From Candidatus Cloacimonadales bacterium (GTDB lineage Bacteria > Cloacimonadota > Cloacimonadia > Cloacimonadales > JAFGVF01): DNA of 64,000 nt. Both the position numbers and the translations under genes were made by a program. The notes below the pieces were generated by a model. That model did not search any database and was not told the DNA's origin. It saw nothing but the letters and a program-made list of their open reading frames with translations. Where the stretch lies: positions 1,152,001 through 1,216,000 of the forward strand of contig CAXXJV010000001.1 of the NCBI GenBank assembly GCA_963663475.2, read 5' to 3'. Shown in pieces: positions 1 through 64,000 of this stretch (its first letter is position 1; every line of letters begins with the position of its first letter).

Positions 1-675
1 GCCTTTTTTGGTCAATTTTTAGCTAGTGATGATATTACTAGGACAATTGAGGGCGCTAATGGTGGTTATATTGAATCAGGTACTTTTAGTAATTCTGACT
101 TAATTGCAGGAGCTACTTACTCATATTATTTCAATGAACAGTTAAATATTGGTATCACAAGCAAGTTTATCCAAGAAACAATTGATGATAAATCCGCTTC
201 AGCCTTAGCTTTTGATCTTGGTATATTGCATAGACCAGTAAATGAAAAAATCAGAGTTGGAGCTGTAATCCGTAATTTAGGAACACAGATGACTTATTTT
301 ACTGATTCTGAATATAGTGAAGGTCTTCCTCTAGTTTATGCTGGAGGTATATCATATAAAACAGATTTACAATCTCGCAATAATGAAGCAGAATTTATTC
401 CTACTATGTTAATTGCTTTAGATTTATCGATTGCTAAAGGTAGTGATTTAGTTGGTTCTATTGGAAGTGAATTTCAAGTACATGACCAGTTCTTTTTACG
501 AGCAGGTTATAAAACAAACTCTGGTGATTATAAAAATGGTGGAGATAGTGAAATATTCTCAGGTTTTTCCACTGGGGTAGGCTTTGTTAGAAACAAGTTG
601 AAGATTGATTATGCTCTGAACTCTTATGGAGATCTGGGCTTTATTAATCAAGTAACTTTAAAATATCAATTTTAG
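1..675 (+). CDS. PorV/PorQ (UPF0164)-like outer-membrane beta-barrel, 5'-truncated by window edge
   Basis: Frame of ORF 226..675 is open from base 1 (AFFGQFLASDDITRT...GITSKFIQETID...AFDLG...RNLG). It ends DYAL..YGDLG...LKYQF with a terminal Phe and resembles 17258..18280. Confidence 0.8.
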   Translation, partial: AFFGQFLASDDITRTIEGANGGYIESGTFSNSDLIAGATYSYYFNEQLNIGITSKFIQETIDDKSASALAFDLGILHRPVNEKIRVGAVIRNLGTQMTYFTDSEYSEGLPLVYAGGISYKTDLQSRNNEAEFIPTMLIALDLSIAKGSDLVGSIGSEFQVHDQFFLRAGYKTNSGDYKNGGDSEIFSGFSTGVGFVRNKLKIDYALNSYGDLGFINQVTLKYQF

Positions 676-712
676 ATAAATAGATTAAGTTTTAAAATTC
701 GGAGAAAAGTTA

Positions 713-2803
713 ATGCTAACCAAAGATTTCTTATTTGAATTAAGTGTAGAAGAGATACCAGCAGGCTATATTGCTAATATAGAAAAGAATATTATTGATA
801 GATTTAAGAGTGAATTAAAAGAGGCTAAACTAAATTATAGTAAGCTCTCTAGTTATACAACACCTAAACGTTTTGCTATTCTAATAAGAGATTTAGATCT
901 TATGCAGAAGGATGAAACTGTTGAGAAAATGGGACCAGCTACAAGAATTGCTTATAATGAAGACGGTTCTTTAAGCAAAGCTGGAGCAGGTTTTCTTAGA
1001 GGTGCTGGCTGTAGTCCTGAGGAATCGTATGTTAAAGAAACTGCTAAAGGCCAGTATATTGCCTGTAAAAAAGAGATAAAAGGACAGTCTGTTGCTGATA
1101 TTATTACAGGCTTCTTACCAGATTTATTAAAAAATATGCCATCACCTAAATCAATGAGGTGGGGTGAAAGCAAAATTCACTTTGCTAGACCAATTAGAAA
1201 TATTATCTTAATGCTAGATTCTGAAGTTATTCCTTTCACTTTCAATAATCTTAAGTCAAATAATATTGTAGTAGGTAATCGCTATATTGATATTGATATT
1301 TGTAAGAATATAGGTCATCCTCTAGACTACCTACAAGTCCTTGAATCAATTTCGGTAATTGCAGATAGACAAAAAAGAATATCTTTAATCAAAGACCAGT
1401 TAGCTGATCTCTATGCAGATAGTGATAAGGAGATAATTGAAGACAATAGGCTATTAGAACTAGTTGTGGATTTAGTTGAATATCCAACTGCAGTAATAGG
1501 TAATTTTGAAGATAAGTACTTGACTTTACCTGATAAGATTATCACTTCAACAATTAGTCAGAATCAGAAATATTTTTCAGTAGTTAATAGTGATGGAAGC
1601 CTGAGTAACGAATTTGTCTTTATTTCAAATGGCAATCCTCAGTATTCAGAGATTATTAGAAAAGGCAATGAAAAGGTAGTTAAGGCAAGGCTTGAAGATG
1701 CAGAGTTTTTCTTTCAAGAAGACACTAAGCATAAATTAGAATCTTATGTAGAAAAACTAAAAGATGTTACTTTCCAAGCTGATTTAGGCTCAACTTATGA
1801 GAAGGTGCAAAGATGTTTAGAAATTGCTAATTATTTAGTTGACCAGCTAAAACTTGCCAATAAAGAGGATATTTTACGAACAGTCCTCCTAACTAAAGCA
1901 GATTTAGTAACTTTAATGTTAGGTGAAAAAGAGTTTACTAAATTGCAAGGTTATATAGGTATGAAGTATGCACTTCTTTCTGGAGAGAAAGAAGAAGTTG
2001 CTTTAGGAATCTATGAGCATTATATGCCACGTGGTCAGAATGATGGATTACCAACTAGCGTGAATGGGGCAGTAGCTGCTATTGTAGATAAACTAGATAC
2101 AGTTTGTGGAATTATTGGTGTTGATTTGATTCCAACAGGCTCAAATGATCCATTTGCACTCAGAAGAGCTGCTAATGGAATAGTTAAGATTTTAGATGAT
2201 AGAGATTGGAAAATAGATATTTTTGCTCTAATAGATTTTGCTTTTACTCAGCTAGAAAGCAAGTTAAAAGAAAAAGGACATAATAAAGACTTTGTTTATA
2301 GTTTCTTCCAGCAAAGAATTAAATGGTTGTTAGAAGAAGAAAAGATAGCTTATGATGTTATTGATAGTGTTATTGACTATGATTTTACAGATATTGCTGA
2401 AATAAAAAAACGAGCTTTGGCTATTCAAAACTTCAAAGGATCTGCTGATTTTGAAGGCTTAGTCTTGGGATATAAAAGAGTTTCTAATATCCTAACTAAA
2501 GAAAAAATTATATCAGATCTTAATCCAGCTCTCTTTGATGACCAGAATGAAAAAGACCTCTATGCTTATTTTGCAAGCAATGAAGCTGATATTTCAGATA
2601 ATTTGGCTAATCAAAACTATACACAAGCTATGCAAATCTTAGTTTCAGCTCGTTCTCTTATAGATAATTTCTTTGATAATGTCATGGTGAATGTAGAGGA
2701 TCATGTCATTAAGCAAAATCGCTTAAATCTCCTATCCTTTATCAGAAATGTATTTATCAAGATAGCTGATTTAGATAAGATCGTGGTGGAAACAAAAAAG
2801 TAA
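713..2803 (+). CDS. glyS: glycine--tRNA ligase beta subunit
   Basis: FLFELSVEEIP start, TPKR, KSMRWG..FARPIR, EFTKLQG, PTGSNDPFALRR, NRLNLL. Confidence 0.97.
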   Translation: MLTKDFLFELSVEEIPAGYIANIEKNIIDRFKSELKEAKLNYSKLSSYTTPKRFAILIRDLDLMQKDETVEKMGPATRIAYNEDGSLSKAGAGFLRGAGCSPEESYVKETAKGQYIACKKEIKGQSVADIITGFLPDLLKNMPSPKSMRWGESKIHFARPIRNIILMLDSEVIPFTFNNLKSNNIVVGNRYIDIDICKNIGHPLDYLQVLESISVIADRQKRISLIKDQLADLYADSDKEIIEDNRLLELVVDLVEYPTAVIGNFEDKYLTLPDKIITSTISQNQKYFSVVNSDGSLSNEFVFISNGNPQYSEIIRKGNEKVVKARLEDAEFFFQEDTKHKLESYVEKLKDVTFQADLGSTYEKVQRCLEIANYLVDQLKLANKEDILRTVLLTKADLVTLMLGEKEFTKLQGYIGMKYALLSGEKEEVALGIYEHYMPRGQNDGLPTSVNGAVAAIVDKLDTVCGIIGVDLIPTGSNDPFALRRAANGIVKILDDRDWKIDIFALIDFAFTQLESKLKEKGHNKDFVYSFFQQRIKWLLEEEKIAYDVIDSVIDYDFTDIAEIKKRALAIQNFKGSADFEGLVLGYKRVSNILTKEKIISDLNPALFDDQNEKDLYAYFASNEADISDNLANQNYTQAMQILVSARSLIDNFFDNVMVNVEDHVIKQNRLNLLSFIRNVFIKIADLDKIVVETKK

Positions 2804-2810
2804 AATCCCA

Positions 2811-2919
2811 GGGACTGGCAACATCCTTTTCGCCAGGTGGAAGCAAGGATGCTTCCTCTCCATATTTGGCGGGGTGGTCTCTTTAAATAAGCCTATGCAA
2901 TACGCACCTACTTAGGCTT
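2811..2919 (+). other. GC-rich structured intergenic element (candidate cis-regulatory RNA or ncRNA)
   Basis: Nested stems 2811-2816/2876-2881, 2831-2837/2865-2871 and 2839-2845/2850-2856, plus a second hairpin aagccta/taggctt (2889-2919). G-U pairs favour the + strand. Confidence 0.4.
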
Positions 2920-2964
2920 ACAGAAAGATAATTAGAAAATAAAAAAAATAAATAGGAGTTTGGA

Positions 2965-3954
2965 ATGGATATTATTAACCAATTCAAATTAAAAGCTCAA
3001 AAGGTAAATGGTTCTATTGTTTTACCTGAAGCTATGGATGAAAGAACCCTTGAAGCAACAGAAACAATTCTCAAAGAGAAGATGGCAAAAGTTGTTCTTA
3101 TCGGTAAACAAGCTGATGTCGAAGCACGTGCTAAAGAAACAGGTTTTGATATAAGTGGTGCAACAATATGGAACCCAGATGATTGCCCTAATATTGATGA
3201 ATACACTGACTTTTTCTATGAAAAGAGAAAGAAAAAAGGGATTAGTCGTGAAGATGCTGCTAAAACAGTTAGAAATCCTCTTTTCTTTGGTGCTCTACTA
3301 GTTAAATTTGGCAAAGTAAATGGAATGGTTGCTGGTGCTGTTAATACAACTGGCGATGTTCTTAAAGCTGCTCTGCAAGTTGTAGGTGTTAAAGCTGGTC
3401 TGGCTACAGTATCATCAAGCTTTATTATGGTAACTCCAGATTTTCAAGGCCAAGATAGAGTATTCCTCTTTGGTGACTGTGCTGTAGTACCAAATCCAAC
3501 TGCTGAACAATTAGCTGATATCGCTATTTCAACAGCTGAAACTAGAGCTTCTCTTATTGGGGATGATCCCAAAGTGGCCTTGCTTTCTTTCTCTACTAAA
3601 GGCTCTGCAAAGCATGAACTTGTTGATAAGGTAACTTCTGCAGTAGAAATTATCAAAAGTAGAAATGTTAATTTTGACTTTGATGGAGAATTACAAGCTG
3701 ATGCTGCTATTATTTCAGCAATAGGTGAGAAAAAAGCTCCTGGAAGTCATGTTGCAGGAAATGCTAATGTTCTAATTTTCCCAGACTTACAAGCAGGTAA
3801 TATCGGCTATAAATTAGTTCAAAGGTTTGCCAAAGCAGATGCAATTGGTCCTGTAATTCAAGGATTAGCTGCTCCAATTTGTGATTTATCTCGTGGTTGC
3901 TCTGCTGAAGATATAGTAAACACTACTGCTCTAGTACTCTTAATGTCAAAATAG
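2965..3954 (+). CDS. pta: phosphate acetyltransferase
   Basis: IVLPE, DCAVVPNP, LSFSTKGSA, DGELQADAA, GNIGYKLVQR, DLSRGC; RBS aggag. Confidence 0.97.
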   Translation: MDIINQFKLKAQKVNGSIVLPEAMDERTLEATETILKEKMAKVVLIGKQADVEARAKETGFDISGATIWNPDDCPNIDEYTDFFYEKRKKKGISREDAAKTVRNPLFFGALLVKFGKVNGMVAGAVNTTGDVLKAALQVVGVKAGLATVSSSFIMVTPDFQGQDRVFLFGDCAVVPNPTAEQLADIAISTAETRASLIGDDPKVALLSFSTKGSAKHELVDKVTSAVEIIKSRNVNFDFDGELQADAAIISAIGEKKAPGSHVAGNANVLIFPDLQAGNIGYKLVQRFAKADAIGPVIQGLAAPICDLSRGCSAEDIVNTTALVLLMSK

Positions 3955-3963
3955 GAGGAGATC

Positions 3964-5163
3964 ATGATAAAACTTTCCAACAAAGCAAGAGCAATTAAAC
4001 CTTCTCCAACTCTAGCTGTGATGTCAAAGGCTAAAGCCTACATAGCTAAAGGTATAGATGTGATAAACTTTGGTGTAGGTGAACCAGACTTCAACACACC
4101 TGAATATATTAAAGATGCTGGTATAAAAGCTATTCAAGAAAACTTTACTCGCTATACACCAACCCCTGGTATTCTTCCTCTAAGAGAAGCAATTGCTAAA
4201 AAGTTTAAAGTAGAAAATGGCTTAGACTATGATCCTAACCAAATCTTAGTCTCTCCAGGAGCAAAAGCATCAATAGTCTTTATTCTCATGGCTGTCTGTG
4301 ATGCTGGTGACCAAGTCATTATCCCTTCCCCTTATTGGGTAAGCTATCCTGACCAAGTGGATATTGCTGGGGGTAAAACTCTCCTTCTTGAAACTAAGGA
4401 AGAGGATAATTACAAAATCAATCCAGAAGACCTTAAAGTCTTAATTGCTGATAATCCAAACGTAAAAGCACTAATGCTAAATAACCCCAATAACCCAACT
4501 GGAGCAATTTATTCCCAAGCAGAACTCCTTCTTATTGGCCAAATTTGCCTTGAGAATAATATTTTGATTATTGCTGATGAAATATATGAAAAATTAGTCT
4601 ATGATAATGCTAAACATTATTCTATTGCAGCCCTTAAACCTGAGTTTAAAGATATTACTGTAATAATTAATGGTGTTTCTAAAGCTTATGCAATGACTGG
4701 TTGGAGACTGGGATATAGTGCAGGTCCTAAGTATATCATTGATGCTGCAAGTTCTTTGCAGGGACATATTACTTCAAATACAAACTCTCTTACTCAAAAA
4801 GCTGCTATTGCTGCTCTAGTGCAAGATGATGGATCTATTGAAAAAATGAGACAAGAATTTGAAGAGAGAAAGGCCTTTATGTATGCTGAACTTAACAAAA
4901 TTTCTAATGTTACTACTACAGCTCCACAGGGTGCCTTCTATATCATGGTTAATATTGATTATTACTTAAAACATAATACTCAAGGACTTAAAAATGATGT
5001 AGATTTATGTAGCTACTTACTAGAAGAAGCTAAAATTGCTATAGTACCTGGTTCTGCCTTTGGTAATGATAAATTAGTAAGATTCTCCTACGCTAATAGT
5101 ATGGATAACCTCCGTGAAGGTGTGAAGAGATTCGCTCAAGGATTAGAAAAATTGATAAAATAA
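3964..5163 (+). CDS. aspC: PLP-dependent class I aminotransferase (aspartate aminotransferase-like)
   Basis: GEPDF, PYWVSY, NNPNNPTG, DEIYE, SKAYAMTGWRLG (PLP lysine), PQGAFY. Confidence 0.85.
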   Translation: MIKLSNKARAIKPSPTLAVMSKAKAYIAKGIDVINFGVGEPDFNTPEYIKDAGIKAIQENFTRYTPTPGILPLREAIAKKFKVENGLDYDPNQILVSPGAKASIVFILMAVCDAGDQVIIPSPYWVSYPDQVDIAGGKTLLLETKEEDNYKINPEDLKVLIADNPNVKALMLNNPNNPTGAIYSQAELLLIGQICLENNILIIADEIYEKLVYDNAKHYSIAALKPEFKDITVIINGVSKAYAMTGWRLGYSAGPKYIIDAASSLQGHITSNTNSLTQKAAIAALVQDDGSIEKMRQEFEERKAFMYAELNKISNVTTTAPQGAFYIMVNIDYYLKHNTQGLKNDVDLCSYLLEEAKIAIVPGSAFGNDKLVRFSYANSMDNLREGVKRFAQGLEKLIK

Positions 5164-5170
5164 AATAAGA

Positions 5171-5206
5171 AGAATCGGGTTACTTAAGTAACCTGATTCT
5201 CTTTTT
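5171..5206 (+). terminator. intrinsic terminator after pta-aspC
   Basis: agaatcgggttac-ttaa-gtaacctgattct followed by cttttt. Confidence 0.85.
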
Positions 5207-5274
5207 ACCCAAATAATGCAGTAGATCTTTAAGAATATACAGTCTTCTCTAAAGGTCAACTACACCATGCGGTT
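5207..5274. mobile_element. MITE-like element copy 1 (short, degenerate right end)
   Basis: acccaaataatgcagtagatcttt ... aaaggtcaactacaccatgcggtt matches the family terminal inverted repeat. Confidence 0.7.
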
Positions 5275-5303
5275 TAACGAATATTTAAGTAAGGAAAATT
5301 AAT

Positions 5304-5504
5304 ATGGATCAACTGAAAGATAAGATTTTAGAAGCAAGAAAAGAAAGAAGAGAAAAGGCATCAAAAGGCTGGTCTCGACTATTCTATATGATTGTACTTC
5401 TTCTCTTAATTATCATTCTTCTCTACAAAACAAACACGAGTAAGTTTGATGTGTTCTGGAATGTTTTTCAAGGTGATCAAACTGAACAAATTCAGGAGAA
5501 ATAG
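5304..5504 (+). CDS. small single-TM hypothetical protein
   Basis: RBS aagga; basic N-terminus then one hydrophobic helix; stop abuts the start of the next gene. Confidence 0.75.
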   Translation: MDQLKDKILEARKERREKASKGWSRLFYMIVLLLLIIILLYKTNTSKFDVFWNVFQGDQTEQIQEK

Positions 5505-6401
5505 ATGAGTTTAGTAGTTATCGGGTCTATTGCCTTAGATACAATTAAAACTCCTGCAGGACAAGTTGAAGATGTGCTGGGTGGATCAGCAATTTATGCT
5601 TCTCTCGCAGGAAAATACTTCACAGATGTCTCAATTGTAGGTGTGATAGGGGAAGATTTCCCCCAAGATCACCTTGACTTATTAAACAAAAAAGAAATTA
5701 ATATTGAAGGACTAGTAAAAGTTCCAGGAAAAACTTTCCGCTGGAAAGGAGAGTATCTCAATCTAAATCAAGCTACAACTTTAGATACACAATTAAATGT
5801 TTTTGCAGAATTTAAGCCCATTCTTACCCAAGATTGTAAGAAAAATAATGTTACACTCTTAGGTAATATTCATCCTGCTCTGCAACTAGAAGTTCTAGAA
5901 CAAATCGAATGTTCTGATTTGATCGCTATGGATACTATGAATCTCTGGATTGATATGACCAAAACAGAACTAACAAAGGTAATTAAAAAAGTAGATTTAA
6001 TCTTTATTAATGAAGATGAAATAAAAATGTATGCAGAGAAAAGTAACGTTTTTGAAGCTATAGAACTTATTCTTGATTTAGGTGTTAAGTATGTAGTTGT
6101 TAAACGTGGCGAGTATGGAGCTATTGTGGCTAGCAGACAAGAACTGTTCTTTGTTCCTGTATATCCTGTTAGAAAAGTAGTTGATCCTACTGGAGCTGGC
6201 GATTCTTTTGCTGGTGGCTTTACAGGCTATTTAGCAAAAGTTAAAAAATATGATTTTGAAACTATCAAACAAGCCACTATCTATGGAACAATTACTGCCG
6301 CTAATAATATTCAGTCTTTTAGTGTAGAAAATTTACAGCAATTAACTAATACAGATATCGAAAAAATGAGTGCAGAACTCAAACAATGGATAAAAATTTA
6401 A
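5505..6401 (+). CDS. PfkB family carbohydrate/nucleoside kinase
   Basis: VIGSIALD, GGSAIY, NEDE, KRGEYGA, DPTGAGDSFAGG. Confidence 0.93.
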   Translation: MSLVVIGSIALDTIKTPAGQVEDVLGGSAIYASLAGKYFTDVSIVGVIGEDFPQDHLDLLNKKEINIEGLVKVPGKTFRWKGEYLNLNQATTLDTQLNVFAEFKPILTQDCKKNNVTLLGNIHPALQLEVLEQIECSDLIAMDTMNLWIDMTKTELTKVIKKVDLIFINEDEIKMYAEKSNVFEAIELILDLGVKYVVVKRGEYGAIVASRQELFFVPVYPVRKVVDPTGAGDSFAGGFTGYLAKVKKYDFETIKQATIYGTITAANNIQSFSVENLQQLTNTDIEKMSAELKQWIKI

Positions 6402-6425
6402 AATTATTATATAAAAGAGGATACT

Positions 6426-7442
6426 ATGGATTATAAAAGTGCTGGTGTCGATATTAAAGCTGGTGAAGATTCAGTAAACAGAATTAAACCTCTTGTAAAA
6501 GAAACCTTTAATAAGAATGTTCTATCTCAGATTGGTGGCTTTGGGGGTCTTTATCAAGTAGATCTTTCTACCTGGAAAGAACCTGTCTTAGTCTCATCTG
6601 CTGACGGAGTAGGAACTAAACTGGTCATTGCTAATATGGCAGGTGTTTATAATACAGTTGGACAAGATCTTGTTAATCATTGCGTGAATGATATCTTTGT
6701 CCAAGGTGCAATTCCGCAATACTTCTTAGACTACGTAGGAGTTGGTAAACTAAATCCCAAAGTTATGGAAGAAATTATTTGGGGTTTTGCTAAAGCTTGT
6801 AAAGAAAATGAAATGGCTCTTATTGGTGGAGAAATGGCTGAAATGCCAGGAATCTATGCTGAAGATGACTTTGATTTAGCTGGAACTATTGTGGGTATGG
6901 TGGAAAAAAAGAATATTATTACTGGAGATAAGATTCAAAAAGGCGACCTTATCCTAGGTCTACCTTCTACTGGCCTGCATACTAATGGTTACTCTCTAGC
7001 TAGAAAAATTCTCTTTGAAAAGATGAATTTAAAAGTTGATTCCCTCCTTCCACAAGTAAATGAAAGCCTTGCTGATGCTATGTTGAAAATTCATAAATCT
7101 TATCTACCTATCTTAAAAGAATGGGCTAAACCAGATTTGATTCATGGCATGGCTCATATAACAGGCGGGGGAATTCCTGGTAACCTATCAAGAGTTATTC
7201 CTGATAATATGACTGCTGAAATTAATTGCAAAGCTTGGGATATTCCTGCTATCTTCCAGCTCTTAGTTGAAAATGGAAATATTGCCCAAGACGAAAGTTA
7301 TCGTGCTTTCAATATGGGAATTGGAATGATAGTAGTTGTTGCCCCTGACCTTGCCCAGACTATTAAAGAAAAAACTTCTGCTATTGAAATTGGCTATATT
7401 AATGAGAGAGTTGCTGATCTTAAAGTTAGGATGAACTACTAA
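6426..7442 (+). CDS. purM: phosphoribosylformylglycinamidine cyclo-ligase
   Basis: YKSAGVDI, DGVGTK, GGEMAEMP, STGLHTNGYSL, HITGGG, FNMGIG. Confidence 0.97.
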   Translation: MDYKSAGVDIKAGEDSVNRIKPLVKETFNKNVLSQIGGFGGLYQVDLSTWKEPVLVSSADGVGTKLVIANMAGVYNTVGQDLVNHCVNDIFVQGAIPQYFLDYVGVGKLNPKVMEEIIWGFAKACKENEMALIGGEMAEMPGIYAEDDFDLAGTIVGMVEKKNIITGDKIQKGDLILGLPSTGLHTNGYSLARKILFEKMNLKVDSLLPQVNESLADAMLKIHKSYLPILKEWAKPDLIHGMAHITGGGIPGNLSRVIPDNMTAEINCKAWDIPAIFQLLVENGNIAQDESYRAFNMGIGMIVVVAPDLAQTIKEKTSAIEIGYINERVADLKVRMNY

Positions 7443-8263
7443 TGAAATGGAGAATACTTACCCAGGGCAAGCTAAGTCCAGCTGAAAATATGGCTATTGA
7501 TGATGCGATTTTCCAGCTTGTCCAAGAAGGTAAATCTACTCCCTTAATTAGATTCTACGACTGGAATCCACCAACCCTATCTCTAGGTTATCATCAAAAT
7601 GCTGAAAAAGAAGTTGATTTTACGAAACTTAAAGAAATTGCTTATGGCTTTGTTAGAAGACCAACTGGTGGAAGACTAGTTCTCCATAAAAATGAAGTTA
7701 CCTACTCAGTGATTGCTCCTAATGATGAACATCTGGCAGGCAATGTTCTTAAAAGCTATGGAGACATTAGCTTAGCCTTAGCTGAAGGTTTAAAACTTCT
7801 GGGTATTCAGGTTGAATTTGAACAAAAAGAACTATCTTCTTTTTCACAAAGAGAACCAGTAAACCCTTGTTTTAATTCTTCTTCTAAATATGAGCTAGCT
7901 GTCCAAGGTAAAAAGATTGTTGGCTCTGCTCAGGTGAGAAAGAATGGGGTCTTACTCCAACATGGATCTATCATTCTCGATGAAAATCAAAGGGAAATAG
8001 CTTATCTTATGCCTGGACTTTCCGATAAGATGCGGGAAAGACTAGCTAAGCTAATGGATAACAAAACTATCTCCATTAATCAAGTTCTGCAAAAAAAGAT
8101 TCCTTACTCCTTAGCTGTAAAAAAATTTTCTCAAGGATTCCAACAAGCATGGCAAAACGATATTTTTGAAGAAATCCAAGATTTAGAAGACTTTGAAAAA
8201 ATTAGAGTAGAAAAATTAATTAAAAAAAAATACTCGACAGATATGTGGAACTTGAGAAAATAG
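7442..8263 (+). CDS. lipoate--protein ligase A family (LipM-like)
   Basis: NMAIDD, RFYDW..PTLSLG, VRRPTGG..VLH, KKIVGSAQ, LQHGSI. Confidence 0.9.
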   Translation: MKWRILTQGKLSPAENMAIDDAIFQLVQEGKSTPLIRFYDWNPPTLSLGYHQNAEKEVDFTKLKEIAYGFVRRPTGGRLVLHKNEVTYSVIAPNDEHLAGNVLKSYGDISLALAEGLKLLGIQVEFEQKELSSFSQREPVNPCFNSSSKYELAVQGKKIVGSAQVRKNGVLLQHGSIILDENQREIAYLMPGLSDKMRERLAKLMDNKTISINQVLQKKIPYSLAVKKFSQGFQQAWQNDIFEEIQDLEDFEKIRVEKLIKKKYSTDMWNLRK

Positions 8264-8552
8264 TAACATGCTGAAAAATATAGAAATATAAATAATTAAG
8301 AAATAATGATATTTTAGTTAAAAAGGAAAGAAATCTATTGAAAGACAAATATTTATATATGCGAAAAGAAATAAGTGTAAAAAAGTTGCAATTACCTGTT
8401 TTTGATGTCAAAAATAAAAATAAATTGACACCATTCTTATTATATAATCTTTTTGTTAAAATAGTATGATAAACTAAAGTATTATGAAATTAGAGAAATA
8501 TTTGATTTTTTTAAAAATAATTTATTGTGATATTAAAAGGGAGGATAACTAA

Positions 8553-11500
8553 ATGCGAAAGACAGCTATATTGATTACTGTCGTTTTAGTGCTTTTTAGT
8601 GTCCAATTATATGCTCAGACTTCTGGTGTATTAAAGGGACAAGTTAGAGATAATAACGGAGAACCATTACCACAGGCTAACGTTGTATTACAGTTAGATG
8701 GTAATAATACTCAATTCGGTACTAGTACTGATGAATTCGGTGAATATATTATTATTAATATCTCACCAGGTGTCTATGACCTCATGGTCTCTGCTACTGG
8801 TTACAGAAGACAATTAATTCAAGGTGTTGAAATTAATGTTAACCAAACCACTAATAGGGATCCTGTGAGATTAGAACCAGGAGATAATTCATTAGAAGCT
8901 ATTACTTTTACTGAGAAACGTAAGGTAATCGATACCGATAGAGTCGGTACTGAAAGATCCATTGATGTAGGGAATATTAGTGATTTATCTGTTTCCAGTG
9001 TTGATGATATTATGGCCCTCCAACCTGGTGTTACTAATGTAGGTGGAGAAATTCGTGTCCGTGGTTCAAGATCTAATGAAGTTAACTTTACCGTTGACGG
9101 TATGTCAGTTTCTGACCCTGTTGATGGTGGTTCTGCTCTTCAAGTTGATACTGATGCTATCGCTGATATGAAGGTTTATACTGGTGCTTTAACTGCTGAA
9201 TTTGGTAATGCTCAATCCGGTATGGTAAATATCGTTACCCGTTCAGGTTACCCTGAATATAGAGGTAAGGTTGAATGGAATACTGATCATCTAGTTGATG
9301 ATGGTAGAAACCAAGACTTACTTAGATTTAACTTCGGTGGACCAGTTCTTGGCTATTTAGGTGCAGAAAACAATCTAAACTCAAGATTTACCTTCTTTAT
9401 TAATGGTGCTGGAACATGGACTGATGGAAGATATGCAGAATACTATGAATCAGACCCTTATGCAGACTTCACTTTTAATGGACTTCCATTAGTTAATGAA
9501 TACCCTGTTTATGATGTTTATAGTGATAGAGATGAAGTTGCAGGTTTCGATTTATCAAGTAGAAACTACAATGACTATAATATTAACTTCAAATCTAAGT
9601 ATCAAATTAATAACAACTCAAATGTTACCTTCGCTGTACGTGGAGACCGCTCAAGTTACAGACCTTTTGATTGGGGCTGGAAATATGCTCTCCAACATTT
9701 TGCTGAAACAGAAACTGAACAAAAGCAGTATGTTTTTACCTATGACCAAAATCTTAGTCAAACTGCTAACCTAAAATTAAAAGCTTCTTACTTCCAAAAA
9801 GATTCTTATGAAGGACCTAAAGGTATTGATAGAGATAGCTTCTTACATTTAGTTGTTTCCTCTGATGAACTTAATAGCGATGATGAATTAAGAAATGATT
9901 ATGTGCAAAGTGTTCTTAATAATGAAGGTATCTTCTTATATAACCACCCAGCTTATGTTTCTATAGATAGCGATACTGATGGTGTTTATGACTATTATAG
10001 CTCATTTAGACCTGCTTCAGAATGGACTTATGAAACTAATGCCTATAGTGAAAACCCTGGTATTCCTGGTTTTAATGCTCCTGGTTCTATATACACTAAC
10101 TTTGTTGATGATAAAACTGTTTCATACAATCTTAGAGGTGATGTAGAATGGGCGATTGATAGAATCAATACTGCTAAGACTGGTTTTGAATTAACTCGTT
10201 ATAGTATTGAAAAAAATCAGCTCCAAAGCTTTACTACTATTTATAATGATAGAAGAAGTAATTACTTAAGATCTATCTTTGATTCTGCTTCTATTCCAGA
10301 AGGTGCTGATTCACTTGCTATTCAAGATATTGTTAATAATAACAATGATGTTGTTGAAATCTTTGGTGACGGCTCAGCTGAAAACCCTTACTTTGTTGTT
10401 TATTCTCCTGAATCATATTATGAAGCATCTAAAGCTTCTTCTGGTACTAGAGATGGTTATAAAGCTGAACCTATTCAAGGTGCTTTCTATTTACAAGATA
10501 AAATGGAATGGCAAGGTATGATCGTTAATGCTGGTTTAAGATTTGACTTCTGGTACATTGGTGAAGACTATGATGTTCTCAACGATGATGGTACTTACAG
10601 AACTGAAAAGTTTGAAGGCAAAGATAAAACTCAGCTAATGGTTTCACCTCGTGTTGGTGTTTCTCACCCTATCTCTGAAAGAGATGTTCTTAGATTTGCT
10701 TATAACTATCAAAACCAGTTGCCTGCTATGAGATATATATTCACTTCTAAAACACCTCAAGATGCTTACACTTCAGATAATGCAATTACTGTTGGTAATG
10801 CTGAACTTGAACCTCAAATTACTATCACTTATGAAGTTGGTCTTCAACACTTAATCAATGAAGATTGGGCTATTGACCTTTCATTATACTATAAAAACTA
10901 CTATAACTATGTATCAACAAGAAAAGTTGTAGACCCTGATGAACCTCAAGTTTTCTGGTATGAATTTATCTCTGAAGACTATGCGTCAGGTAGAGGTATT
11001 GATATTGCTTTAGATAAAGCTTTAACAAACTTCTGGTCTGCAAATATTTCTTATTCATTTGCTTGGGCTGAAGGTAATAACTCTTCAACTGTTATCCAAG
11101 ATGAAAATACAAATCTTCGTGAATTCCCTCTTGATTGGGATATCAGAAACAATCTAAGCTTGAATTTAATGTTTAGAATTGAAAGAGGTGAAGAATTCTT
11201 CATTCCTTTCACAAACTATATTTTACCATTGGATGATTTCTCTACTAGTTTCACTTACACTTACTCTTCTGGAGAACCTTATACTCCTCAAGATCCTGAA
11301 ACTGATAATTTCTTAGATCCTAATAGTGAAAGAAAAGATGCTAGACAAAATACTAGTTTGAAGATTTCTAAAAAAATTAATATTAGTAGAAATTCATTTA
11401 TTAATGTTTTCTTTGATATTGATAACTTATTCAAGTATAGAAATATCAATAATGTATATGCAAAAACTGGTGACCCATTTGACTCAGGTGAAGATTTCTC

Positions 11501-11615
11501 AGTTAATGGCGTAAATATACCAGAAGTTGATTTCATGAATCAACATAGATTTAGTGATCCAGGAAGAGTTTCTCAAGATAGATCATACTCTTTTGGTATC
11601 TCTTATAATTTCTAA
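8553..11615 (+). CDS. TonB-dependent receptor with N-terminal carboxypeptidase-regulatory-like domain
   Basis: Signal peptide; G.LKGQVRD..GEPLP.ANV; plug RGSRSNE...VDG, AEFGNAQSG.VNIVT; barrel NAGLRFD, SPRVG, GNAELEP; C-terminal GISYNF. Confidence 0.92.
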   Translation: MRKTAILITVVLVLFSVQLYAQTSGVLKGQVRDNNGEPLPQANVVLQLDGNNTQFGTSTDEFGEYIIINISPGVYDLMVSATGYRRQLIQGVEINVNQTTNRDPVRLEPGDNSLEAITFTEKRKVIDTDRVGTERSIDVGNISDLSVSSVDDIMALQPGVTNVGGEIRVRGSRSNEVNFTVDGMSVSDPVDGGSALQVDTDAIADMKVYTGALTAEFGNAQSGMVNIVTRSGYPEYRGKVEWNTDHLVDDGRNQDLLRFNFGGPVLGYLGAENNLNSRFTFFINGAGTWTDGRYAEYYESDPYADFTFNGLPLVNEYPVYDVYSDRDEVAGFDLSSRNYNDYNINFKSKYQINNNSNVTFAVRGDRSSYRPFDWGWKYALQHFAETETEQKQYVFTYDQNLSQTANLKLKASYFQKDSYEGPKGIDRDSFLHLVVSSDELNSDDELRNDYVQSVLNNEGIFLYNHPAYVSIDSDTDGVYDYYSSFRPASEWTYETNAYSENPGIPGFNAPGSIYTNFVDDKTVSYNLRGDVEWAIDRINTAKTGFELTRYSIEKNQLQSFTTIYNDRRSNYLRSIFDSASIPEGADSLAIQDIVNNNNDVVEIFGDGSAENPYFVVYSPESYYEASKASSGTRDGYKAEPIQGAFYLQDKMEWQGMIVNAGLRFDFWYIGEDYDVLNDDGTYRTEKFEGKDKTQLMVSPRVGVSHPISERDVLRFAYNYQNQLPAMRYIFTSKTPQDAYTSDNAITVGNAELEPQITITYEVGLQHLINEDWAIDLSLYYKNYYNYVSTRKVVDPDEPQVFWYEFISEDYASGRGIDIALDKALTNFWSANISYSFAWAEGNNSSTVIQDENTNLREFPLDWDIRNNLSLNLMFRIERGEEFFIPFTNYILPLDDFSTSFTYTYSSGEPYTPQDPETDNFLDPNSERKDARQNTSLKISKKINISRNSFINVFFDIDNLFKYRNINNVYAKTGDPFDSGEDFSVNGVNIPEVDFMNQHRFSDPGRVSQDRSYSFGISYNF

Positions 11616-11655
11616 AATAAATAAAATATAATATAATAATTGGAGGAAATGAAGG

Positions 11656-12399
11656 ATGAATAAGAAAATTTCAGTACTCTTACTAATAATTTTGTTAGGA
11701 AGTTTTGTATTTACTACTGCTCTTTTTGCACAAGAGGCTGCACAAGATGGTGGTAGTGCTATTGAAACTATTGCAAGTACTCTTTTTGGAAAAAGCTTAG
11801 TTAAACAGTTTAAAGATGGTGGATGGGCAATGTGGCCTCTCTTAGCTTTATTTATCTGGGGACTTGGTATCGGTATTTGGAAACTCTTAGTTTTAGTAAG
11901 AGGAAGAATAAATGTTGAAAAATTCTTAGATGAAATTGTTCCTAAAATAAAAGATGGTAACTTCAAAGCTGCTATTGATTATGTTAATGATCAAAAAGGT
12001 TCAGTTGCAAATATAGTTAGAGCTGGTTTATTAAAAAATGATTCTGGTATCGAAGCTATGGAAAAAGCTATGGAAAACGCAGCTGTTGTTGAAATGTCTT
12101 TCTTAGATAGAGGTTTTAACGAATTATCAACTACAATTACCTTGGCTCCTATGATGGGTTTCTTAGGAACTCTTCTTGGTATGATTACAGCTTTTGATGA
12201 TATTCAAAACACTGAAGTTGTTGATGCTGGTGTTGTTGCTGGAGGTATCAAGATAGCTCTTATTACTTCTGCTGCAGGTTTAATCATTGCGATCCCTATT
12301 CAATTTGCTAACAATATTTTCATGACTATGGTTGATAGCATTGTTGTTGATATGCAGAAAGCAACTGAAAAGGTAATTGATACTTTGACTGAAAAGTAG
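11656..12399 (+). CDS. exbB: MotA/TolQ/ExbB proton channel
   Basis: GGWAMWPL, APMMGFLGTLLGMI.AF, GGIKIALITSAAGL. Confidence 0.92.
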   Translation: MNKKISVLLLIILLGSFVFTTALFAQEAAQDGGSAIETIASTLFGKSLVKQFKDGGWAMWPLLALFIWGLGIGIWKLLVLVRGRINVEKFLDEIVPKIKDGNFKAAIDYVNDQKGSVANIVRAGLLKNDSGIEAMEKAMENAAVVEMSFLDRGFNELSTTITLAPMMGFLGTLLGMITAFDDIQNTEVVDAGVVAGGIKIALITSAAGLIIAIPIQFANNIFMTMVDSIVVDMQKATEKVIDTLTEK

Positions 12400-12410
12400 G
12401 GTGGGGAATC

Positions 12411-12890
12411 ATGAAATTTCCTGCTAAAAAGAAAAAAAGTGCTGAAATACCAACAGCTTCAATGTCTGACATTGCATTCTTATTGATAGTTTTCTTTATG
12501 GCAGTTGGAAAATTTGATAATAAACAGGGTATTCCTTATCAAATTGCTGCTCCTGCTGCTGAAGAACAAACTCAAGAGCAAGATGTAATTTTAGACAGAC
12601 AGAATCTTATTGAAATTGAGATTTGGAATGAGGCTGGTACTAGCAATGTCTTATGTGAATATTTTGTTTACGATGAGAATGATGTTAAACAAGATGGTGT
12701 AAGATTTAGAGTAGCAGAACTTGGAAAGCAGATGATCAAAGATAAAGTTGAGAAGAATCCTGATAGTGTTATTAAACTCAAGATTGATAGAAATGTTGAG
12801 TACCGTGGATTTATTTCTGTATTCGATGAATTAAGAGCTAATAATATGGCGAAAAAAGTTAAATTTGAACGCCACTATTTAAACAAATAG
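12411..12890 (+). CDS. exbD: ExbD/TolR family protein
   Basis: IPTASMSDIAFLLIVFFM TM with conserved Asp; IKLKIDRNVEY. Confidence 0.9.
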   Translation: MKFPAKKKKSAEIPTASMSDIAFLLIVFFMAVGKFDNKQGIPYQIAAPAAEEQTQEQDVILDRQNLIEIEIWNEAGTSNVLCEYFVYDENDVKQDGVRFRVAELGKQMIKDKVEKNPDSVIKLKIDRNVEYRGFISVFDELRANNMAKKVKFERHYLNK

Positions 12891-12899
12891 GAGAGTAAT

Positions 12900-13352
12900 A
12901 TGAATATGATTAGAAAAAAGGTCAAGGCAGAAGCTAACACTTCTTCTTCATCTGATATTGCTTTCTTACTCCTGCTCTTCTTTGTTGTAACAACTCAGAT
13001 TATCTATATTCCTGTTCAAACTAAATATCCAAATGCTCGAGAAATAGAAAGACAGATGCAAAGTAATATTCTTACTGTTTATGTTGCTAATGATGGCACA
13101 TCTCCAAATTTTGATTATTATTTAGATGACGTCTATGTTAATGAGCTAGTTGATAATAAGAGTAACGAAGAAATTAGTCGTAGCTTAGGCAAGCAAATCA
13201 GATCAAGAATCGATCAAGATCCTGATCGTAACTGGATTGTTAGTCTTAGAATAGATGCTGATGTAGATTTTGATACTATTAATACCTTAATAACAGATCT
13301 TCAAAACAATAAAGTAGAATCTATTGTTTTTGAAGCAAGAAAGAGGGGCTAA
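12900..13352 (+). CDS. exbD: second ExbD/TolR family protein
   Basis: SSSDIAFLLLLFFVVTT; VSLRIDADVDF. Confidence 0.88.
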   Translation: MNMIRKKVKAEANTSSSSDIAFLLLLFFVVTTQIIYIPVQTKYPNAREIERQMQSNILTVYVANDGTSPNFDYYLDDVYVNELVDNKSNEEISRSLGKQIRSRIDQDPDRNWIVSLRIDADVDFDTINTLITDLQNNKVESIVFEARKRG

Positions 13353-13355
13353 TAT

Positions 13356-14042
13356 ATGGCGGGTAAATATACTGATTGGAAAACTGAGGCAAATGGCTAC
13401 CTGGTTAAAGGTATGGCAATGTCTGTTGTTTTAGTTATGTTTCTTTTACTAGTTATGCCTCGTTTCGAATCTTCTGCTAAAGAGGAAGAGGTTAGTGATG
13501 AATCACAAGTATCAGAACATTTTGAATTTGAAGAAGTTGTTGAAGAGGAAGAAATTATAGAGGAAGAAGCTCCTGAAGAAGAAGAGGAGATTATTAATCC
13601 TGAAGAAAATATTCAGATGAACTTTGATGAATTAGGTCTTGAGGATATTGAAAGTGCTGTTGAGCGTAAAACAATCTCTACTACAGATGATTTAGAAAAA
13701 CTTAACATCTCATTCTCTTCTGTTGATGAAGCTAGTATTAATCAACCTTATGTTGTTCACCAAGAAATGCCTACTGTTATCAGAAGCGTTAAACCTATTT
13801 ATCCAGATATTGCTATTCAAAACAATGTTGAGGGTACTCTTATTGTGGAAGCTTGGGTAAAAGTAGATGGTACTGTTGGTAATGTAAGAGTTATTAAATC
13901 TCTTCAAAGCATTCCTGGTGGATTAGATGAAGCAGCAGTAAATGCTGTTTGGCAATGGACATTTGAACCTGCAAAATCTGGTGGTAGACCTGTAGCTTGT
14001 TGGGTGAAAATTCCTCTTAACTTAAAATTTGAAGATAATTAA
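13356..14042 (+). CDS. tonB: energy transducer TonB with acidic linker
   Basis: N-terminal TM; TonB_C motifs PIYPDIA...VEG..V.VDG.V, LDEAAV.AV.QW.FEPA. Confidence 0.92.
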   Translation: MAGKYTDWKTEANGYLVKGMAMSVVLVMFLLLVMPRFESSAKEEEVSDESQVSEHFEFEEVVEEEEIIEEEAPEEEEEIINPEENIQMNFDELGLEDIESAVERKTISTTDDLEKLNISFSSVDEASINQPYVVHQEMPTVIRSVKPIYPDIAIQNNVEGTLIVEAWVKVDGTVGNVRVIKSLQSIPGGLDEAAVNAVWQWTFEPAKSGGRPVACWVKIPLNLKFEDN

Positions 14043-14057
14043 ACTGGAGGATTATAA

Positions 14058-17000
14058 ATGAAATTGATTTTCCGTAAGCTGATTCCAGTATTAGCTATAA
14101 TGATTTGTAGCATTTCTTTGCTAAATGCTGCTGCGGTCGACCCGACTCCGACCAAACAATTTGACTTAACTAAATATCATGATGTTGGAAACATTTGGCT
14201 CCGTGTAAGTAATTACGGTTTCTTTGGTTCTGGTAGTGATATTACTCCTCAATACCCGTCTCTTGAGTATCCTGGTGGTAGTGGAATTGACTATCTCTAT
14301 CAAGGTGCTTTATGGTTCGGTGCGAAAAAAATTAGAAGAAACGCAACTGGTGAAAAACTTTATTGGACATCAAGTGATCCTTATGGTGAAGAAGATATGA
14401 GTGTTATTGCTGAATCTGACTTACCTGATGATTATAATGGATTAGGTGTTGTGCTTGATACATTAGTATCTGTGGGTTTCGACGGTGACTTAGGTTTAAA
14501 TGAGTTTTTGCCTGCCTATAATCCTACAGAAAATGCAAACCCATCAGTATCAGACTTTTTTGGTACTTTCAATTCATCTGATAAAATCATGACTGCTTCT
14601 ACTAGAAGCCAAAGACGTGGAGACGATGATGATGGTGATGGAAAAATCGACGAAGATGGACCTGGTTTTACCTTCCCGATGAGAGATATGCATGAGTTAC
14701 CTGAAGCTTTCCAAGATTTAGGTTCTATTTATCTTCATGAGCAAGATTTTGATCAAACAAGAGCTATTGAAGAGAGACAAGACATCTGGTTCCCTCTTGG
14801 TTTTATGGATCTTTCTGCTAGTGATGAGAGTGAATATTTTAACTTTGCTACTCCTTATGATGATGATGGTGATGGTAGAGTTGATGAAGATTCTGCACCT
14901 GTATCTGAACAAGATTTTATTTCATATTATTATGATTATTCTCCATTTGGATATGAAGGCCAAAGAGACTGGGGAAGAGATAAATCAAGATCTGATCATT
15001 ACCCATTGAACATTCGTGTTAGACAAATGAGTTATCAATGGTCTTATGAATATATTAAAAATCTTGTTTATATTGAATTTAATATTACAAATATGAATGA
15101 CCAAGACACTCTTTATGATTGTGCTATGGGTGTCTATATGGACTCTGACGTTGGACCTCAAAGTTGGGATTCTGATAAAGCTTCTGATGACCTTTCTGGT
15201 TATCAAAAAGGTGATGATTATGAATTTGCATACACTCGTGATAATGACGGTGATGGTGGTTTAACTACTGGACTTGTTGGTTCACGTGTTTGTTCTCCAA
15301 TTCCTAACCCAGACTCATTAAACTATTCTTGTTGGTTCTGGGAAGTTGGTGATGGTCCTGATGATTCCAATATCAGATCTTCAACCCTTACAGGAAAAAC
15401 TAATAATGAAAAATATTGGTTATTGATTGGTGGAAAAGCTAGAACACTTGAGTCTGGTGAAGTTATCCATATCAATCCTGATGATCAAAAATTTGAATCT
15501 TTGAGAAAAGAAGATAGTGAAGGTTTTGGTGACCATTTTATCCAACCTATTGCTGCTGATACTAGATATCTCTTTGCTTTTAGTGGTGCCCAACCAGGTA
15601 CTCCTGATTATAATGAAGTAGATGCTGAAGGTAACTATTTCAAAAGATGGAACCTTGCTCCACGTAAAACTATGAAAATTGTTATTGCTGTTTTCCCAGG
15701 AGATAACTTGGAAGATCTTAAAGCTACTTCAATTTGGGCTAAGACAATCTATGGTGATGCTCAATCATTAACTAATGTTGTTCTTCCTGATACCGCTTTA
15801 CACTATACTCCACCTGAACCTCCTGAAATTCCTAACTTATTTGCTGAAATTTCTGAAGATGGTAACTATATAGATTACTATTGGGATAATAGATCTATTT
15901 TCTCATATGATAGAGATAATGTTAGTGGAACTGTTGTTGGTTGGCAAGATGGTAATGCTAATTTTGATTCATATTATCAAAATTGGGACCAATGGAGTGA
16001 CATTTACGCTGGTAATACTGAAGTACCTGCACCAGCTGATACACTATCAAGTGAAGAAACAAGAACTATTGCTCCTCCAACTGCATTTAGATTAAGACAT
16101 GACTTCCAAGGATACCGTACCTGGATTAGATCAGGTTCTGGATCACAAGAAGATTGGTCATTAGTTCAAATGTGGGGTAAATATGAAAGTCAACAAGACT
16201 TAGAAGACTATAATGTAAATCTTGGTGTTGTTAATAGTGCTGGCGATGCGATTTTTGAAGATTTTGGTGGTTATACTGATATCGATACAGGCTTACCAAA
16301 TGAAAGAATTGCTGGTTCTGAAAATAATAGATACGAAGATGACCAATATTATAAATATAATGAATACTATGTGATGCGTCCTATTGAGCTTGGTGAAACC
16401 ATTAATGGTTGGCCTCTCTATAGATATGATGTTGATTATAGTCAAGAACTTCAAGATCAAGCAGATCAGATTGCTAATGATATGTTCGGTATAGTAGTTA
16501 ACCAAGCTGCTGGTACAATTCTCTCAGATGAAGTTAAAGCTGAAATTGCTGTACAACTTTTCAAAAGAGATGATGTTAGAGAAGATATTTTCAGAGAATT
16601 ATACGATGAAAAATTAATTCCTCTCTATAGTTTCGGTGGTCAATCATCAATCGGTGATACTGAAAAACTTGAAGAACTTAGAAAAGAACGTTTATCTAGA
16701 AGATATTTCAGAGCATCTGCTAGTGTGCCTCGTAAAGGTGTAGAAACCTATGTTGCTGTCACTGCTTTTGATAGAGGTATGCCAGCTAAGTCTCTAGATT
16801 TCTTAGAAACTGGTAGAGATGCTGATGCTAATATGAAAGTATTCTTCCCTGCTCCAAGTAGTAGAGATAATGACGGTTCTAACGTATATGTAGTTCCTAA
16901 TCCATATATTGGTGGATCTTCATTTGACGGTAGAAGAGAAAATGATGATAAGGGTGATAAATCTAAGAGAATTTGGTTCGTTAATTTACCTGCCAGATCT

Positions 17001-17243
17001 CATGTTAAAATCTTCACTCTTGCTGGTGACTTAGTCGATGAATTTAGACATGAAGGTGCCTATGAAGAAGATATCATTACTGTAAGTAAAGCTGCTAGTC
17101 TTGGTATTACTTCTGAAAGCATCCACTCTTGGGACCTTCTTTCAAAAAATAACCAAATTATTGCTCCTGGTGTTTATTTATTCTCAGTTAAGAATCTAAG
17201 AAATGGTGACATCAATGTTGGCAAATTTGTCTTAATTAAATAA
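14058..17243 (+). CDS. large secreted acidic protein with DxDGDG repeats and T9SS-like C-terminal domain
   Basis: Signal peptide; DDDGDGKIDED and DDDGDGRVDED; CTD VYVVPNPY...IFTLAGDLV...WDL...APGVYL...GKFVLIK. Confidence 0.85.
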   Translation: MKLIFRKLIPVLAIMICSISLLNAAAVDPTPTKQFDLTKYHDVGNIWLRVSNYGFFGSGSDITPQYPSLEYPGGSGIDYLYQGALWFGAKKIRRNATGEKLYWTSSDPYGEEDMSVIAESDLPDDYNGLGVVLDTLVSVGFDGDLGLNEFLPAYNPTENANPSVSDFFGTFNSSDKIMTASTRSQRRGDDDDGDGKIDEDGPGFTFPMRDMHELPEAFQDLGSIYLHEQDFDQTRAIEERQDIWFPLGFMDLSASDESEYFNFATPYDDDGDGRVDEDSAPVSEQDFISYYYDYSPFGYEGQRDWGRDKSRSDHYPLNIRVRQMSYQWSYEYIKNLVYIEFNITNMNDQDTLYDCAMGVYMDSDVGPQSWDSDKASDDLSGYQKGDDYEFAYTRDNDGDGGLTTGLVGSRVCSPIPNPDSLNYSCWFWEVGDGPDDSNIRSSTLTGKTNNEKYWLLIGGKARTLESGEVIHINPDDQKFESLRKEDSEGFGDHFIQPIAADTRYLFAFSGAQPGTPDYNEVDAEGNYFKRWNLAPRKTMKIVIAVFPGDNLEDLKATSIWAKTIYGDAQSLTNVVLPDTALHYTPPEPPEIPNLFAEISEDGNYIDYYWDNRSIFSYDRDNVSGTVVGWQDGNANFDSYYQNWDQWSDIYAGNTEVPAPADTLSSEETRTIAPPTAFRLRHDFQGYRTWIRSGSGSQEDWSLVQMWGKYESQQDLEDYNVNLGVVNSAGDAIFEDFGGYTDIDTGLPNERIAGSENNRYEDDQYYKYNEYYVMRPIELGETINGWPLYRYDVDYSQELQDQADQIANDMFGIVVNQAAGTILSDEVKAEIAVQLFKRDDVREDIFRELYDEKLIPLYSFGGQSSIGDTEKLEELRKERLSRRYFRASASVPRKGVETYVAVTAFDRGMPAKSLDFLETGRDADANMKVFFPAPSSRDNDGSNVYVVPNPYIGGSSFDGRRENDDKGDKSKRIWFVNLPARSHVKIFTLAGDLVDEFRHEGAYEEDIITVSKAASLGITSESIHSWDLLSKNNQIIAPGVYLFSVKNLRNGDINVGKFVLIK

Positions 17244-17257
17244 GGGAGATTGAACTA

Positions 17258-18280
17258 ATGAAAAAGATAATTATAATAAGCCTAATTGTTCTCCTTCCTA
17301 TACTTATGTTTGCTGAAATCTTCGGTAAAACTGCTACTTCTGCTTTGCAATTTCTTAAATTTGGTGTTGATGCCAGAGCTGTAGGAATGGGTGAAGCTTA
17401 TGTGGCAGTTTCAGATGATATATCTTCAGTTTACTGGAATCCAGCTGGTTTAGCGACAAAACTAAACCATCAAGCTTTCTTCTCTCATACAAAATGGGTA
17501 GCTGACGTAGATCATGAATTTGCTGCTGTTTCTTATACAGACGGTATTCAAGCTCTTGGTTTAAGTGCTTCAGTTCTTCATATGGATGATATGGACGAAG
17601 TTACTGAAGAAGCTTTTGGACCTACTGGAAGAACTTTTACTGCTAGTGATATTGCTATTGGCTTAACATATTCCAATGCTTTCACTGATAAATTTTCTTT
17701 TGGTATTACTGGTAAGTATCTTAGAGAAAATCTCTATGAATTCAGTATCGATAGCTATGCTTTTGATATAGGTTCATTATATAATACTCAATGGCAAAAT
17801 TTAACTATTGGTATGGCCTTAAGAAATTTTGGTCCTGATGTGATTTATGAAATTGATAATGATGGTGATGATTTAACAGACGAAGATCCATTCGATTTGT
17901 TAGACAACGATGGTGATGGTCTAATCGACGAAGATGGGGAAGAGTTAGGTTTTAAAATACCAATGTCTTTCTCTCTCGGTTTAGCTTTAGACCTTATGAG
18001 ACAAGAGGAACAATCTTGGATATTCTCAGCTCAGTTGGATAATGTCGTAGATAGAGAAGAAACTTGGAATTTAGGTTCTGAATACACTTATAGAAACTTT
18101 GCTCTTAGAGCTGGACATCAAATAGGTTATGATGCTGCTGCATTCTCCTTTGGTGCTGGCTTTAAAATCCCAACCAGATTAGCTGTTTTCTCTCTTGATT
18201 ACGCTTATACTGAGATGGGAGATTTGAAAGAAGATTTTATGAATAGTGTTCACCGTTTCTCAGTTAAAATGGATTTTTAA
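17258..18280 (+). CDS. PorV/PorQ (UPF0164)-like outer-membrane barrel
   Basis: Signal peptide; FLKFGVDARAVGMGEAYVAVSDD..SVYWNPAGL; FDIG, RNFG, DYAY; terminal Phe. Confidence 0.9.
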   Translation: MKKIIIISLIVLLPILMFAEIFGKTATSALQFLKFGVDARAVGMGEAYVAVSDDISSVYWNPAGLATKLNHQAFFSHTKWVADVDHEFAAVSYTDGIQALGLSASVLHMDDMDEVTEEAFGPTGRTFTASDIAIGLTYSNAFTDKFSFGITGKYLRENLYEFSIDSYAFDIGSLYNTQWQNLTIGMALRNFGPDVIYEIDNDGDDLTDEDPFDLLDNDGDGLIDEDGEELGFKIPMSFSLGLALDLMRQEEQSWIFSAQLDNVVDREETWNLGSEYTYRNFALRAGHQIGYDAAAFSFGAGFKIPTRLAVFSLDYAYTEMGDLKEDFMNSVHRFSVKMDF

Positions 18281-18295
18281 TCTAAATTTTATAAG

Positions 18296-18319
18296 GTCCG
18301 AGTGGCTTGCCACTCGGAC
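18296..18319. other. intercistronic perfect stem-loop
   Basis: gtccgagtgg-cttg-ccactcggac, followed by an A-run rather than a U-run on the + strand. Confidence 0.7.
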
Positions 18320-18396
18320 AAAAAATTTGTAATTTGATGAAAAGTGACTATTTTATCATCAAGAATTTAAACCAAAAAAAAATGGGAGGAATGTAC

Positions 18397-20688
18397 ATGA
18401 AACGATTGTTTCTTGTTGTGGCTGTATTAGCCATTCTTATTACTGGCGTTTTTGCTAGTCAAAACGACCCTAGAAAAGCGATGACGATTGATCCTATGGG
18501 TAATCAATCTTACAGACCGGACAGTAGGTTTATGCCTACCTACAATTTTGCTATCGAACCTGTAACTATAGTTGATAACTTCTATGACTATTTCCCAGGT
18601 TCATACACTGGAAAACCAATGCAAAGAGTTCAAACTCCTACTTTAGATGGACATTGGTTAATTTTCCATACTAAAACTACTGCAAGTTCTAACCGTAGAG
18701 TCTACAAAACCTTTATCGACAATACTGGTAGTATTCAATCAAACACATCATTTGGTTCAGCAGATATCTGGGAAGGATATCCTGGTTTAGCAGTTACTGA
18801 AGGTGGAAGACCTTTATTCGCTTACCATGTTGACCTTGATGACGAAGCTACTGCTCTTGAAGTTGGATTTGGTTATGATGCTGTAATCGGTGGTGTTGCC
18901 CTTGGTATGCACTCATCTCTTTACCAAATCATCGATAATCCATTAGAAATTGAAGTTAATGGAGTTACTGTTTCCACTAACGAATTTATCTGGCCTTCAG
19001 TACAAGTTGGTCCTTCACCTGTTGCAGGTTCACAACGTGTATATATCATGGCTAAAAATGCTACTGACAATGGTACTGCTATTTCAGAAAACGTTGTTAT
19101 GTATTACAAAGATTTCACAGAAACTGAAATCGAACTTCAATCATTTGATGGTTCAGGTTGGTCATATACTACCATCCCTGAAATGGATGAATGGAACAAT
19201 TCTCAAGGTGAATGGAGAAGACCTTACATGTCATTCATCGTTCATGAAGACAAAGCCTATTACATTGGTTACCACATTGCTTACACTGAATCTGGTGAAG
19301 CTGGAGAACCAATTGATGAAGGTACTTTAACTGTATTCGCATGTGATAACTATGGTGAAGGTGAATGGACAAGACATTCAACTTATGCTAAAATCGATTG
19401 TGAAAATCCAAAACAAATTAATCCTGAAACTGGTGAAATTGTTGCTGGAACTGGTATCTTTGTTGATGATTCAAACGAACCATACGCAGACGAATTCATC
19501 GAAATGGGTATTGGCCAATCAGGTCACTTCAGTTCAAGTGTTGACCATGCAGGTAGAATTCATATTCCTGCTTTCTTCACAGTTCAAAGTACTGAAGGTG
19601 GCTACTGGCCAGATTTCCATACTGTGAAAAACCTTGCTTTTGATACAGCTACTTTAGAATGGACTTTCTCTGAAGTTTATCCACAAGTAGATAATGGTAC
19701 AAATATTCCTAACCCTGCTGCAGACTTCACTAACTATGATGGTGCAAATGGTGGATATAATGACGTAACAGTTTGGAAAAGCTGGGACAAAAACGCTGAT
19801 GGTCTTCATGATCAAGTTCTTGATGATGGTACTTGGGATGGTGAAGATGATGGTGTAACTGCTGCTGATGCTGAATATTGGGGAATCCCTATCAGAGATA
19901 ACATATGGCCTTACATGTATTGGGATTCAGCTGCTGCTGATAATGCTATGATGTTCCATCTTCATACTGCTCACGTTACTAATGCTAACGAACATGGTAT
20001 GATGGCTATGGTTTGGCAATCTGCTCAAAGATCTAAAGATTACAACGAATATCCTGATTCATATCCTGAATTAGCTGACTACCAAAATATGCCTGAATTA
20101 GTTATTTCTGTTTCAGCTGATAATGGTAATCACTGGTCAGAACCTATCTTCTTAAACGGTGTTGATACACCTGAAATGGCTGACGAAATTCCTGAATTCC
20201 CTTACTTAGGTTCAGAAGTTGATTTCATCGGTCTTGATGAAAATGATAATCCTATCGGTCGTGTTCATGTTATGTACTTAGATGATGATACTTATGGTTC
20301 ATCTGTACAAGCAATCGGACAAGCTACTGGTGGAACAATGAAATATATGGCTCTTGACATAGTATTTGTTGATGCTCCTGTTGATAATGAACAAAATGAT
20401 GTTGTTCCTAACATCGCTATGTTAAACCAAAACTACCCTAATCCTTTCAATCCTACTACTACAATTAATTATAATGTAGTAAAATCTGGTGATGTTAAAC
20501 TTAATGTTTATAACGTGAAAGGTCAATTAGTTAAAACTCTTGTTAACTCACCTCAAACTGTTGGTTTAAATTCAGTTGTTTGGAACGGTGATGATAATGC
20601 TGGAAATAAAGTTTCTTCAGGTGTTTACTTCTACAAAGTAGAAAATGCTGGAAGAACTGAAATGAAGAAAATGGTATTAATGAAATAG
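18397..20688 (+). CDS. secreted FlgD-Ig/T9SS-CTD protein of unknown function, paralog A
   Basis: Start moved from 18307 to ATG 18397 (RBS ggagga, signal peptide MKRLFLVV); [14 protein letters not shown]...SSGVYFY...KKMVLMK. Confidence 0.88.
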   Translation: MKRLFLVVAVLAILITGVFASQNDPRKAMTIDPMGNQSYRPDSRFMPTYNFAIEPVTIVDNFYDYFPGSYTGKPMQRVQTPTLDGHWLIFHTKTTASSNRRVYKTFIDNTGSIQSNTSFGSADIWEGYPGLAVTEGGRPLFAYHVDLDDEATALEVGFGYDAVIGGVALGMHSSLYQIIDNPLEIEVNGVTVSTNEFIWPSVQVGPSPVAGSQRVYIMAKNATDNGTAISENVVMYYKDFTETEIELQSFDGSGWSYTTIPEMDEWNNSQGEWRRPYMSFIVHEDKAYYIGYHIAYTESGEAGEPIDEGTLTVFACDNYGEGEWTRHSTYAKIDCENPKQINPETGEIVAGTGIFVDDSNEPYADEFIEMGIGQSGHFSSSVDHAGRIHIPAFFTVQSTEGGYWPDFHTVKNLAFDTATLEWTFSEVYPQVDNGTNIPNPAADFTNYDGANGGYNDVTVWKSWDKNADGLHDQVLDDGTWDGEDDGVTAADAEYWGIPIRDNIWPYMYWDSAAADNAMMFHLHTAHVTNANEHGMMAMVWQSAQRSKDYNEYPDSYPELADYQNMPELVISVSADNGNHWSEPIFLNGVDTPEMADEIPEFPYLGSEVDFIGLDENDNPIGRVHVMYLDDDTYGSSVQAIGQATGGTMKYMALDIVFVDAPVDNEQNDVVPNIAMLNQNYPNPFNPTTTINYNVVKSGDVKLNVYNVKGQLVKTLVNSPQTVGLNSVVWNGDDNAGNKVSSGVYFYKVENAGRTEMKKMVLMK

Positions 20689-20725
20689 TATCATCCGAAA
20701 CTATAGCCTTTTATGGCTTAAATAC

Positions 20726-20753
20726 AAAACCTCGCTTCGGCGAGGTTTTTTTT
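20726..20753 (+). terminator. intrinsic terminator of the TonB/PorV locus
   Basis: cctcgc-ttcg-gcgagg plus T8. Confidence 0.92.
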
Positions 20754-20763
20754 GAACCTCTAA

Positions 20764-20831
20764 ACCCTAAGAATGCAGTAAATCTTTGAGAATATAGTTC
20801 TATTCTCAAAGATCTATTGCATTATTTGGGA
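20764..20831. mobile_element. MITE-like element copy 2 (short palindromic form), TAA on both flanks
   Basis: taa|accctaagaatgcagtaaatctttgagaata...tattctcaaagatctattgcattatttggga|taa. Confidence 0.8.
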
Positions 20832-20874
20832 TAATACATTATTTATCCTTTTATTAAAACCCTTACAGGGTAAT

Positions 20875-21032
20875 ATCTTTGAGCTAGCCATCATTACCCA
20901 GAGTTGCGATACTTTCAGCATCTTACTCTGGGCTAAATTATTTTATCCCTTTCAGGGATATTTGCTGAATCAATATAGTAATGAAATATTCTCATTTTCC
21001 TATATTGATCCCACCAGACTTGAACTTGAGCC
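20875..21032. repeat. ~160-bp repeat, inverted copy of 46320..46476, containing REP-like palindromes
   Basis: Reverse complement aligns by eye with few mismatches to 46320-46476; includes atccctttcagggat and cccagag...ctctggg. Confidence 0.85.
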
Positions 21033-21193
21033 TTAGATATTGACTCATTAGATACTTATTAGTTAAGATATTAAGGCTACATCGAAATTACTTAATCTTT
21101 TAGCTTATTCTAAGAAATAAGGACTTAGAATTTTACTGTTGACTTATATTCAGTTAAAAAATTTAGTGAAAAAAAAGTAGAAAAGTAGGAAAA

Positions 21194-22615
21194 ATGAAAG
21201 ATAAACAAGATCTCACTCAAGGAAATATATTCAGAACAATCACAATGTTATCTTTACCTATAATGGCTCAATCATTCATACAAATGGCTTATAATATGAC
21301 TGATATGCTGTGGATAGGAAGGGTAGGTTCCGGAGCTGTAGCTGCAGTAGGAACTGCTGGCTTTCTTATCTGGTTCTCATTTGCTTTTATTATTATCGCC
21401 AAAATCGGAGCTGAAGTTGGTGTAGCTCAATCTATAGGTAAAAAGGATAGGCTTAAAGCTAGAGATTTTGCTAGGAATGCTTTGCAACTTACTATAATTT
21501 TTGCCTTTATTTATACTCTTGCTCTTGTTACTTTATCAAGAAGTTTAATTGGATTTTTTGATCTAGGTGATCCTCAGGTTGTAGCTGACTCGATTTCTTA
21601 TCTGAAGATTGTGGCATGGGGTATTGTTTTCACATTCATTAATCCAGTACTTTCTGGTATCTACAATGGTATGGGAAATAGTAAAACTCCTTTTTACATC
21701 AATGCTGTTGGGCTAGTTATTAATATAATATTAGATCCAATTTTAATTTTCGTATTTGATTTAGGTGTTGCTGGTGCTGCCTATGCAACAGTTTTTTCTC
21801 AAGCTATCGTAACCTTAATATTTATTCTACTCTTTAGAAGCTCATTAGCTCCTTTTGAAGAATTTCATTTCTTTAAAAAACCAATTCCTAGTGTTATGAG
21901 AGAAATCTTTAAGTTTGGTACTCCTATAGGACTACAATCAGGCTTATTTACTATTTTTGCAACCCTAATAGCTAAAATCATTGCTCAGTGGGGGCCAGTA
22001 CCCATTGCAGTACAAAAAGTAGGCTCACAAATAGAAGCTATATCCTGGATGACTGCTAGTGGATTTTCAACTGCTCTATCTTCATTTGTTGGACAAAACT
22101 ATGGAGCAGATAAATGGGATAGGATTTCCAAAGGTTATTATACTACTATTGCCCTTTCAGGTACTATAGGTATTATGGCCTCTCTCTTACTAATTTTCTT
22201 TGCTGAACCTATCTTCGTGGTCTTCATACCTAATGATCCTGAAGCACTTAGGATTGGAACCGATTACCTTCGCATTCTGGGTTTCTCTCAACTTTTCATG
22301 ACTTTGGAAATTACTTCTCAGGGTGCTTTTAATGGACTAGGAAAAACACTGCCTCCATCTTTAATCAGTATTATTTTTACTGGGGCAAGATTACCCCTAG
22401 CTTTAATCTTATCTGCATCAACCTTACTGGGTCTAAATGGTGTCTGGTGGTCAATTTCTATTAGTAGCATTTTTAAAGGAACTATCTTAGCTGGACTCTT
22501 TATCCTTTTGCTTAAGAGACATCCAGACCCTTGTAAACCAAATCTAATAAATCAAATTATCTTTAAATTTGATAGAAGGGCTTGGCAGGATAAACGGGGC
22601 TTATCTGGTAAATAA
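21194..22615 (+). CDS. MATE family efflux transporter
   Basis: DLTQG, YNMTDMLWIGRVG, G.GNSKTP, LDPILIF, GVAGAAYAT, GQNYGA; multi-TM. Confidence 0.95.
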   Translation: MKDKQDLTQGNIFRTITMLSLPIMAQSFIQMAYNMTDMLWIGRVGSGAVAAVGTAGFLIWFSFAFIIIAKIGAEVGVAQSIGKKDRLKARDFARNALQLTIIFAFIYTLALVTLSRSLIGFFDLGDPQVVADSISYLKIVAWGIVFTFINPVLSGIYNGMGNSKTPFYINAVGLVINIILDPILIFVFDLGVAGAAYATVFSQAIVTLIFILLFRSSLAPFEEFHFFKKPIPSVMREIFKFGTPIGLQSGLFTIFATLIAKIIAQWGPVPIAVQKVGSQIEAISWMTASGFSTALSSFVGQNYGADKWDRISKGYYTTIALSGTIGIMASLLLIFFAEPIFVVFIPNDPEALRIGTDYLRILGFSQLFMTLEITSQGAFNGLGKTLPPSLISIIFTGARLPLALILSASTLLGLNGVWWSISISSIFKGTILAGLFILLLKRHPDPCKPNLINQIIFKFDRRAWQDKRGLSGK

Positions 22616-22681
22616 TCCTAAATAATGCAGTAGACCTTTGTAAATAGCACTATTCGCAAAGTTCTAATGCATTAATCGGGA
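22616..22681. mobile_element. MITE-like element copy 3, abutting the MATE stop codon
   Basis: taa(stop)|tcctaaataatgcagtagacctttg...caaagttctaatgcattaatcggga|taa. Confidence 0.8.
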
Positions 22682-22721
22682 TAAATAATCAGAAAAGTCT
22701 TGTGAACGAGCCTTTACAATA

Positions 22722-23537
22722 TTAACTAAATAGAATTAAACTCGCTGCCATTACTACCATACCTGCTATCAAACCATAGATTGAGAGATGGTGTTTTCCA
22801 TACTTTTCACTAGTAGGAAGTAGTTCATCAAAGGATATATAGACCATAATGCCAGCGACTCCTGCAAAGATTATACCAAAAATTAAATCGTTAAGAAAGG
22901 GCATTAAGACTAAGAAGGCTAAAAGAGCTCCAACTGGTTCAGCTAATCCAGACATAAAGGAATACCAGAAAGACTTCTTCCGACTACCTGTTGCATAATA
23001 GATTGGAACTGATACTGCAATACCTTCTGGTATATTATGAATTGCTATCGCAACAGTAATTCCGATTCCAAGATAAGGATCTTTCAAGGCAGAAGTAAAA
23101 GTAGCTATCCCTTCAGGAAAATTATGGATGGCTATGGCCAAGGCTGACATCAACCCCATCCTCATTAGATTCTTATCTCTGTTTTTGGGAACCATAGATT
23201 CTACTGATTTTATCTCATGCGGATTTTCATATTCTGGTACTAACCTATCAATTAAGGCTATTAAAGCCATACCTCCAAAAAAAGACAGAACAGTTATTAG
23301 ATATGACATCTGGGGTATTGTGCAACATGATGCTAAAGCAGCCTTAGCTTTAGGAAAAATTTCTATCATTGATACATAAATCATAACTCCTGCAGAAAAA
23401 CCTAAAGAAACTGATAAAAAAGTAGTGTTTGTTTTTTTAGCAAATAAGGCTATCAAGGAACCAATACCTGTTGATAGACCAGCAAACATTGTTAAGCTTA
23501 GAGCGAATAAAATAGTCGAAGTTGATACATTTTCCAT
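22722..23537 (-). CDS. zupT: ZIP family zinc transporter
   Basis: [50 protein letters not shown] 23537 preferred (RBS aggag). Confidence 0.95.
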
Positions 23538-23662
23538 CAAAAAATCTCCTAATTAATTTATTGAAAATATAGCCATGATAAACCTTTTAAGCAAGTTATT
23601 TTCTTTTTTCTTTACATATTTGCCATATTAAAATTTTGGTAAAGAAAAAAAATGAGGGATTA

Positions 23663-24568
23663 ATGGAAAAATTAAAATTATATAGCTTTGCAGTTTTATC
23701 CATGTTGTTTTGGAGCTCTACATTCGTATGGTTCAAAATAGCTTACGAGAATTTTCAACCTTTAACTATAATATTTCTGAGACTATTACTTGCAGGTCTT
23801 CTTCTTGAAGTATATGTAAGAATTTTTAAAAAACATCAAAAAATAAAAAAAGAAGATTTTAAAATATTCCTCTTATTATCATTCTGTGAACCCTTTCTCT
23901 ATTTTTTAGGTGAAAGTTTTGGATTAATGTTCATCTCTGCAACTTTAGGGTCTTTAATAATTTCAACAATACCACTTTTTACTCCAATTTTTACCTATAT
24001 CTTCCTAAAAGAAAAATTAGGTATGTGGGGAATTATTGGCCTTTTAATCTCTTTTGCAGGACTACTTTTTATAATTTTAGATAATGCCGATTTATCAGGC
24101 TCTATCTGGGGAGTATTGCTAGAATTCTTTGCTGTTTTCTCTGGGATAGCCTACGGAATAGTCGTCAAGAAATTAACTCATAAGTATTCTTCTACAACGA
24201 TTGTAAAAGTTCAAAGTCAGCTGGGAGCTCTCTACTTTTTACCCTTATTCTTATTTTTTGATTGGTCTAAATTTATAGCAATTGACCATTCTTTTCAAGT
24301 ATATTTAGTGATAATTAAACTATCACTCTTTGGTTCAGTAGGAGCATTTATTCTTTTTACTGAAGTTGTAAAAGGCATGGGGCCTAATATTGCTAACATG
24401 TTCACTAACCTAATCCCTGTTTTCACCGCTGTGATTGCCTTTTTCTTGTTGGATGAGCTGATTACACCTATAAAGGTTATTGGTATTGTTACTGTTATTA
24501 TAGGACTCTTCATATCCCAATTTAAAGGTAAATATTGGAAGTTTAGATTCCGTCCAGAGAAGGGTTAA
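23663..24568 (+). CDS. DMT/EamA family transporter
   Basis: Multi-TM; FWSSTF, FLRL, LKEK, NLIPVF..FLLDE; ATG 23663 after gaggg preferred over TTG 23636. Confidence 0.9.
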   Translation: MEKLKLYSFAVLSMLFWSSTFVWFKIAYENFQPLTIIFLRLLLAGLLLEVYVRIFKKHQKIKKEDFKIFLLLSFCEPFLYFLGESFGLMFISATLGSLIISTIPLFTPIFTYIFLKEKLGMWGIIGLLISFAGLLFIILDNADLSGSIWGVLLEFFAVFSGIAYGIVVKKLTHKYSSTTIVKVQSQLGALYFLPLFLFFDWSKFIAIDHSFQVYLVIIKLSLFGSVGAFILFTEVVKGMGPNIANMFTNLIPVFTAVIAFFLLDELITPIKVIGIVTVIIGLFISQFKGKYWKFRFRPEKG

Positions 24569-24569
24569 T

Positions 24570-25391
24570 ATGTTATTTCTTATTCTAAGTATTCTGGCCT
24601 CTGTTGCCATAGGAAATTTGCTTCACTTCTACAAAAGTAAAGATTCACAGCTCAAAGTGCTTCAAGTTTTTCTAGGCAACTACTTGGTAGCTAGTATAGT
24701 GTCCTTCCTAATGATTGATAAGATAGATTATCAAATAGCTCCTCTTGATATAGTTTTAGGTGGTATTTTCGGGATAATGTTCTTACTAAACTTCATAATT
24801 TTTCAATCTAATATTGTTAAAAATGGTATGTCAATTAGTATCTCAGTAATGCGAGTATCTGTTCTTGTACCAATTTTGGTATCGATAGTTTTCTTTAAGG
24901 AGAGTCTACCATTATTAAATTATCTTGGAATATTTATTGTCTTATTTGCCTTCGTTTTAATGGGAAAGTCTTCAAGTATAAGACATAAAATTAGCTTGTT
25001 AGTCCTTTTCGCAATTACTGGATTTACTGAAATTGGTATGAAACTTTTTCATGAAATAGCCTCAGCTCCAGACAATCAAATGCTTTTTTATCTATTTACT
25101 TCTGCTTTCCTAGTAAATTTAGCTATCTTGGTTCAAAGAAAAGAAAAGCTTCAACTTAAGTATATTGGGGCAGGTTTATTGTTAGGAATACCTAATCAAC
25201 TCACCTCTTATTTTTTCCTGATAGGTCTAAATAGTGTAGAAGCTGCTATTGCTTATCCCTTTGTCTCATCTAATGTTGTATTACTCGGATTTATAACTGA
25301 TAAATATCTCTGGAAAAGTAGATTTTCCACTTATCAATACATCATATTTGCCTTGATTTTAGTGGGAATAATTTTGATAAATATCAGATAA
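24570..25391 (+). CDS. DMT/EamA-like transporter
   Basis: Multi-TM, two-repeat DMT pattern (NYLVA, FFKE, GIPN, AYP). Confidence 0.8.
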   Translation: MLFLILSILASVAIGNLLHFYKSKDSQLKVLQVFLGNYLVASIVSFLMIDKIDYQIAPLDIVLGGIFGIMFLLNFIIFQSNIVKNGMSISISVMRVSVLVPILVSIVFFKESLPLLNYLGIFIVLFAFVLMGKSSSIRHKISLLVLFAITGFTEIGMKLFHEIASAPDNQMLFYLFTSAFLVNLAILVQRKEKLQLKYIGAGLLLGIPNQLTSYFFLIGLNSVEAAIAYPFVSSNVVLLGFITDKYLWKSRFSTYQYIIFALILVGIILINIR

Positions 25392-25457
25392 TAAGAGTAT
25401 ATATCCTATGTGATAAGCCTATTTAGATTTATAAATTGAAAAAAGTATAAAAAAAGT

Positions 25458-25498
25458 TTGACATAATATCTGCTAAAATTATGTTAGTAATATCTAAC
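25458..25498 (+). promoter_or_regulatory. sigma-70-type promoter with overlapping DtxR/MntR-like operator upstream of feoA
   Basis: TTGACA 25458-25463, TATGTT 25480-25485; palindrome GTTAG-taatat-CTAAC 25483-25498. Confidence 0.55.
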
Positions 25499-25514
25499 TT
25501 ATTAAGAGGTGATT

Positions 25515-25850
25515 ATGAATAGTGAAAAGCAATTATCACTTAAAGATATCCCTATGGGGAATCGGGTCGAAATAGTAGGCTATGCCAATATTGATAAAGA
25601 ATATAGGCAAAAATTATTCAGTTTAGGCTTGATTCGAGGTGAAGTTCTTAGAGTAACCAAGAAAGCACCACTTGGTGACCCTATAGAAGTATGCCTAAAT
25701 GGATCAAAAGTCTCTTTAAGAAAAGAAGAAGCAAAAGAATTAATTGTTGAACTTAGAGAACCTTGTGGAAGAAATGGACACAAGTCTAAACACCATGGCC
25801 ATGGTGGAAAAAGAGGCAGTTTTGGCTGGGGTCGTTTTTTTCATAAATAG
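25515..25850 (+). CDS. feoA: FeoA family protein with Cys/His/Gly-rich C-terminal tail
   Basis: KLFSLGLIRG, APLGDPIEV, SLRKEEA; tail CGRNGHKSKHHGHGGKRG; ATG 25515 preferred over GTG 25509. Confidence 0.9.
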   Translation: MNSEKQLSLKDIPMGNRVEIVGYANIDKEYRQKLFSLGLIRGEVLRVTKKAPLGDPIEVCLNGSKVSLRKEEAKELIVELREPCGRNGHKSKHHGHGGKRGSFGWGRFFHK

Positions 25851-25888
25851 CTGTCTAGAATATTAAATATTATAAAAAAAAACAATAT

Positions 25889-25912
25889 AAAAAGGGCTTT
25901 TGCCCTTTTTTT
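25889..25912 (+). terminator. intrinsic terminator after feoA
   Basis: aaaagggc-tttt-gccctttt plus T-run. Confidence 0.85.
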
Positions 25913-25981
25913 ATGCCAATCTCAAAATAAAATTTGACAATTATACACTAAACAAAAATATAAAATGAATAAAAATATGGG

Positions 25982-26509
25982 ATGTGTATGTCAAAAACTC
26001 AAGAAATTATCAAATTACTAAATTTAGAGAAACACCCTCTAGAAGGGGGATATTATAAAAGAACTTATACTTCTAAGTTTAAAAGTTTCTTTTCTGGCCT
26101 TGGAGAAGAAAGATTCCTTGCTTCAGCTATTTATTATCTTTTTGATGAAAATTTAGTATCTAGACCACATTCCTTAAAACAGGATGAGATTTGGCACTTT
26201 TATAGTGGAAGTCAAATTGAAGTTCTCTTAATATATCCTGATAATATATCTGAAATGGTTACCATGGGCTCAGATATTCTTAGAGGAGATATACCTCAAT
26301 TAATTATCCCTGCTGGAAGCATTTTTTCAGCAAAACTTAAAAAAGGGGGAGATTATGCTCTAATAGGAGCAAGTCTATCTCCAGCCTTTGATTATGAAGA
26401 TTATCAAGATGGAGATATCTTAGATTTGATTAATAAATTTCCCCAACATGGTGACTTTCTTAAAAGTTGCCTACCTAGAAGAGAGGCAAAATATGAAAAA
26501 ACTCTTTAA
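25982..26509 (+). CDS. cupin_5 (DUF985) family protein
   Basis: LEKHPLEGGYY, SAIYYL, H....DEIWHFY.G, PQLIIPAG, PAFDYED. Confidence 0.88.
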   Translation: MCMSKTQEIIKLLNLEKHPLEGGYYKRTYTSKFKSFFSGLGEERFLASAIYYLFDENLVSRPHSLKQDEIWHFYSGSQIEVLLIYPDNISEMVTMGSDILRGDIPQLIIPAGSIFSAKLKKGGDYALIGASLSPAFDYEDYQDGDILDLINKFPQHGDFLKSCLPRREAKYEKTL

Positions 26510-27740
26510 AGATGTAAAAATTAATAATGAAATAAAAGATTTGTTAGTAATAGATAATAAAATTGAAAAAATATCTACTTCAATTCCACAAACTGATTGC
26601 CAAATATATCATGCTGATAAAAAAATAATCCTACCTAGCTTTGCTAATGGTCATACTCATGCCGCTATGACCCTTCTACGAGGTTATGCAGATGACTTAG
26701 ACCTATTCGATTGGTTAAGCAATTATATTTGGCCCTTAGAAGCTAAACTAACAGAAGATCACGTTTATTGGGGAACTCGGCTTGCTTGTTTAGAGATGAT
26801 AAAAACAGGTACTAGTTGCTTTAATGATATGTATTGGCATAGCCAAGCCTCTGCCCAAGCAGTTAAAGATTCTGGAATAAGAGCTATCTTATCACAAGTT
26901 TTTATCGATAACCATAAGCCCCAAGAAAGTAAGAAGCAAATTAAAAAAGCAGAAATCTTTTTCCAAAACAATCAAGATAGTGAGAGAATTCAATATGCCC
27001 TAGGGCCTCATGCTATTTATACTGTTTCAGAAGAATCCTTAGTCTGGATTAAATATTTTGCTCAAAATAATGATAGATTAATCCATATTCATGTAGCTGA
27101 GACAAAAAAGGAAGTAGAGGATTGCCAAGCAAAACATGGTATGACACCTATAGAATATCTTAGTTCCTTAGGTTTGCTGTCTGAGAGAAGTTTGCTTGCC
27201 CACTGTGTCTGGCTTACAGATAGAGATATTGATCTTATTGCAGACTCTGGAGCTAGTATATTACATAATCCTTCTTCTAATCTAAAATTAGCTTCTGGCT
27301 ATTTCCCCCTTAAAAAGCTAAAAGATAAAGGCGTTAGAATTGCTCTTTCTACCGATGGCTGTTCTTCAAATAATAATTTGTCTATTTTAGAAGAGATGAA
27401 GTTTGCAGCCTTAATACCCAAATATCTCGAAATGGACCCTAAACTTTATCCAGCTGATCAGGTTTTTCATGACGCCACTGCCTCTGCTTTTGCCGCTTTG
27501 AGAATTAATGCTGGGAAAATTGAAGAAGGTAAGTTAGCTGATTTTATCTTAATAGATGAAAACTTCTTAATGACTCCTAATTATAATACTATTTCTAATT
27601 TGGTTTATAGTGCTGATTCATCTTGCGTGGATAGTCTGGTTTGTAATGGGAAAGTAATAATGAACAAGAAAAAGGTTAAAGATGAAGAATTAATCTTACA
27701 AAAAGTAAATGAGATTTCTAAAAAACTAACTAATAAATGA
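26493..27740 (+). CDS. mtaD: amidohydrolase, MTA/SAH deaminase-like
   Basis: NGHTHAAMTLLRG, DMY, PHAIYT, HIHVAET, AHCV, HNPSSNLKL, TDG..SNN; ATG 26493 after gagagg. Confidence 0.75.
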   Translation: MKKLFKDVKINNEIKDLLVIDNKIEKISTSIPQTDCQIYHADKKIILPSFANGHTHAAMTLLRGYADDLDLFDWLSNYIWPLEAKLTEDHVYWGTRLACLEMIKTGTSCFNDMYWHSQASAQAVKDSGIRAILSQVFIDNHKPQESKKQIKKAEIFFQNNQDSERIQYALGPHAIYTVSEESLVWIKYFAQNNDRLIHIHVAETKKEVEDCQAKHGMTPIEYLSSLGLLSERSLLAHCVWLTDRDIDLIADSGASILHNPSSNLKLASGYFPLKKLKDKGVRIALSTDGCSSNNNLSILEEMKFAALIPKYLEMDPKLYPADQVFHDATASAFAALRINAGKIEEGKLADFILIDENFLMTPNYNTISNLVYSADSSCVDSLVCNGKVIMNKKKVKDEELILQKVNEISKKLTNK

Positions 27741-27747
27741 GGGAATT

Positions 27748-27960
27748 ATGTCTAAAAGAGTTAAAATTAGTTTAATATCATCTGCAATACTCTACGTAAT
27801 TGTTGTTTTGCTAAGCTTGATATTTCCTGTAATGAGTTTTTATAACAGAAAGATTGACATATTTGTAGTAACTTTTATTTCGTGCCTTGTATTTTATGTT
27901 TTTACCTACCTCTTAATAAGAGGTTTAGAAAAACGAGATGAAAAGAGGAATAAACAATGA
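27748..27960 (+). CDS. small 2-TM hypothetical protein
   Basis: RBS gaggg; two hydrophobic helices; stop overlaps the rpiB start (ATGA). Confidence 0.75.
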   Translation: MSKRVKISLISSAILYVIVVLLSLIFPVMSFYNRKIDIFVVTFISCLVFYVFTYLLIRGLEKRDEKRNKQ

Positions 27961-28397
27961 AAATAATATTAGCTGCTGATCATGGTGGATTCGAATTAAA
28001 AGAGATTATTAAGGAACACTTATCCTCAAATTATGAGATAGTAGATCTAGGAACCCATAATAATGATTCAGTCGATTATCCTGATTATGGGATTAAAGCT
28101 GGCCAAGCTCTTATGGCTGGTCAAGCTGATAAGGCTATAATCTTTTGTGGAACTGGTATCGGAATAAGTATTGCTGCTAATAAAGTCCCTGGTGTGAGAG
28201 CTGCTCTCTGCCACAATGTAGAATATGCTAAACTGTCCAGACAGCATAATGACGCTAATATTCTTGCTCTTGGTGGAAGATTTCTTGCTCCTGATCAAGC
28301 AAAAGATATTGTAAATGCTTGGCTAACCACAGACTTCGAAGGTGATAGACATCAAAAAAGATTAAATAAAATAAACGTATATGAGAGGAAACAATAA
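27957..28397 (+). CDS. rpiB: ribose-5-phosphate isomerase B
   Basis: ADHGG, VDYPDY, CGTGIG.SIAANK, HNDAN, FEGDRH..R. Confidence 0.96.
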
Positions 28398-29695
28398 TGA
28401 AACACATTAAGTCTTATGATCCTGAATTATTTGAAGCTATGAATGATGAATTAATTCGTCAAACCGAAAACTTAGAGTTAATCGCTTCTGAGAACTTTAC
28501 CTCTATGGCTGTTCTTGAAGCTCAAGGTTCTGTTTTAACAAATAAATACGCTGAAGGATATCCTTATAGAGTATCTAAAAAAACTGGTAAAAGATCCTAT
28601 AAACTTTACGGCCGTTATTATGGCGGTTGTGAAAATGTAGATATTGTTGAAAAACTAGCTATTGAAAGAGCTAAAGAACTTTTTGGTGCTGACCATGCTA
28701 ATGTTCAACCTCATTCTGGTTCTCAAGCTAATATGGGAGCTTATTTTTCTGTCCTAAAACCAGGAGATACTATTCTTACTCTTGAATTATCTCATGGTGG
28801 TCACTTGACTCATGGTCATCCTCTCTCATTCTCTGGACAGCTTTATAATGTTGTTCATTATACTGTAGATCAAAAAACTGAAATGTTTGACTATGATCAA
28901 ATCAGAAAATTAGCCTTAGAACATAAACCAGCTCTTATCGTGACTGGCGCTTCTGCTTATCCAAGAAAAATTGATTTCCAAAAATTCAGAGATATCTGTG
29001 ATGAAGTCGGTGCTAAATTTATGGTAGATATGGCCCATATCGCTGGTCTTGTCGCAGCAGGTGTTCACGATAATCCTGTTCCTTATGCTGACTTGGTTAC
29101 TACTACTACTCATAAAACATTAAGAGGACCACGTTCTGGTCTAATTCTCTGTAAAGAAGAATATGCAGCTGCTGTTGATGCTAATGTTTTCCCTGGTATT
29201 CAAGGTGGACCACTAGAACATGTTATCGCAGCTAAAGCTGTTGCTTTCAAAGAAGCTTTATCACCAGAATTTAAAACTTACCAACAACAAGTTGTTAAAA
29301 ATGCTGCTAGATTAGCTGAAGAACTAAAAAATAACGGTTTTGAATTAGTCTCAGGTGGCACAGACAACCATCTGCTTCTTATTAATCTTGGTGATAAAGA
29401 CTCAGATAACCCTTCTGGAAAAGCTATGGAAGGTGCATTAGATAAAGCAGGTATCACTGCCAATAAAAATACTGTACCTTTTGATACTCGCTCTCCTTTC
29501 GTTGCTTCTGGCATCAGAATTGGTACTCCTGCAGTTACTACTCGTGGTATGAAGGAAGATGATATGAAAGCTATTGCTGATTTTATCAAAAGAGTATATG
29601 ATAACCATAAAGATGAAGAGATGCTCGCAGAAATTAAAAAAGAAGTAAAAGAATTTACTTCAAAATTTCCACTCTACCCTGAACTGTTAAAATAA
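28397..29695 (+). CDS. glyA: serine hydroxymethyltransferase
   Basis: [49 protein letters not shown]. Confidence 0.98.
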
Positions 29696-29714
29696 TTATC
29701 AAAAAATTACTAGA

Positions 29715-29745
29715 AAAGAGCAGGTTTTTTGACCTGCTCTTTCTT
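29715..29745 (+). terminator. intrinsic terminator after glyA
   Basis: aaagagcaggt...acctgctcttt followed by ctt. Confidence 0.85.
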
Positions 29746-29779
29746 ATTTAAATAAATATTTTTTTACTGAATTAAAGTT

Positions 29780-29796
29780 TGGAACGCATCTTGCAT
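29780..29796 (+). promoter_or_regulatory. sigma-54 (-24/-12) promoter
   Basis: TGGAACG-CATC-TTGCA versus consensus TGGCACG-N4-TTGCW; exact GG-N10-GC spacing. Confidence 0.75.
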
Positions 29797-29805
29797 ATTA
29801 ATATA

Positions 29806-29938
29806 TTAGTTTTCAGAGTTAGTCACTCGAAAATCTTTAGCATTCTCCCCGGATGCTAAATTCTCTCAAATGTGCTTAGTGTGGGATTTACAGTTAAAGA
29901 TAGTGTGGTGGTATCTTTAATGTGTAAATCCCTTTTTT
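29806..29938 (+). ncRNA. candidate sigma-54-dependent small RNA
   Basis: Begins ~12 nt after the -12 GC; three consecutive hairpins (29810-29833; 29836-29860 with UCCCC loop; 29883-29932) ending in T6. Confidence 0.6.
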
Positions 29939-30339
29939 ATTATTATCCATATCTGATTTCTAATTGATGTAACTATCATAAATATAAAGAATTAAGTATC
30001 TTCTATTGCTGGTTGATAAATCACCTTTATACTATTAATAATTGCAGAGAACTTTTCATATTAATCTTCTTATGTAACTTGTATTAATCAGAACAATTTT
30101 TGCCAAAGATTTTTTACAAATAAACCACCTATCATGACTAAAATTATTAACTGTGTACTGTGTAAACATAGTAGATGATTGTATCATGTGTTTACTAAAC
30201 TATGTTTACTCTTGTCTCTTTTGGATAAAACAAAGATATTAATCGATATAAAAATATTTAAAAAATGCAGAAATAAACTTTCCCTCTAATTGAGTATAAA
30301 AAAAATAACAAAAAAAATGCAAAAAAAGAAATTTTGCTA

Positions 30340-30369
30340 TTGACAGAATTTTTTAATAGTTAGTAAAAT
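30340..30369 (+). promoter_or_regulatory. sigma-70-type promoter of the first adhesin gene
   Basis: TTGACA-N18-TAAAAT, about 50 nt before the ATG. Confidence 0.5.
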
Positions 30370-30417
30370 GACACTGTAAAGATAAACACATAAAACTAAG
30401 TCAAAGGAGAATATATT

Positions 30418-33400
30418 ATGAAGAAAAAGATGCTAACCTTAGTAGCTTTCTTAGTCGCTATTACCTCCATTTTTGCAGTATATGTAGAAATAGGAGATGG
30501 AGACACCACTACAAACTATATCCCTGCTTATGGGTATTATGATTATAGTTGGTCAAATTATATTTTAACTTCCGAGCAAATCGGAGACGCAATTGATATT
30601 AACGAAATTCAATTCAACGTTGGTAACACTCCAGCTAACTATGCTATGGAAAACCAACAACTTTATATGAAACTAACTACAGATACTGAAGTAGCTGTGG
30701 CTTATCCTGATCCTGAAAATAATGACTTTACTTTAGTCTTTAGTGGCTCAGTTACTTGGGATGGTGGCGGATGGCAAGGTGTAATCCTTGATACAGACTT
30801 CGCTTATGATGGTACATCAAACCTTCAAATAGTATGGGTAAATAATGACGGAAGTTATACCAACGGTTATCCAAACTTTTTAAAGACAGACACTGGAATC
30901 AATACTGCTGCCTACAAATATGCTGATGGTACTTTCCCTATAGTGGATGGAACTTCTGCTACTTACTATCCTAACACACGCTTAGGTTATACAGCTGAAG
31001 GTGCTCCTGGTTATCCAGTTCTTGTATCTCCAGTTAATAACTCTCTTAACAATGAACTTGATACTGAATTAGTTTGGACAAACGGTGAAAACACTGAATT
31101 CATCGATGTATATTTTTCTACTAATGAAGAAGATGTAGAAAATAATGAAGCTACTGCTCTTGTAGTTGACGGCCAATTAGTAAGCTCATTTGCTCCAACC
31201 TTAGAAAATGCAAGTGTTTATTACTGGAAGGTTGTTGCTTCTAACTCAACTTCAGAAATTGTGGTTGAATCAAATGTTTATGTGTTCTCAACAACTTATG
31301 GTTTAGCTGAAGTTCCTTATTCTCAAGGATTTGAAGATGTGGTTGCCCCTTCTTTACCTCTTGGCTGGATGGCATATCATGAAGGTACATCAAATTATTC
31401 ATATGTTGATGTACTTGCAGGTCAAGCTTATGAAGGCGCTAATGCATTAAGAATTGGCAACAGCTCTGATGCTGAAGGTACTTATATTGCTGTTTTACCT
31501 CAAATTGAAAATATGGGTAACAGAATGAAGTTCTGGGCAAAATGTAGCAACGACCAAGCTCAAATCATGGTTGGTTACTTGACTGATGTATCTGACCCTG
31601 CTACTTTTACTGAAATTCAAACTGTTACAGTTGCTCCTGATTATGCTTACTCTGAGCATATTGTAGAATTAGAATTACCAAGAACCGTTAGATATCTTGC
31701 TTTCAAACATGCTAATGTTGGAACATATCATACTATCTATATTGATAATGTTATGATTGAAGAAATTCCTGAAAATGAACCTACTCCAGCAACTCTTTTA
31801 ACTCCTATCGATGGGGCTACTGATGTTGCAATGAATGCTGAATTAACATGGGAATATGGCATGAATACCGTTGCTGTTAACCTTTATCTATCTGATGATA
31901 TGGCTGACGTGGCTGATCTAGTAGCAGAAGCTATGGTTGTTGAAAATCAAGATATTACCTCATATACCGCTGATTTAGCTGAATGGACTACTTATTACTG
32001 GAGAGTTGGTTCACTTAACTCTACCGGTTATGAAGTTTTAAGCTCTATCAATTCTTTCACAACTGCTACTCCTGAAGGAACTATCCAAATTGGATCAGGT
32101 GCAGAAACAAATCAAGGTATGCCAATTGAACCTTTCTATGGTTATACTTATACACAAACAATCTACTCTCAAACTGATATTGACCTAGCTGGTGATATTC
32201 AAACTATCGCATGGCATTATAATGGTAATACTGCTTGGGGTCCAGATGATGTTAAAATCTATATGGCTCATACTAGTCTTGAAGCTTTCGATTCTACTGT
32301 AAGTTGGCTTGCTGCAGAAGACTTAACCCTTGTTTATGATGGAACTCTTTCTGTTCCTGCAGTTGATGGCTGGGTTCCTCTTACATTAGATACAGCATTT
32401 AGTTATAACAATACTGATAATCTTGTTATTGCTGTTGAAGAAAATACTCAAGGTTATCACGGTTCAGGTGATGAATTCTATAACACTGCTACAGAAGCTA
32501 ATGTCTCAATTACTTATAGAAACGACTCAACAGATCCAGATCCTGTAAGCCCTCCTGAAGGAACTTTAAAGGCTTATTATCCTAACCTAGTTCTAGTTAT
32601 GGAAGCTGGTGAAACTCCAATAGAATACCCAGCTCCAACCAACTTAATTGCTGAAATTGAAAATGAGAATGATGTTCACTTAACTTGGAATATGCCAATT
32701 CTTCCTGAAGAAGAAGGCCAATGGTTATGGCATGGTTCTGGTGTTTATGATGATGGTTTTGGTACTGGTACAGCCTTCTCTTATACTGGTGTTGTTAGAT
32801 ACGATGCTACAGATTTAGAGAATTATGGTGGATCAAATTTAACACAAGTTAAATTCTACCCTCGTAATGACCAGGCTACTTATACTTTGAAAGTATGGAC
32901 TGGTGGCTCATATGATGGTTCTACATTTGTTCCTGGAACAGAAGTAGTTTCTCAAACAATAGATACAATCGAAACTTTCTCTTGGAATTTAGTTGAAGTT
33001 GATACTGATGTTACCTTAGCTGCTGGTGAAGAACTTTGGATTGGTATTGAAACTGTTACTCCTAATGGCTATCCTTTAGGTGTTGATGCTGGTCCTGCTG
33101 TTACAGGCAAAGGTGATTTAATCTTCTTTAATAATAGTTGGAATTTAATTTCTAATCTTAACAATGATAAAAACTTCCTCATTCAAGCTTATGTTGAGGG
33201 AGCAAGAATTAACTATAGAGACCCTCTTGAAATAACTGCTTATAACATTTATCGTAATGATACAGTTATTCAATCTATTGCTGATGCAAATGATACTACT
33301 TGGGTAAATACTAATGTCCCAAGTGGTGTATGGGAATACAAGGTAACTGCTCTTTATGGAACAGAAATGTCTGAACCTTCAAATGTTGTAATTGTGGATA

Positions 33401-35445
33401 CAACACCTCCTGTATATAACCCTCCAACAAACTTCACAGCTGTTATTGTTGATGAATTTGATGTCCAAATTAACTGGGATGCTCCAGCTGCTAGAAATAG
33501 ATCTAATGCTCGTGCTGAATCTATGTTCGGACTTGCAAGTAGAGAAGAAATATCTAGAAACTTAATTGGCTATACTCTTTACCGCGATGATGCTATACTA
33601 GCAGAAGTTGGTACAGATGTTATGTCTTATTTAGATGAAGACCTTGATTATGGTACTTATCAATATAAAGCAGTTGCTAACTATGATGCAGCCGATTCTG
33701 ATCCAACTCCAGTTGTGACAGTAGTTATTGAAGAAGTAGAAGAAATACTTCCTCCAGAAAACTTAACAGCTTCAGTAAATGAAGATGATATTACTTTAAA
33801 CTGGTTAGCTCCAGGAGATACACCTGAAACAATGAATGAAAGTTTCGAAAATGGCTTCCCTCCAACAGGTTGGTCTGTAGATGTTACTAACACTACTGAG
33901 TCATGGGCTCAATACGAGACAGTATCATTCTCTTCTGGTGATATTGTTCCTACTGATGGAACTTATCAAGCTGGTGTTATGTGGGATTATGGTGCTCAAG
34001 ATGAATGGTTGATGACTGGTGAAATGACTGGCCTTACTGGTCTTACATTTGATTTCTATGGCCAATATGGTTCAGAATATGGTGATAACTATTATGTGAA
34101 AGTCTCTACAGATGGTGGAACAAACTGGACTCCTGTCTGGAATGCTTCAGATTTACCAGCTGGAGAAAACTATTATGAAACACCTGTTTCAATAGATTTA
34201 TCTACTTATGCTACCATGCCTATCCATGTTGCCTGGAACTTCGTTGACGGAGATGGCCAAGGTCTCTGGTATGCTACCTATATTGATAATATAATGTTTG
34301 AAACTTCTGTAGCTACTAGAACTATTAGAGGTCAAGAACTTGTAAGCTTTAGTAAAGCTTTACCTGCTCCTCAAGTTAGAAATAACAGAGATCTTACAGG
34401 TTATAAAGTCTATAGAGATGGAACTGAAATAGCTAGTGTAGCTGCTGATGTTCTTACATATCTTGATGCTGACTTAGAAAATGCTACTTACGAATATTAT
34501 GTAACAGCAATGTATGGTGACCAAGAATCAGAAGCTTCAAATACTGTTTCTGCAACAGTTAATGTTACTATTCCTGGTGATTATCTCATAGAAGATGGTT
34601 TTGAAACATATACAGACTTCGCTTTAGAAGCTGCTCCATGGACTTTAATTGATGGCGACCTTTCAGGTACTTACTCAATTACTAACACTACTTGGGCAAA
34701 TGCTGAAGCTCCTCAAGCTTATATTGTTTTCAATCCTTCAACAACTACTCCTCCATTAACAGATGCTGCATATGCTGCTCATGAAGGTGATAAATATATG
34801 GCTGCTTTTGCTTCAACTACACCTGCTAACAACGATTGGATGATTACTCCTGAATTTACTTTAGGTGACTCTGGTACTTTCCACTTCATGGGTAAATCAA
34901 TCACTGATCAGTATGGTCTTGAAAGATTCAATGTTCTAGTTTCTACTGGTTCAACTAATCCTAATGACTTTACTTCTATCTCAGGTGATACTTATGTAAC
35001 TGCTCCTACAAGTTGGACTCAATTCTCTTATAGTTTAGATGATTATGCTAACCAAAATATTAGAGTTGCTATCCAATGTGTATCACATGATGCATTCATC
35101 TTCATGGTTGATCAGGTTCAGATTGAAGCTCCTGGTGGAACTCCTAATAATCCTGAAGTTACTCCTGTAATTTCTCAACTCATTGGTAACTACCCTAACC
35201 CATTCAACCCTGAAACAAGTATTGCTTTCTCAACAAAAGAAAATGGTCCTGTATCTATTGATATCTACAATGTTAGAGGTCAAAAAGTAAGATCACTTCT
35301 TAATGAAAATAAAGAAGCAGGAAACCACACTGTTGTTTGGAATGGTAAAGATGATAATGGTAAGAATGTTGCTTCTGGTGTATTCTTCTACAGAATGAAA
35401 TCAGGAAAATATTCTTCAACCAAGAAAATGATTCTTATGAAATAG
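30418..35445 (+). CDS. large secreted protein with FN3-like and cleaved-adhesin-like domains and FlgD-Ig CTD
   Basis: Signal peptide; YYWKV/YYWRV FN3-like repeats; NLTA..V....LNW.AP / GYKVYRDG..YYVTA.Y modules; [36 protein letters not shown]...KKMILMK. Confidence 0.88.
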   Translation: MKKKMLTLVAFLVAITSIFAVYVEIGDGDTTTNYIPAYGYYDYSWSNYILTSEQIGDAIDINEIQFNVGNTPANYAMENQQLYMKLTTDTEVAVAYPDPENNDFTLVFSGSVTWDGGGWQGVILDTDFAYDGTSNLQIVWVNNDGSYTNGYPNFLKTDTGINTAAYKYADGTFPIVDGTSATYYPNTRLGYTAEGAPGYPVLVSPVNNSLNNELDTELVWTNGENTEFIDVYFSTNEEDVENNEATALVVDGQLVSSFAPTLENASVYYWKVVASNSTSEIVVESNVYVFSTTYGLAEVPYSQGFEDVVAPSLPLGWMAYHEGTSNYSYVDVLAGQAYEGANALRIGNSSDAEGTYIAVLPQIENMGNRMKFWAKCSNDQAQIMVGYLTDVSDPATFTEIQTVTVAPDYAYSEHIVELELPRTVRYLAFKHANVGTYHTIYIDNVMIEEIPENEPTPATLLTPIDGATDVAMNAELTWEYGMNTVAVNLYLSDDMADVADLVAEAMVVENQDITSYTADLAEWTTYYWRVGSLNSTGYEVLSSINSFTTATPEGTIQIGSGAETNQGMPIEPFYGYTYTQTIYSQTDIDLAGDIQTIAWHYNGNTAWGPDDVKIYMAHTSLEAFDSTVSWLAAEDLTLVYDGTLSVPAVDGWVPLTLDTAFSYNNTDNLVIAVEENTQGYHGSGDEFYNTATEANVSITYRNDSTDPDPVSPPEGTLKAYYPNLVLVMEAGETPIEYPAPTNLIAEIENENDVHLTWNMPILPEEEGQWLWHGSGVYDDGFGTGTAFSYTGVVRYDATDLENYGGSNLTQVKFYPRNDQATYTLKVWTGGSYDGSTFVPGTEVVSQTIDTIETFSWNLVEVDTDVTLAAGEELWIGIETVTPNGYPLGVDAGPAVTGKGDLIFFNNSWNLISNLNNDKNFLIQAYVEGARINYRDPLEITAYNIYRNDTVIQSIADANDTTWVNTNVPSGVWEYKVTALYGTEMSEPSNVVIVDTTPPVYNPPTNFTAVIVDEFDVQINWDAPAARNRSNARAESMFGLASREEISRNLIGYTLYRDDAILAEVGTDVMSYLDEDLDYGTYQYKAVANYDAADSDPTPVVTVVIEEVEEILPPENLTASVNEDDITLNWLAPGDTPETMNESFENGFPPTGWSVDVTNTTESWAQYETVSFSSGDIVPTDGTYQAGVMWDYGAQDEWLMTGEMTGLTGLTFDFYGQYGSEYGDNYYVKVSTDGGTNWTPVWNASDLPAGENYYETPVSIDLSTYATMPIHVAWNFVDGDGQGLWYATYIDNIMFETSVATRTIRGQELVSFSKALPAPQVRNNRDLTGYKVYRDGTEIASVAADVLTYLDADLENATYEYYVTAMYGDQESEASNTVSATVNVTIPGDYLIEDGFETYTDFALEAAPWTLIDGDLSGTYSITNTTWANAEAPQAYIVFNPSTTTPPLTDAAYAAHEGDKYMAAFASTTPANNDWMITPEFTLGDSGTFHFMGKSITDQYGLERFNVLVSTGSTNPNDFTSISGDTYVTAPTSWTQFSYSLDDYANQNIRVAIQCVSHDAFIFMVDQVQIEAPGGTPNNPEVTPVISQLIGNYPNPFNPETSIAFSTKENGPVSIDIYNVRGQKVRSLLNENKEAGNHTVVWNGKDDNGKNVASGVFFYRMKSGKYSSTKKMILMK

Positions 35446-35496
35446 TATTACTGGTAAAGCTTGCATTTAGTAAGCAAACCTGTAATAGAAATATAT

Positions 35497-35520
35497 AAGC
35501 CCTGCGAAAGCAGGGCTTTT
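35497..35520 (+). terminator. intrinsic terminator
   Basis: aagccctgc-gaaa-gcagggctt followed by tt. Confidence 0.88.
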
Positions 35521-35767
35521 CAATTATCTGGGATTATCAGGAACATCTTAACTGACATTAAGGGTATTGAAGAAAAAAACAAAAAATAAATGTTAAGACA
35601 TTAAATGGCTTAATCTTCTGTTATATAATAATATATAAAGTTATACCTAAGGTATTTAAAAATGACTAAAAGAAGTAATCATTGACATTATTACTGGCCT
35701 TTCCAATATTGACTTACATGCTAACCTTGGCTATAGAAGCCAACAAAATTATCTAAGGAGAAAAAGT

Positions 35768-38700
35768 ATGAAAAAAACTATGCTTATGCTAGTGTTGATG
35801 ATTTTAACTATTACATCTTCATTCGCCGTTTTCGTAGAAATCGGTGAAGGTGGATCAACCTCAAATTATATACCATTTTATGGTTTATTTGATTATAGTT
35901 GGTCATCATTTATAATTGATGGAGAGGATATTGGTTCTGCTATAGAAATCAATGAAATCCAATTTAACATTTCTAATACACCAAGTAATTATGAAATGAT
36001 TGATCAAAAAGTTTATATTAGACATACTACTGAAACTGAAGTTTCATTAGCTTATCCAAATCCTGAAACCAATGGTTATACCTTAATTTATGATGGTCCA
36101 ACTACATGGAATCAATCAGGATGGCAAGGTATTACTCTTGATCAAACTTTCGCTTATGATGGCACTTCAAACTTAGAAATTGTTTGGGAAAATCATGACG
36201 GAACATATGTGAGTGGTTATCCTATATTCGTTACTACTCCAACCGAAACTAATGTATCTTGTTACAAATATGCTGATGACGACTTCCCAACTGAAATAGG
36301 AACTCATCAAACTTTATATCCAAATATAAGATTAGGTTATGCAATGGAGGGATCTCCTGCTCTTCCTGTTTTAGTAAATCCTGCTAATGATTCATTTGGT
36401 AATGCAACTGAACTTACACTTGAATGGCAAATCGATGAAAACACTACTGATGTAGATGTTTACCTTTCAACTTTAAGAGCTGATGTTGTTAATGAAGTGG
36501 AATCTGCTAGAGTAGTTTCAGGTCAGTTAGTTGAATCTTTTGCAACAAGCTTAAATAGCGGATCAAGTTATTTCTGGAAAGTAATAGCAAATAATACTTC
36601 TCTTGACATCAGTGTTAGTTCACCAGTGTGGCAATTTGCTACAGAACTAGGTGAAATTACATTACCTTACTCAAACGATTTCGAAGAGTTAACACTTGCC
36701 GAAACTTTACCTTTAGGCTGGTCATCTTTCTTTAGCTCTACTAGTGAATATGCTCAAGTAGGTGCTTATGCTGATGCTGCTTATGATAGTGAAATGGGTA
36801 TTAGGTTATATAACAGTGATGATCTTTCAGCTGAACTTATAATTGTTACTCCTCAAATTGAAACTAGTGGTGCTAGAATCAATATGATGGCTAAAGTTAC
36901 TTCAGCTAGTGAAGGGGATCTTCTACTTGGTTATCTTACTGATATCAATGATTCTTCTACTTTCACATTGATAGAAGCTGTAGATTTAACAAGTGAATTC
37001 GCTAACTATAGAATTGCTCTTCCTGATGGCGAAAATTATCTTGCGTTTAAACATGCAGTTACTGGAACCTATAAAAATATCTATCTTGATGATGTAATTA
37101 TTGAAATGACTCCAGCAAATGAACCTGTGGCAGCAACTTTAGTTGCTCCAGAAAATACCCAGACAAATGTTGCTGTTGATACAGAATTAGAATGGGTTAA
37201 TAATGAAAATACTTCTACTGTAGATGTTTATTTATCAGAAAATCTATCTGATGTCGAAGATAAATTAGCTTCTGCCAAAGTTGTGGATAATCAGAATGTT
37301 ACTACTTATTCAACAGATTTAGAGACTTTTAAAAGTTATTATTGGATGGTAGTTGCTAAAAATGCTGATGGTCTTACTGTTGATTCTGAGATTTATAGTT
37401 TTACTACTGCTCTTGAAGAAGGATTAATCTTATCTGGATATGGTGTTGCAACTTCTGGTAACTTGCCTATCAATCCTTTCTTTGGTTATACATATTCCCA
37501 GGTTATCTATGCTGCGGATTTATTTGATGGACAAACTGGAGCAATTGAAAGTATTGCTTATGAATATAACGGAAATTCAGCTTTTACTGATGATATAGTT
37601 ATTTATTTAGCTACAACTTCATTAGATTCATTCACTGAAACTACCGATTGGTTACCTGCTTCTGAATTAACTGAAGTATATAATGGTAGTCTAACTACTA
37701 CTGAGGAAGCTGGATGGATTACTATCACATTTGATACACCTTTCAATTATGATGGTTCTGCTAATTTAGTAGTTGCTGTTGAAGAAAACACTGATGGTTA
37801 TCATGGTAATAGTGATAAATTCTTTGGCTATGAAACTGCTGTTAACGTAGCTTTAAGACACACTAGTGATTCTGTTAATGCTGAACCTACTGACCCTCCT
37901 GCTGGTTCTTTAGTGTCTTACCAACCAAATACTATTTTTGCTTTTGGTCAAGAAGTTACTCCACTTCCTGTAGTTACTGATTTAGCCGCTTCTGTAGTTG
38001 AAAATGATGTAACTCTTACATGGACTGCTCCTGAAGCAGGTGAAAACACTATCGTAGAATATCAAATCTTCAAAGATAACAGCCAAATAGCTACTAGTGA
38101 AGATTTAACCTATACTGATGCTGATTTAGCTGATGGAACTTATGAATATGGTGTAAAAGTTGTTTATTCTGAAGGTACTTCTGCAATGTCAAATCTTGTA
38201 GAAGCTACTATCTCAACTACTCCTATCGAAGTTGAAGCTCCTCTTAACTTAACAGCTAGTGTATCAGGTCAAGATGTTACCCTAAACTGGTTAGCACCTG
38301 GAACAGAAATCCCTGATGAAATTACTGAAGGCTTTGAAGAATCATTCCCTCCAACAGGTTGGTCTGTACAAGCCACTAACACTACTTCTTCTTGGGAACA
38401 GTTTGAAACTGTAGCTTTTGAAACTGGTGATGTAGCTCCAACTGAAGGTTCTTACCAAGCTGGTGTTCAATGGGATTATTCAGCTCAAGATGAATGGTTA
38501 GTTACTTCTGAAATTTCTAATGTTACTGATTTAACATTTGATTATTATGGTTCTTTAGGTTCTACTTATGGTGATAACTACTATGTGAAAGTATCTACTG
38601 ATGGTGGTAACAACTGGACTCCTATCTGGAATGCTTCTGATTTTGCTGAAGGCAATAATTATTATGAAACACCTATCTCTATTGACTTATCTGCTTATGC

Positions 38701-40858
38701 TTCTGAAACAATTAATATTGCTTGGAATTTTGTAGATGGTGATGGTCAAGGTTTATGGTGGACTACATTCATTGATAATATTGTATTCTCTTCTAATGGA
38801 AGAACTTTAGCCTTTGATGCTTCTGAATTAAAAGCATTCTCTAAAGCTGAAAAAACTCTTTCAACTTCTAGAATTACAAGAAATAGAATCGCTAAAGATC
38901 CTAACTATGTTGCTACACGAAATACTCGTGAATTAACTGGTTATAAAATCTATCGTGATGCTAGTGAAATAGCTACTATCTCTTCTGACCTATTAACATA
39001 TACTGATGAAGAACTAGACTTTGCTAACTATGAATACTACGTAACTGCTATTTATACTGAAGGTGAATCTGATCCTTCTAATACTGTTACTGTTTCAGTT
39101 ATTGATCCTGCAACTACCTTACCTCCAATGAACCTCACAGCTGATGTTAATGGCACTGATGTTGCACTTGCTTGGGAAGAACCACTTGATTTATCTGAAG
39201 GTGCTTGGTTATCAAAAGGTGCTGAAGATAATAATGACGGTATCGGTGTTAACGGACCTGCAGAATTTGGCGTAGCTCATAAATATACTCAAGACGAACT
39301 TGCAATCTACCAAGGCTTATATATTAATACAATTAAGTTCTTCCCTCGTGAAGCTACTGCAACTTATACTGTTTCAGTATGGGGTGGAGCAACAGGTCAA
39401 GACCTTCTTTATAGTCAAGTTGCTTCTGATTTCGTTAATGAAGCTTGGAATGAACACCAATTAACTACACCTGTAGCAATCCCTGCTTCTGGTCCTCTTT
39501 ATATTGGTTACATGGTTGATACCCAAGTTGGTTTCCCTGCTGGTTGTGATGCTGGTCCTGCTGTTGCTGGTGGAGACCAAATCCACTTTGTTGGCGAAGC
39601 ATGGGATGCTCTTTCAGCTGTAGCTACTCCAAACATTAACTGGAATATTCAAGCATTTGTTTCACCTGAAGGTGCAGACAGAGCTATGGTAAGACCTCTT
39701 ATTTTAGCTAAAAAAACTCTTAATACTTCTGCAAGTATTACAGACTTAAGAGCTGGAAACTTAAATCCTGTAGTTACAAGTAGATTTAATATTGATAGAG
39801 ATGTTACTGCTTATAAAATCTACCGTGATGCTACTGAAATAGCTGAAGTTGCAGCAGATGTCTTAACTTATACAGATAGCAATCTTGACAATGGTACTTA
39901 CTCTTACCATGTTACTGCTATGTATGGCCAAGCTGAGTCATTAAACTCTAACTCTGTTACAGTAACTGTTAATAATTCAAACCCTGATGATGTTATTATC
40001 TCAGATTCTTTTGAAAACTATGCAGACTTCTCTATGCAGTTTGGTGATTGGACTCTTGTTGATGGTGATTTAGCTCCTACCTATGGATTTAGTGGAACAA
40101 GCTTCCCTAATGCTGAATCTATGTTTGCTTACTTAGTATTCAATCCTGCTTCAACAACTCCTCCACTAGAAGATGAAGCTTACCAAGCTCCTGATGGAAG
40201 CAAATATCTTGCTTCTTTCGCTGCTACTACACCTCCAAACAATGACTGGTTAATTTCACAACCATTCACTCTTGGTGATCAAGGTGAGATTAACTTCAAA
40301 GCTAAATCAATTACTAACCAGTATGGTTTAGAGAAATTTAATGTGCTTGTATCAGATGGTTCAACTAACCCTAACGACTTTACATCAATCTCAGGTGCTA
40401 CACCTGTGGAAGCTCCTATCACATGGACTAGTTATATGTATGGTTTAAATGACTATGCTAACCAAACCATTAGAGTTGCTATCCAATGTGTATCAAATGA
40501 TGCATTTGTATTCATGCTTGATGATTTAAAAATCGTTTCTGCTGGTGGAACTGACAATGATGATCCTACTGCTCCTGCTCTAACTACAGCTTTAAATGGT
40601 AACTATCCTAATCCTTTCAACCCAGAAACTACTATTTCTTATTCAGTTGAAAAAGCAGGAAAGGTTACTCTTGAAGTTTATAATATCTTAGGACAGAAAG
40701 TAAGAACTCTTGTTAATGATACTAAGGATGCAGGTTCTCATAATGTAGTATGGAATGGTAAAGACCAAGCTGGGAACAATGTTTCTTCTGGCGTTTACTT
40801 CTACCGTATGAAAAATGGAAACTATTCTAAAACTAACAAAATGATATTAATGAAATAA
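35768..40858 (+). CDS. tandem paralog of 30418..35445 (adhesin-like CTD protein)
   Basis: Same domain set (VEIG.G....[39 protein letters not shown]); CTD ending NKMILMK. Confidence 0.88.
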
Positions 40859-40904
40859 AACTGACAAGGCTTGCCTTTGCAGGCATTTCAGGAAAAATAA
40901 TACT

Positions 40905-40931
40905 AAAGCCTCGCTAATGCGGGGCTTTTTT
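40905..40931 (+). terminator. intrinsic terminator
   Basis: aaagcctcgc-taat-gcggggcttt plus T-run. Confidence 0.85.
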
Positions 40932-40969
40932 AATGCAGATAACATCATATATATACCCTAGACTTATTA

Positions 40970-41049
40970 GGCTCAAGTTCAAGTCTGGTGGGAATAATCC
41001 CAGATAATGCAATAGATCTTTGAGAATAGCTCTATTGCACCATTTGGGT
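40970..41049. mobile_element. 29-bp repeat module (ggctcaagttcaagtctggtgggaataat) joined to MITE copy 4 (40998-41049)
   Basis: Module is identical to 46320-46348 and inverted at ~21004-21032; followed by tcccagataatgcaatagatctttgag...ctattgcaccatttgggt. Confidence 0.75.
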
Positions 41050-41145
41050 TTAATAAATATAAATAGGTTAGTAAAAAAAATAGCTTGACTAATAGTGCGA
41101 AATCGCATTTCTATCTAAGTGAGCGTAAAGTTAAGAGGAGTTACA

Positions 41146-43455
41146 ATGAAGGATTTGTTATCTAAAATAAAAAGTGATAGTAGATATGAACAGTTTGATA
41201 CATTTACTAAGATTTTTACAAAATGTTTTGAAGAAAGAAATATGGAAATCAAAACATATTTTGAAGAGTTTTTACTAAAATGGAATGAGTACCTAAACTT
41301 TGAATCTAAACCAAACAAACAAATTAAGAATATTATTAGTGCTAACTTTGAGTTATTTTTCAGATTTATTAGAGCATCAAATAATATTGATTGGTTTAAC
41401 GAATATTTACCTGTTTTCTTAGAAAATGAAAAGTATTTGACTGGCTACTTTTATTTAGCTAATATATATGACTATTTTGGCTATTTAATGTGGTTAAAAC
41501 ATGATATTGAAAGAGGTGTTGAATACCTGCTAAAAGCTTTAGATATTGCCAATAAGTATTGCAAGCCAGATGAAATACCAGGAAGATACACTAACTTAGG
41601 CTATCTTTATGAAGTAGTTGGAGACCTAGACAAAGCTGAGTATTATTATAATGAAGGATTAGATTTTGCTCTTAGATATAATTCTATTAATGCTCTAAAA
41701 CTTGCTTATAATGCTATGGGTAGGTTATATATAAGTAAGAATTTATTTGAAAAAGCTATAGACTATCTTGAAGATTCTTTAAGCTTGTATGAAAGAGAAC
41801 AGGATATTGATAGAATAGCAGTTATTAATAACTTAGCCATGTGCTACAGAACAATTAATCTTACAGATAAAGCAAAAGATTTATACCATGAAATTGATAA
41901 AGAATGGATATTACAGAGAGATCCCGAACTCTATTTTGCTGTTCAAACTAATCTTGGTAATTTGCTAGTTGCTTATAATGATTATGAAATTGCTGAAGAA
42001 AAGTTCCTCAAATCTTTAAATTTTGCTCAGAAAGTGAAAGCAATTGACCAGGTAATTAGTCTCTATGTAAGCTTAGGGGATTTGTATAGTAAGACAGATA
42101 GAACTGCTCAAGCTTTAAGTATTTTAGATGAAGCTCTTGAGTTAAGTAAAGAATTAAAAAATTATAGGATATCAAAATCTATTTATCTCAAGTTAGCTGA
42201 AATTGATATGATGGAAAATAATTATCATGATGCTTTATTACATTTAGAAAAACTTCTTGATATTGCTAAGGCTGTCAAAAATACTCAACTCCACATTAGA
42301 ACCCTTAAGAAACAAGCCTATTGCTATGAAAAGTTAGGTGATTTTAAGAAAGCTTATTCTTGTTTAAATTCATCTGAAGAATTACAAGAAGAAATCAGTG
42401 ATATTGAAAAACGAGAGAAGAGAAAAGAAGAACTCAAATTAGTGGGTAATTCGGTTAGGAAACATTTCATTTTTCAGAGTAGTAATTCTCTCATCTCTAG
42501 GGAATTATCAGCAAAAATTGGAGTAAATTTACTTGGTACTGATCCTTCAATGAGAAAGGCAGTTAGCAAGGCTCTTTTAGCTTCCACAAATTCTGAGGCA
42601 AGTATTTTAATCAAAGGTGAATCTGGTACTGGTAAAGATATTATTGCTAGAATTATTCATTATTCTAGTTCCAGGCAAAATAATCCTTTCATCCCAGTGA
42701 ATAGTGGTTCATTTTCACCTGGTATAGTTAACTCTGCTCTCTTTGGTCATAAAAAAGGTGCCTTTACAGGGGCTGTATCTGATTATGTAGGTTATTTTGA
42801 AGCAGCAAATAAAGGGACTGTTTTCATGGATGAGATAGGAGAGATGCCACAAGATATTCAAATAGCTCTTCTACGTGTTTTGGAAGAGAAAAAGATTACC
42901 CCCTTAGGATCAAGTAAGCAAATACCCGTTGATTTTAGACTTATCTCAGCCACAAATAGAGATTTAGACAAAGAAATTAAACAAGGTAAGATGAGATTAG
43001 ATTTTTTAAATAGAATAAATACTCTAGAAATATGCATTCCTCCCTTGAGAGAAAGAAAAGATGATATCCCTATTTTAATAGATGCCTTTATTGAAGAGAT
43101 TTCTATGCGAGTTAAAATTAAGAAACCTCAACTATCAATCCCTGCTTTAAAACTTCTCATAGACTATGATTACCCAGGAAACGTAAGAGAATTGAAAAAT
43201 ATGATTGAAAAATTAATCATTTTTAATAATAAATGCGAGATAAATCCTGATGATGTTTATAACTTAAATATGAATATGACTAGCAAGAATACTACAAAAA
43301 CATCCCAATCAACTTTGCATTTAGAGACTCTTGAAAAACAAGCAATCTGTAAAGCTATGAAGGATTGTCACAATATTAAAACAGATGCAGCTAAACTCTT
43401 GGGTATCACGGTTTATGCCTTAAGAAGAAGATTAGAAAAATATAATTTAGATTAA
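41146..43455 (+). CDS. TPR-repeat sigma-54 enhancer-binding protein (AAA+ and Fis-type HTH)
   Basis: TPR-like repeats (YTNLGYLY, YNAMGRLY, NNLAMCY); GESGTGKD, FGHKKGAFTGA, FMDEIG, SATNRDL, YPGNVREL, AAKLLGI; ATG 41146 after gaggag. Confidence 0.93.
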   Translation: MKDLLSKIKSDSRYEQFDTFTKIFTKCFEERNMEIKTYFEEFLLKWNEYLNFESKPNKQIKNIISANFELFFRFIRASNNIDWFNEYLPVFLENEKYLTGYFYLANIYDYFGYLMWLKHDIERGVEYLLKALDIANKYCKPDEIPGRYTNLGYLYEVVGDLDKAEYYYNEGLDFALRYNSINALKLAYNAMGRLYISKNLFEKAIDYLEDSLSLYEREQDIDRIAVINNLAMCYRTINLTDKAKDLYHEIDKEWILQRDPELYFAVQTNLGNLLVAYNDYEIAEEKFLKSLNFAQKVKAIDQVISLYVSLGDLYSKTDRTAQALSILDEALELSKELKNYRISKSIYLKLAEIDMMENNYHDALLHLEKLLDIAKAVKNTQLHIRTLKKQAYCYEKLGDFKKAYSCLNSSEELQEEISDIEKREKRKEELKLVGNSVRKHFIFQSSNSLISRELSAKIGVNLLGTDPSMRKAVSKALLASTNSEASILIKGESGTGKDIIARIIHYSSSRQNNPFIPVNSGSFSPGIVNSALFGHKKGAFTGAVSDYVGYFEAANKGTVFMDEIGEMPQDIQIALLRVLEEKKITPLGSSKQIPVDFRLISATNRDLDKEIKQGKMRLDFLNRINTLEICIPPLRERKDDIPILIDAFIEEISMRVKIKKPQLSIPALKLLIDYDYPGNVRELKNMIEKLIIFNNKCEINPDDVYNLNMNMTSKNTTKTSQSTLHLETLEKQAICKAMKDCHNIKTDAAKLLGITVYALRRRLEKYNLD

Positions 43456-43647
43456 AGCTAATAATGTAGTAGATCTTTGCGAATAGCAGAATCTTCTTTT
43501 GCAAAAGTAAGCTACATAGTTTTCAGGAATATATATATTATATGCCTTCAACTTCTGTAACTTATTTTGCTAAAAGAGTCTAGCACTCTTCACCTGTGAT
43601 ACCTAGCTTAAGCCAAGTACTATCAAAGTTCTACTGCACTACTCGGT
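43456..43647. mobile_element. MITE-like element copy 5 (long form), abutting the stop codon
   Basis: taa(stop)|agctaataatgtagtagatctttg...caaagttctactgcactactcggt|taa; interior closely matches 50446-50637. Confidence 0.82.
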
Positions 43648-43671
43648 TAAACCTCATTGTTTTAAAACTAG

Positions 43672-43695
43672 AAAAGGCCCTGAAAATCAGGGCCT
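43672..43695 (-). terminator. intrinsic terminator of paralog B
   Basis: aggccctga/tcagggcct stem with a U-run on the minus strand. Confidence 0.8.
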
Positions 43696-43725
43696 ATATT
43701 GTTTATTTCTTACTTGTTAGGTAAG

Positions 43726-46002
43726 CTATTTCATTAATACCATTTTCTTCATTTCAGTTTTTTCATCACTACTTAACTTATAGAAGTAAAGTCCTGAAGA
43801 TACTTGATTACCATTCATATCTTTACCTTGCCACACATATGAGTGATTTCCTGCTTGTAAACTACCTTTTACAAGTGTATTAACAAGTTGACCTTTAACA
43901 TTATAGATGCTAAGATTGACATTACTAGCTTTATTCATATTAAAGCTAATAGTAGTTTCAGGATTGAAAGGATTAGGATAGTTTTGTCTCAATTGCATAG
44001 AAGGCATTGCTACATTGTTATTATCAATATTTGGAGTAGCAGTAGCAAAATCAATATCGATTGCAGCATACATCATTCTTCCACCAGTAGCTTGGCCAAT
44101 ACCTTGTTCTGAAGAACCAAATGTTTCGTCATCTAAGTACATAAAATGTAATCTTCCGATAGGACCAGTTCCTGTAGGTGATTGAACATATTCTATTTTA
44201 TTAGTTGGGTAAACAAAAGTAGGGATTTGACCATCTAACTCTGGTATTTCAACACCATTTAGTGAGAATGGTTCTGACCAAGTTGCACCATTATCAGCAG
44301 ATACAGAAACCATAGTTTCTAAGTTTTGAGCCCAATCTTCTAGTTCAGGATATGAATCAGGGGTCTTATTATAATTACGAGCTTTTTGTGTGTCATGCCA
44401 AATCATTGCCATCATACCCATTTCATTGGCATCAGTAATTCTAATATGATTAAGATGGAAGAGAGCGGCTTCCTCAGCAGCATCTTCATCCCAGTAAGGG
44501 AAAGGCCACATAGTTGAGAGAAGAGGCATACCCCAGTAATCTGTATCAGCAGGAGTAACTCCATCATCTACATTATCCCAAGTACCATCATCAGCTATCT
44601 CATCAGTAATACCATCACCATCAGTATCCCACCAAAGCCAAGGAACTTCAGTACTTACACCTTCAGTGTTTCCTGTAATATCAAAGACTCTTTGTTCTGT
44701 TTGAGGATAAACTTCATTAACTAAAAAAGTATTGTCTGCAGGATTAAAAATCACTGTTTTAATAACATGCAGAGCAGGGTAATATCCACCTTGATAATTT
44801 TTTAAAGTATAGAGGGCTGGCATATGAATTCTGCCATGAGCATCAACAGATAAATTGAAATGACTTGATTGACCGATTCCAATGTACATATCTTCATCAG
44901 AAAAATCATCTTGATCAGTATCAAAGTATTCTTCAGTCATTTCAGTACCTTCATGGAAACCTGTTGGATTGATATAATTTGGATTATAGCCATCGAAAGT
45001 GTCCCATAAAGAATATCTTTCCCATTGACCTTGGCCATAGTTATCACAAACAAATACATCTAAAGATGGTTCGTTAATACTTGGGTCATCTACACCAGTT
45101 CCTTCAGCAGCAATATGATAACCAATGTAATATAGTTTATCATCAATTACTTTGAATGACATGAAAGGTCTTCTCCAATAAGTTGTTGATACATTCCATT
45201 CATCTAATTCAGGTATGCTTGTTGATTCCCAGTTTGTAGGGTTGAATGTTTGATATTCAATCTCAGATTCTAAGAAATCATGGTAGATGATAAGTATATT
45301 CTCAGCTGCAGCAGAACCAGCTGACCAGCCATTTCTAGCTGCTACATAAACTCTTTGGTAGCCTTCTTGGGGAGAAGGACCTATTTGTACTGAAGGCCAG
45401 TTAAACTCATTATCATCATATTCTACACCATTGACTTCAATAGTTGTTGGAGAATCGATAATAGTAAATAAACTAGAGTTTTGATTAAGAGAAATACCAC
45501 CAATAACAGCATCATATCCTAAGCCTACTTCCCATTGAGTATCTGAGGCATCCCAATTACCATGATAAGCAAAGATAGGTCGTCCTGCTGCAGTTAATCC
45601 TAAACCTGCATAACCTTCAATGATATCAACAGGATTGAAAGTTGAGTTTGTTTGGACAACACCTGTTTCATCAATAAATGCTTTATAGACTCTACGTGTA
45701 GAGCTAGCTGTAGCTTTACCATGATAGATAATCCAGTTACCTTTAACTCCACCATTAGCTGAAAAATCAGCCATCATCATAGGTATAGCACCATATGTGC
45801 CAGGAAAATAATCATAATAGTTATCCATTATGTTAACAGGATTAATGGCAAATTCGAAAGGAGTTTCATAACGGTTGTCAGATTGATATGGCTTTAAGCC
45901 AATTTCATCAAGTTTAATACTTTTTAAAGGGGTGTTAGGTACAGCAAATAAACTTATAGCTAACAACGTGAGCAAAGTAATAATCATAAACTTCTTTTTC
46001 AT
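43726..46002 (-). CDS. secreted FlgD-Ig/T9SS-CTD protein of unknown function, paralog B
   Basis: Signal peptide; colinear with 18397..20688 (DNYYDYFPG, YDAVIGG, WPSVQIGPSP, WRRPFMSF, CDNYG, GIGQATGG); CTD KKMVLMK. Confidence 0.9.
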   Translation of the reverse strand: MKKKFMIITLLTLLAISLFAVPNTPLKSIKLDEIGLKPYQSDNRYETPFEFAINPVNIMDNYYDYFPGTYGAIPMMMADFSANGGVKGNWIIYHGKATASSTRRVYKAFIDETGVVQTNSTFNPVDIIEGYAGLGLTAAGRPIFAYHGNWDASDTQWEVGLGYDAVIGGISLNQNSSLFTIIDSPTTIEVNGVEYDDNEFNWPSVQIGPSPQEGYQRVYVAARNGWSAGSAAAENILIIYHDFLESEIEYQTFNPTNWESTSIPELDEWNVSTTYWRRPFMSFKVIDDKLYYIGYHIAAEGTGVDDPSINEPSLDVFVCDNYGQGQWERYSLWDTFDGYNPNYINPTGFHEGTEMTEEYFDTDQDDFSDEDMYIGIGQSSHFNLSVDAHGRIHMPALYTLKNYQGGYYPALHVIKTVIFNPADNTFLVNEVYPQTEQRVFDITGNTEGVSTEVPWLWWDTDGDGITDEIADDGTWDNVDDGVTPADTDYWGMPLLSTMWPFPYWDEDAAEEAALFHLNHIRITDANEMGMMAMIWHDTQKARNYNKTPDSYPELEDWAQNLETMVSVSADNGATWSEPFSLNGVEIPELDGQIPTFVYPTNKIEYVQSPTGTGPIGRLHFMYLDDETFGSSEQGIGQATGGRMMYAAIDIDFATATPNIDNNNVAMPSMQLRQNYPNPFNPETTISFNMNKASNVNLSIYNVKGQLVNTLVKGSLQAGNHSYVWQGKDMNGNQVSSGLYFYKLSSDEKTEMKKMVLMK

Positions 46003-46319
46003 AGTTCCTCCACTATTTAAGGTTTGTTATCTTAGATAAGTTAAATAATTATACCTATAATATAGTATAATTACTATCGTATCTATTATTATCTCTTAGT
46101 ATATAATTAACATTATATGATATAAAAAATATGTCAAGTGATTAAAATGATTTATAAGCGGTATTACAAAATATATTAATTGAATAGTTACTCTGGCTTA
46201 CTCAAATACAATATGACTTATCTTACAAAACTTTTTTTAAAAGTCAGTTTTGCTAAAATCTACAAGATTTAAAGTAGAGATGTAGTTTTAATTGCCTTTC
46301 ATCCTTCCTTGAAAATTTT

Positions 46320-46495
46320 GGCTCAAGTTCAAGTCTGGTGGGAATAATATAGGAAAATGAGAATATTTCATTACTATATTGATTCATCAAAAATCCCTGA
46401 AAGGGATAAAATAATTTAGCCCAGGGTAAGATGCTAAAAGTATCGCAAGCCTGGGTAATGATGACTTGCCCAAAGGTCTACTGCACTATTTGTGT
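46320..46495. mobile_element. composite repeat: 29-bp module, REP-like palindromes and one MITE terminal repeat (copy 6)
   Basis: atccctgaaagggat; cccagggt...gcctggg; ends caaaggtctactgcactatttgtgt|taa. Confidence 0.75.
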
Positions 46496-46618
46496 TAAAC
46501 TTACATACTAGTTAGATTAGACAAAGAAATATAGTTTCCACTCAACTTGGGAGAGAATCAGAAATATCTGTTTTCATGTAAGTCTGTTATTTATAGCAGT
46601 GAGTTTGATAAGTAGGAT

Positions 46619-46654
46619 AAAAGAAAACAACTCGAGTAGAGGAGACTCGAGTTG
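46619..46654 (-). terminator. intrinsic terminator after the S8 protease
   Basis: caactcgagt/actcgagttg stem, then ttttctttt on the minus strand. Confidence 0.75.
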
Positions 46655-46712
46655 ATTCTGTTCATTATTCTGGAAGGAATGAACATTAAGTGACTATTTA
46701 TATAGGGAAAAT

Positions 46713-49700
46713 TTATTTTAAAAGTATCATTTTCTTAGACTTAGTAAATTTACCATTTTTCATTCTATAGAGATAGATACCAGATGATACACTTTTGTTA
46801 TTACTATCTTTTCCATCCCAAATCACACTATGCTGTCCAGCTTCAAGCTTCTTATCAATAAGTGTTCTGATTTTCTGTCCTTTGATATTGTAGATAGAAA
46901 TTTCTACTGGACTTTGATCTTTCAGAGAAAAACTAATTCTGGTTTGTGGATTGAAAGGATTAGGGTAATTACCAATCAGAGAAACATCTGCTACATTAGC
47001 TATTTCATCGGCATTAGGGGTAAGGGCATTATAGAAGTTAGCAGTTCTACCTGGATTACCACGATGCATAATCCAATTAGAATAACCGTTTCTCTTGAGG
47101 TCTAATAGTCTTAATTCAGTAACAGTTGAAACAACTAAATCTAAATCCCCATCATTATCAATATCACCCAGAGCAGGTGAAACTTTAAGATTATCATTCA
47201 AATCAATAGGGAAATTACCAGCTTCTAGACCATTGTGATTAATAGCATGAAGCATACCAGAAGTGTCGCCAAAAATAAGACATAAGCCTTGGCCGTCTAA
47301 GTCTGACAGAAGAGGCAATCCTTCAATATAAGTGTTAAGATTAAGTGGGAAGTTAAGTAATTCTGAGCCATCTAATGATAAGGCATGTACCATACCTTCA
47401 TAGGTGGTGAAAAGTAGCTCTTTGTTACCGTCATTATTAAAATCGGCAAATAATATATCTTGTTTAATAGCACCATCCATATCAAAAGTATAAGCAATTG
47501 TTCCATCATGGTTGATAATCTTTATGATACCTTGGGCTGAAATTGTGGAAATAATCTCAGGGTAGAGGTCATCATCAATATTAGTAATAAGTGGGGCAAA
47601 TTCAGTATTAGCTCCTAAGGCAAAAGGGAAACCGTTGATGTTTTCTTGACTTTGATAATCAATAACTAACAAGTTACCTGATATAGATTGTAAGATAATT
47701 TCTTGATTACCATTTAAGTTAATATCACCTGCAGCTATATTAAAAATGAAGTTACCAGGGAATTCACATGGATAATTAGGAAATTCATTTCCTTGACCAT
47801 CAAGTACATGAATTTTGCCATTTAATGTGCAAATTACCGCCTCTAATGTACCATTACCATCAAGGTCAGTTATGAGTGGGTTTGCCTTTACCATCTGATT
47901 ATCTAAGGAAATAGGTCCCCATAAAATTGAACCATCACCAGAGATTGCAAAAGCTTCTTTATTATTAGTAACAGCAACAATATCTTCAATATTATCATTA
48001 TTTAAATCTCCAACTGCTAAAGGAAGAGAAATAGCTGAGTTTAAATTAATAGGGAAACCACTTAGAAAGTTCTGTTGATTATCTAAGACGTTCACATTTC
48101 CTTCAATATCACCAAAAATAACTTCATTTATGTTATCATTATTAATATCCATTATAATGGGAGAAGAAAGGGTTTGACCAGTTAATTCAAATGACCAATC
48201 AGGGTAATTCAAGGACAGATTGCTTTCAAAAGGAATTTCAATACTGTAAGGAATTTCTGAGTCAAGATTAGCTTCAACATATAGTTTGAACTCTATGGGT
48301 TGGGTTGACATGTTAGAGCTAGTATTGAATGTAAATGGAGAATCTGTATTCCAGACAGAAGCTCCTGAAGCTATGTTACCTAAACTTGCCACAGAATCTT
48401 GAATTACCACACCTGCTTGATCACATCTTAGATAAACATTCGTGTTATTTGAACTAGCCCAGGCAAGACCAGTATTGATATCTAAATAATTTGTTAGTTT
48501 AACTTGGAGAGAGATAGTTTCTCCTGGATTAGCTATTCCATCTCCGTCGCCTTCAATTTCTGTTATGGCCTTATCTTCTATAATCATATTGGGAATCTTG
48601 TCATAAAGAACTGCTGCAAAAGCATTAATCCTTCCAGCTCCTAATTTCCCCGCATAATCAGGGTTAATATCATCAATATAATCAGCAGTATTTTCAATTC
48701 TTTGACGGATTTGAGTGTTAGTAAAATCTGGATTCACTGCCTTTACTAAGGCTGCTATACCACAAACAATAGGAGATGCCATTGAAGTACCTTGGGCATT
48801 ATCATAGCCATCGTTTTCAATAATAGTAGATTTAATCTCTGTTCCTGGAGAACTAATATCTATAGGGTCTCCATATTCTGAGAATGAGGCTTTCTCATCA
48901 TTTCTATCAGTAGCTGCCACATTGAAAGCATTTGGACAATCAGATGGGGCATCAATATAACTAGAATTGTGTTCTATATTACCATTTCCTGCAGCTACAA
49001 CAACTAAAGAACCATAATTAGTTGCATAGTTAACATAGGTGTTGGCATAAGATAGATTATAAGTTTGACCACCCCAAGAGGCATTAATAATATCCGCTCC
49101 CATATCAGCAGCATAGACCATCTGTTGATAGCCATGAGGATTACCATTACTATCTTGGTTATCAGGTGCACCTTGCATATTTAATAGTTTTGCATTAAAT
49201 GCTGGCCCAACAGTTCCTAAATTGTTATCACCAACTGCACTTGCACAACCAGCAACATGGGTACCATGATAGTTATAATTCCAATTTTGGAGAGGATTAT
49301 TATCGTTATTAACAAAGTCCCAACCCATTACATCATCAATCTTGCCATTTCCATCATTATCAATACCATCACCTGTAAAGGTTCCATTAAGCCAATCTAT
49401 ACTAACACCAGCCATCTCTCCTTCATTTAACCAGATATTCTCTTGCAAATCAGGATGGGTCCATTTTATTCCAGAATCAGAAATACCAATAAGAACATCT
49501 GAGGCATCTCTTACAAAATCCCAGACCTTTTCAGTTTCAGTTTGAGTAATGTACCAAAGACTTTCATAGAGACTATCGTTAGGAGTGTATTTATTTCTGT
49601 TAATAGTAACATAATCAGCCCATAGAATATCCTTGCTTGCTCTCAATGAATTCAGGGCTTGCTCAATTTTCTTATTATCTTTAATAGTTACCTTATAAAT

Positions 49701-49991
49701 AGCTTGTATATAGGAACCATTATCATTCCATTCTTTATGCTTAACGAAAGGACAATCTTGCTTGATTCTCACGATTTCATAGTCTTTAGCTACTTTATTA
49801 AAAGATTGAATGTTAGTAGTTACAATATCATTATCATAAGCAACTTCAATAATGCCATCTTGATTTCCAATAGCTGATAATTCGAAACAGACCATGATAT
49901 TATTTTCTTCAAAGACATCTTTAACAAACCTGTCTGCTTGTAATAAACAAAGAGATGCTATTAAAATAATAGCAAGCAAAAATTTTTTCAT
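46713..49991 (-). CDS. secreted S8 (subtilisin) serine protease with FG-GAP-like repeats and FlgD-Ig CTD
   Basis: Catalytic triad ISDSG, HGTHVAG, GTSMASP; AAGN; repeated D.NNDG..E / GFP. units; [11 protein letters not shown]...KKMILLK. Confidence 0.93.
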   Translation of the reverse strand: MKKFLLAIILIASLCLLQADRFVKDVFEENNIMVCFELSAIGNQDGIIEVAYDNDIVTTNIQSFNKVAKDYEIVRIKQDCPFVKHKEWNDNGSYIQAIYKVTIKDNKKIEQALNSLRASKDILWADYVTINRNKYTPNDSLYESLWYITQTETEKVWDFVRDASDVLIGISDSGIKWTHPDLQENIWLNEGEMAGVSIDWLNGTFTGDGIDNDGNGKIDDVMGWDFVNNDNNPLQNWNYNYHGTHVAGCASAVGDNNLGTVGPAFNAKLLNMQGAPDNQDSNGNPHGYQQMVYAADMGADIINASWGGQTYNLSYANTYVNYATNYGSLVVVAAGNGNIEHNSSYIDAPSDCPNAFNVAATDRNDEKASFSEYGDPIDISSPGTEIKSTIIENDGYDNAQGTSMASPIVCGIAALVKAVNPDFTNTQIRQRIENTADYIDDINPDYAGKLGAGRINAFAAVLYDKIPNMIIEDKAITEIEGDGDGIANPGETISLQVKLTNYLDINTGLAWASSNNTNVYLRCDQAGVVIQDSVASLGNIASGASVWNTDSPFTFNTSSNMSTQPIEFKLYVEANLDSEIPYSIEIPFESNLSLNYPDWSFELTGQTLSSPIIMDINNDNINEVIFGDIEGNVNVLDNQQNFLSGFPINLNSAISLPLAVGDLNNDNIEDIVAVTNNKEAFAISGDGSILWGPISLDNQMVKANPLITDLDGNGTLEAVICTLNGKIHVLDGQGNEFPNYPCEFPGNFIFNIAAGDINLNGNQEIILQSISGNLLVIDYQSQENINGFPFALGANTEFAPLITNIDDDLYPEIISTISAQGIIKIINHDGTIAYTFDMDGAIKQDILFADFNNDGNKELLFTTYEGMVHALSLDGSELLNFPLNLNTYIEGLPLLSDLDGQGLCLIFGDTSGMLHAINHNGLEAGNFPIDLNDNLKVSPALGDIDNDGDLDLVVSTVTELRLLDLKRNGYSNWIMHRGNPGRTANFYNALTPNADEIANVADVSLIGNYPNPFNPQTRISFSLKDQSPVEISIYNIKGQKIRTLIDKKLEAGQHSVIWDGKDSNNKSVSSGIYLYRMKNGKFTKSKKMILLK

Positions 49992-50076
49992 AATATATCT
50001 CCTAAACTTTTTTAATGTACTTAGTGTGAACTTATATTAAAAAAATAAAAGTTCAATTAAATTTTAAATATGATAG

Positions 50077-50094
50077 ATGCATTTATAATACCAA
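50077..50094 (-). promoter_or_regulatory. candidate sigma-54 promoter of the S8 protease
   Basis: Minus strand reads TTGGTATTATAAATGCAT (GG-N10-GC), about 90 nt upstream of the ATG. Confidence 0.5.
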
Positions 50095-50220
50095 GAGTAT
50101 AAAAATAGATTTAAAAGATATAAAAAAGATGATGAATTGCAAAAAATCAAACCTGAATGTTAAAAATTTTTCTTTTCTACTTTCTATGTAAGTCAATAAG
50201 TATATGTAAAAATGAAAATT

Positions 50221-50272
50221 ATGTATATCTAGTGTACATAAACTAATTAGCCTATGTAAGTTGTGTTTACAT
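50221..50272. promoter_or_regulatory. twin ATGTA-N9-TACAT palindromes (candidate activator binding sites)
   Basis: atgta-tatctagtg-tacat (50221-50239) and atgta-agttgtgtt-tacat (50254-50272), 33 bp apart. Confidence 0.5.
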
Positions 50273-50345
50273 GAAATCCCTGATTATGCTGAGTCTCATG
50301 ACCAACTATATTTTTTCACCAAATAATAACATTATTACTTATTTC

Positions 50346-50422
50346 ATCCTTAATCCTTCCTTTACAGTCTTTCGATGAAAGTCGGCTTTTCATCGAAAGA
50401 CTGTAAAGGAAGGATTAAGGAT
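50346..50422. repeat. perfect 35-bp inverted repeat with 7-nt spacer
   Basis: atccttaatccttcctttacagtctttcgatgaaa-gtcggct-exact reverse complement. Confidence 0.95.
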
Positions 50423-50445
50423 CTTACCCTAGTGACTGGCATTAA

Positions 50446-50637
50446 ACCCAATAATGCAGTAGACCTCTGAGAATAGCAGAATCTTCTTTTGCAAAAGTAA
50501 GCTACATAGTTTTCAGGAATATATATATTATATGCCTTCGAATTCTGTATGCTATTTTGGTAAAAGAATCTGCCCTCTTCACCTGTTATACCTAGTTTTA
50601 GCGAAGTATTACTAAAGCTATACTGCACTATTATGGA
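50446..50637. mobile_element. MITE-like element copy 7 (long form)
   Basis: taa|acccaataatgcagtagacctctg...aaagctatactgcactattatgga|taa. Confidence 0.82.
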
Positions 50638-50640
50638 TAA

Positions 50641-50674
50641 AAGAAACCCCTCACAGGAAATCATCTGAGAGGGG
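50641..50674 (-). terminator. intrinsic terminator after fhs
   Basis: cccctcacag/ctgagagggg stem, then tttctttt on the minus strand. Confidence 0.7.
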
Positions 50675-50690
50675 AAAAAGGAGTAAAGGT

Positions 50691-52361
50691 CTAAAATAGA
50701 CCGCTAATATTACCATCTTCATCAATATCCATCTTTTCAGCAGATGGACTTTTAGGTAAACCAGGCATGCGCATAATATCTCCAGTAATAGGAACCAAGA
50801 AACCTGCTCCTGAAGAGATAATAATTTCTCTAACAGTAACAAGGAAATCTTTTGGTCTTCCTAGGAGAGCTGGATTATCTGAAAGGGATTTCTGAGTTTT
50901 GGCTATACATATTGGCAGTTTATCATAACCATGTTTAGCAATTTGTTTGAGGGTTTTCTTTGCTTCAGGAGAGTAATCTACAGCTTCAGCTCCATAGATT
51001 TCATGGGCAATTTTGAATATTTTATCCTTAACAGGATCTTTCCAGTCATAGAGATTATTCAATCTACAAACATCAGATTCAATCATGTTAACAACTTTTT
51101 GGGCTAAGTCAATACCACCTTGACCGCCTTTAGTGAAGAACTCAACAACAGATACATCAAAGCCAAGTTTTTCAACAAAGTCTTTTACTATATTGATTTC
51201 TTCTTCAGTATCAGTGGCAAATTTATTGATGGCAATAATAGATTTCATACCAAATTTTTTAGTATTTTCTAAGTGTTTTTCTAGATTAACAATCCCTTTT
51301 CTTACTGCTTCAGGGTTAGGTTCGGATAAATCTTTACGTTTAACTCCTCCGTGGAATTTAATAGCTCTGATAGTTGCAACAACAACAGCTGCATTTGTGC
51401 AGAATCCACCATAAGGGCAGACAATATCAAAGAATTTCTCAGCACCTAAATCGAAACCAAAGCCAGCCTCAGTAACAACATAATCACTTAAGCCTAAGGC
51501 CGTTTTTGTAGCAATTATACTATTAGCACCTTGGGCGATATTGGCAAAAGGACCACCATGAATAAAGGCAGGGGTATGTTCAATTGTTTGCACTAAGTTT
51601 GGTTTAATGGCATCTTTTAGTAGGGTAGTAATAGCACCTTCATAACCTAAATCTTTGACAAGAACAGGGTCTCCATCATAATTATAACCAATAGTTATTT
51701 GGCCTATTTTTCTTTTTAACTCCATCAAGTCATTTGATAGGCAAAGGATTGCCATGATTTCAGAAGCTGGTGTTATATCAAAACCTTCTTCCATAGGAAC
51801 ACCTTGGGCTTTCCCACCTAATCCAATAACAACATCACGTAGCATTCTATCATTTACATCTAAGACTCTTTTCCAAGTCACTCTTCTAGGATCAATATTT
51901 AATTCATTTCCCTGATATATATGATTATTAATCAAGGCTGAAAGGGTATTATTGGCAGTTGTAATTGCATGAAAATCTCCAGTAAAATGAAGGTTTATAT
52001 CTTCCATTGGTAATACTTGCGAATAACCACCACCTGCAGCACCACCTTTAATACCAAAAACAGGCCCTAGTGATGGTTCTCTAATAGCTACACTTGCTTT
52101 TTTACCAATTTTGTTAAGGGCCATGGAAAGACCGATGGAAACCGTTGTTTTACCTTCTCCTGCAGGAGTTGGTGTAATAGCTGATACTAATATCAATTTG
52201 CCTCTTTCTCTCTTCCTAATATCAGCAACTACTGGTAATTTAATCTTAGCTTTATAATCTCCATAATGTTCTAAATCTTGTGCTTTTAAACCTAATTTAG
52301 CAGCAACTTTATCTATATGTTCTAACTTAACTTCACTAGCGATGTCCAAATCTGTTTTCAT
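50691..52361 (-). CDS. fhs: formate--tetrahydrofolate ligase
   Basis: TPTPAGEGKTT, REPSLGP.FG.KGGAAGGG, NLHFTGDFHA, HGGPFANIA, AKTQ.S, MPGLP. Confidence 0.98.
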   Translation of the reverse strand: MKTDLDIASEVKLEHIDKVAAKLGLKAQDLEHYGDYKAKIKLPVVADIRKRERGKLILVSAITPTPAGEGKTTVSIGLSMALNKIGKKASVAIREPSLGPVFGIKGGAAGGGYSQVLPMEDINLHFTGDFHAITTANNTLSALINNHIYQGNELNIDPRRVTWKRVLDVNDRMLRDVVIGLGGKAQGVPMEEGFDITPASEIMAILCLSNDLMELKRKIGQITIGYNYDGDPVLVKDLGYEGAITTLLKDAIKPNLVQTIEHTPAFIHGGPFANIAQGANSIIATKTALGLSDYVVTEAGFGFDLGAEKFFDIVCPYGGFCTNAAVVVATIRAIKFHGGVKRKDLSEPNPEAVRKGIVNLEKHLENTKKFGMKSIIAINKFATDTEEEINIVKDFVEKLGFDVSVVEFFTKGGQGGIDLAQKVVNMIESDVCRLNNLYDWKDPVKDKIFKIAHEIYGAEAVDYSPEAKKTLKQIAKHGYDKLPICIAKTQKSLSDNPALLGRPKDFLVTVREIIISSGAGFLVPITGDIMRMPGLPKSPSAEKMDIDEDGNISGLF

Positions 52362-52393
52362 TTTAACTCCTTAATGTATTTATTTTTAAATAA

Positions 52394-52553
52394 TCTAGAT
52401 GATGCAGTAGAGCTTCAGGGAAAAGGGCAGATTATTATAGCAAAATAACTTGCAAAATTTGAAAGCATATGATATATATACATGAAAATTATGTAAGTTA
52501 CCTTTGCATAGGAATATAGTGCTATACATAAAGATCTACTGCCTTATTTCGGA
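52394..52553. mobile_element. MITE-like element copy 8 (long form, reverse orientation)
   Basis: taa|tctagatgatgcagtagagctt...aaagatctactgccttatttcgga|taa; interior resembles the reverse complement of copies 9 and 10. Confidence 0.75.
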
Positions 52554-52619
52554 TAATATAAGGTATTTTGAGATTTAGACAAATAGAAGTTATAGAGTAT
52601 TTTCCTAAGAAGTCTGCTC

Positions 52620-54899
52620 CTATTTAAGAAGAATCATCTTTTTACTAGCACAAGTATTATGAGTACTAAGTCTTAGAAGATAGATTCCTGATGACACTTT
52701 TTGATTATTATGATTTTTACCATTCCAGATTATCTGGTGTTGGCCAGCTACTTGATTCCCTTTAAACAAACTTGTAACTTTTTGACCTTTTAGGTTATAG
52801 ATATCTATTTTGATATTAGCTGATTCTTTTAGCTGGTAGGAAATAGTTGTTTCAGGATTAAAAGGATTAGGATAATTATTGATAGTTAGGAGAGGATTAG
52901 ACTCAACATCATGGGAAGTTATATTTGTAGGTATTTGATCTAGATTAAGAGTTAATTCAAGTTGTTTTACATAACCCTCACTTTCAGGTCCGATGCCGAT
53001 AATAGAAGAGCCATATGCTGTATCATCATTATAAGCCAGAAAGAGTCCGTAAGTAAGGTCCCCATAATTATAATACTGATTATATAGATTATCACTAACT
53101 TGAACAAAAGTAGGATTTCCTTCAGCTATTCCAGGATAATCTAAACTATTGAGAGATACAGGTTTTGACCAGTTAGAATTTCCCCAACCAGAAATTGAAA
53201 TCATTGTTTCTATGATTTCAGCATAAGGCTGGTAGCTTTGATTATTATGATATCTTTTATGGTAAAAACGTGATTTGTTAGTATCATGCCATATTAAAGC
53301 CATGAAACCCTCGTCATTAGCGTCAGTTATTGATAGGTGATTTAAATCCTTAAGATTATAATTGTCATTTCCTTGATTGTCGTCCCAATATTGGAAGGGC
53401 CAAATTGTTTGCAGAACAGGCCTACCCCAATAGTCACTATCTTCAGGGGTAACATTGTCATCAATTCCATCCCAAGTCCCATCATCACGAATTTCATCAA
53501 TTATCCCATCTCCATCAGCATCCCACCACAACCAAGGCTCTTCATTAGAAAGATTGTTAGCATTATTATCAATAGAAAAATAATTATCTTGCTTTCTAGG
53601 ATAGATATCAACAACTGAAAATTCATTATAAAAAGGGTCAAAAATTACTTCTTTTACTGTATGTAACTCAGGATAATAAAATCCATCATAAGTCTTCATA
53701 GTAAAGAGAGCAGGGATATGAAGTCTATTATTATTATCAAGTCCCACATTAAAGTTAGTTGATTCTCCAATACCAATAAAGAAGTCATCATCATTATAAT
53801 CATGATTTTCATCATCAAAGAACTCTCTTGCTAATGGATTTCCTTGGTGATAAGCAATTGGATCTATATAATTAGGATTATAAGAAGTAAAAGTGTCATA
53901 CATTGAGTATCTTTGCCAGAGACCCTGACCATAATTATCACAGACAAAGACATCAATAGAAGCTTCGTGGGGAACTTTAACATCATTTATATTAGACTCA
54001 TCTTTAGTAAAATGATAACCTACATAATAGAGTTTATCGTCAATTACTCTAAAGGCCATGTAAGGCTCACGTATTACATCAGCTTCTTCAATAAACCAGT
54101 CGCTTATCTCTAAAATTGTAGTCCTTTCAAAGCCACTATTATTAAAAACTTGATATTCTAACTCATTTTCAGTAAAATCCTTGTAAAAGAAGACAGGTAT
54201 GCCTGAAGCGTATTCGGAATCTGAGTTCTTATACTGTCCACAAATATATAGTCTTTGATGATCGGGCAGAGGAGAAGGTCCAATTTGTATAATTGGATCA
54301 ACTAAATCTTCAATTGTTACGTTAGCAAAAGATGTAGGAATCTCAAAAGGAGTTTGGAAGACAGGTAGTGCACTAGAAACCATTCCCAAGGCTATACCAC
54401 CAATAACAGCATCATAGGCAAAGACTAAGTTTGAAGCAGAATCATGGTCAAAAGAATCATGAAAAGCTGAAATAGGTCTTCCGTATTGACTAATAGCTAG
54501 TGAGGGGCAATCTTCGTTAGTATCATTAAGGGAAATTGCAGACAAGGAGTGAATCTCCTCTTGAGTATCAATATAGAGGTTATAAGATCTTTTCAACGAA
54601 ATATCAATGGACTTACCTGAAAAAACAAACCAATGTCCACTATAGCCACTAAATCCACTATGTATATCATTATATTGAAATGATTTGGAACGGAGTCCAT
54701 TTAATGACATATCATAGTAATTTTGCATGATGCTGACAGGATTAGATACTGATTCAATAGTTGCTGGCCATTGATCAGATTCTTGATAAGCTTTAATACT
54801 TAAAATATCTAAATATTGTGGGTGCCAAAAATCTCTTAAATCAGACCAAAGAGATATTAAACTAAATATTAATATTACAATAGCTATTATTTTTTTCAT
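52620..54899 (-). CDS. secreted FlgD-Ig/T9SS-CTD protein of unknown function, paralog C (divergent)
   Basis: Signal peptide; YDAVIGG, QIGPSP, PYMAF, CDNYGQG, PWLWWD.DGDG, DDGTWDG.DD.VTP...YWG.P; CTD KKMILLK. Confidence 0.88.
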   Translation of the reverse strand: MKKIIAIVILIFSLISLWSDLRDFWHPQYLDILSIKAYQESDQWPATIESVSNPVSIMQNYYDMSLNGLRSKSFQYNDIHSGFSGYSGHWFVFSGKSIDISLKRSYNLYIDTQEEIHSLSAISLNDTNEDCPSLAISQYGRPISAFHDSFDHDSASNLVFAYDAVIGGIALGMVSSALPVFQTPFEIPTSFANVTIEDLVDPIIQIGPSPLPDHQRLYICGQYKNSDSEYASGIPVFFYKDFTENELEYQVFNNSGFERTTILEISDWFIEEADVIREPYMAFRVIDDKLYYVGYHFTKDESNINDVKVPHEASIDVFVCDNYGQGLWQRYSMYDTFTSYNPNYIDPIAYHQGNPLAREFFDDENHDYNDDDFFIGIGESTNFNVGLDNNNRLHIPALFTMKTYDGFYYPELHTVKEVIFDPFYNEFSVVDIYPRKQDNYFSIDNNANNLSNEEPWLWWDADGDGIIDEIRDDGTWDGIDDNVTPEDSDYWGRPVLQTIWPFQYWDDNQGNDNYNLKDLNHLSITDANDEGFMALIWHDTNKSRFYHKRYHNNQSYQPYAEIIETMISISGWGNSNWSKPVSLNSLDYPGIAEGNPTFVQVSDNLYNQYYNYGDLTYGLFLAYNDDTAYGSSIIGIGPESEGYVKQLELTLNLDQIPTNITSHDVESNPLLTINNYPNPFNPETTISYQLKESANIKIDIYNLKGQKVTSLFKGNQVAGQHQIIWNGKNHNNQKVSSGIYLLRLSTHNTCASKKMILLK

Positions 54900-55012
54900 G
54901 GCTTCCTCCTCTTTCTTAGGGCCATTGAAATTCAGTGTTTAACACGAAAAGGGCGTTTGAACTAGGTTTATATACTTTTATTATCAAAATTTATTAGCTT
55001 TATACATTAATA

Positions 55013-55042
55013 ATAATATTTATCTAGTCAGATAAATGTCAA
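55013..55042 (-). promoter_or_regulatory. sigma-70-type promoter with palindrome in the spacer
   Basis: Minus strand TTGACA-N18-TATTAT; palindrome atttatct-agtc-agataaat at 55018-55037. Confidence 0.45.
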
Positions 55043-55113
55043 GAGAATAATTTACTATAAATATAATAATTGAAAACTCTTAGTAGTCAAACTGAAAATT
55101 TGATTTTGTATAA

Positions 55114-55275
55114 ACCCCAATAATATAGTAAATCTTTAGAGAATAGCAGAATATTCTTCTACAAAAGTAAGATCCATAATTTCTCTGAATATATTTTATA
55201 TGCATCAACATACTGTAGGCTATTTTGCTAGAATAATCTGCACTCTTCACTAAAGTTCTACTACACTTTCTGGGA
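55114..55275. mobile_element. MITE-like element copy 9 (long form)
   Basis: taa|accccaataatatagtaaatcttt...aaagttctactacactttctggga|taa. Confidence 0.78.
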
Positions 55276-55286
55276 TAAATAAAAAA

Positions 55287-56045
55287 CTAGTTTTTTTTAA
55301 GCCATTTTTTAAAAGCAGTCACATTTCTTCTGCTAACAATAATATCTAGGGGGATATCTTCAGTTAGTTCTACAAGCAAGCGAGATCTTTCATATTTCTT
55401 AACGTTTTTTATTGCATAGTCAGCAATAATAAAAGACCTTGATATTCTGAAATAGTGTTTGGGATCAAGAATGCTTGCCAGGTGACCCAGAGAGTGATCA
55501 AGTATATATTTGTGGAGATTTTTGGTAATTATATAAGTAAGGTTAAACTCTGAGTAGAAGAGAATGATATTAGAAGCAGAGACTGGAGTAAAGTTAATGC
55601 CATTTTTTACCAGAAAACGGGGATTCTGAGAAGTAATTTCTGCTTGCGCATTATTTTCTTTTTTTACCAGAGGATTATTTATATTGTTAATAGTTAATGA
55701 TTTAAATTTTTCAAGATTAGTTTCAATGTCTTTTTTTCTAATTGGTTTAAGAATATAGCCGATAGTATTGAGTTTAAAGGCATGGATAGCATATTGATTA
55801 TAAGCAGTAAGGAAGAGAATAGGAGCTTGGGGAGTGTATTCAGAAAAGATCTGAAAACAGTTACCATCTCCAAGTTCTATATCGCTAAGAACAAGATCAG
55901 GTTCTTCATTAACTGAAAACCATTCAAGCCCTTGTTTAACACTTCTAATAATAGTAATTACATGATAATCTGGGTTAATTTCTTCTAGTAATTTTTTAAT
56001 TCTATTAGCTGTAAGGTATTCATCTTCAATTATAATAATATTCAT
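55287..56045 (-). CDS. LytTR family response regulator
   Basis: IIEDE, SDIELGDG, FLTAYNQYAI.AF, YILKP; LytTR FRISRSFII, VSRR. Confidence 0.94.
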   Translation of the reverse strand: MNIIIIEDEYLTANRIKKLLEEINPDYHVITIIRSVKQGLEWFSVNEEPDLVLSDIELGDGNCFQIFSEYTPQAPILFLTAYNQYAIHAFKLNTIGYILKPIRKKDIETNLEKFKSLTINNINNPLVKKENNAQAEITSQNPRFLVKNGINFTPVSASNIILFYSEFNLTYIITKNLHKYILDHSLGHLASILDPKHYFRISRSFIIADYAIKNVKKYERSRLLVELTEDIPLDIIVSRRNVTAFKKWLKKN

Positions 56046-57833
56046 TTATACCTCTCTTAGCATGGGTATTTTAGCAATAAATTTTCTATCTGTTTCAATT
56101 ATAACAATATTAATCTGTTTTAATAGGAAGAGTCTTTGATTAAGATTCTTCAATCCTAGCTTAGAAGTTTCATTATTGTGTTTTTTTAATTGTAGTATAT
56201 TTTCCACAACTAGATAATTATCTTGAGCGTAAATTTTGATGAGCAAAGGAGATTCTTCAGTGGCAATATTATGTTTAATAGCATTTTCAATTAGCATTTG
56301 CACACTGAGCGGAGGAACAAATTTTGTTAATTCAGACTTGTCAATTTCGATAGAAGTATTAATAGTATCTTCAAATCTTTTTTTAAGCAAGAAGATAAAA
56401 GCAGAACAGAAGTCTAGCTCTTCTTTAAGGGTAACAAAGTTTGATTCGTGAGTATCTAAGATATAGCGATAGACATTAGAAAATTCTTGAATATAGTCGA
56501 TAGCACACTCTTTATCAACATCAATCAGGGCTATAAGGGTACCTAAGCTATTAAAGAGGAAGTGGGGGTCTAGTTGTTTTTTAAGGCTATTGAGTTGGGA
56601 TTGGAGATTAGATTCAGTAAGTTCTAAGTTTTTAATTTTTTCCATTTGCAGTTCATTAATTGTCATAATATATTGCTTGTAGGTAAAGAAAGCAAAGGAG
56701 ATAATCCAGGCTACTAAGCCAAGTCCGATAGGACCAAACATAGTTATAGAATTAGTTCTGGGTAGAAAGAGGGGAGAAAAAAGCAGGATAGTATTTAGCA
56801 TAGCTGAGCTGGAAAATAATAGCTTGGTATTAAGCAGGTCTATTTTGGATATATTAAGTTGGTGAATTATTAGGAGATGATAGAGAATGAGGAGTATAAG
56901 TGAGGAAAATCTGCTAAAGGCAATAGCACGAGGGAACAAGAAGATTATGATTAGGTTACAGATTATTAAGAGGGATATAGAGGCCATGAATTTCTTTTTT
57001 AAGAAAGATGCCATGAGTAGTCCAAAGAAAACCCAGATAAGGTGATAGAAAGTTAGTATATAGAGCATTCTTGAGAAAGTAAAGTCTGAGAAGAAGAGAG
57101 AAAGAGGGGAAAGCATCCAGTAGAAGACACCAGCAGTTGCCATGAGAAGAGTGAAGAAGAGGATAGTAAAATTAGGATTTTTAATTTTGATGAAAAAAAT
57201 TATAAGGGTAAGTAAAGAAACAAAGATGAGAAAGTTTCCCACAAAGAAGGTTAGATAGTCAGTATTTCTTTTAATGATTTCTTCATTGATAATGTATTCT
57301 CTCAGGCTAGCTTCGTCTCCAACTAGGATTGGAAAGAATTTAAAGAGAGGTGTTTTTTGATCAATATCAATGGAAAAATAGATATTAGAAGAATCAAATT
57401 CATCGTATTGAGAGTTATTTTTTAAGATAATTATCTGTTTATTCATATGAGAGTTGATGTTAAGGTTACTTATAGAGGATTGACTTTCTTTGGTGGGGAA
57501 GATTTGTCCTGGATAATAAACAGTTAGCTCGTTTTTAAGAGAATGGAAATAGATGGCATTGAAAGGGATAATCATTCCTGAGAGGTCAATTTTAAACCAG
57601 ACTTTAGTATGTTCTTTAATACCACTATATCGATATTCTTCTATACTTTTCCAGGCATTAAGGGGGATGTCTAAAAAGTTAGGATAATTATCTTGAGATT
57701 CAGGAACCTTACCAATGAAGAACTTTATATCATGATGAGTAAAGACTTTTAACTTGTTTTCGAATATAGTTGATATTCCAAACAAATTAGCAGAAAATAG
57801 AATGAATATTACTATTAGCTTTAGATGCTTCAT
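56046..57833 (-). CDS. LytS-type membrane sensor histidine kinase
   Basis: Signal peptide, extracytoplasmic domain, multi-TM; LKKQLDPHFLFNSL, YRYIL, EEL, Q.LIENAIKHN, GLKNL. Confidence 0.92.
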   Translation of the reverse strand: MKHLKLIVIFILFSANLFGISTIFENKLKVFTHHDIKFFIGKVPESQDNYPNFLDIPLNAWKSIEEYRYSGIKEHTKVWFKIDLSGMIIPFNAIYFHSLKNELTVYYPGQIFPTKESQSSISNLNINSHMNKQIIILKNNSQYDEFDSSNIYFSIDIDQKTPLFKFFPILVGDEASLREYIINEEIIKRNTDYLTFFVGNFLIFVSLLTLIIFFIKIKNPNFTILFFTLLMATAGVFYWMLSPLSLFFSDFTFSRMLYILTFYHLIWVFFGLLMASFLKKKFMASISLLIICNLIIIFLFPRAIAFSRFSSLILLILYHLLIIHQLNISKIDLLNTKLLFSSSAMLNTILLFSPLFLPRTNSITMFGPIGLGLVAWIISFAFFTYKQYIMTINELQMEKIKNLELTESNLQSQLNSLKKQLDPHFLFNSLGTLIALIDVDKECAIDYIQEFSNVYRYILDTHESNFVTLKEELDFCSAFIFLLKKRFEDTINTSIEIDKSELTKFVPPLSVQMLIENAIKHNIATEESPLLIKIYAQDNYLVVENILQLKKHNNETSKLGLKNLNQRLFLLKQINIVIIETDRKFIAKIPMLREV

Positions 57834-57914
57834 ATTCCCTCAAATGTTTTTATTTAACCTGAATAAGCAGATTTATATTATTTAAAATTTGGGAAATGAC
57901 AAGTCAAGAACTTT

Positions 57915-58676
57915 TTATAGCTTTTGTCCTAAAATTATTAAATTATCAGAATCTGCTTTTACTTTATTTAAATCAAAATCTCCATAGATGTCAAGAAGCT
58001 TAAAACCACAGTGGTGTAATAGTAAGTGTAAGAATTCAATCCTTATGCCCTTTAAGGCAAGATGATGGTGAATAACTTGACGATTTCCTGTTTCATCTTC
58101 AAGTACATAACTATCATACCAGTTAGTAATCTGCCTTAACCTATCTACTGTATGTGAGGTAAACATAGATATTTCTTTTTTAAGTTCTTTGTGATATTTT
58201 TTATAGAGGAGAACTTTCTGCTGTTCTTGAGGTAAATCACAGGTATAGGGGCAAATATCAAAGGCGATATATGCCTTAGGATTCATGAATTTATTAATAT
58301 GCATTAAGGCCTTAATTTGGTCTTCAAGTTCTAGTAAATATTGAAATGTGGAGTAACTATAGAAGACAAAATCATATTTTTGTGGTAGAATATAAGAGGT
58401 CATATCTCCCAAGAATATTTTTTCTTTAGGAAAGTTAGGATGATTAGATTTCATCATCTTTATCAGAAGAGGAGATTTATCTAAAGCTGATATATCAATG
58501 TTATTTTGGGCTAGTTTACTACTAATCCTTCCTGAACCGCAACCAATCTCCAAAACCTTTCCAGGAAATCTCTTACATAACTTAAGCCAAGCCTTATAAT
58601 CACTAGTTTGATGTGAATTTATAGCATATAATTCCCAATCAAAAAGAAAGGCATAATCATCCCAATTAAGCTGCAT
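57915..58676 (-). CDS. class I SAM-dependent methyltransferase
   Basis: VLEIGCGSGRI, ALD.S, GDM, YGDFD. Confidence 0.9.
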   Translation of the reverse strand: MQLNWDDYAFLFDWELYAINSHQTSDYKAWLKLCKRFPGKVLEIGCGSGRISSKLAQNNIDISALDKSPLLIKMMKSNHPNFPKEKIFLGDMTSYILPQKYDFVFYSYSTFQYLLELEDQIKALMHINKFMNPKAYIAFDICPYTCDLPQEQQKVLLYKKYHKELKKEISMFTSHTVDRLRQITNWYDSYVLEDETGNRQVIHHHLALKGIRIEFLHLLLHHCGFKLLDIYGDFDLNKVKADSDNLIILGQKL

Positions 58677-58681
58677 AATCT

Positions 58682-59182
58682 TTACTCCTCTTGGCAGATT
58701 AGTTTCTTTATTGAATCAGCTGTCTCTTCAATAGTCATATCTGAAGAATCTACCTTGATAGTATTCATGTCGTAATAGGCAGCTAGTCTTTCAATACTTG
58801 CTTGGATTTGGTCATCACTTCTCCCAGCTTTAACTAATCTTTGACGTATAATGGCTGGTCTAGCAATCAAGGATATTTTAATAATTTCTACATTTTCTGG
58901 CTTGGAAAGCTTTTCAATCAGAGAATCAAGCAACCATTCATAGGGGATAACCCAATTAAAGACAATATATTTAATCGAAGAATTAGCTATAAAGTTATTT
59001 AATAGGTAGCTGATATTATCTTCTACCATTCTTTTATTTTCAGCAGTTACTTGGAAGGGATTAAGCATCCAACACCAATCTCCATCCAACCAAACAGAAT
59101 CTTCTAACTTCTGGTATAGTTCTTGGCTGACTGCTGTTTTCCCAATACCAGGGCTACCATTAATTATTATCAGCTTTTTCAT
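58682..59182 (-). CDS. P-loop nucleotide kinase-like (AAA_18/33-type) protein
   Basis: IINGSPGIGKT, WLDGDWCW. Confidence 0.85.
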   Translation of the reverse strand: MKKLIIINGSPGIGKTAVSQELYQKLEDSVWLDGDWCWMLNPFQVTAENKRMVEDNISYLLNNFIANSSIKYIVFNWVIPYEWLLDSLIEKLSKPENVEIIKISLIARPAIIRQRLVKAGRSDDQIQASIERLAAYYDMNTIKVDSSDMTIEETADSIKKLICQEE

Positions 59183-60867
59183 TACATCTCTTCTAAAGTT
59201 TGGATTCCTAGTAAGTCAAGCACTATGCCGATTGTATTTCTAAAAGCAGCTACAAGAGCTAAACGTTGACCTGAAAATTGGCTCTTGAGAACTGGACACT
59301 CATGGAAAAAATGATTGAAACTTTGACAGAGATCATAAGCATAGTTGGCTAGCATTGAGGGAACTAATTTCTGGATAGAATCATGTAATACTTGAGGGAA
59401 GTTTGCTATCTTTTTGATTAAACGCATCTCACTTTGGTTAGCAGACCATGGCTGAGTATCCATTTCCCTATTAGCTTTACGTAAAATTGAAGAAGCTCTA
59501 GCATAACTGTAGAGTAGATAAGGACCTGTATCACCTTCAAAGCGGATAGCTTCTTTAGGATTAAAAATCATGTTTTTACTAGTTTCTGTTTTAAGAAGTT
59601 GGTATTTTATAGCAGCTAAAGATATGGCTAAGGCCCTTTTTTCTACTTCAGCTGAATCCATATCTTCATATCTTTTTAAGATTTCATCTTTGGCTAGATC
59701 GGCAGTATTAATTATCAGATCATCAGCATCAACAACAGTGCCTTCTCTTGATTTCATTTTTCCTTCTGGAAGCTCAACCATGCCATAAGATAAGTGCTGA
59801 ATACCATCAGCATAACTGGCTCCTAACATTTGTAAAATTCTTTTAAGAACTGTGAAGTGATATTCTTGCTCATTTCCAACAACATAAATTGACTTATCAT
59901 AGGAGAAATCTTGGTTCTTTAAATAGGCTAAATAAATATCCTGAACGATATAAACAGAAGTTCCATTAGATCTAAGCAAGACTTTCTCACCTAAGCCATA
60001 TTCCTCTAGATCGGCTACGATAGCACCATCTTCCCGCTTAGTAAAAATGCCTCTTTCTAAACCATCAAGTATTATTTCTTTACCATTTTTGAAAATCTTA
60101 CTTTCATAATATTCTTTGTCAAAAGATGTACCAAACAATCTAAAAGTTTCCTTAAAACCTGAAAAAGCCCACTCATTCATCTGCTGCCAAAGAGAAACAA
60201 CTTGAGGGTTTCCAGCTTCCCATTTTTCTAGCATTTGCAAGGCTTTATCTTCATAATTAGTATCAATTTTTGCCTGCTGAGCAAATTTCACATAGTAATC
60301 ACCAACAAAGTGATCTGACTTTATTCCAAGCTCTTCAGGTCTTTGACCATTAGCGAAATCTTGATAAGACAGCATTGATTTGCAAATATGGACACCTCTG
60401 TCATTAAAAATACATGTCTTGAATACTTCTTGTCCGCCATAAGCTAATATCCTAGCAGTACTTTCCCCAATGGCCATATTTCTTAGATGACCTAGATGCA
60501 AAGGTTTGTTGGTGTTAGGGGAACAGTATTCGACAACTGTTTGGGTCCTGGAATGACCTCTACCATAATCTGATTGCAGAGCTTGCTCTAATACTTGATT
60601 AATAACCCATTCTGCTTCCAGGAAGATATTCAGATAACCTCCAACTGCTTGTAGATTAGCAAATTCAGGATATGATTTGAATCTTTCCGCTAAATCTTGG
60701 GCTATTAGATTTGGACTTTTCCTAAACTGCTTGGCTAAACTAAAGCATGGAAGAGCAAAGTCTCCCATCTCATCATTTGGGGGTGTCTCAATTACTCTTG
60801 TTAAATCTTCAAGAGTAAAAAATTCTGATAATTCTTTATGTAATATTTGGATTATTTCATTTTTCAT
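59182..60867 (-). CDS. argS: arginine--tRNA ligase
   Basis: GDFALPCF, PNTNKPLHLGH (HIGH), KMKSREG, GDTGPYL.Y.YAR, C-terminal EEM; ATG 60867 after gagg. Confidence 0.97.
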   Translation of the reverse strand: MKNEIIQILHKELSEFFTLEDLTRVIETPPNDEMGDFALPCFSLAKQFRKSPNLIAQDLAERFKSYPEFANLQAVGGYLNIFLEAEWVINQVLEQALQSDYGRGHSRTQTVVEYCSPNTNKPLHLGHLRNMAIGESTARILAYGGQEVFKTCIFNDRGVHICKSMLSYQDFANGQRPEELGIKSDHFVGDYYVKFAQQAKIDTNYEDKALQMLEKWEAGNPQVVSLWQQMNEWAFSGFKETFRLFGTSFDKEYYESKIFKNGKEIILDGLERGIFTKREDGAIVADLEEYGLGEKVLLRSNGTSVYIVQDIYLAYLKNQDFSYDKSIYVVGNEQEYHFTVLKRILQMLGASYADGIQHLSYGMVELPEGKMKSREGTVVDADDLIINTADLAKDEILKRYEDMDSAEVEKRALAISLAAIKYQLLKTETSKNMIFNPKEAIRFEGDTGPYLLYSYARASSILRKANREMDTQPWSANQSEMRLIKKIANFPQVLHDSIQKLVPSMLANYAYDLCQSFNHFFHECPVLKSQFSGQRLALVAAFRNTIGIVLDLLGIQTLEEM

Positions 60868-60942
60868 AGAAACCTCGTAAATCATTATAAATGTCAATAT
60901 TTTAATTATTGATAAATGGGCAATGATTTTTTTTAGTATTTA

Positions 60943-61105
60943 ACCCAAATAATGCAGTAGACCTTTGTGAATAGCACTATATTCTTCTGCAAAAGTAGCT
61001 TCCATAATTTTCATGAATATATATATTACATGCTTTCATATTCTGTAACTTATTTTACTAAAAGGATATGCACTCTTCTCTAAAACTCTACTATACCATT
61101 CAGAA
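60943..61105. mobile_element. MITE-like element copy 10 (long form)
   Basis: acccaaataatgcagtagacctttg...aaaactctactataccattcagaa|taa. Confidence 0.78.
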
Positions 61106-61106
61106 T

Positions 61107-61139
61107 AAAGAGGGGAAAAACATCTGAATTTTTCCCCTC
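61107..61139 (-). terminator. probable terminator after the DUF4340 gene
   Basis: gaggggaaaaa/tttttcccctc stem; short U-run on the minus strand. Confidence 0.6.
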
Positions 61140-61172
61140 AAATCACTTGTCATCTTTTTATGATGATATATA

Positions 61173-62093
61173 TTATTTTACTAATTCTGTTAAATCAATA
61201 TCAAAATCCTCTCTAACATTCTTTTGAATAAGATAAAGGGGAGATTTCTGACTTCCCAACTGCAACAAATCACTTGTAGAATCATAAGGGATAATAGTTA
61301 GAATCTTAGATCCTGAATCAGAGGTATTAATCTTAATTGATAACTGAGGATCACTAAGTAAATCTTGGTAATTCTCATATTCTTTATCTAAGAAGTCGGT
61401 AGCTCTTAAAGACTTAAAGCGATTAAGCAGTTTTTTCATTACTTGATTATTATCTTCAACATCTTGAGAGAAGTCATTTTCTGTAAACTTCCAGAGAGAA
61501 TCTGCATAAGCAAATTTATAGTTTCTTTCTTTGCTAATCACGTGGAAGTCTAGAATATTATCTGTATCTAATTCCAGAATAATATTTTCTCTCCATCCTT
61601 TTATATCTGGCTTAATTGACCAACTTAAGTTTTCTGAAAGCTGGTAAATTTCAGTAGATTGGGGATGGCGAGCATATGAGAAATTATAGTTTTCAGCTCT
61701 TCCAATCAAGGCCTTTCTTATTATATTACCTTCTGCATCGAAGATAGTAATTAAGGTTGCTAAACTATCTTTCACGTTATAGGCTTCTTGAGCCTTTTCG
61801 GAAATAGCAATAGGCATAGAAGATGTTTTACAGGAAGTTAATTTATTGATTAAATCTTCACTTTTTCTCTTTTTAATAGGAGATTCTACTGGATCAGTCA
61901 TTTCCCAGGTATCACTATTCTTAACTAAGGTTATTGATCCTGTGGTATCCGTTAAGACAATTGTATGAAAATTATCTGCATTCTCACCAAAATAATAGAA
62001 TACCTTCTCGGTAGGTTCATTCATATTGATAATCATGAATATTCCTGCAACTAATAAGAGGACAAGTAGGGCTATTATATTTTTTCTATTCAT
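61173..62093 (-). CDS. DUF4340 domain protein
   Basis: N-terminal TM (MNRKNIIALLVLLLV), WEMTDP, LIG....YAR, WRE; directly follows a gldG-like gene; ATG 62093 preferred. Confidence 0.75.
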   Translation of the reverse strand: MNRKNIIALLVLLLVAGIFMIINMNEPTEKVFYYFGENADNFHTIVLTDTTGSITLVKNSDTWEMTDPVESPIKKRKSEDLINKLTSCKTSSMPIAISEKAQEAYNVKDSLATLITIFDAEGNIIRKALIGRAENYNFSYARHPQSTEIYQLSENLSWSIKPDIKGWRENIILELDTDNILDFHVISKERNYKFAYADSLWKFTENDFSQDVEDNNQVMKKLLNRFKSLRATDFLDKEYENYQDLLSDPQLSIKINTSDSGSKILTIIPYDSTSDLLQLGSQKSPLYLIQKNVREDFDIDLTELVK

Positions 62094-63657
62094 AAATCTT
62101 CTCCAACATTCTCTTTTTATTATTGTATAGTTTGAAAGAAAGCAAGCCATAAAGAATTAATAAGATAGATGGAAGTAGAATATTAGTCCATTTTATAAGT
62201 TTTTTCTTCTGACTTGAGATATCAGATTTAAGAGGTTTATACTCAGTCCCACGTGAGCGAAGTTGGATTAATGAACCATCTCCAACAATAGTATCTAAAG
62301 TATTTAAAACAAACTCCATATTTGTTTTGTTACCAGCTCCTGCATCATCAAGTAAAATCTCAGAATCAGCAAGGTAGATAATTTGAGTTGGTTGCGATTC
62401 CTTAATATTGTCAGGAATATCTGTTTGGTTAGCAAAGTAGCTTTTGAATGTACCTTGATAGATACCAGCTAGAGTAGCTGCTTCCTCATTTAACATTGTT
62501 TCTAAATCTTTATTCATGTAGTTATTAACATTAATATCGAAACGAGGTGCTGCAACTCTTTTACTGTTTTGAGATGTGTATATTAGAGGGGTGAAAGTGA
62601 TACCTTCAGGAAGATTACTTGCATCTAATTCTGAAGGGAAAACTAAAGACATAACTTCGATGTTACCTACTAAATCAGCATCTTCATTAAAATTGCTAAT
62701 AATAGGAATGAAAGGGTATTTAACAGGTGTTTGCATAGTAAACATACCCTGCCTTCTACTCAAGTTAACCTGACCACAATTTGCATCACCTACTAAATTT
62801 TGTTTCACATTGATACCATAAGAACTAAGTAAGTCAAAGAGATTAGACTTGATAGCTTCAGCCTGTTGAGTTTGAATCGAAGCTCTTACTCTATCCTGGA
62901 AGAAGGCAACAGAGCCACCTTTCATGATAAATTGGTCAAGATTATATAATTGGTCAAAAGAAAGAGAGTCTTTTAAACCAGTAATAACCAAGCCGTCAAT
63001 ATCATCACTCAATGGTTGGGATAAATCACTTTCTTCTACTTGATATGATTCAGCTAAGAGAGCATTAAAAGTTGAATAATTATCTCTTGCCCGACCAAAC
63101 ATGTCTTGAGATACTTCTTGAGGTTTGAAGACTGCTATTTTCTTTTGCTTATCTGAAATGAGCTTTTTGATAGCAGAAGTGATATCATATTCTAAGCCTT
63201 GAGTCTTTTGAACAAGGGGAATAGTCTCTGTTTTTCCTTGGTAGAGAAAGGCTAAGCCTAGATAAACTTCTCGAATCTCCATTTTATCATTTTCATTTAT
63301 CTGCATTTGGACAGGTTGAATCATATTCTTTTGAGCTTCATTCTTTAACTCTTCTTCAGAAGCAGGATCTATAAATTCAAATTTAAGATGTCCCTTAGAA
63401 TAGACAGCATATTCTGCTAATAAATCTTTGGTATATCTACGAGCATCAGCATACTCAGGAGGTAGATTTTCCGAGAAATAAGCCTTAACTACTAGTCTAT
63501 CCTCTAAGCTTTGAATTGTGTTTTTGGATGTTTCAGATAAAGAATACATCTTGTTTTTAGATAAATCAAAGCGATGGAAGAGTGATACTGAAATCAAGTT
63601 TAATATTACTATAATACCAATTATGATTAATACATTTATCCATAAAGATTTTTTCAT
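62086..63657 (-). CDS. gldG: GldG-family ABC auxiliary protein
   Basis: RFDLSKNKMYSLS, AYFS.NLP, FIDP, LEYDIT.AI, LDQFIMKGG, N.EF.LN..D, C-terminal TM. Confidence 0.85.
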   Translation of the reverse strand: MKKSLWINVLIIIGIIVILNLISVSLFHRFDLSKNKMYSLSETSKNTIQSLEDRLVVKAYFSENLPPEYADARRYTKDLLAEYAVYSKGHLKFEFIDPASEEELKNEAQKNMIQPVQMQINENDKMEIREVYLGLAFLYQGKTETIPLVQKTQGLEYDITSAIKKLISDKQKKIAVFKPQEVSQDMFGRARDNYSTFNALLAESYQVEESDLSQPLSDDIDGLVITGLKDSLSFDQLYNLDQFIMKGGSVAFFQDRVRASIQTQQAEAIKSNLFDLLSSYGINVKQNLVGDANCGQVNLSRRQGMFTMQTPVKYPFIPIISNFNEDADLVGNIEVMSLVFPSELDASNLPEGITFTPLIYTSQNSKRVAAPRFDINVNNYMNKDLETMLNEEAATLAGIYQGTFKSYFANQTDIPDNIKESQPTQIIYLADSEILLDDAGAGNKTNMEFVLNTLDTIVGDGSLIQLRSRGTEYKPLKSDISSQKKKLIKWTNILLPSILLILYGLLSFKLYNNKKRMLEKIYE

Positions 63658-63666
63658 AATTCCCTC

Positions 63667-64000
63667 CTATCTCTTCTTTAAGTCTAAACTTGTACTTGCT
63701 AAAAAGAGGAATAAATAGGTTAATGAACCGAAATAGATAATATTACGAGTATCAATAACTCCCTTAGCAATGTTTGAGAAGTGGTAATTTATGCTCAAAT
63801 ACTGGAAAAAACCAGAAATAGCTGAAGGTATGAAAAAGAGAGCATAATCTAAGATATAAAAGAAAAATACAATAACAAAGCTGATAATGAAGGCAATAAT
63901 TTGATTCTTAGTTAAACAAGAAGCAAAGATGCCTATTGCTGAATAGGTAGAAGCTAAGAGGATTAGTCCAAGATAACCTGTAAACATAGCTCCTGCATCC
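63667..64000 (-). CDS. gldF: GldF-like ABC-2 permease, 5'-truncated by window edge
   Basis: GYLGL.L....AIG.FAS.LT.NQI.AF, HF..IAKGVID.R.I.YF. Confidence 0.82.
   Translation of the reverse strand, partial: DAGAMFTGYLGLILLASTYSAIGIFASCLTKNQIIAFIISFVIVFFFYILDYALFFIPSAISGFFQYLSINYHFSNIAKGVIDTRNIIYFGSLTYLFLFLASTSLDLKKR

Follow-up and report, generated by a model that had tools for sequence, protein, structure and literature searches.

The locus described here is a cluster of eight genes in the window, a 64,000-nucleotide stretch of the genome of a Candidatus Cloacimonadales bacterium. It encodes a TonB-dependent receptor (TBDR), ExbB, two copies of ExbD, TonB, an exported protein of 1061 residues (P1061), an outer-membrane barrel of the PorV/PorQ family, and a 763-residue protein with the C-terminal domain (CTD) of type IX secretion system (T9SS) cargo. 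The cluster is best read, with a probability of roughly 0.55, as a module for TonB-dependent uptake in which the type IX route, in place of a lipid anchor, brings the surface partner to its site and keeps it there. Judged by gene content across loci, the core of the module is the TBDR, a P1061-family protein, and a dedicated barrel subfamily. The module is apparently an undescribed counterpart of the SusC/SusD nutrient-capture pair, and a literature search returned no published description of it.

Organization of the locus

The eight genes share the forward orientation and span positions 8553–20688 (Table 1), just where a sequence-only reading of this DNA had placed them. From the receptor to the barrel, the intergenic gaps are 40, 11, 9, 3, 15, and 14 nt, and the P1061 gene is thus flanked by 14–15 nt on either side. 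As far as the letters tell, the genes are spaced as in one operon. If the last gene is taken to start at ATG 18397, behind a GGGAGG motif, it follows a spacer of 116 nt, and its product of 763 residues agrees with the earlier estimate of about 760.

The cluster is closed by a strong intrinsic terminator, whose GC stem of 6 bp carries a loop of 4 nt and is followed by eight T. Its folding energy of −18.5 kcal/mol (z −6.3) is equalled by 0 of 200 shuffles, and it corresponds to the one clear terminator previously noted at 20726; a consensus scan does not list it. A strong stem-loop in the spacer between the last two genes folds at −19.4 kcal/mol (z −5.6; 0 of 200 shuffles equal). A promoter scan returned 45 sites against 56.5 ± 8.1 expected. 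Over positions 7800–21400, Rfam gave two matches (E 0.08–0.1), both far under the gathering score, and no riboswitch upstream of the receptor that would point to a substrate. Parts of the stretch are present as contigs in four metatranscriptome runs of one study; one contig covering 16706–17336 bridges the P1061/barrel junction, and three more extend out of the barrel gene into the spacer. Contigs from RNA libraries are proof neither of a single transcript nor of transcription, and are taken here as a weak hint.

Table 1. Features of the locus, in positions of the window
Feature	Positions	Strand	Evidence
TonB-dependent receptor, 1020 aa	8553..11615	+	CarboxypepD_reg N-terminal domain, plug, barrel (Pfam)
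ExbB (MotA/TolQ/ExbB proton channel), 247 aa	11656..12399	+	PF01618, 91.8 bits
ExbD copy 1, 159 aa	12411..12890	+	PF02472, 61.6 bits
ExbD copy 2, 150 aa	12900..13352	+	PF02472, 57.3 bits
TonB, 228 aa	13356..14042	+	PF03544 (TonB_C), 63.5 bits
P1061, 1061-aa exported protein, unnamed family	14058..17243	+	model and profile comparison
PorV/PorQ-family outer-membrane barrel, dedicated subfamily, 340 aa	17258..18280	+	NF033709, 223 bits
Stem-loop, 10-bp stem, no T-run, spacer between barrel gene and last gene	18297..18320	+	read and folding
763-aa cargo protein, type-A T9SS CTD	18397..20688 (ORF 18307/18397)	+	TIGR04183, PF18962
Intrinsic terminator closing the cluster	20731..20753	+	read and folding

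The 1061-residue protein

P1061 belongs to a family of more than 1000 relatives that has neither a name nor a domain model. It consists of a signal peptide, a supersandwich (about residues 33–585), middle domains, and a divergent type-A-like T9SS CTD (about 925–1061), and it is single-copy in the genome. The taxa of the distant relatives rest on Atlas labels, and the Atlas homologue P0095 stood in for the window's P1061.

A solved-structure search with the family profile gave no match. A first AlphaFold2 model, built from 34 in-phylum sequences, reached a pLDDT of 56 and a pTM of 0.43 with Foldseek TM values of at most 0.14, and was replaced by one built from 91 sequences (pLDDT 79, pTM 0.81). 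In the latter, residues 33–585 or so match the N-domains of GH15, GH65, GH94, and GH116 enzymes in VIA-align with Z of 19.0–15.4, led by 9ju0 (Z 19.0, 260 residues aligned, rmsd 3.3) and 1lf6 (Z 18.5). On this model, the region is a galactose-mutarotase-like beta-supersandwich, like the non-catalytic N-domains of glycoside hydrolases and phosphorylases. The fold by itself indicates no function of P1061.

The sequence-only reading had called P1061 a CTD protein. Pfam and NCBIfam give it no match at E ≤ 0.01, the CTD models PF18962 and TIGR04183 included, and an HMM built locally from the CTDs of this genome scores it at just 7.8 bits (E 0.028). The assignment stands at the level of profiles, since the C-terminus of the family aligns by hhalign to a profile made from 80 of the genome's 111 canonical CTDs with a probability of 95.8% and an E of 6.6e-9, across a 17-residue insertion. 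Foldseek also aligns 162 columns of the P1061 model to PorZ (5m11) with a probability of 1.00. By profile–profile comparison, structural likeness, and predicted docking to the barrel, the tail of P1061 is a divergent type IX CTD.

The PorV/PorQ-type barrel and its predicted docking

The barrel, a PorV match in Pfam, is a member of family NF033709, with 223.1 bits (cut-off 90) over model positions 1–326 of 326. It lies under both equivalog cut-offs, for PorV (NF033710, 93.6 vs. 250) and for PorQ (NF033711, 95.6 vs. 220). An HMM of its subfamily gives at most 96.8 bits on paralogues in the genome, and the barrel and receptor subfamilies have one member each among 2837 ORFs.

The tail of P1061 is predicted to dock on the neighbouring barrel. 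A complex prediction of the barrel with P1061 residues 880–1061 scored 0.88, and the best of three controls scored 0.01; of 157 solved complexes 116 attain that mark, as do 2 of 215 mismatched pairs. Across three runs, at least 90% of contacts are shared with a partner pLDDT of at least 73, and the interface takes in P1061 residues 944–949, 984–993, 1033–1045, and 1052–1061. This is the PorV–CTD interaction that the sequence-only reading had called for. Because PorV–CTD complexes have already been solved, the pass may stem from a resemblance to known complexes. The acidic insertion of the barrel is flanked by the confident contacts and contains none of them. Aspartate-rich loops are common to P1061 and the barrel.

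Pairing of this kind is general in the genome, where 7 of 11 places with a PorV/PorQ-family gene directly adjoin a gene for a large protein with a divergent CTD. These CTDs score 7.8–36 bits on the genome's CTD HMM, against 55–129 for ordinary cargo in the same neighbourhoods. No receptor adjoins the other pairs.

Sub-complexes of PorU with PorV and of PorZ with PorQ in the attachment complex of the Porphyromonas gingivalis T9SS are described as anchoring proteins that retain their CTD (PMC5562754). As in those pairs, the P1061 gene adjoins its barrel gene and a CTD-mediated hold at the surface is predicted for its product. The window barrel differs in lying under the PorV and PorQ equivalog cut-offs, P1061 has no peptidase domain or any other Pfam family, the true PorU is encoded separately in the genome, and the pair as a whole differs from the P. 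gingivalis complex in being tied to a TBDR.

Conservation of the module

Gene order was surveyed at 54 species-level loci from genome contigs of Cloacimonadota. In 53 of 54, the ORF that directly follows the P1061 gene encodes the barrel, and in 48 of the 50 with enough upstream DNA the ORF that directly precedes it encodes TonB. The order described in the sequence-only reading is conserved across the phylum. Strict ORF labels give the complete arrangement TBDR-ExbB-ExbD-TonB-P1061-barrel in 36 of 42 loci; in 5 of the 6 misses, tblastn located the absent gene in place. The unrelated purM is likewise found upstream in most loci, and synteny inside the phylum is therefore a weak argument alone.

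Beyond the phylum, evidence comes from 80 fetched metagenome loci with P1061 relatives that are 25–47% identical to the lead sequence of the search. A P1061-like ORF was found in 75 of them, accompanied by the barrel subfamily in 24, the receptor subfamily in 21, and both in 13. Fourteen loci are flanked by 5 kb or more on either side; nine of these have both partners, one has the receptor only, and four have neither. The barrels beside P1061 relatives score 99.8–236 bits on the HMM of the window barrel's subfamily, and the receptors of the trios have a median of 312 bits on that of the window receptor. The suggested triad of TBDR, CTD protein, and PorV-like barrel thus recurs on metagenome contigs, and does so in two gene orders: TBDR-P1061-barrel, and P1061-CTD protein-~490-aa protein-TBDR-barrel. 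The barrel is the very next ORF in only 12 of 50 loci with at least 1.1 kb downstream. ExbD-ExbD-TonB is labelled in 1 of the 80 loci (L118), and the trios mostly stand without Ton genes. The family is not always tied to the trio, since four well-flanked loci lack both partners and relatives also occur in tandem arrays (L084, L123). Neighbours include EB_dh-domain, GWxTD, NHL, S1/P1 nuclease, DUF5689, and beta-helix proteins, with no consistent substrate.

An unlikely reading, albeit one to be taken seriously, is that the receptor with its Ton cluster and the P1061–barrel pair are independent outer-membrane units kept side by side. It would fit the retention of purM, the general occurrence of receptor-free protein–barrel pairs in this genome, and the metagenome loci with neither partner. 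Against it, the receptor and barrel subfamilies recur beside P1061 relatives in two gene orders, a pattern that one arrangement simply passed on by descent would not readily give. In addition, this genome encodes just one member of each subfamily, and the gaps flanking the P1061 gene are short.

The receptor and the Ton motor

The receptor is a TonB-dependent transporter with a plug (PF07715, 33.4 bits; cut-off 23.9) followed by a TonB_dep_Rec beta-barrel (PF00593, 65 bits; cut-off 27), preceded by a CarboxypepD_reg-type domain at residues 27–103 (PF13620, 64 bits). It is single-copy. A second Plug-bearing receptor elsewhere in the genome does not match its subfamily HMM, and a sequence search of solved structures with the window receptor gave no match. 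The four downstream proteins form a Ton energiser, with all four scores over their Pfam cut-offs; the two ExbD copies are 29% identical to each other. The TonB is the sole TonB_C protein in a whole-genome search, and a second TBDR exists, so the complex is not the private one proposed in the sequence-only reading.

SusC/SusD (RagA/RagB) pairs, the "utilisomes" of Bacteroidota, place a receptor beside a large partner, exposed at the surface, with a presumed role in substrate capture. The window receptor resembles SusC in its CarboxypepD_reg-type N-terminal domain and in being encoded next to a large putative surface partner. Unlike members of the SusC/RagA subfamily that work with SusD, it has no SusC/RagA model in NCBIfam at E ≤ 0.01, only two weak unrelated families. 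As had been noted for the locus, there is no SusD-like lipoprotein: PF07980 has no match in the whole genome, which is 99.2% complete, and the control Bacteroides thetaiotaomicron was positive. SusD is a TPR-fold lipoprotein, whereas P1061 is a predicted beta-supersandwich with a T9SS tail, and a third component, the PorV/PorQ-type barrel, would be needed to hold it.

The type IX system and export-based alternatives

A T9SS route exists in the genome, because SprA (487 bits summed in one 2133-aa frame; cut-off 200), PorU (571.6 bits; cut-off 420), and 162 ORFs with a CTD are present. GldL (TIGR03513) and GldM (TIGR03517) have no match in the genome, nor in any control genome, so these searches do not show absence. 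The GldK search gave partial matches only, in the FGE-sulfatase domain and under cut-off, and nothing recognisable as a gldKLMN cluster lies beside the two GldK-like genes. One of these has ParA, ParB, and two proteins that match no Pfam family as neighbours, the other pantothenate kinase and SprA. Some 5 kb separate the true PorU from another ExbB-ExbD-ExbD cluster.

Oar of Myxococcus xanthus, together with its own Ton system, is needed for secretion of the protease PopC (PMC6434023). If the window receptor likewise worked outwards, with the neighbouring exported proteins as its cargo or handling station, it would do so with an Oar-type architecture (CarboxypepD_reg, plug, and barrel) and with a complete Ton system directly downstream, clustered as the genes are beside oar (PMC6434023). 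It would also suit this reading that the P1061 tail has diverged too far to match the CTD models of Pfam and NCBIfam. We hold this to be quite improbable. SusC-type importers have the same architecture, which accounts for 28% of all TBDTs (PMC6434023); the genome offers a T9SS route; the P1061 tail can be aligned with the profile of the CTDs, and docking on a PorV-type barrel is predicted for it; and Ton genes are labelled in just one of the fetched metagenome loci. Oar also acts in an organism without a T9SS, with no PorV-like barrel or CTD protein involved.

Little credence is given, to about the same degree, to P1061 and the barrel being an accessory attachment sub-complex of the T9SS itself, like PorU-PorV or PorZ-PorQ, with the Ton motor powering type IX handling in a phylum without GldLM. 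Such a role would suit the missing GldL and GldM matches in a nearly complete genome with an otherwise evident T9SS, the PorU-PorV-like logic of gene order, and the structural alignment to PorZ. The GldL and GldM models matched in no control genome, however, and the ExbB-ExbD-ExbD cluster near the true PorU is at least an equally good candidate motor. P1061 relatives are multi-copy and arrayed in tandem, which is cargo-like and unlike a machine part, and most metagenome trios lack Ton genes yet have a receptor. A double role of the motor, which would open the receptor and also power the way in which CTD proteins are handed over, or turned over, at PorV-type barrels, is less probable still; if true, the receptor–barrel pair would be a TonB-gated station joining type IX export and TonB import in a phylum with about 160 secreted CTD proteins and no recognisable GldL/GldM motor.

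The 763-residue protein

The last protein of the cluster, Por_Secre_tail/FlgD_ig in Pfam, carries a canonical type-A CTD (TIGR04183, 39.5 bits, cut-off 23; PF18962, 27.8 bits, cut-off 27). Its gene is co-oriented with the others, yet it is a more loosely attached member than the sequence-only reading made it. It follows the barrel in 39 of 46 Cloacimonadota loci, has three full-length paralogues in the genome, and has an N-terminal domain that the second CTD proteins of metagenome loci do not share: none of the second genes in loci of the second gene order matches its N-terminal 640 residues at E ≤ 1e-3. It had been considered as a conserved fourth member of the module and was rejected, the metagenome HMM matches falling mostly on the CTD (about model positions 600–720 of 720). 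Full-length relatives were found only among Cloacimonadota-labelled records, and the N-terminal part has no Pfam family. A solved-structure search with that part matched nothing, the FlgD-like tail being the only match (E 6e-4). An Atlas model of the homologue P0346 compares with BNR, FG-GAP, and Ycf48-type propellers at TM 0.40–0.62, which is no more than a lead; the N-terminal part is specific to Cloacimonadota and probably a beta-propeller.

Proposed mechanism and significance

In the TonB-dependent uptake module preferred here, the signal peptide would take P1061 through the inner membrane, and the T9SS of the genome would take it through the outer one. Its divergent CTD would escape removal and stay on the outward-facing side of the barrel, whose gene begins 14 nt downstream, after the model of PorU on PorV and PorZ on PorQ in Porphyromonas. 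This would keep P1061 next to the receptor, the product of the operon's first gene. The supersandwich domain would bind a substrate, possibly a glycan or other polymer, and hand it to the receptor, which TonB-ExbB-ExbD2, the cell's only such motor, would open. The 763-residue protein would be an accessory surface protein of the locus. We infer surface display, contact of the receptor with the barrel–P1061 pair, the direction of transport, and the kind of substrate from these parts; P1061 would take the place of SusD as capture partner, with import rather than export as its task.

A comparable arrangement is described in the Bacteroides BAM complex (PMC12578637), where a FadL-like barrel packs against another barrel and its loops hold a surface protein. 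Like BamG-BamH, the window pair would be a 14-stranded FadL/PorV-like barrel holding an extracellular protein by loops, with packing of the barrel against the receptor suggested by analogy. In contrast to the window module, the partner barrel of BamG-BamH is BamA, not a TBDR, and BamH is no CTD protein.

Cloacimonadota have been reported from biogas plants, anaerobic digesters, and an anoxic Antarctic lake. To our knowledge, there is no settled answer to how relatives of Bacteroidota that lack SusD capture large substrates at their surface. If the proposed reading is true, the module would represent a new mode of capture, in which a TonB-dependent importer works with a type IX-exported capture protein that its dedicated PorV-like barrel holds non-covalently. 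PorV/PorQ-type barrels would moreover gain a wider role, from secretion shuttles to permanent anchors of working surface proteins, seven such protein–barrel pairs being present in this genome alone. Because the sole TonB and one of just two receptors belong to it, the module is probably a main nutrient gate of Cloacimonadota.

Gene cluster and transcript contigs

The eight ORFs from 8553 to 20688 all lie on the plus strand, in a two-contig genome (C1 and C2; 3.3 Mb, 99.2% complete), and the nearest relatives of the window's proteins are records labelled Cloacimonadota. Pfam and NCBIfam together name seven of the eight; the exception, a 1061-residue protein (P1061) encoded between TonB and a PorV/PorQ-family barrel, matches no family in either collection. 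The barrel itself scores under the NCBIfam cut-offs of both PorV proper and PorQ proper. Intergenic gaps from the receptor to the barrel are 40, 11, 9, 3, 15, and 14 nt. A 116-nt spacer follows the barrel gene and contains a stem-loop at 18297-18320 with a 10-bp stem (folding energy -19.4 kcal/mol, z -5.6), which may mark a shift in transcript level ahead of the last gene. That gene likely starts at 18397, a position preceded by GGGAGG. Behind it stands a strong terminator with a GC stem and a run of eight T; it folds at -18.5 kcal/mol (z -6.3) and is absent from the output of a consensus scan. ORF calls, family matches, and folding energies confirm what the sequence-only reading had observed here: eight co-oriented ORFs, short gaps up to the barrel, and one terminator.

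Parts of the cluster are represented, at a likeness of at least 95%, by contigs in four metatranscriptome runs that belong to one study, and one contig (16706-17336) crosses the P1061-barrel junction, although such contigs prove neither transcription nor a single transcript. In the same four runs, summed contig word depth across 18281-20962 reaches tens to hundreds over the gene of the 763-residue protein versus 0-12 over upstream genes, a depth that may include paralogues or relatives and is not an expression measure.

Coordinates of the cluster and of related features in the window, its genome, and metagenome loci
Feature	Location	Strand	Description
TonB-dependent receptor	window 8553-11615	+	1020 aa, first of cluster; CarboxypepD_reg N-terminal domain, plug, barrel (Pfam/NCBIfam)
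ExbB, ExbD, ExbD, TonB	between receptor and P1061 genes	+	Pfam/NCBIfam
P1061	window 14058-17243	+	1061 aa
PorV/PorQ-family barrel	window 17258-18280	+	340 aa; NF033709, 223 bits (cut-off 90)
763-residue protein	window 18397-20688	+	last cluster gene; canonical T9SS type-A tail (Pfam/NCBIfam)
Terminator	window 20731-20753		
Paralogue of 763-residue protein	window 43729-46002	-	49% identity
Paralogue of 763-residue protein	window 52623-54899	-	35% identity
Paralogue of 763-residue protein	C1:580903-583185		53% identity
Further PorV/PorQ-family gene	window 1-675, across window start	+	326 aa; NF033709, 136 bits
Genes upstream of window-start barrel	C1:1142936-1150859		155-aa gene; three tandem CTD proteins (1007, 804, 802 aa)
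Barrel-partner pair	C1:1305927-1310888 with 1304911-1305918		
Barrel-partner pair	C1:98667-107366 with 97664-98620		
Barrel-partner pair	C2:166017-170723 with 170732-172210		
Second plug-domain frame	C1:487495		727 aa
ExbB-ExbD-ExbD cluster	L137 10484-17984 = C1:414483-421983	-	
PorU	L137 4427-8350		
EB_dh-domain proteins	L056 2880-5516; L057 13141-14256		with a GWxTD-domain protein, after the barrel; receptor-P1061-barrel order

The P1061 protein and its barrel

P1061 carries an N-terminal signal peptide, read from its sequence, and its AlphaFold2 model (91-sequence alignment) reaches a pLDDT of 79 and a pTM of 0.81. Residues ~33-585 of the model adopt a galactose-mutarotase-like beta-supersandwich that resembles the non-catalytic N-domains of GH15, GH65, GH94, and GH116 enzymes, with structure matches to 9ju0 (Z 19.0, 260 residues aligned, rmsd 3.3), 1lf6 (Z 18.5), and 6ggy (Z 18.3). 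None of the listed structure alignments reaches the catalytic (alpha/alpha)6 domain of these enzymes.

The C-terminus of P1061 is a divergent type-A tail. It aligns by hhalign to a profile of 80 of the genome's 111 canonical type IX secretion system (T9SS) C-terminal domains (CTDs) with a probability of 95.8%, an E value of 6.6e-9, and a 17-residue insertion, and Foldseek aligns the model to PorZ over 162 columns at a probability of 1.00. The sequence-only reading had the PorV-like barrel hold such tails, and complex prediction agrees: the barrel (44-row alignment) with residues 880-1061 (90 rows) scores 0.88 over three runs, compared with 0.01 for the best of three controls. Of 157 solved complexes 116 reach this mark, and of 215 mismatched pairs 2 do. 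The runs coincide in 90% or more of their contacts, partner pLDDT is at least 73, and the conserved tail blocks 944-949, 984-993, 1033-1045, and 1052-1061 are among the predicted contact sites. Since PorV-tail complexes have already been solved, this result shows likeness to a known binding mode rather than binding of this pair. P1061 (residues ~186-200 and ~266-279) and the barrel (residues ~199-228) share a pattern of insertions that are rich in aspartate and resemble calcium loops; confident predicted contacts flank the barrel's insertion, and none fall within it.

Type IX secretion in the genome

The T9SS that the sequence-only reading presupposed is represented over cut-off by SprA (487 bits, summed within one 2133-aa frame) and PorU (571.6 bits). 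The TIGRFAM models of GldL and GldM match nothing in the genome, a result that says little because they matched no control genome either, and GldK-like matches cover the FGE-sulfatase domain only. Immediately upstream of SprA is one GldK-like gene, which encodes 960 aa with eight CHB_HEX_C_1 repeats. Searched with an HMM of the genome's own tails, the 2837 stop-to-stop ORFs that span 100 aa or longer yield 162 with a CTD; 150 of these score 25 bits or higher. SusD is absent from the genome by a search with a working positive control, which extends genome-wide the earlier remark that the locus has no SusD-like lipoprotein.

PorV/PorQ-family genes occupy 11 places in the genome, and 7 of these directly adjoin a large protein with a divergent T9SS tail. 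On the genome's CTD HMM these divergent tails reach 7.8-36 bits, compared with 55-129 for ordinary cargo encoded around them. One of the partners is PorU-like (1653 aa), and another is a giant of at least about 2900 aa. The arrangement matches that of Porphyromonas, whose PorU and PorZ, with tails retained, are anchored by PorV and PorQ, respectively (PMC5562754). Among the CTD proteins upstream of the window-start barrel gene, the 804- and 802-aa proteins have near-identical tails.

The TonB motor

The single TonB_C domain of the genome lies inside the cluster, and the genome's two plug domains belong to the cluster's receptor and one further frame. The cell thus has one TonB system, this one, and the description of the energiser as private, reserved for this locus, does not hold. 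Further ExbB/ExbD-like stators comprise a TolQR-like pair, a weak MotA-like match on contig 2, and an ExbB-ExbD-ExbD cluster ~5 kb from the true PorU. This last cluster contains no TonB_C domain and is a candidate for a further envelope motor; it also encodes 489-aa and 782-aa proteins without a Pfam family.

Conservation within Cloacimonadota

A survey of one genome per species yields 54 loci with a P1061 relative at 49-96% identity. This relative is followed directly by the barrel ORF in 53 of the 54 and preceded directly by TonB in 48 of the 50 with sufficient upstream DNA. Strict ORF labels give the complete order receptor-ExbB-ExbD-TonB-P1061-barrel in 36 of 42 loci; in five of the six failures tblastn recovers the gene in place, an overlapping opposite-strand frame having been chosen during ORF picking. 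In the sole true exception, L026, the genome carries the full locus as well, and L026 is its second copy. The unrelated upstream gene purM, used as a control, is likewise present in most loci, and conservation within the phylum alone is thus no proof of a functional link.

The 763-residue protein is a looser accessory. In 39 of 46 loci a member of its family comes directly after the barrel, and the genome encodes three full-length paralogues, of which the two in the window sit away from any receptor. Its N-terminal domain, found only among Cloacimonadota-labelled records, is probably a beta-propeller as modelled, a lead only.

Relatives beyond the phylum

An exhaustive profile-free search finds 1439 representatives related to P1061 at E<=1e-3 and 483 at E<=1e-10, with Atlas labels including Eiseniibacteriota, Krumholzibacteriota, WOR-3, and Fidelibacterota. 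Many are 620-980 aa long and have all three blocks (N-terminal, middle, C-terminal) in common with P1061; in 8 of the 19 relatives given a Pfam scan, a canonical Por_Secre_tail stands behind the shared N-terminal part.

An alignment of 26 distant relatives served to scan metagenome contigs; 80 loci were kept, and their ORFs were labelled with HMMs from Cloacimonadota orthologues. A P1061-like ORF is present in 75 loci, accompanied by the barrel subfamily in 24, the receptor subfamily in 21, and both in 13. Where at least 5 kb flanks each side (14 loci), both partners occur in nine, the receptor only in one, and neither in four. The barrels of these loci score 99.8-236 bits on the subfamily HMM, compared with at most 96.8 for the window genome's barrel paralogues, and the receptors have a median of 312 bits on theirs, which the genome's second receptor does not match. 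The triad proposed by the sequence-only reading recurs, and in two gene orders: receptor-P1061-barrel (for example, L057, L064, L069, L118, and L128) and P1061-second CTD protein-~490-aa protein-receptor-barrel (for example, L078, L085, L086, L098, L105, and L113). ExbD-ExbD-TonB is labelled in one of the 80 loci (L118), and in none do Ton genes stand between receptor and P1061. The conserved core is thus the trio, and from gene order the position of Ton genes between receptor and P1061 looks like a Cloacimonadota arrangement.

In the second order, the genes between P1061 and the receptor encode a CTD protein of ~660-780 aa, which matches DUF5689 in L078 and, below threshold, an OB fold in L098, and a ~460-510-aa protein without a Pfam family. 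Behind the barrel comes an NHL-repeat protein, and in L105 an S1/P1 nuclease. These neighbours may hint at a nucleic-acid or other polymer substrate in those lineages. In two loci of the first order, L056 and L057, EB_dh-domain proteins and a GWxTD-domain protein come after the barrel.

Interpretation

The cluster is read, at a probability of roughly 0.55, as a TonB-dependent uptake module whose surface partner is exported by the T9SS and held by a dedicated barrel beside the receptor. P1061 would leave the cell via the T9SS and then be kept by its own barrel adjacent to the receptor, which the held protein would serve, with transport running inward. Both the service to the receptor and the direction are proposed because the three subfamilies recur together in two gene orders.

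That the receptor/Ton cluster and the P1061-barrel pair are mere neighbours is unlikely; the retention of purM within the phylum is consistent with it, and the joint recurrence of receptor, P1061, and barrel in two gene orders in metagenome loci argues against it. Less likely still is an Oar-like export role for the receptor (PMC6434023). An equally improbable reading makes the P1061-barrel pair T9SS machinery powered by the Ton motor, which has the likeness to PorU-PorV on its side and, against it, Ton genes labelled in a single metagenome locus.

A module of receptor, CTD protein, and PorV-like barrel was not found described in the full-text literature covered, most subscription journals lying outside that coverage. 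The proposed uptake module resembles SusC/SusD in joining a receptor to a surface partner, but here the partner would be T9SS-exported and barrel-held in a genome without SusD. It would be a functional counterpart of SusC/SusD in bacteria that lack SusD.
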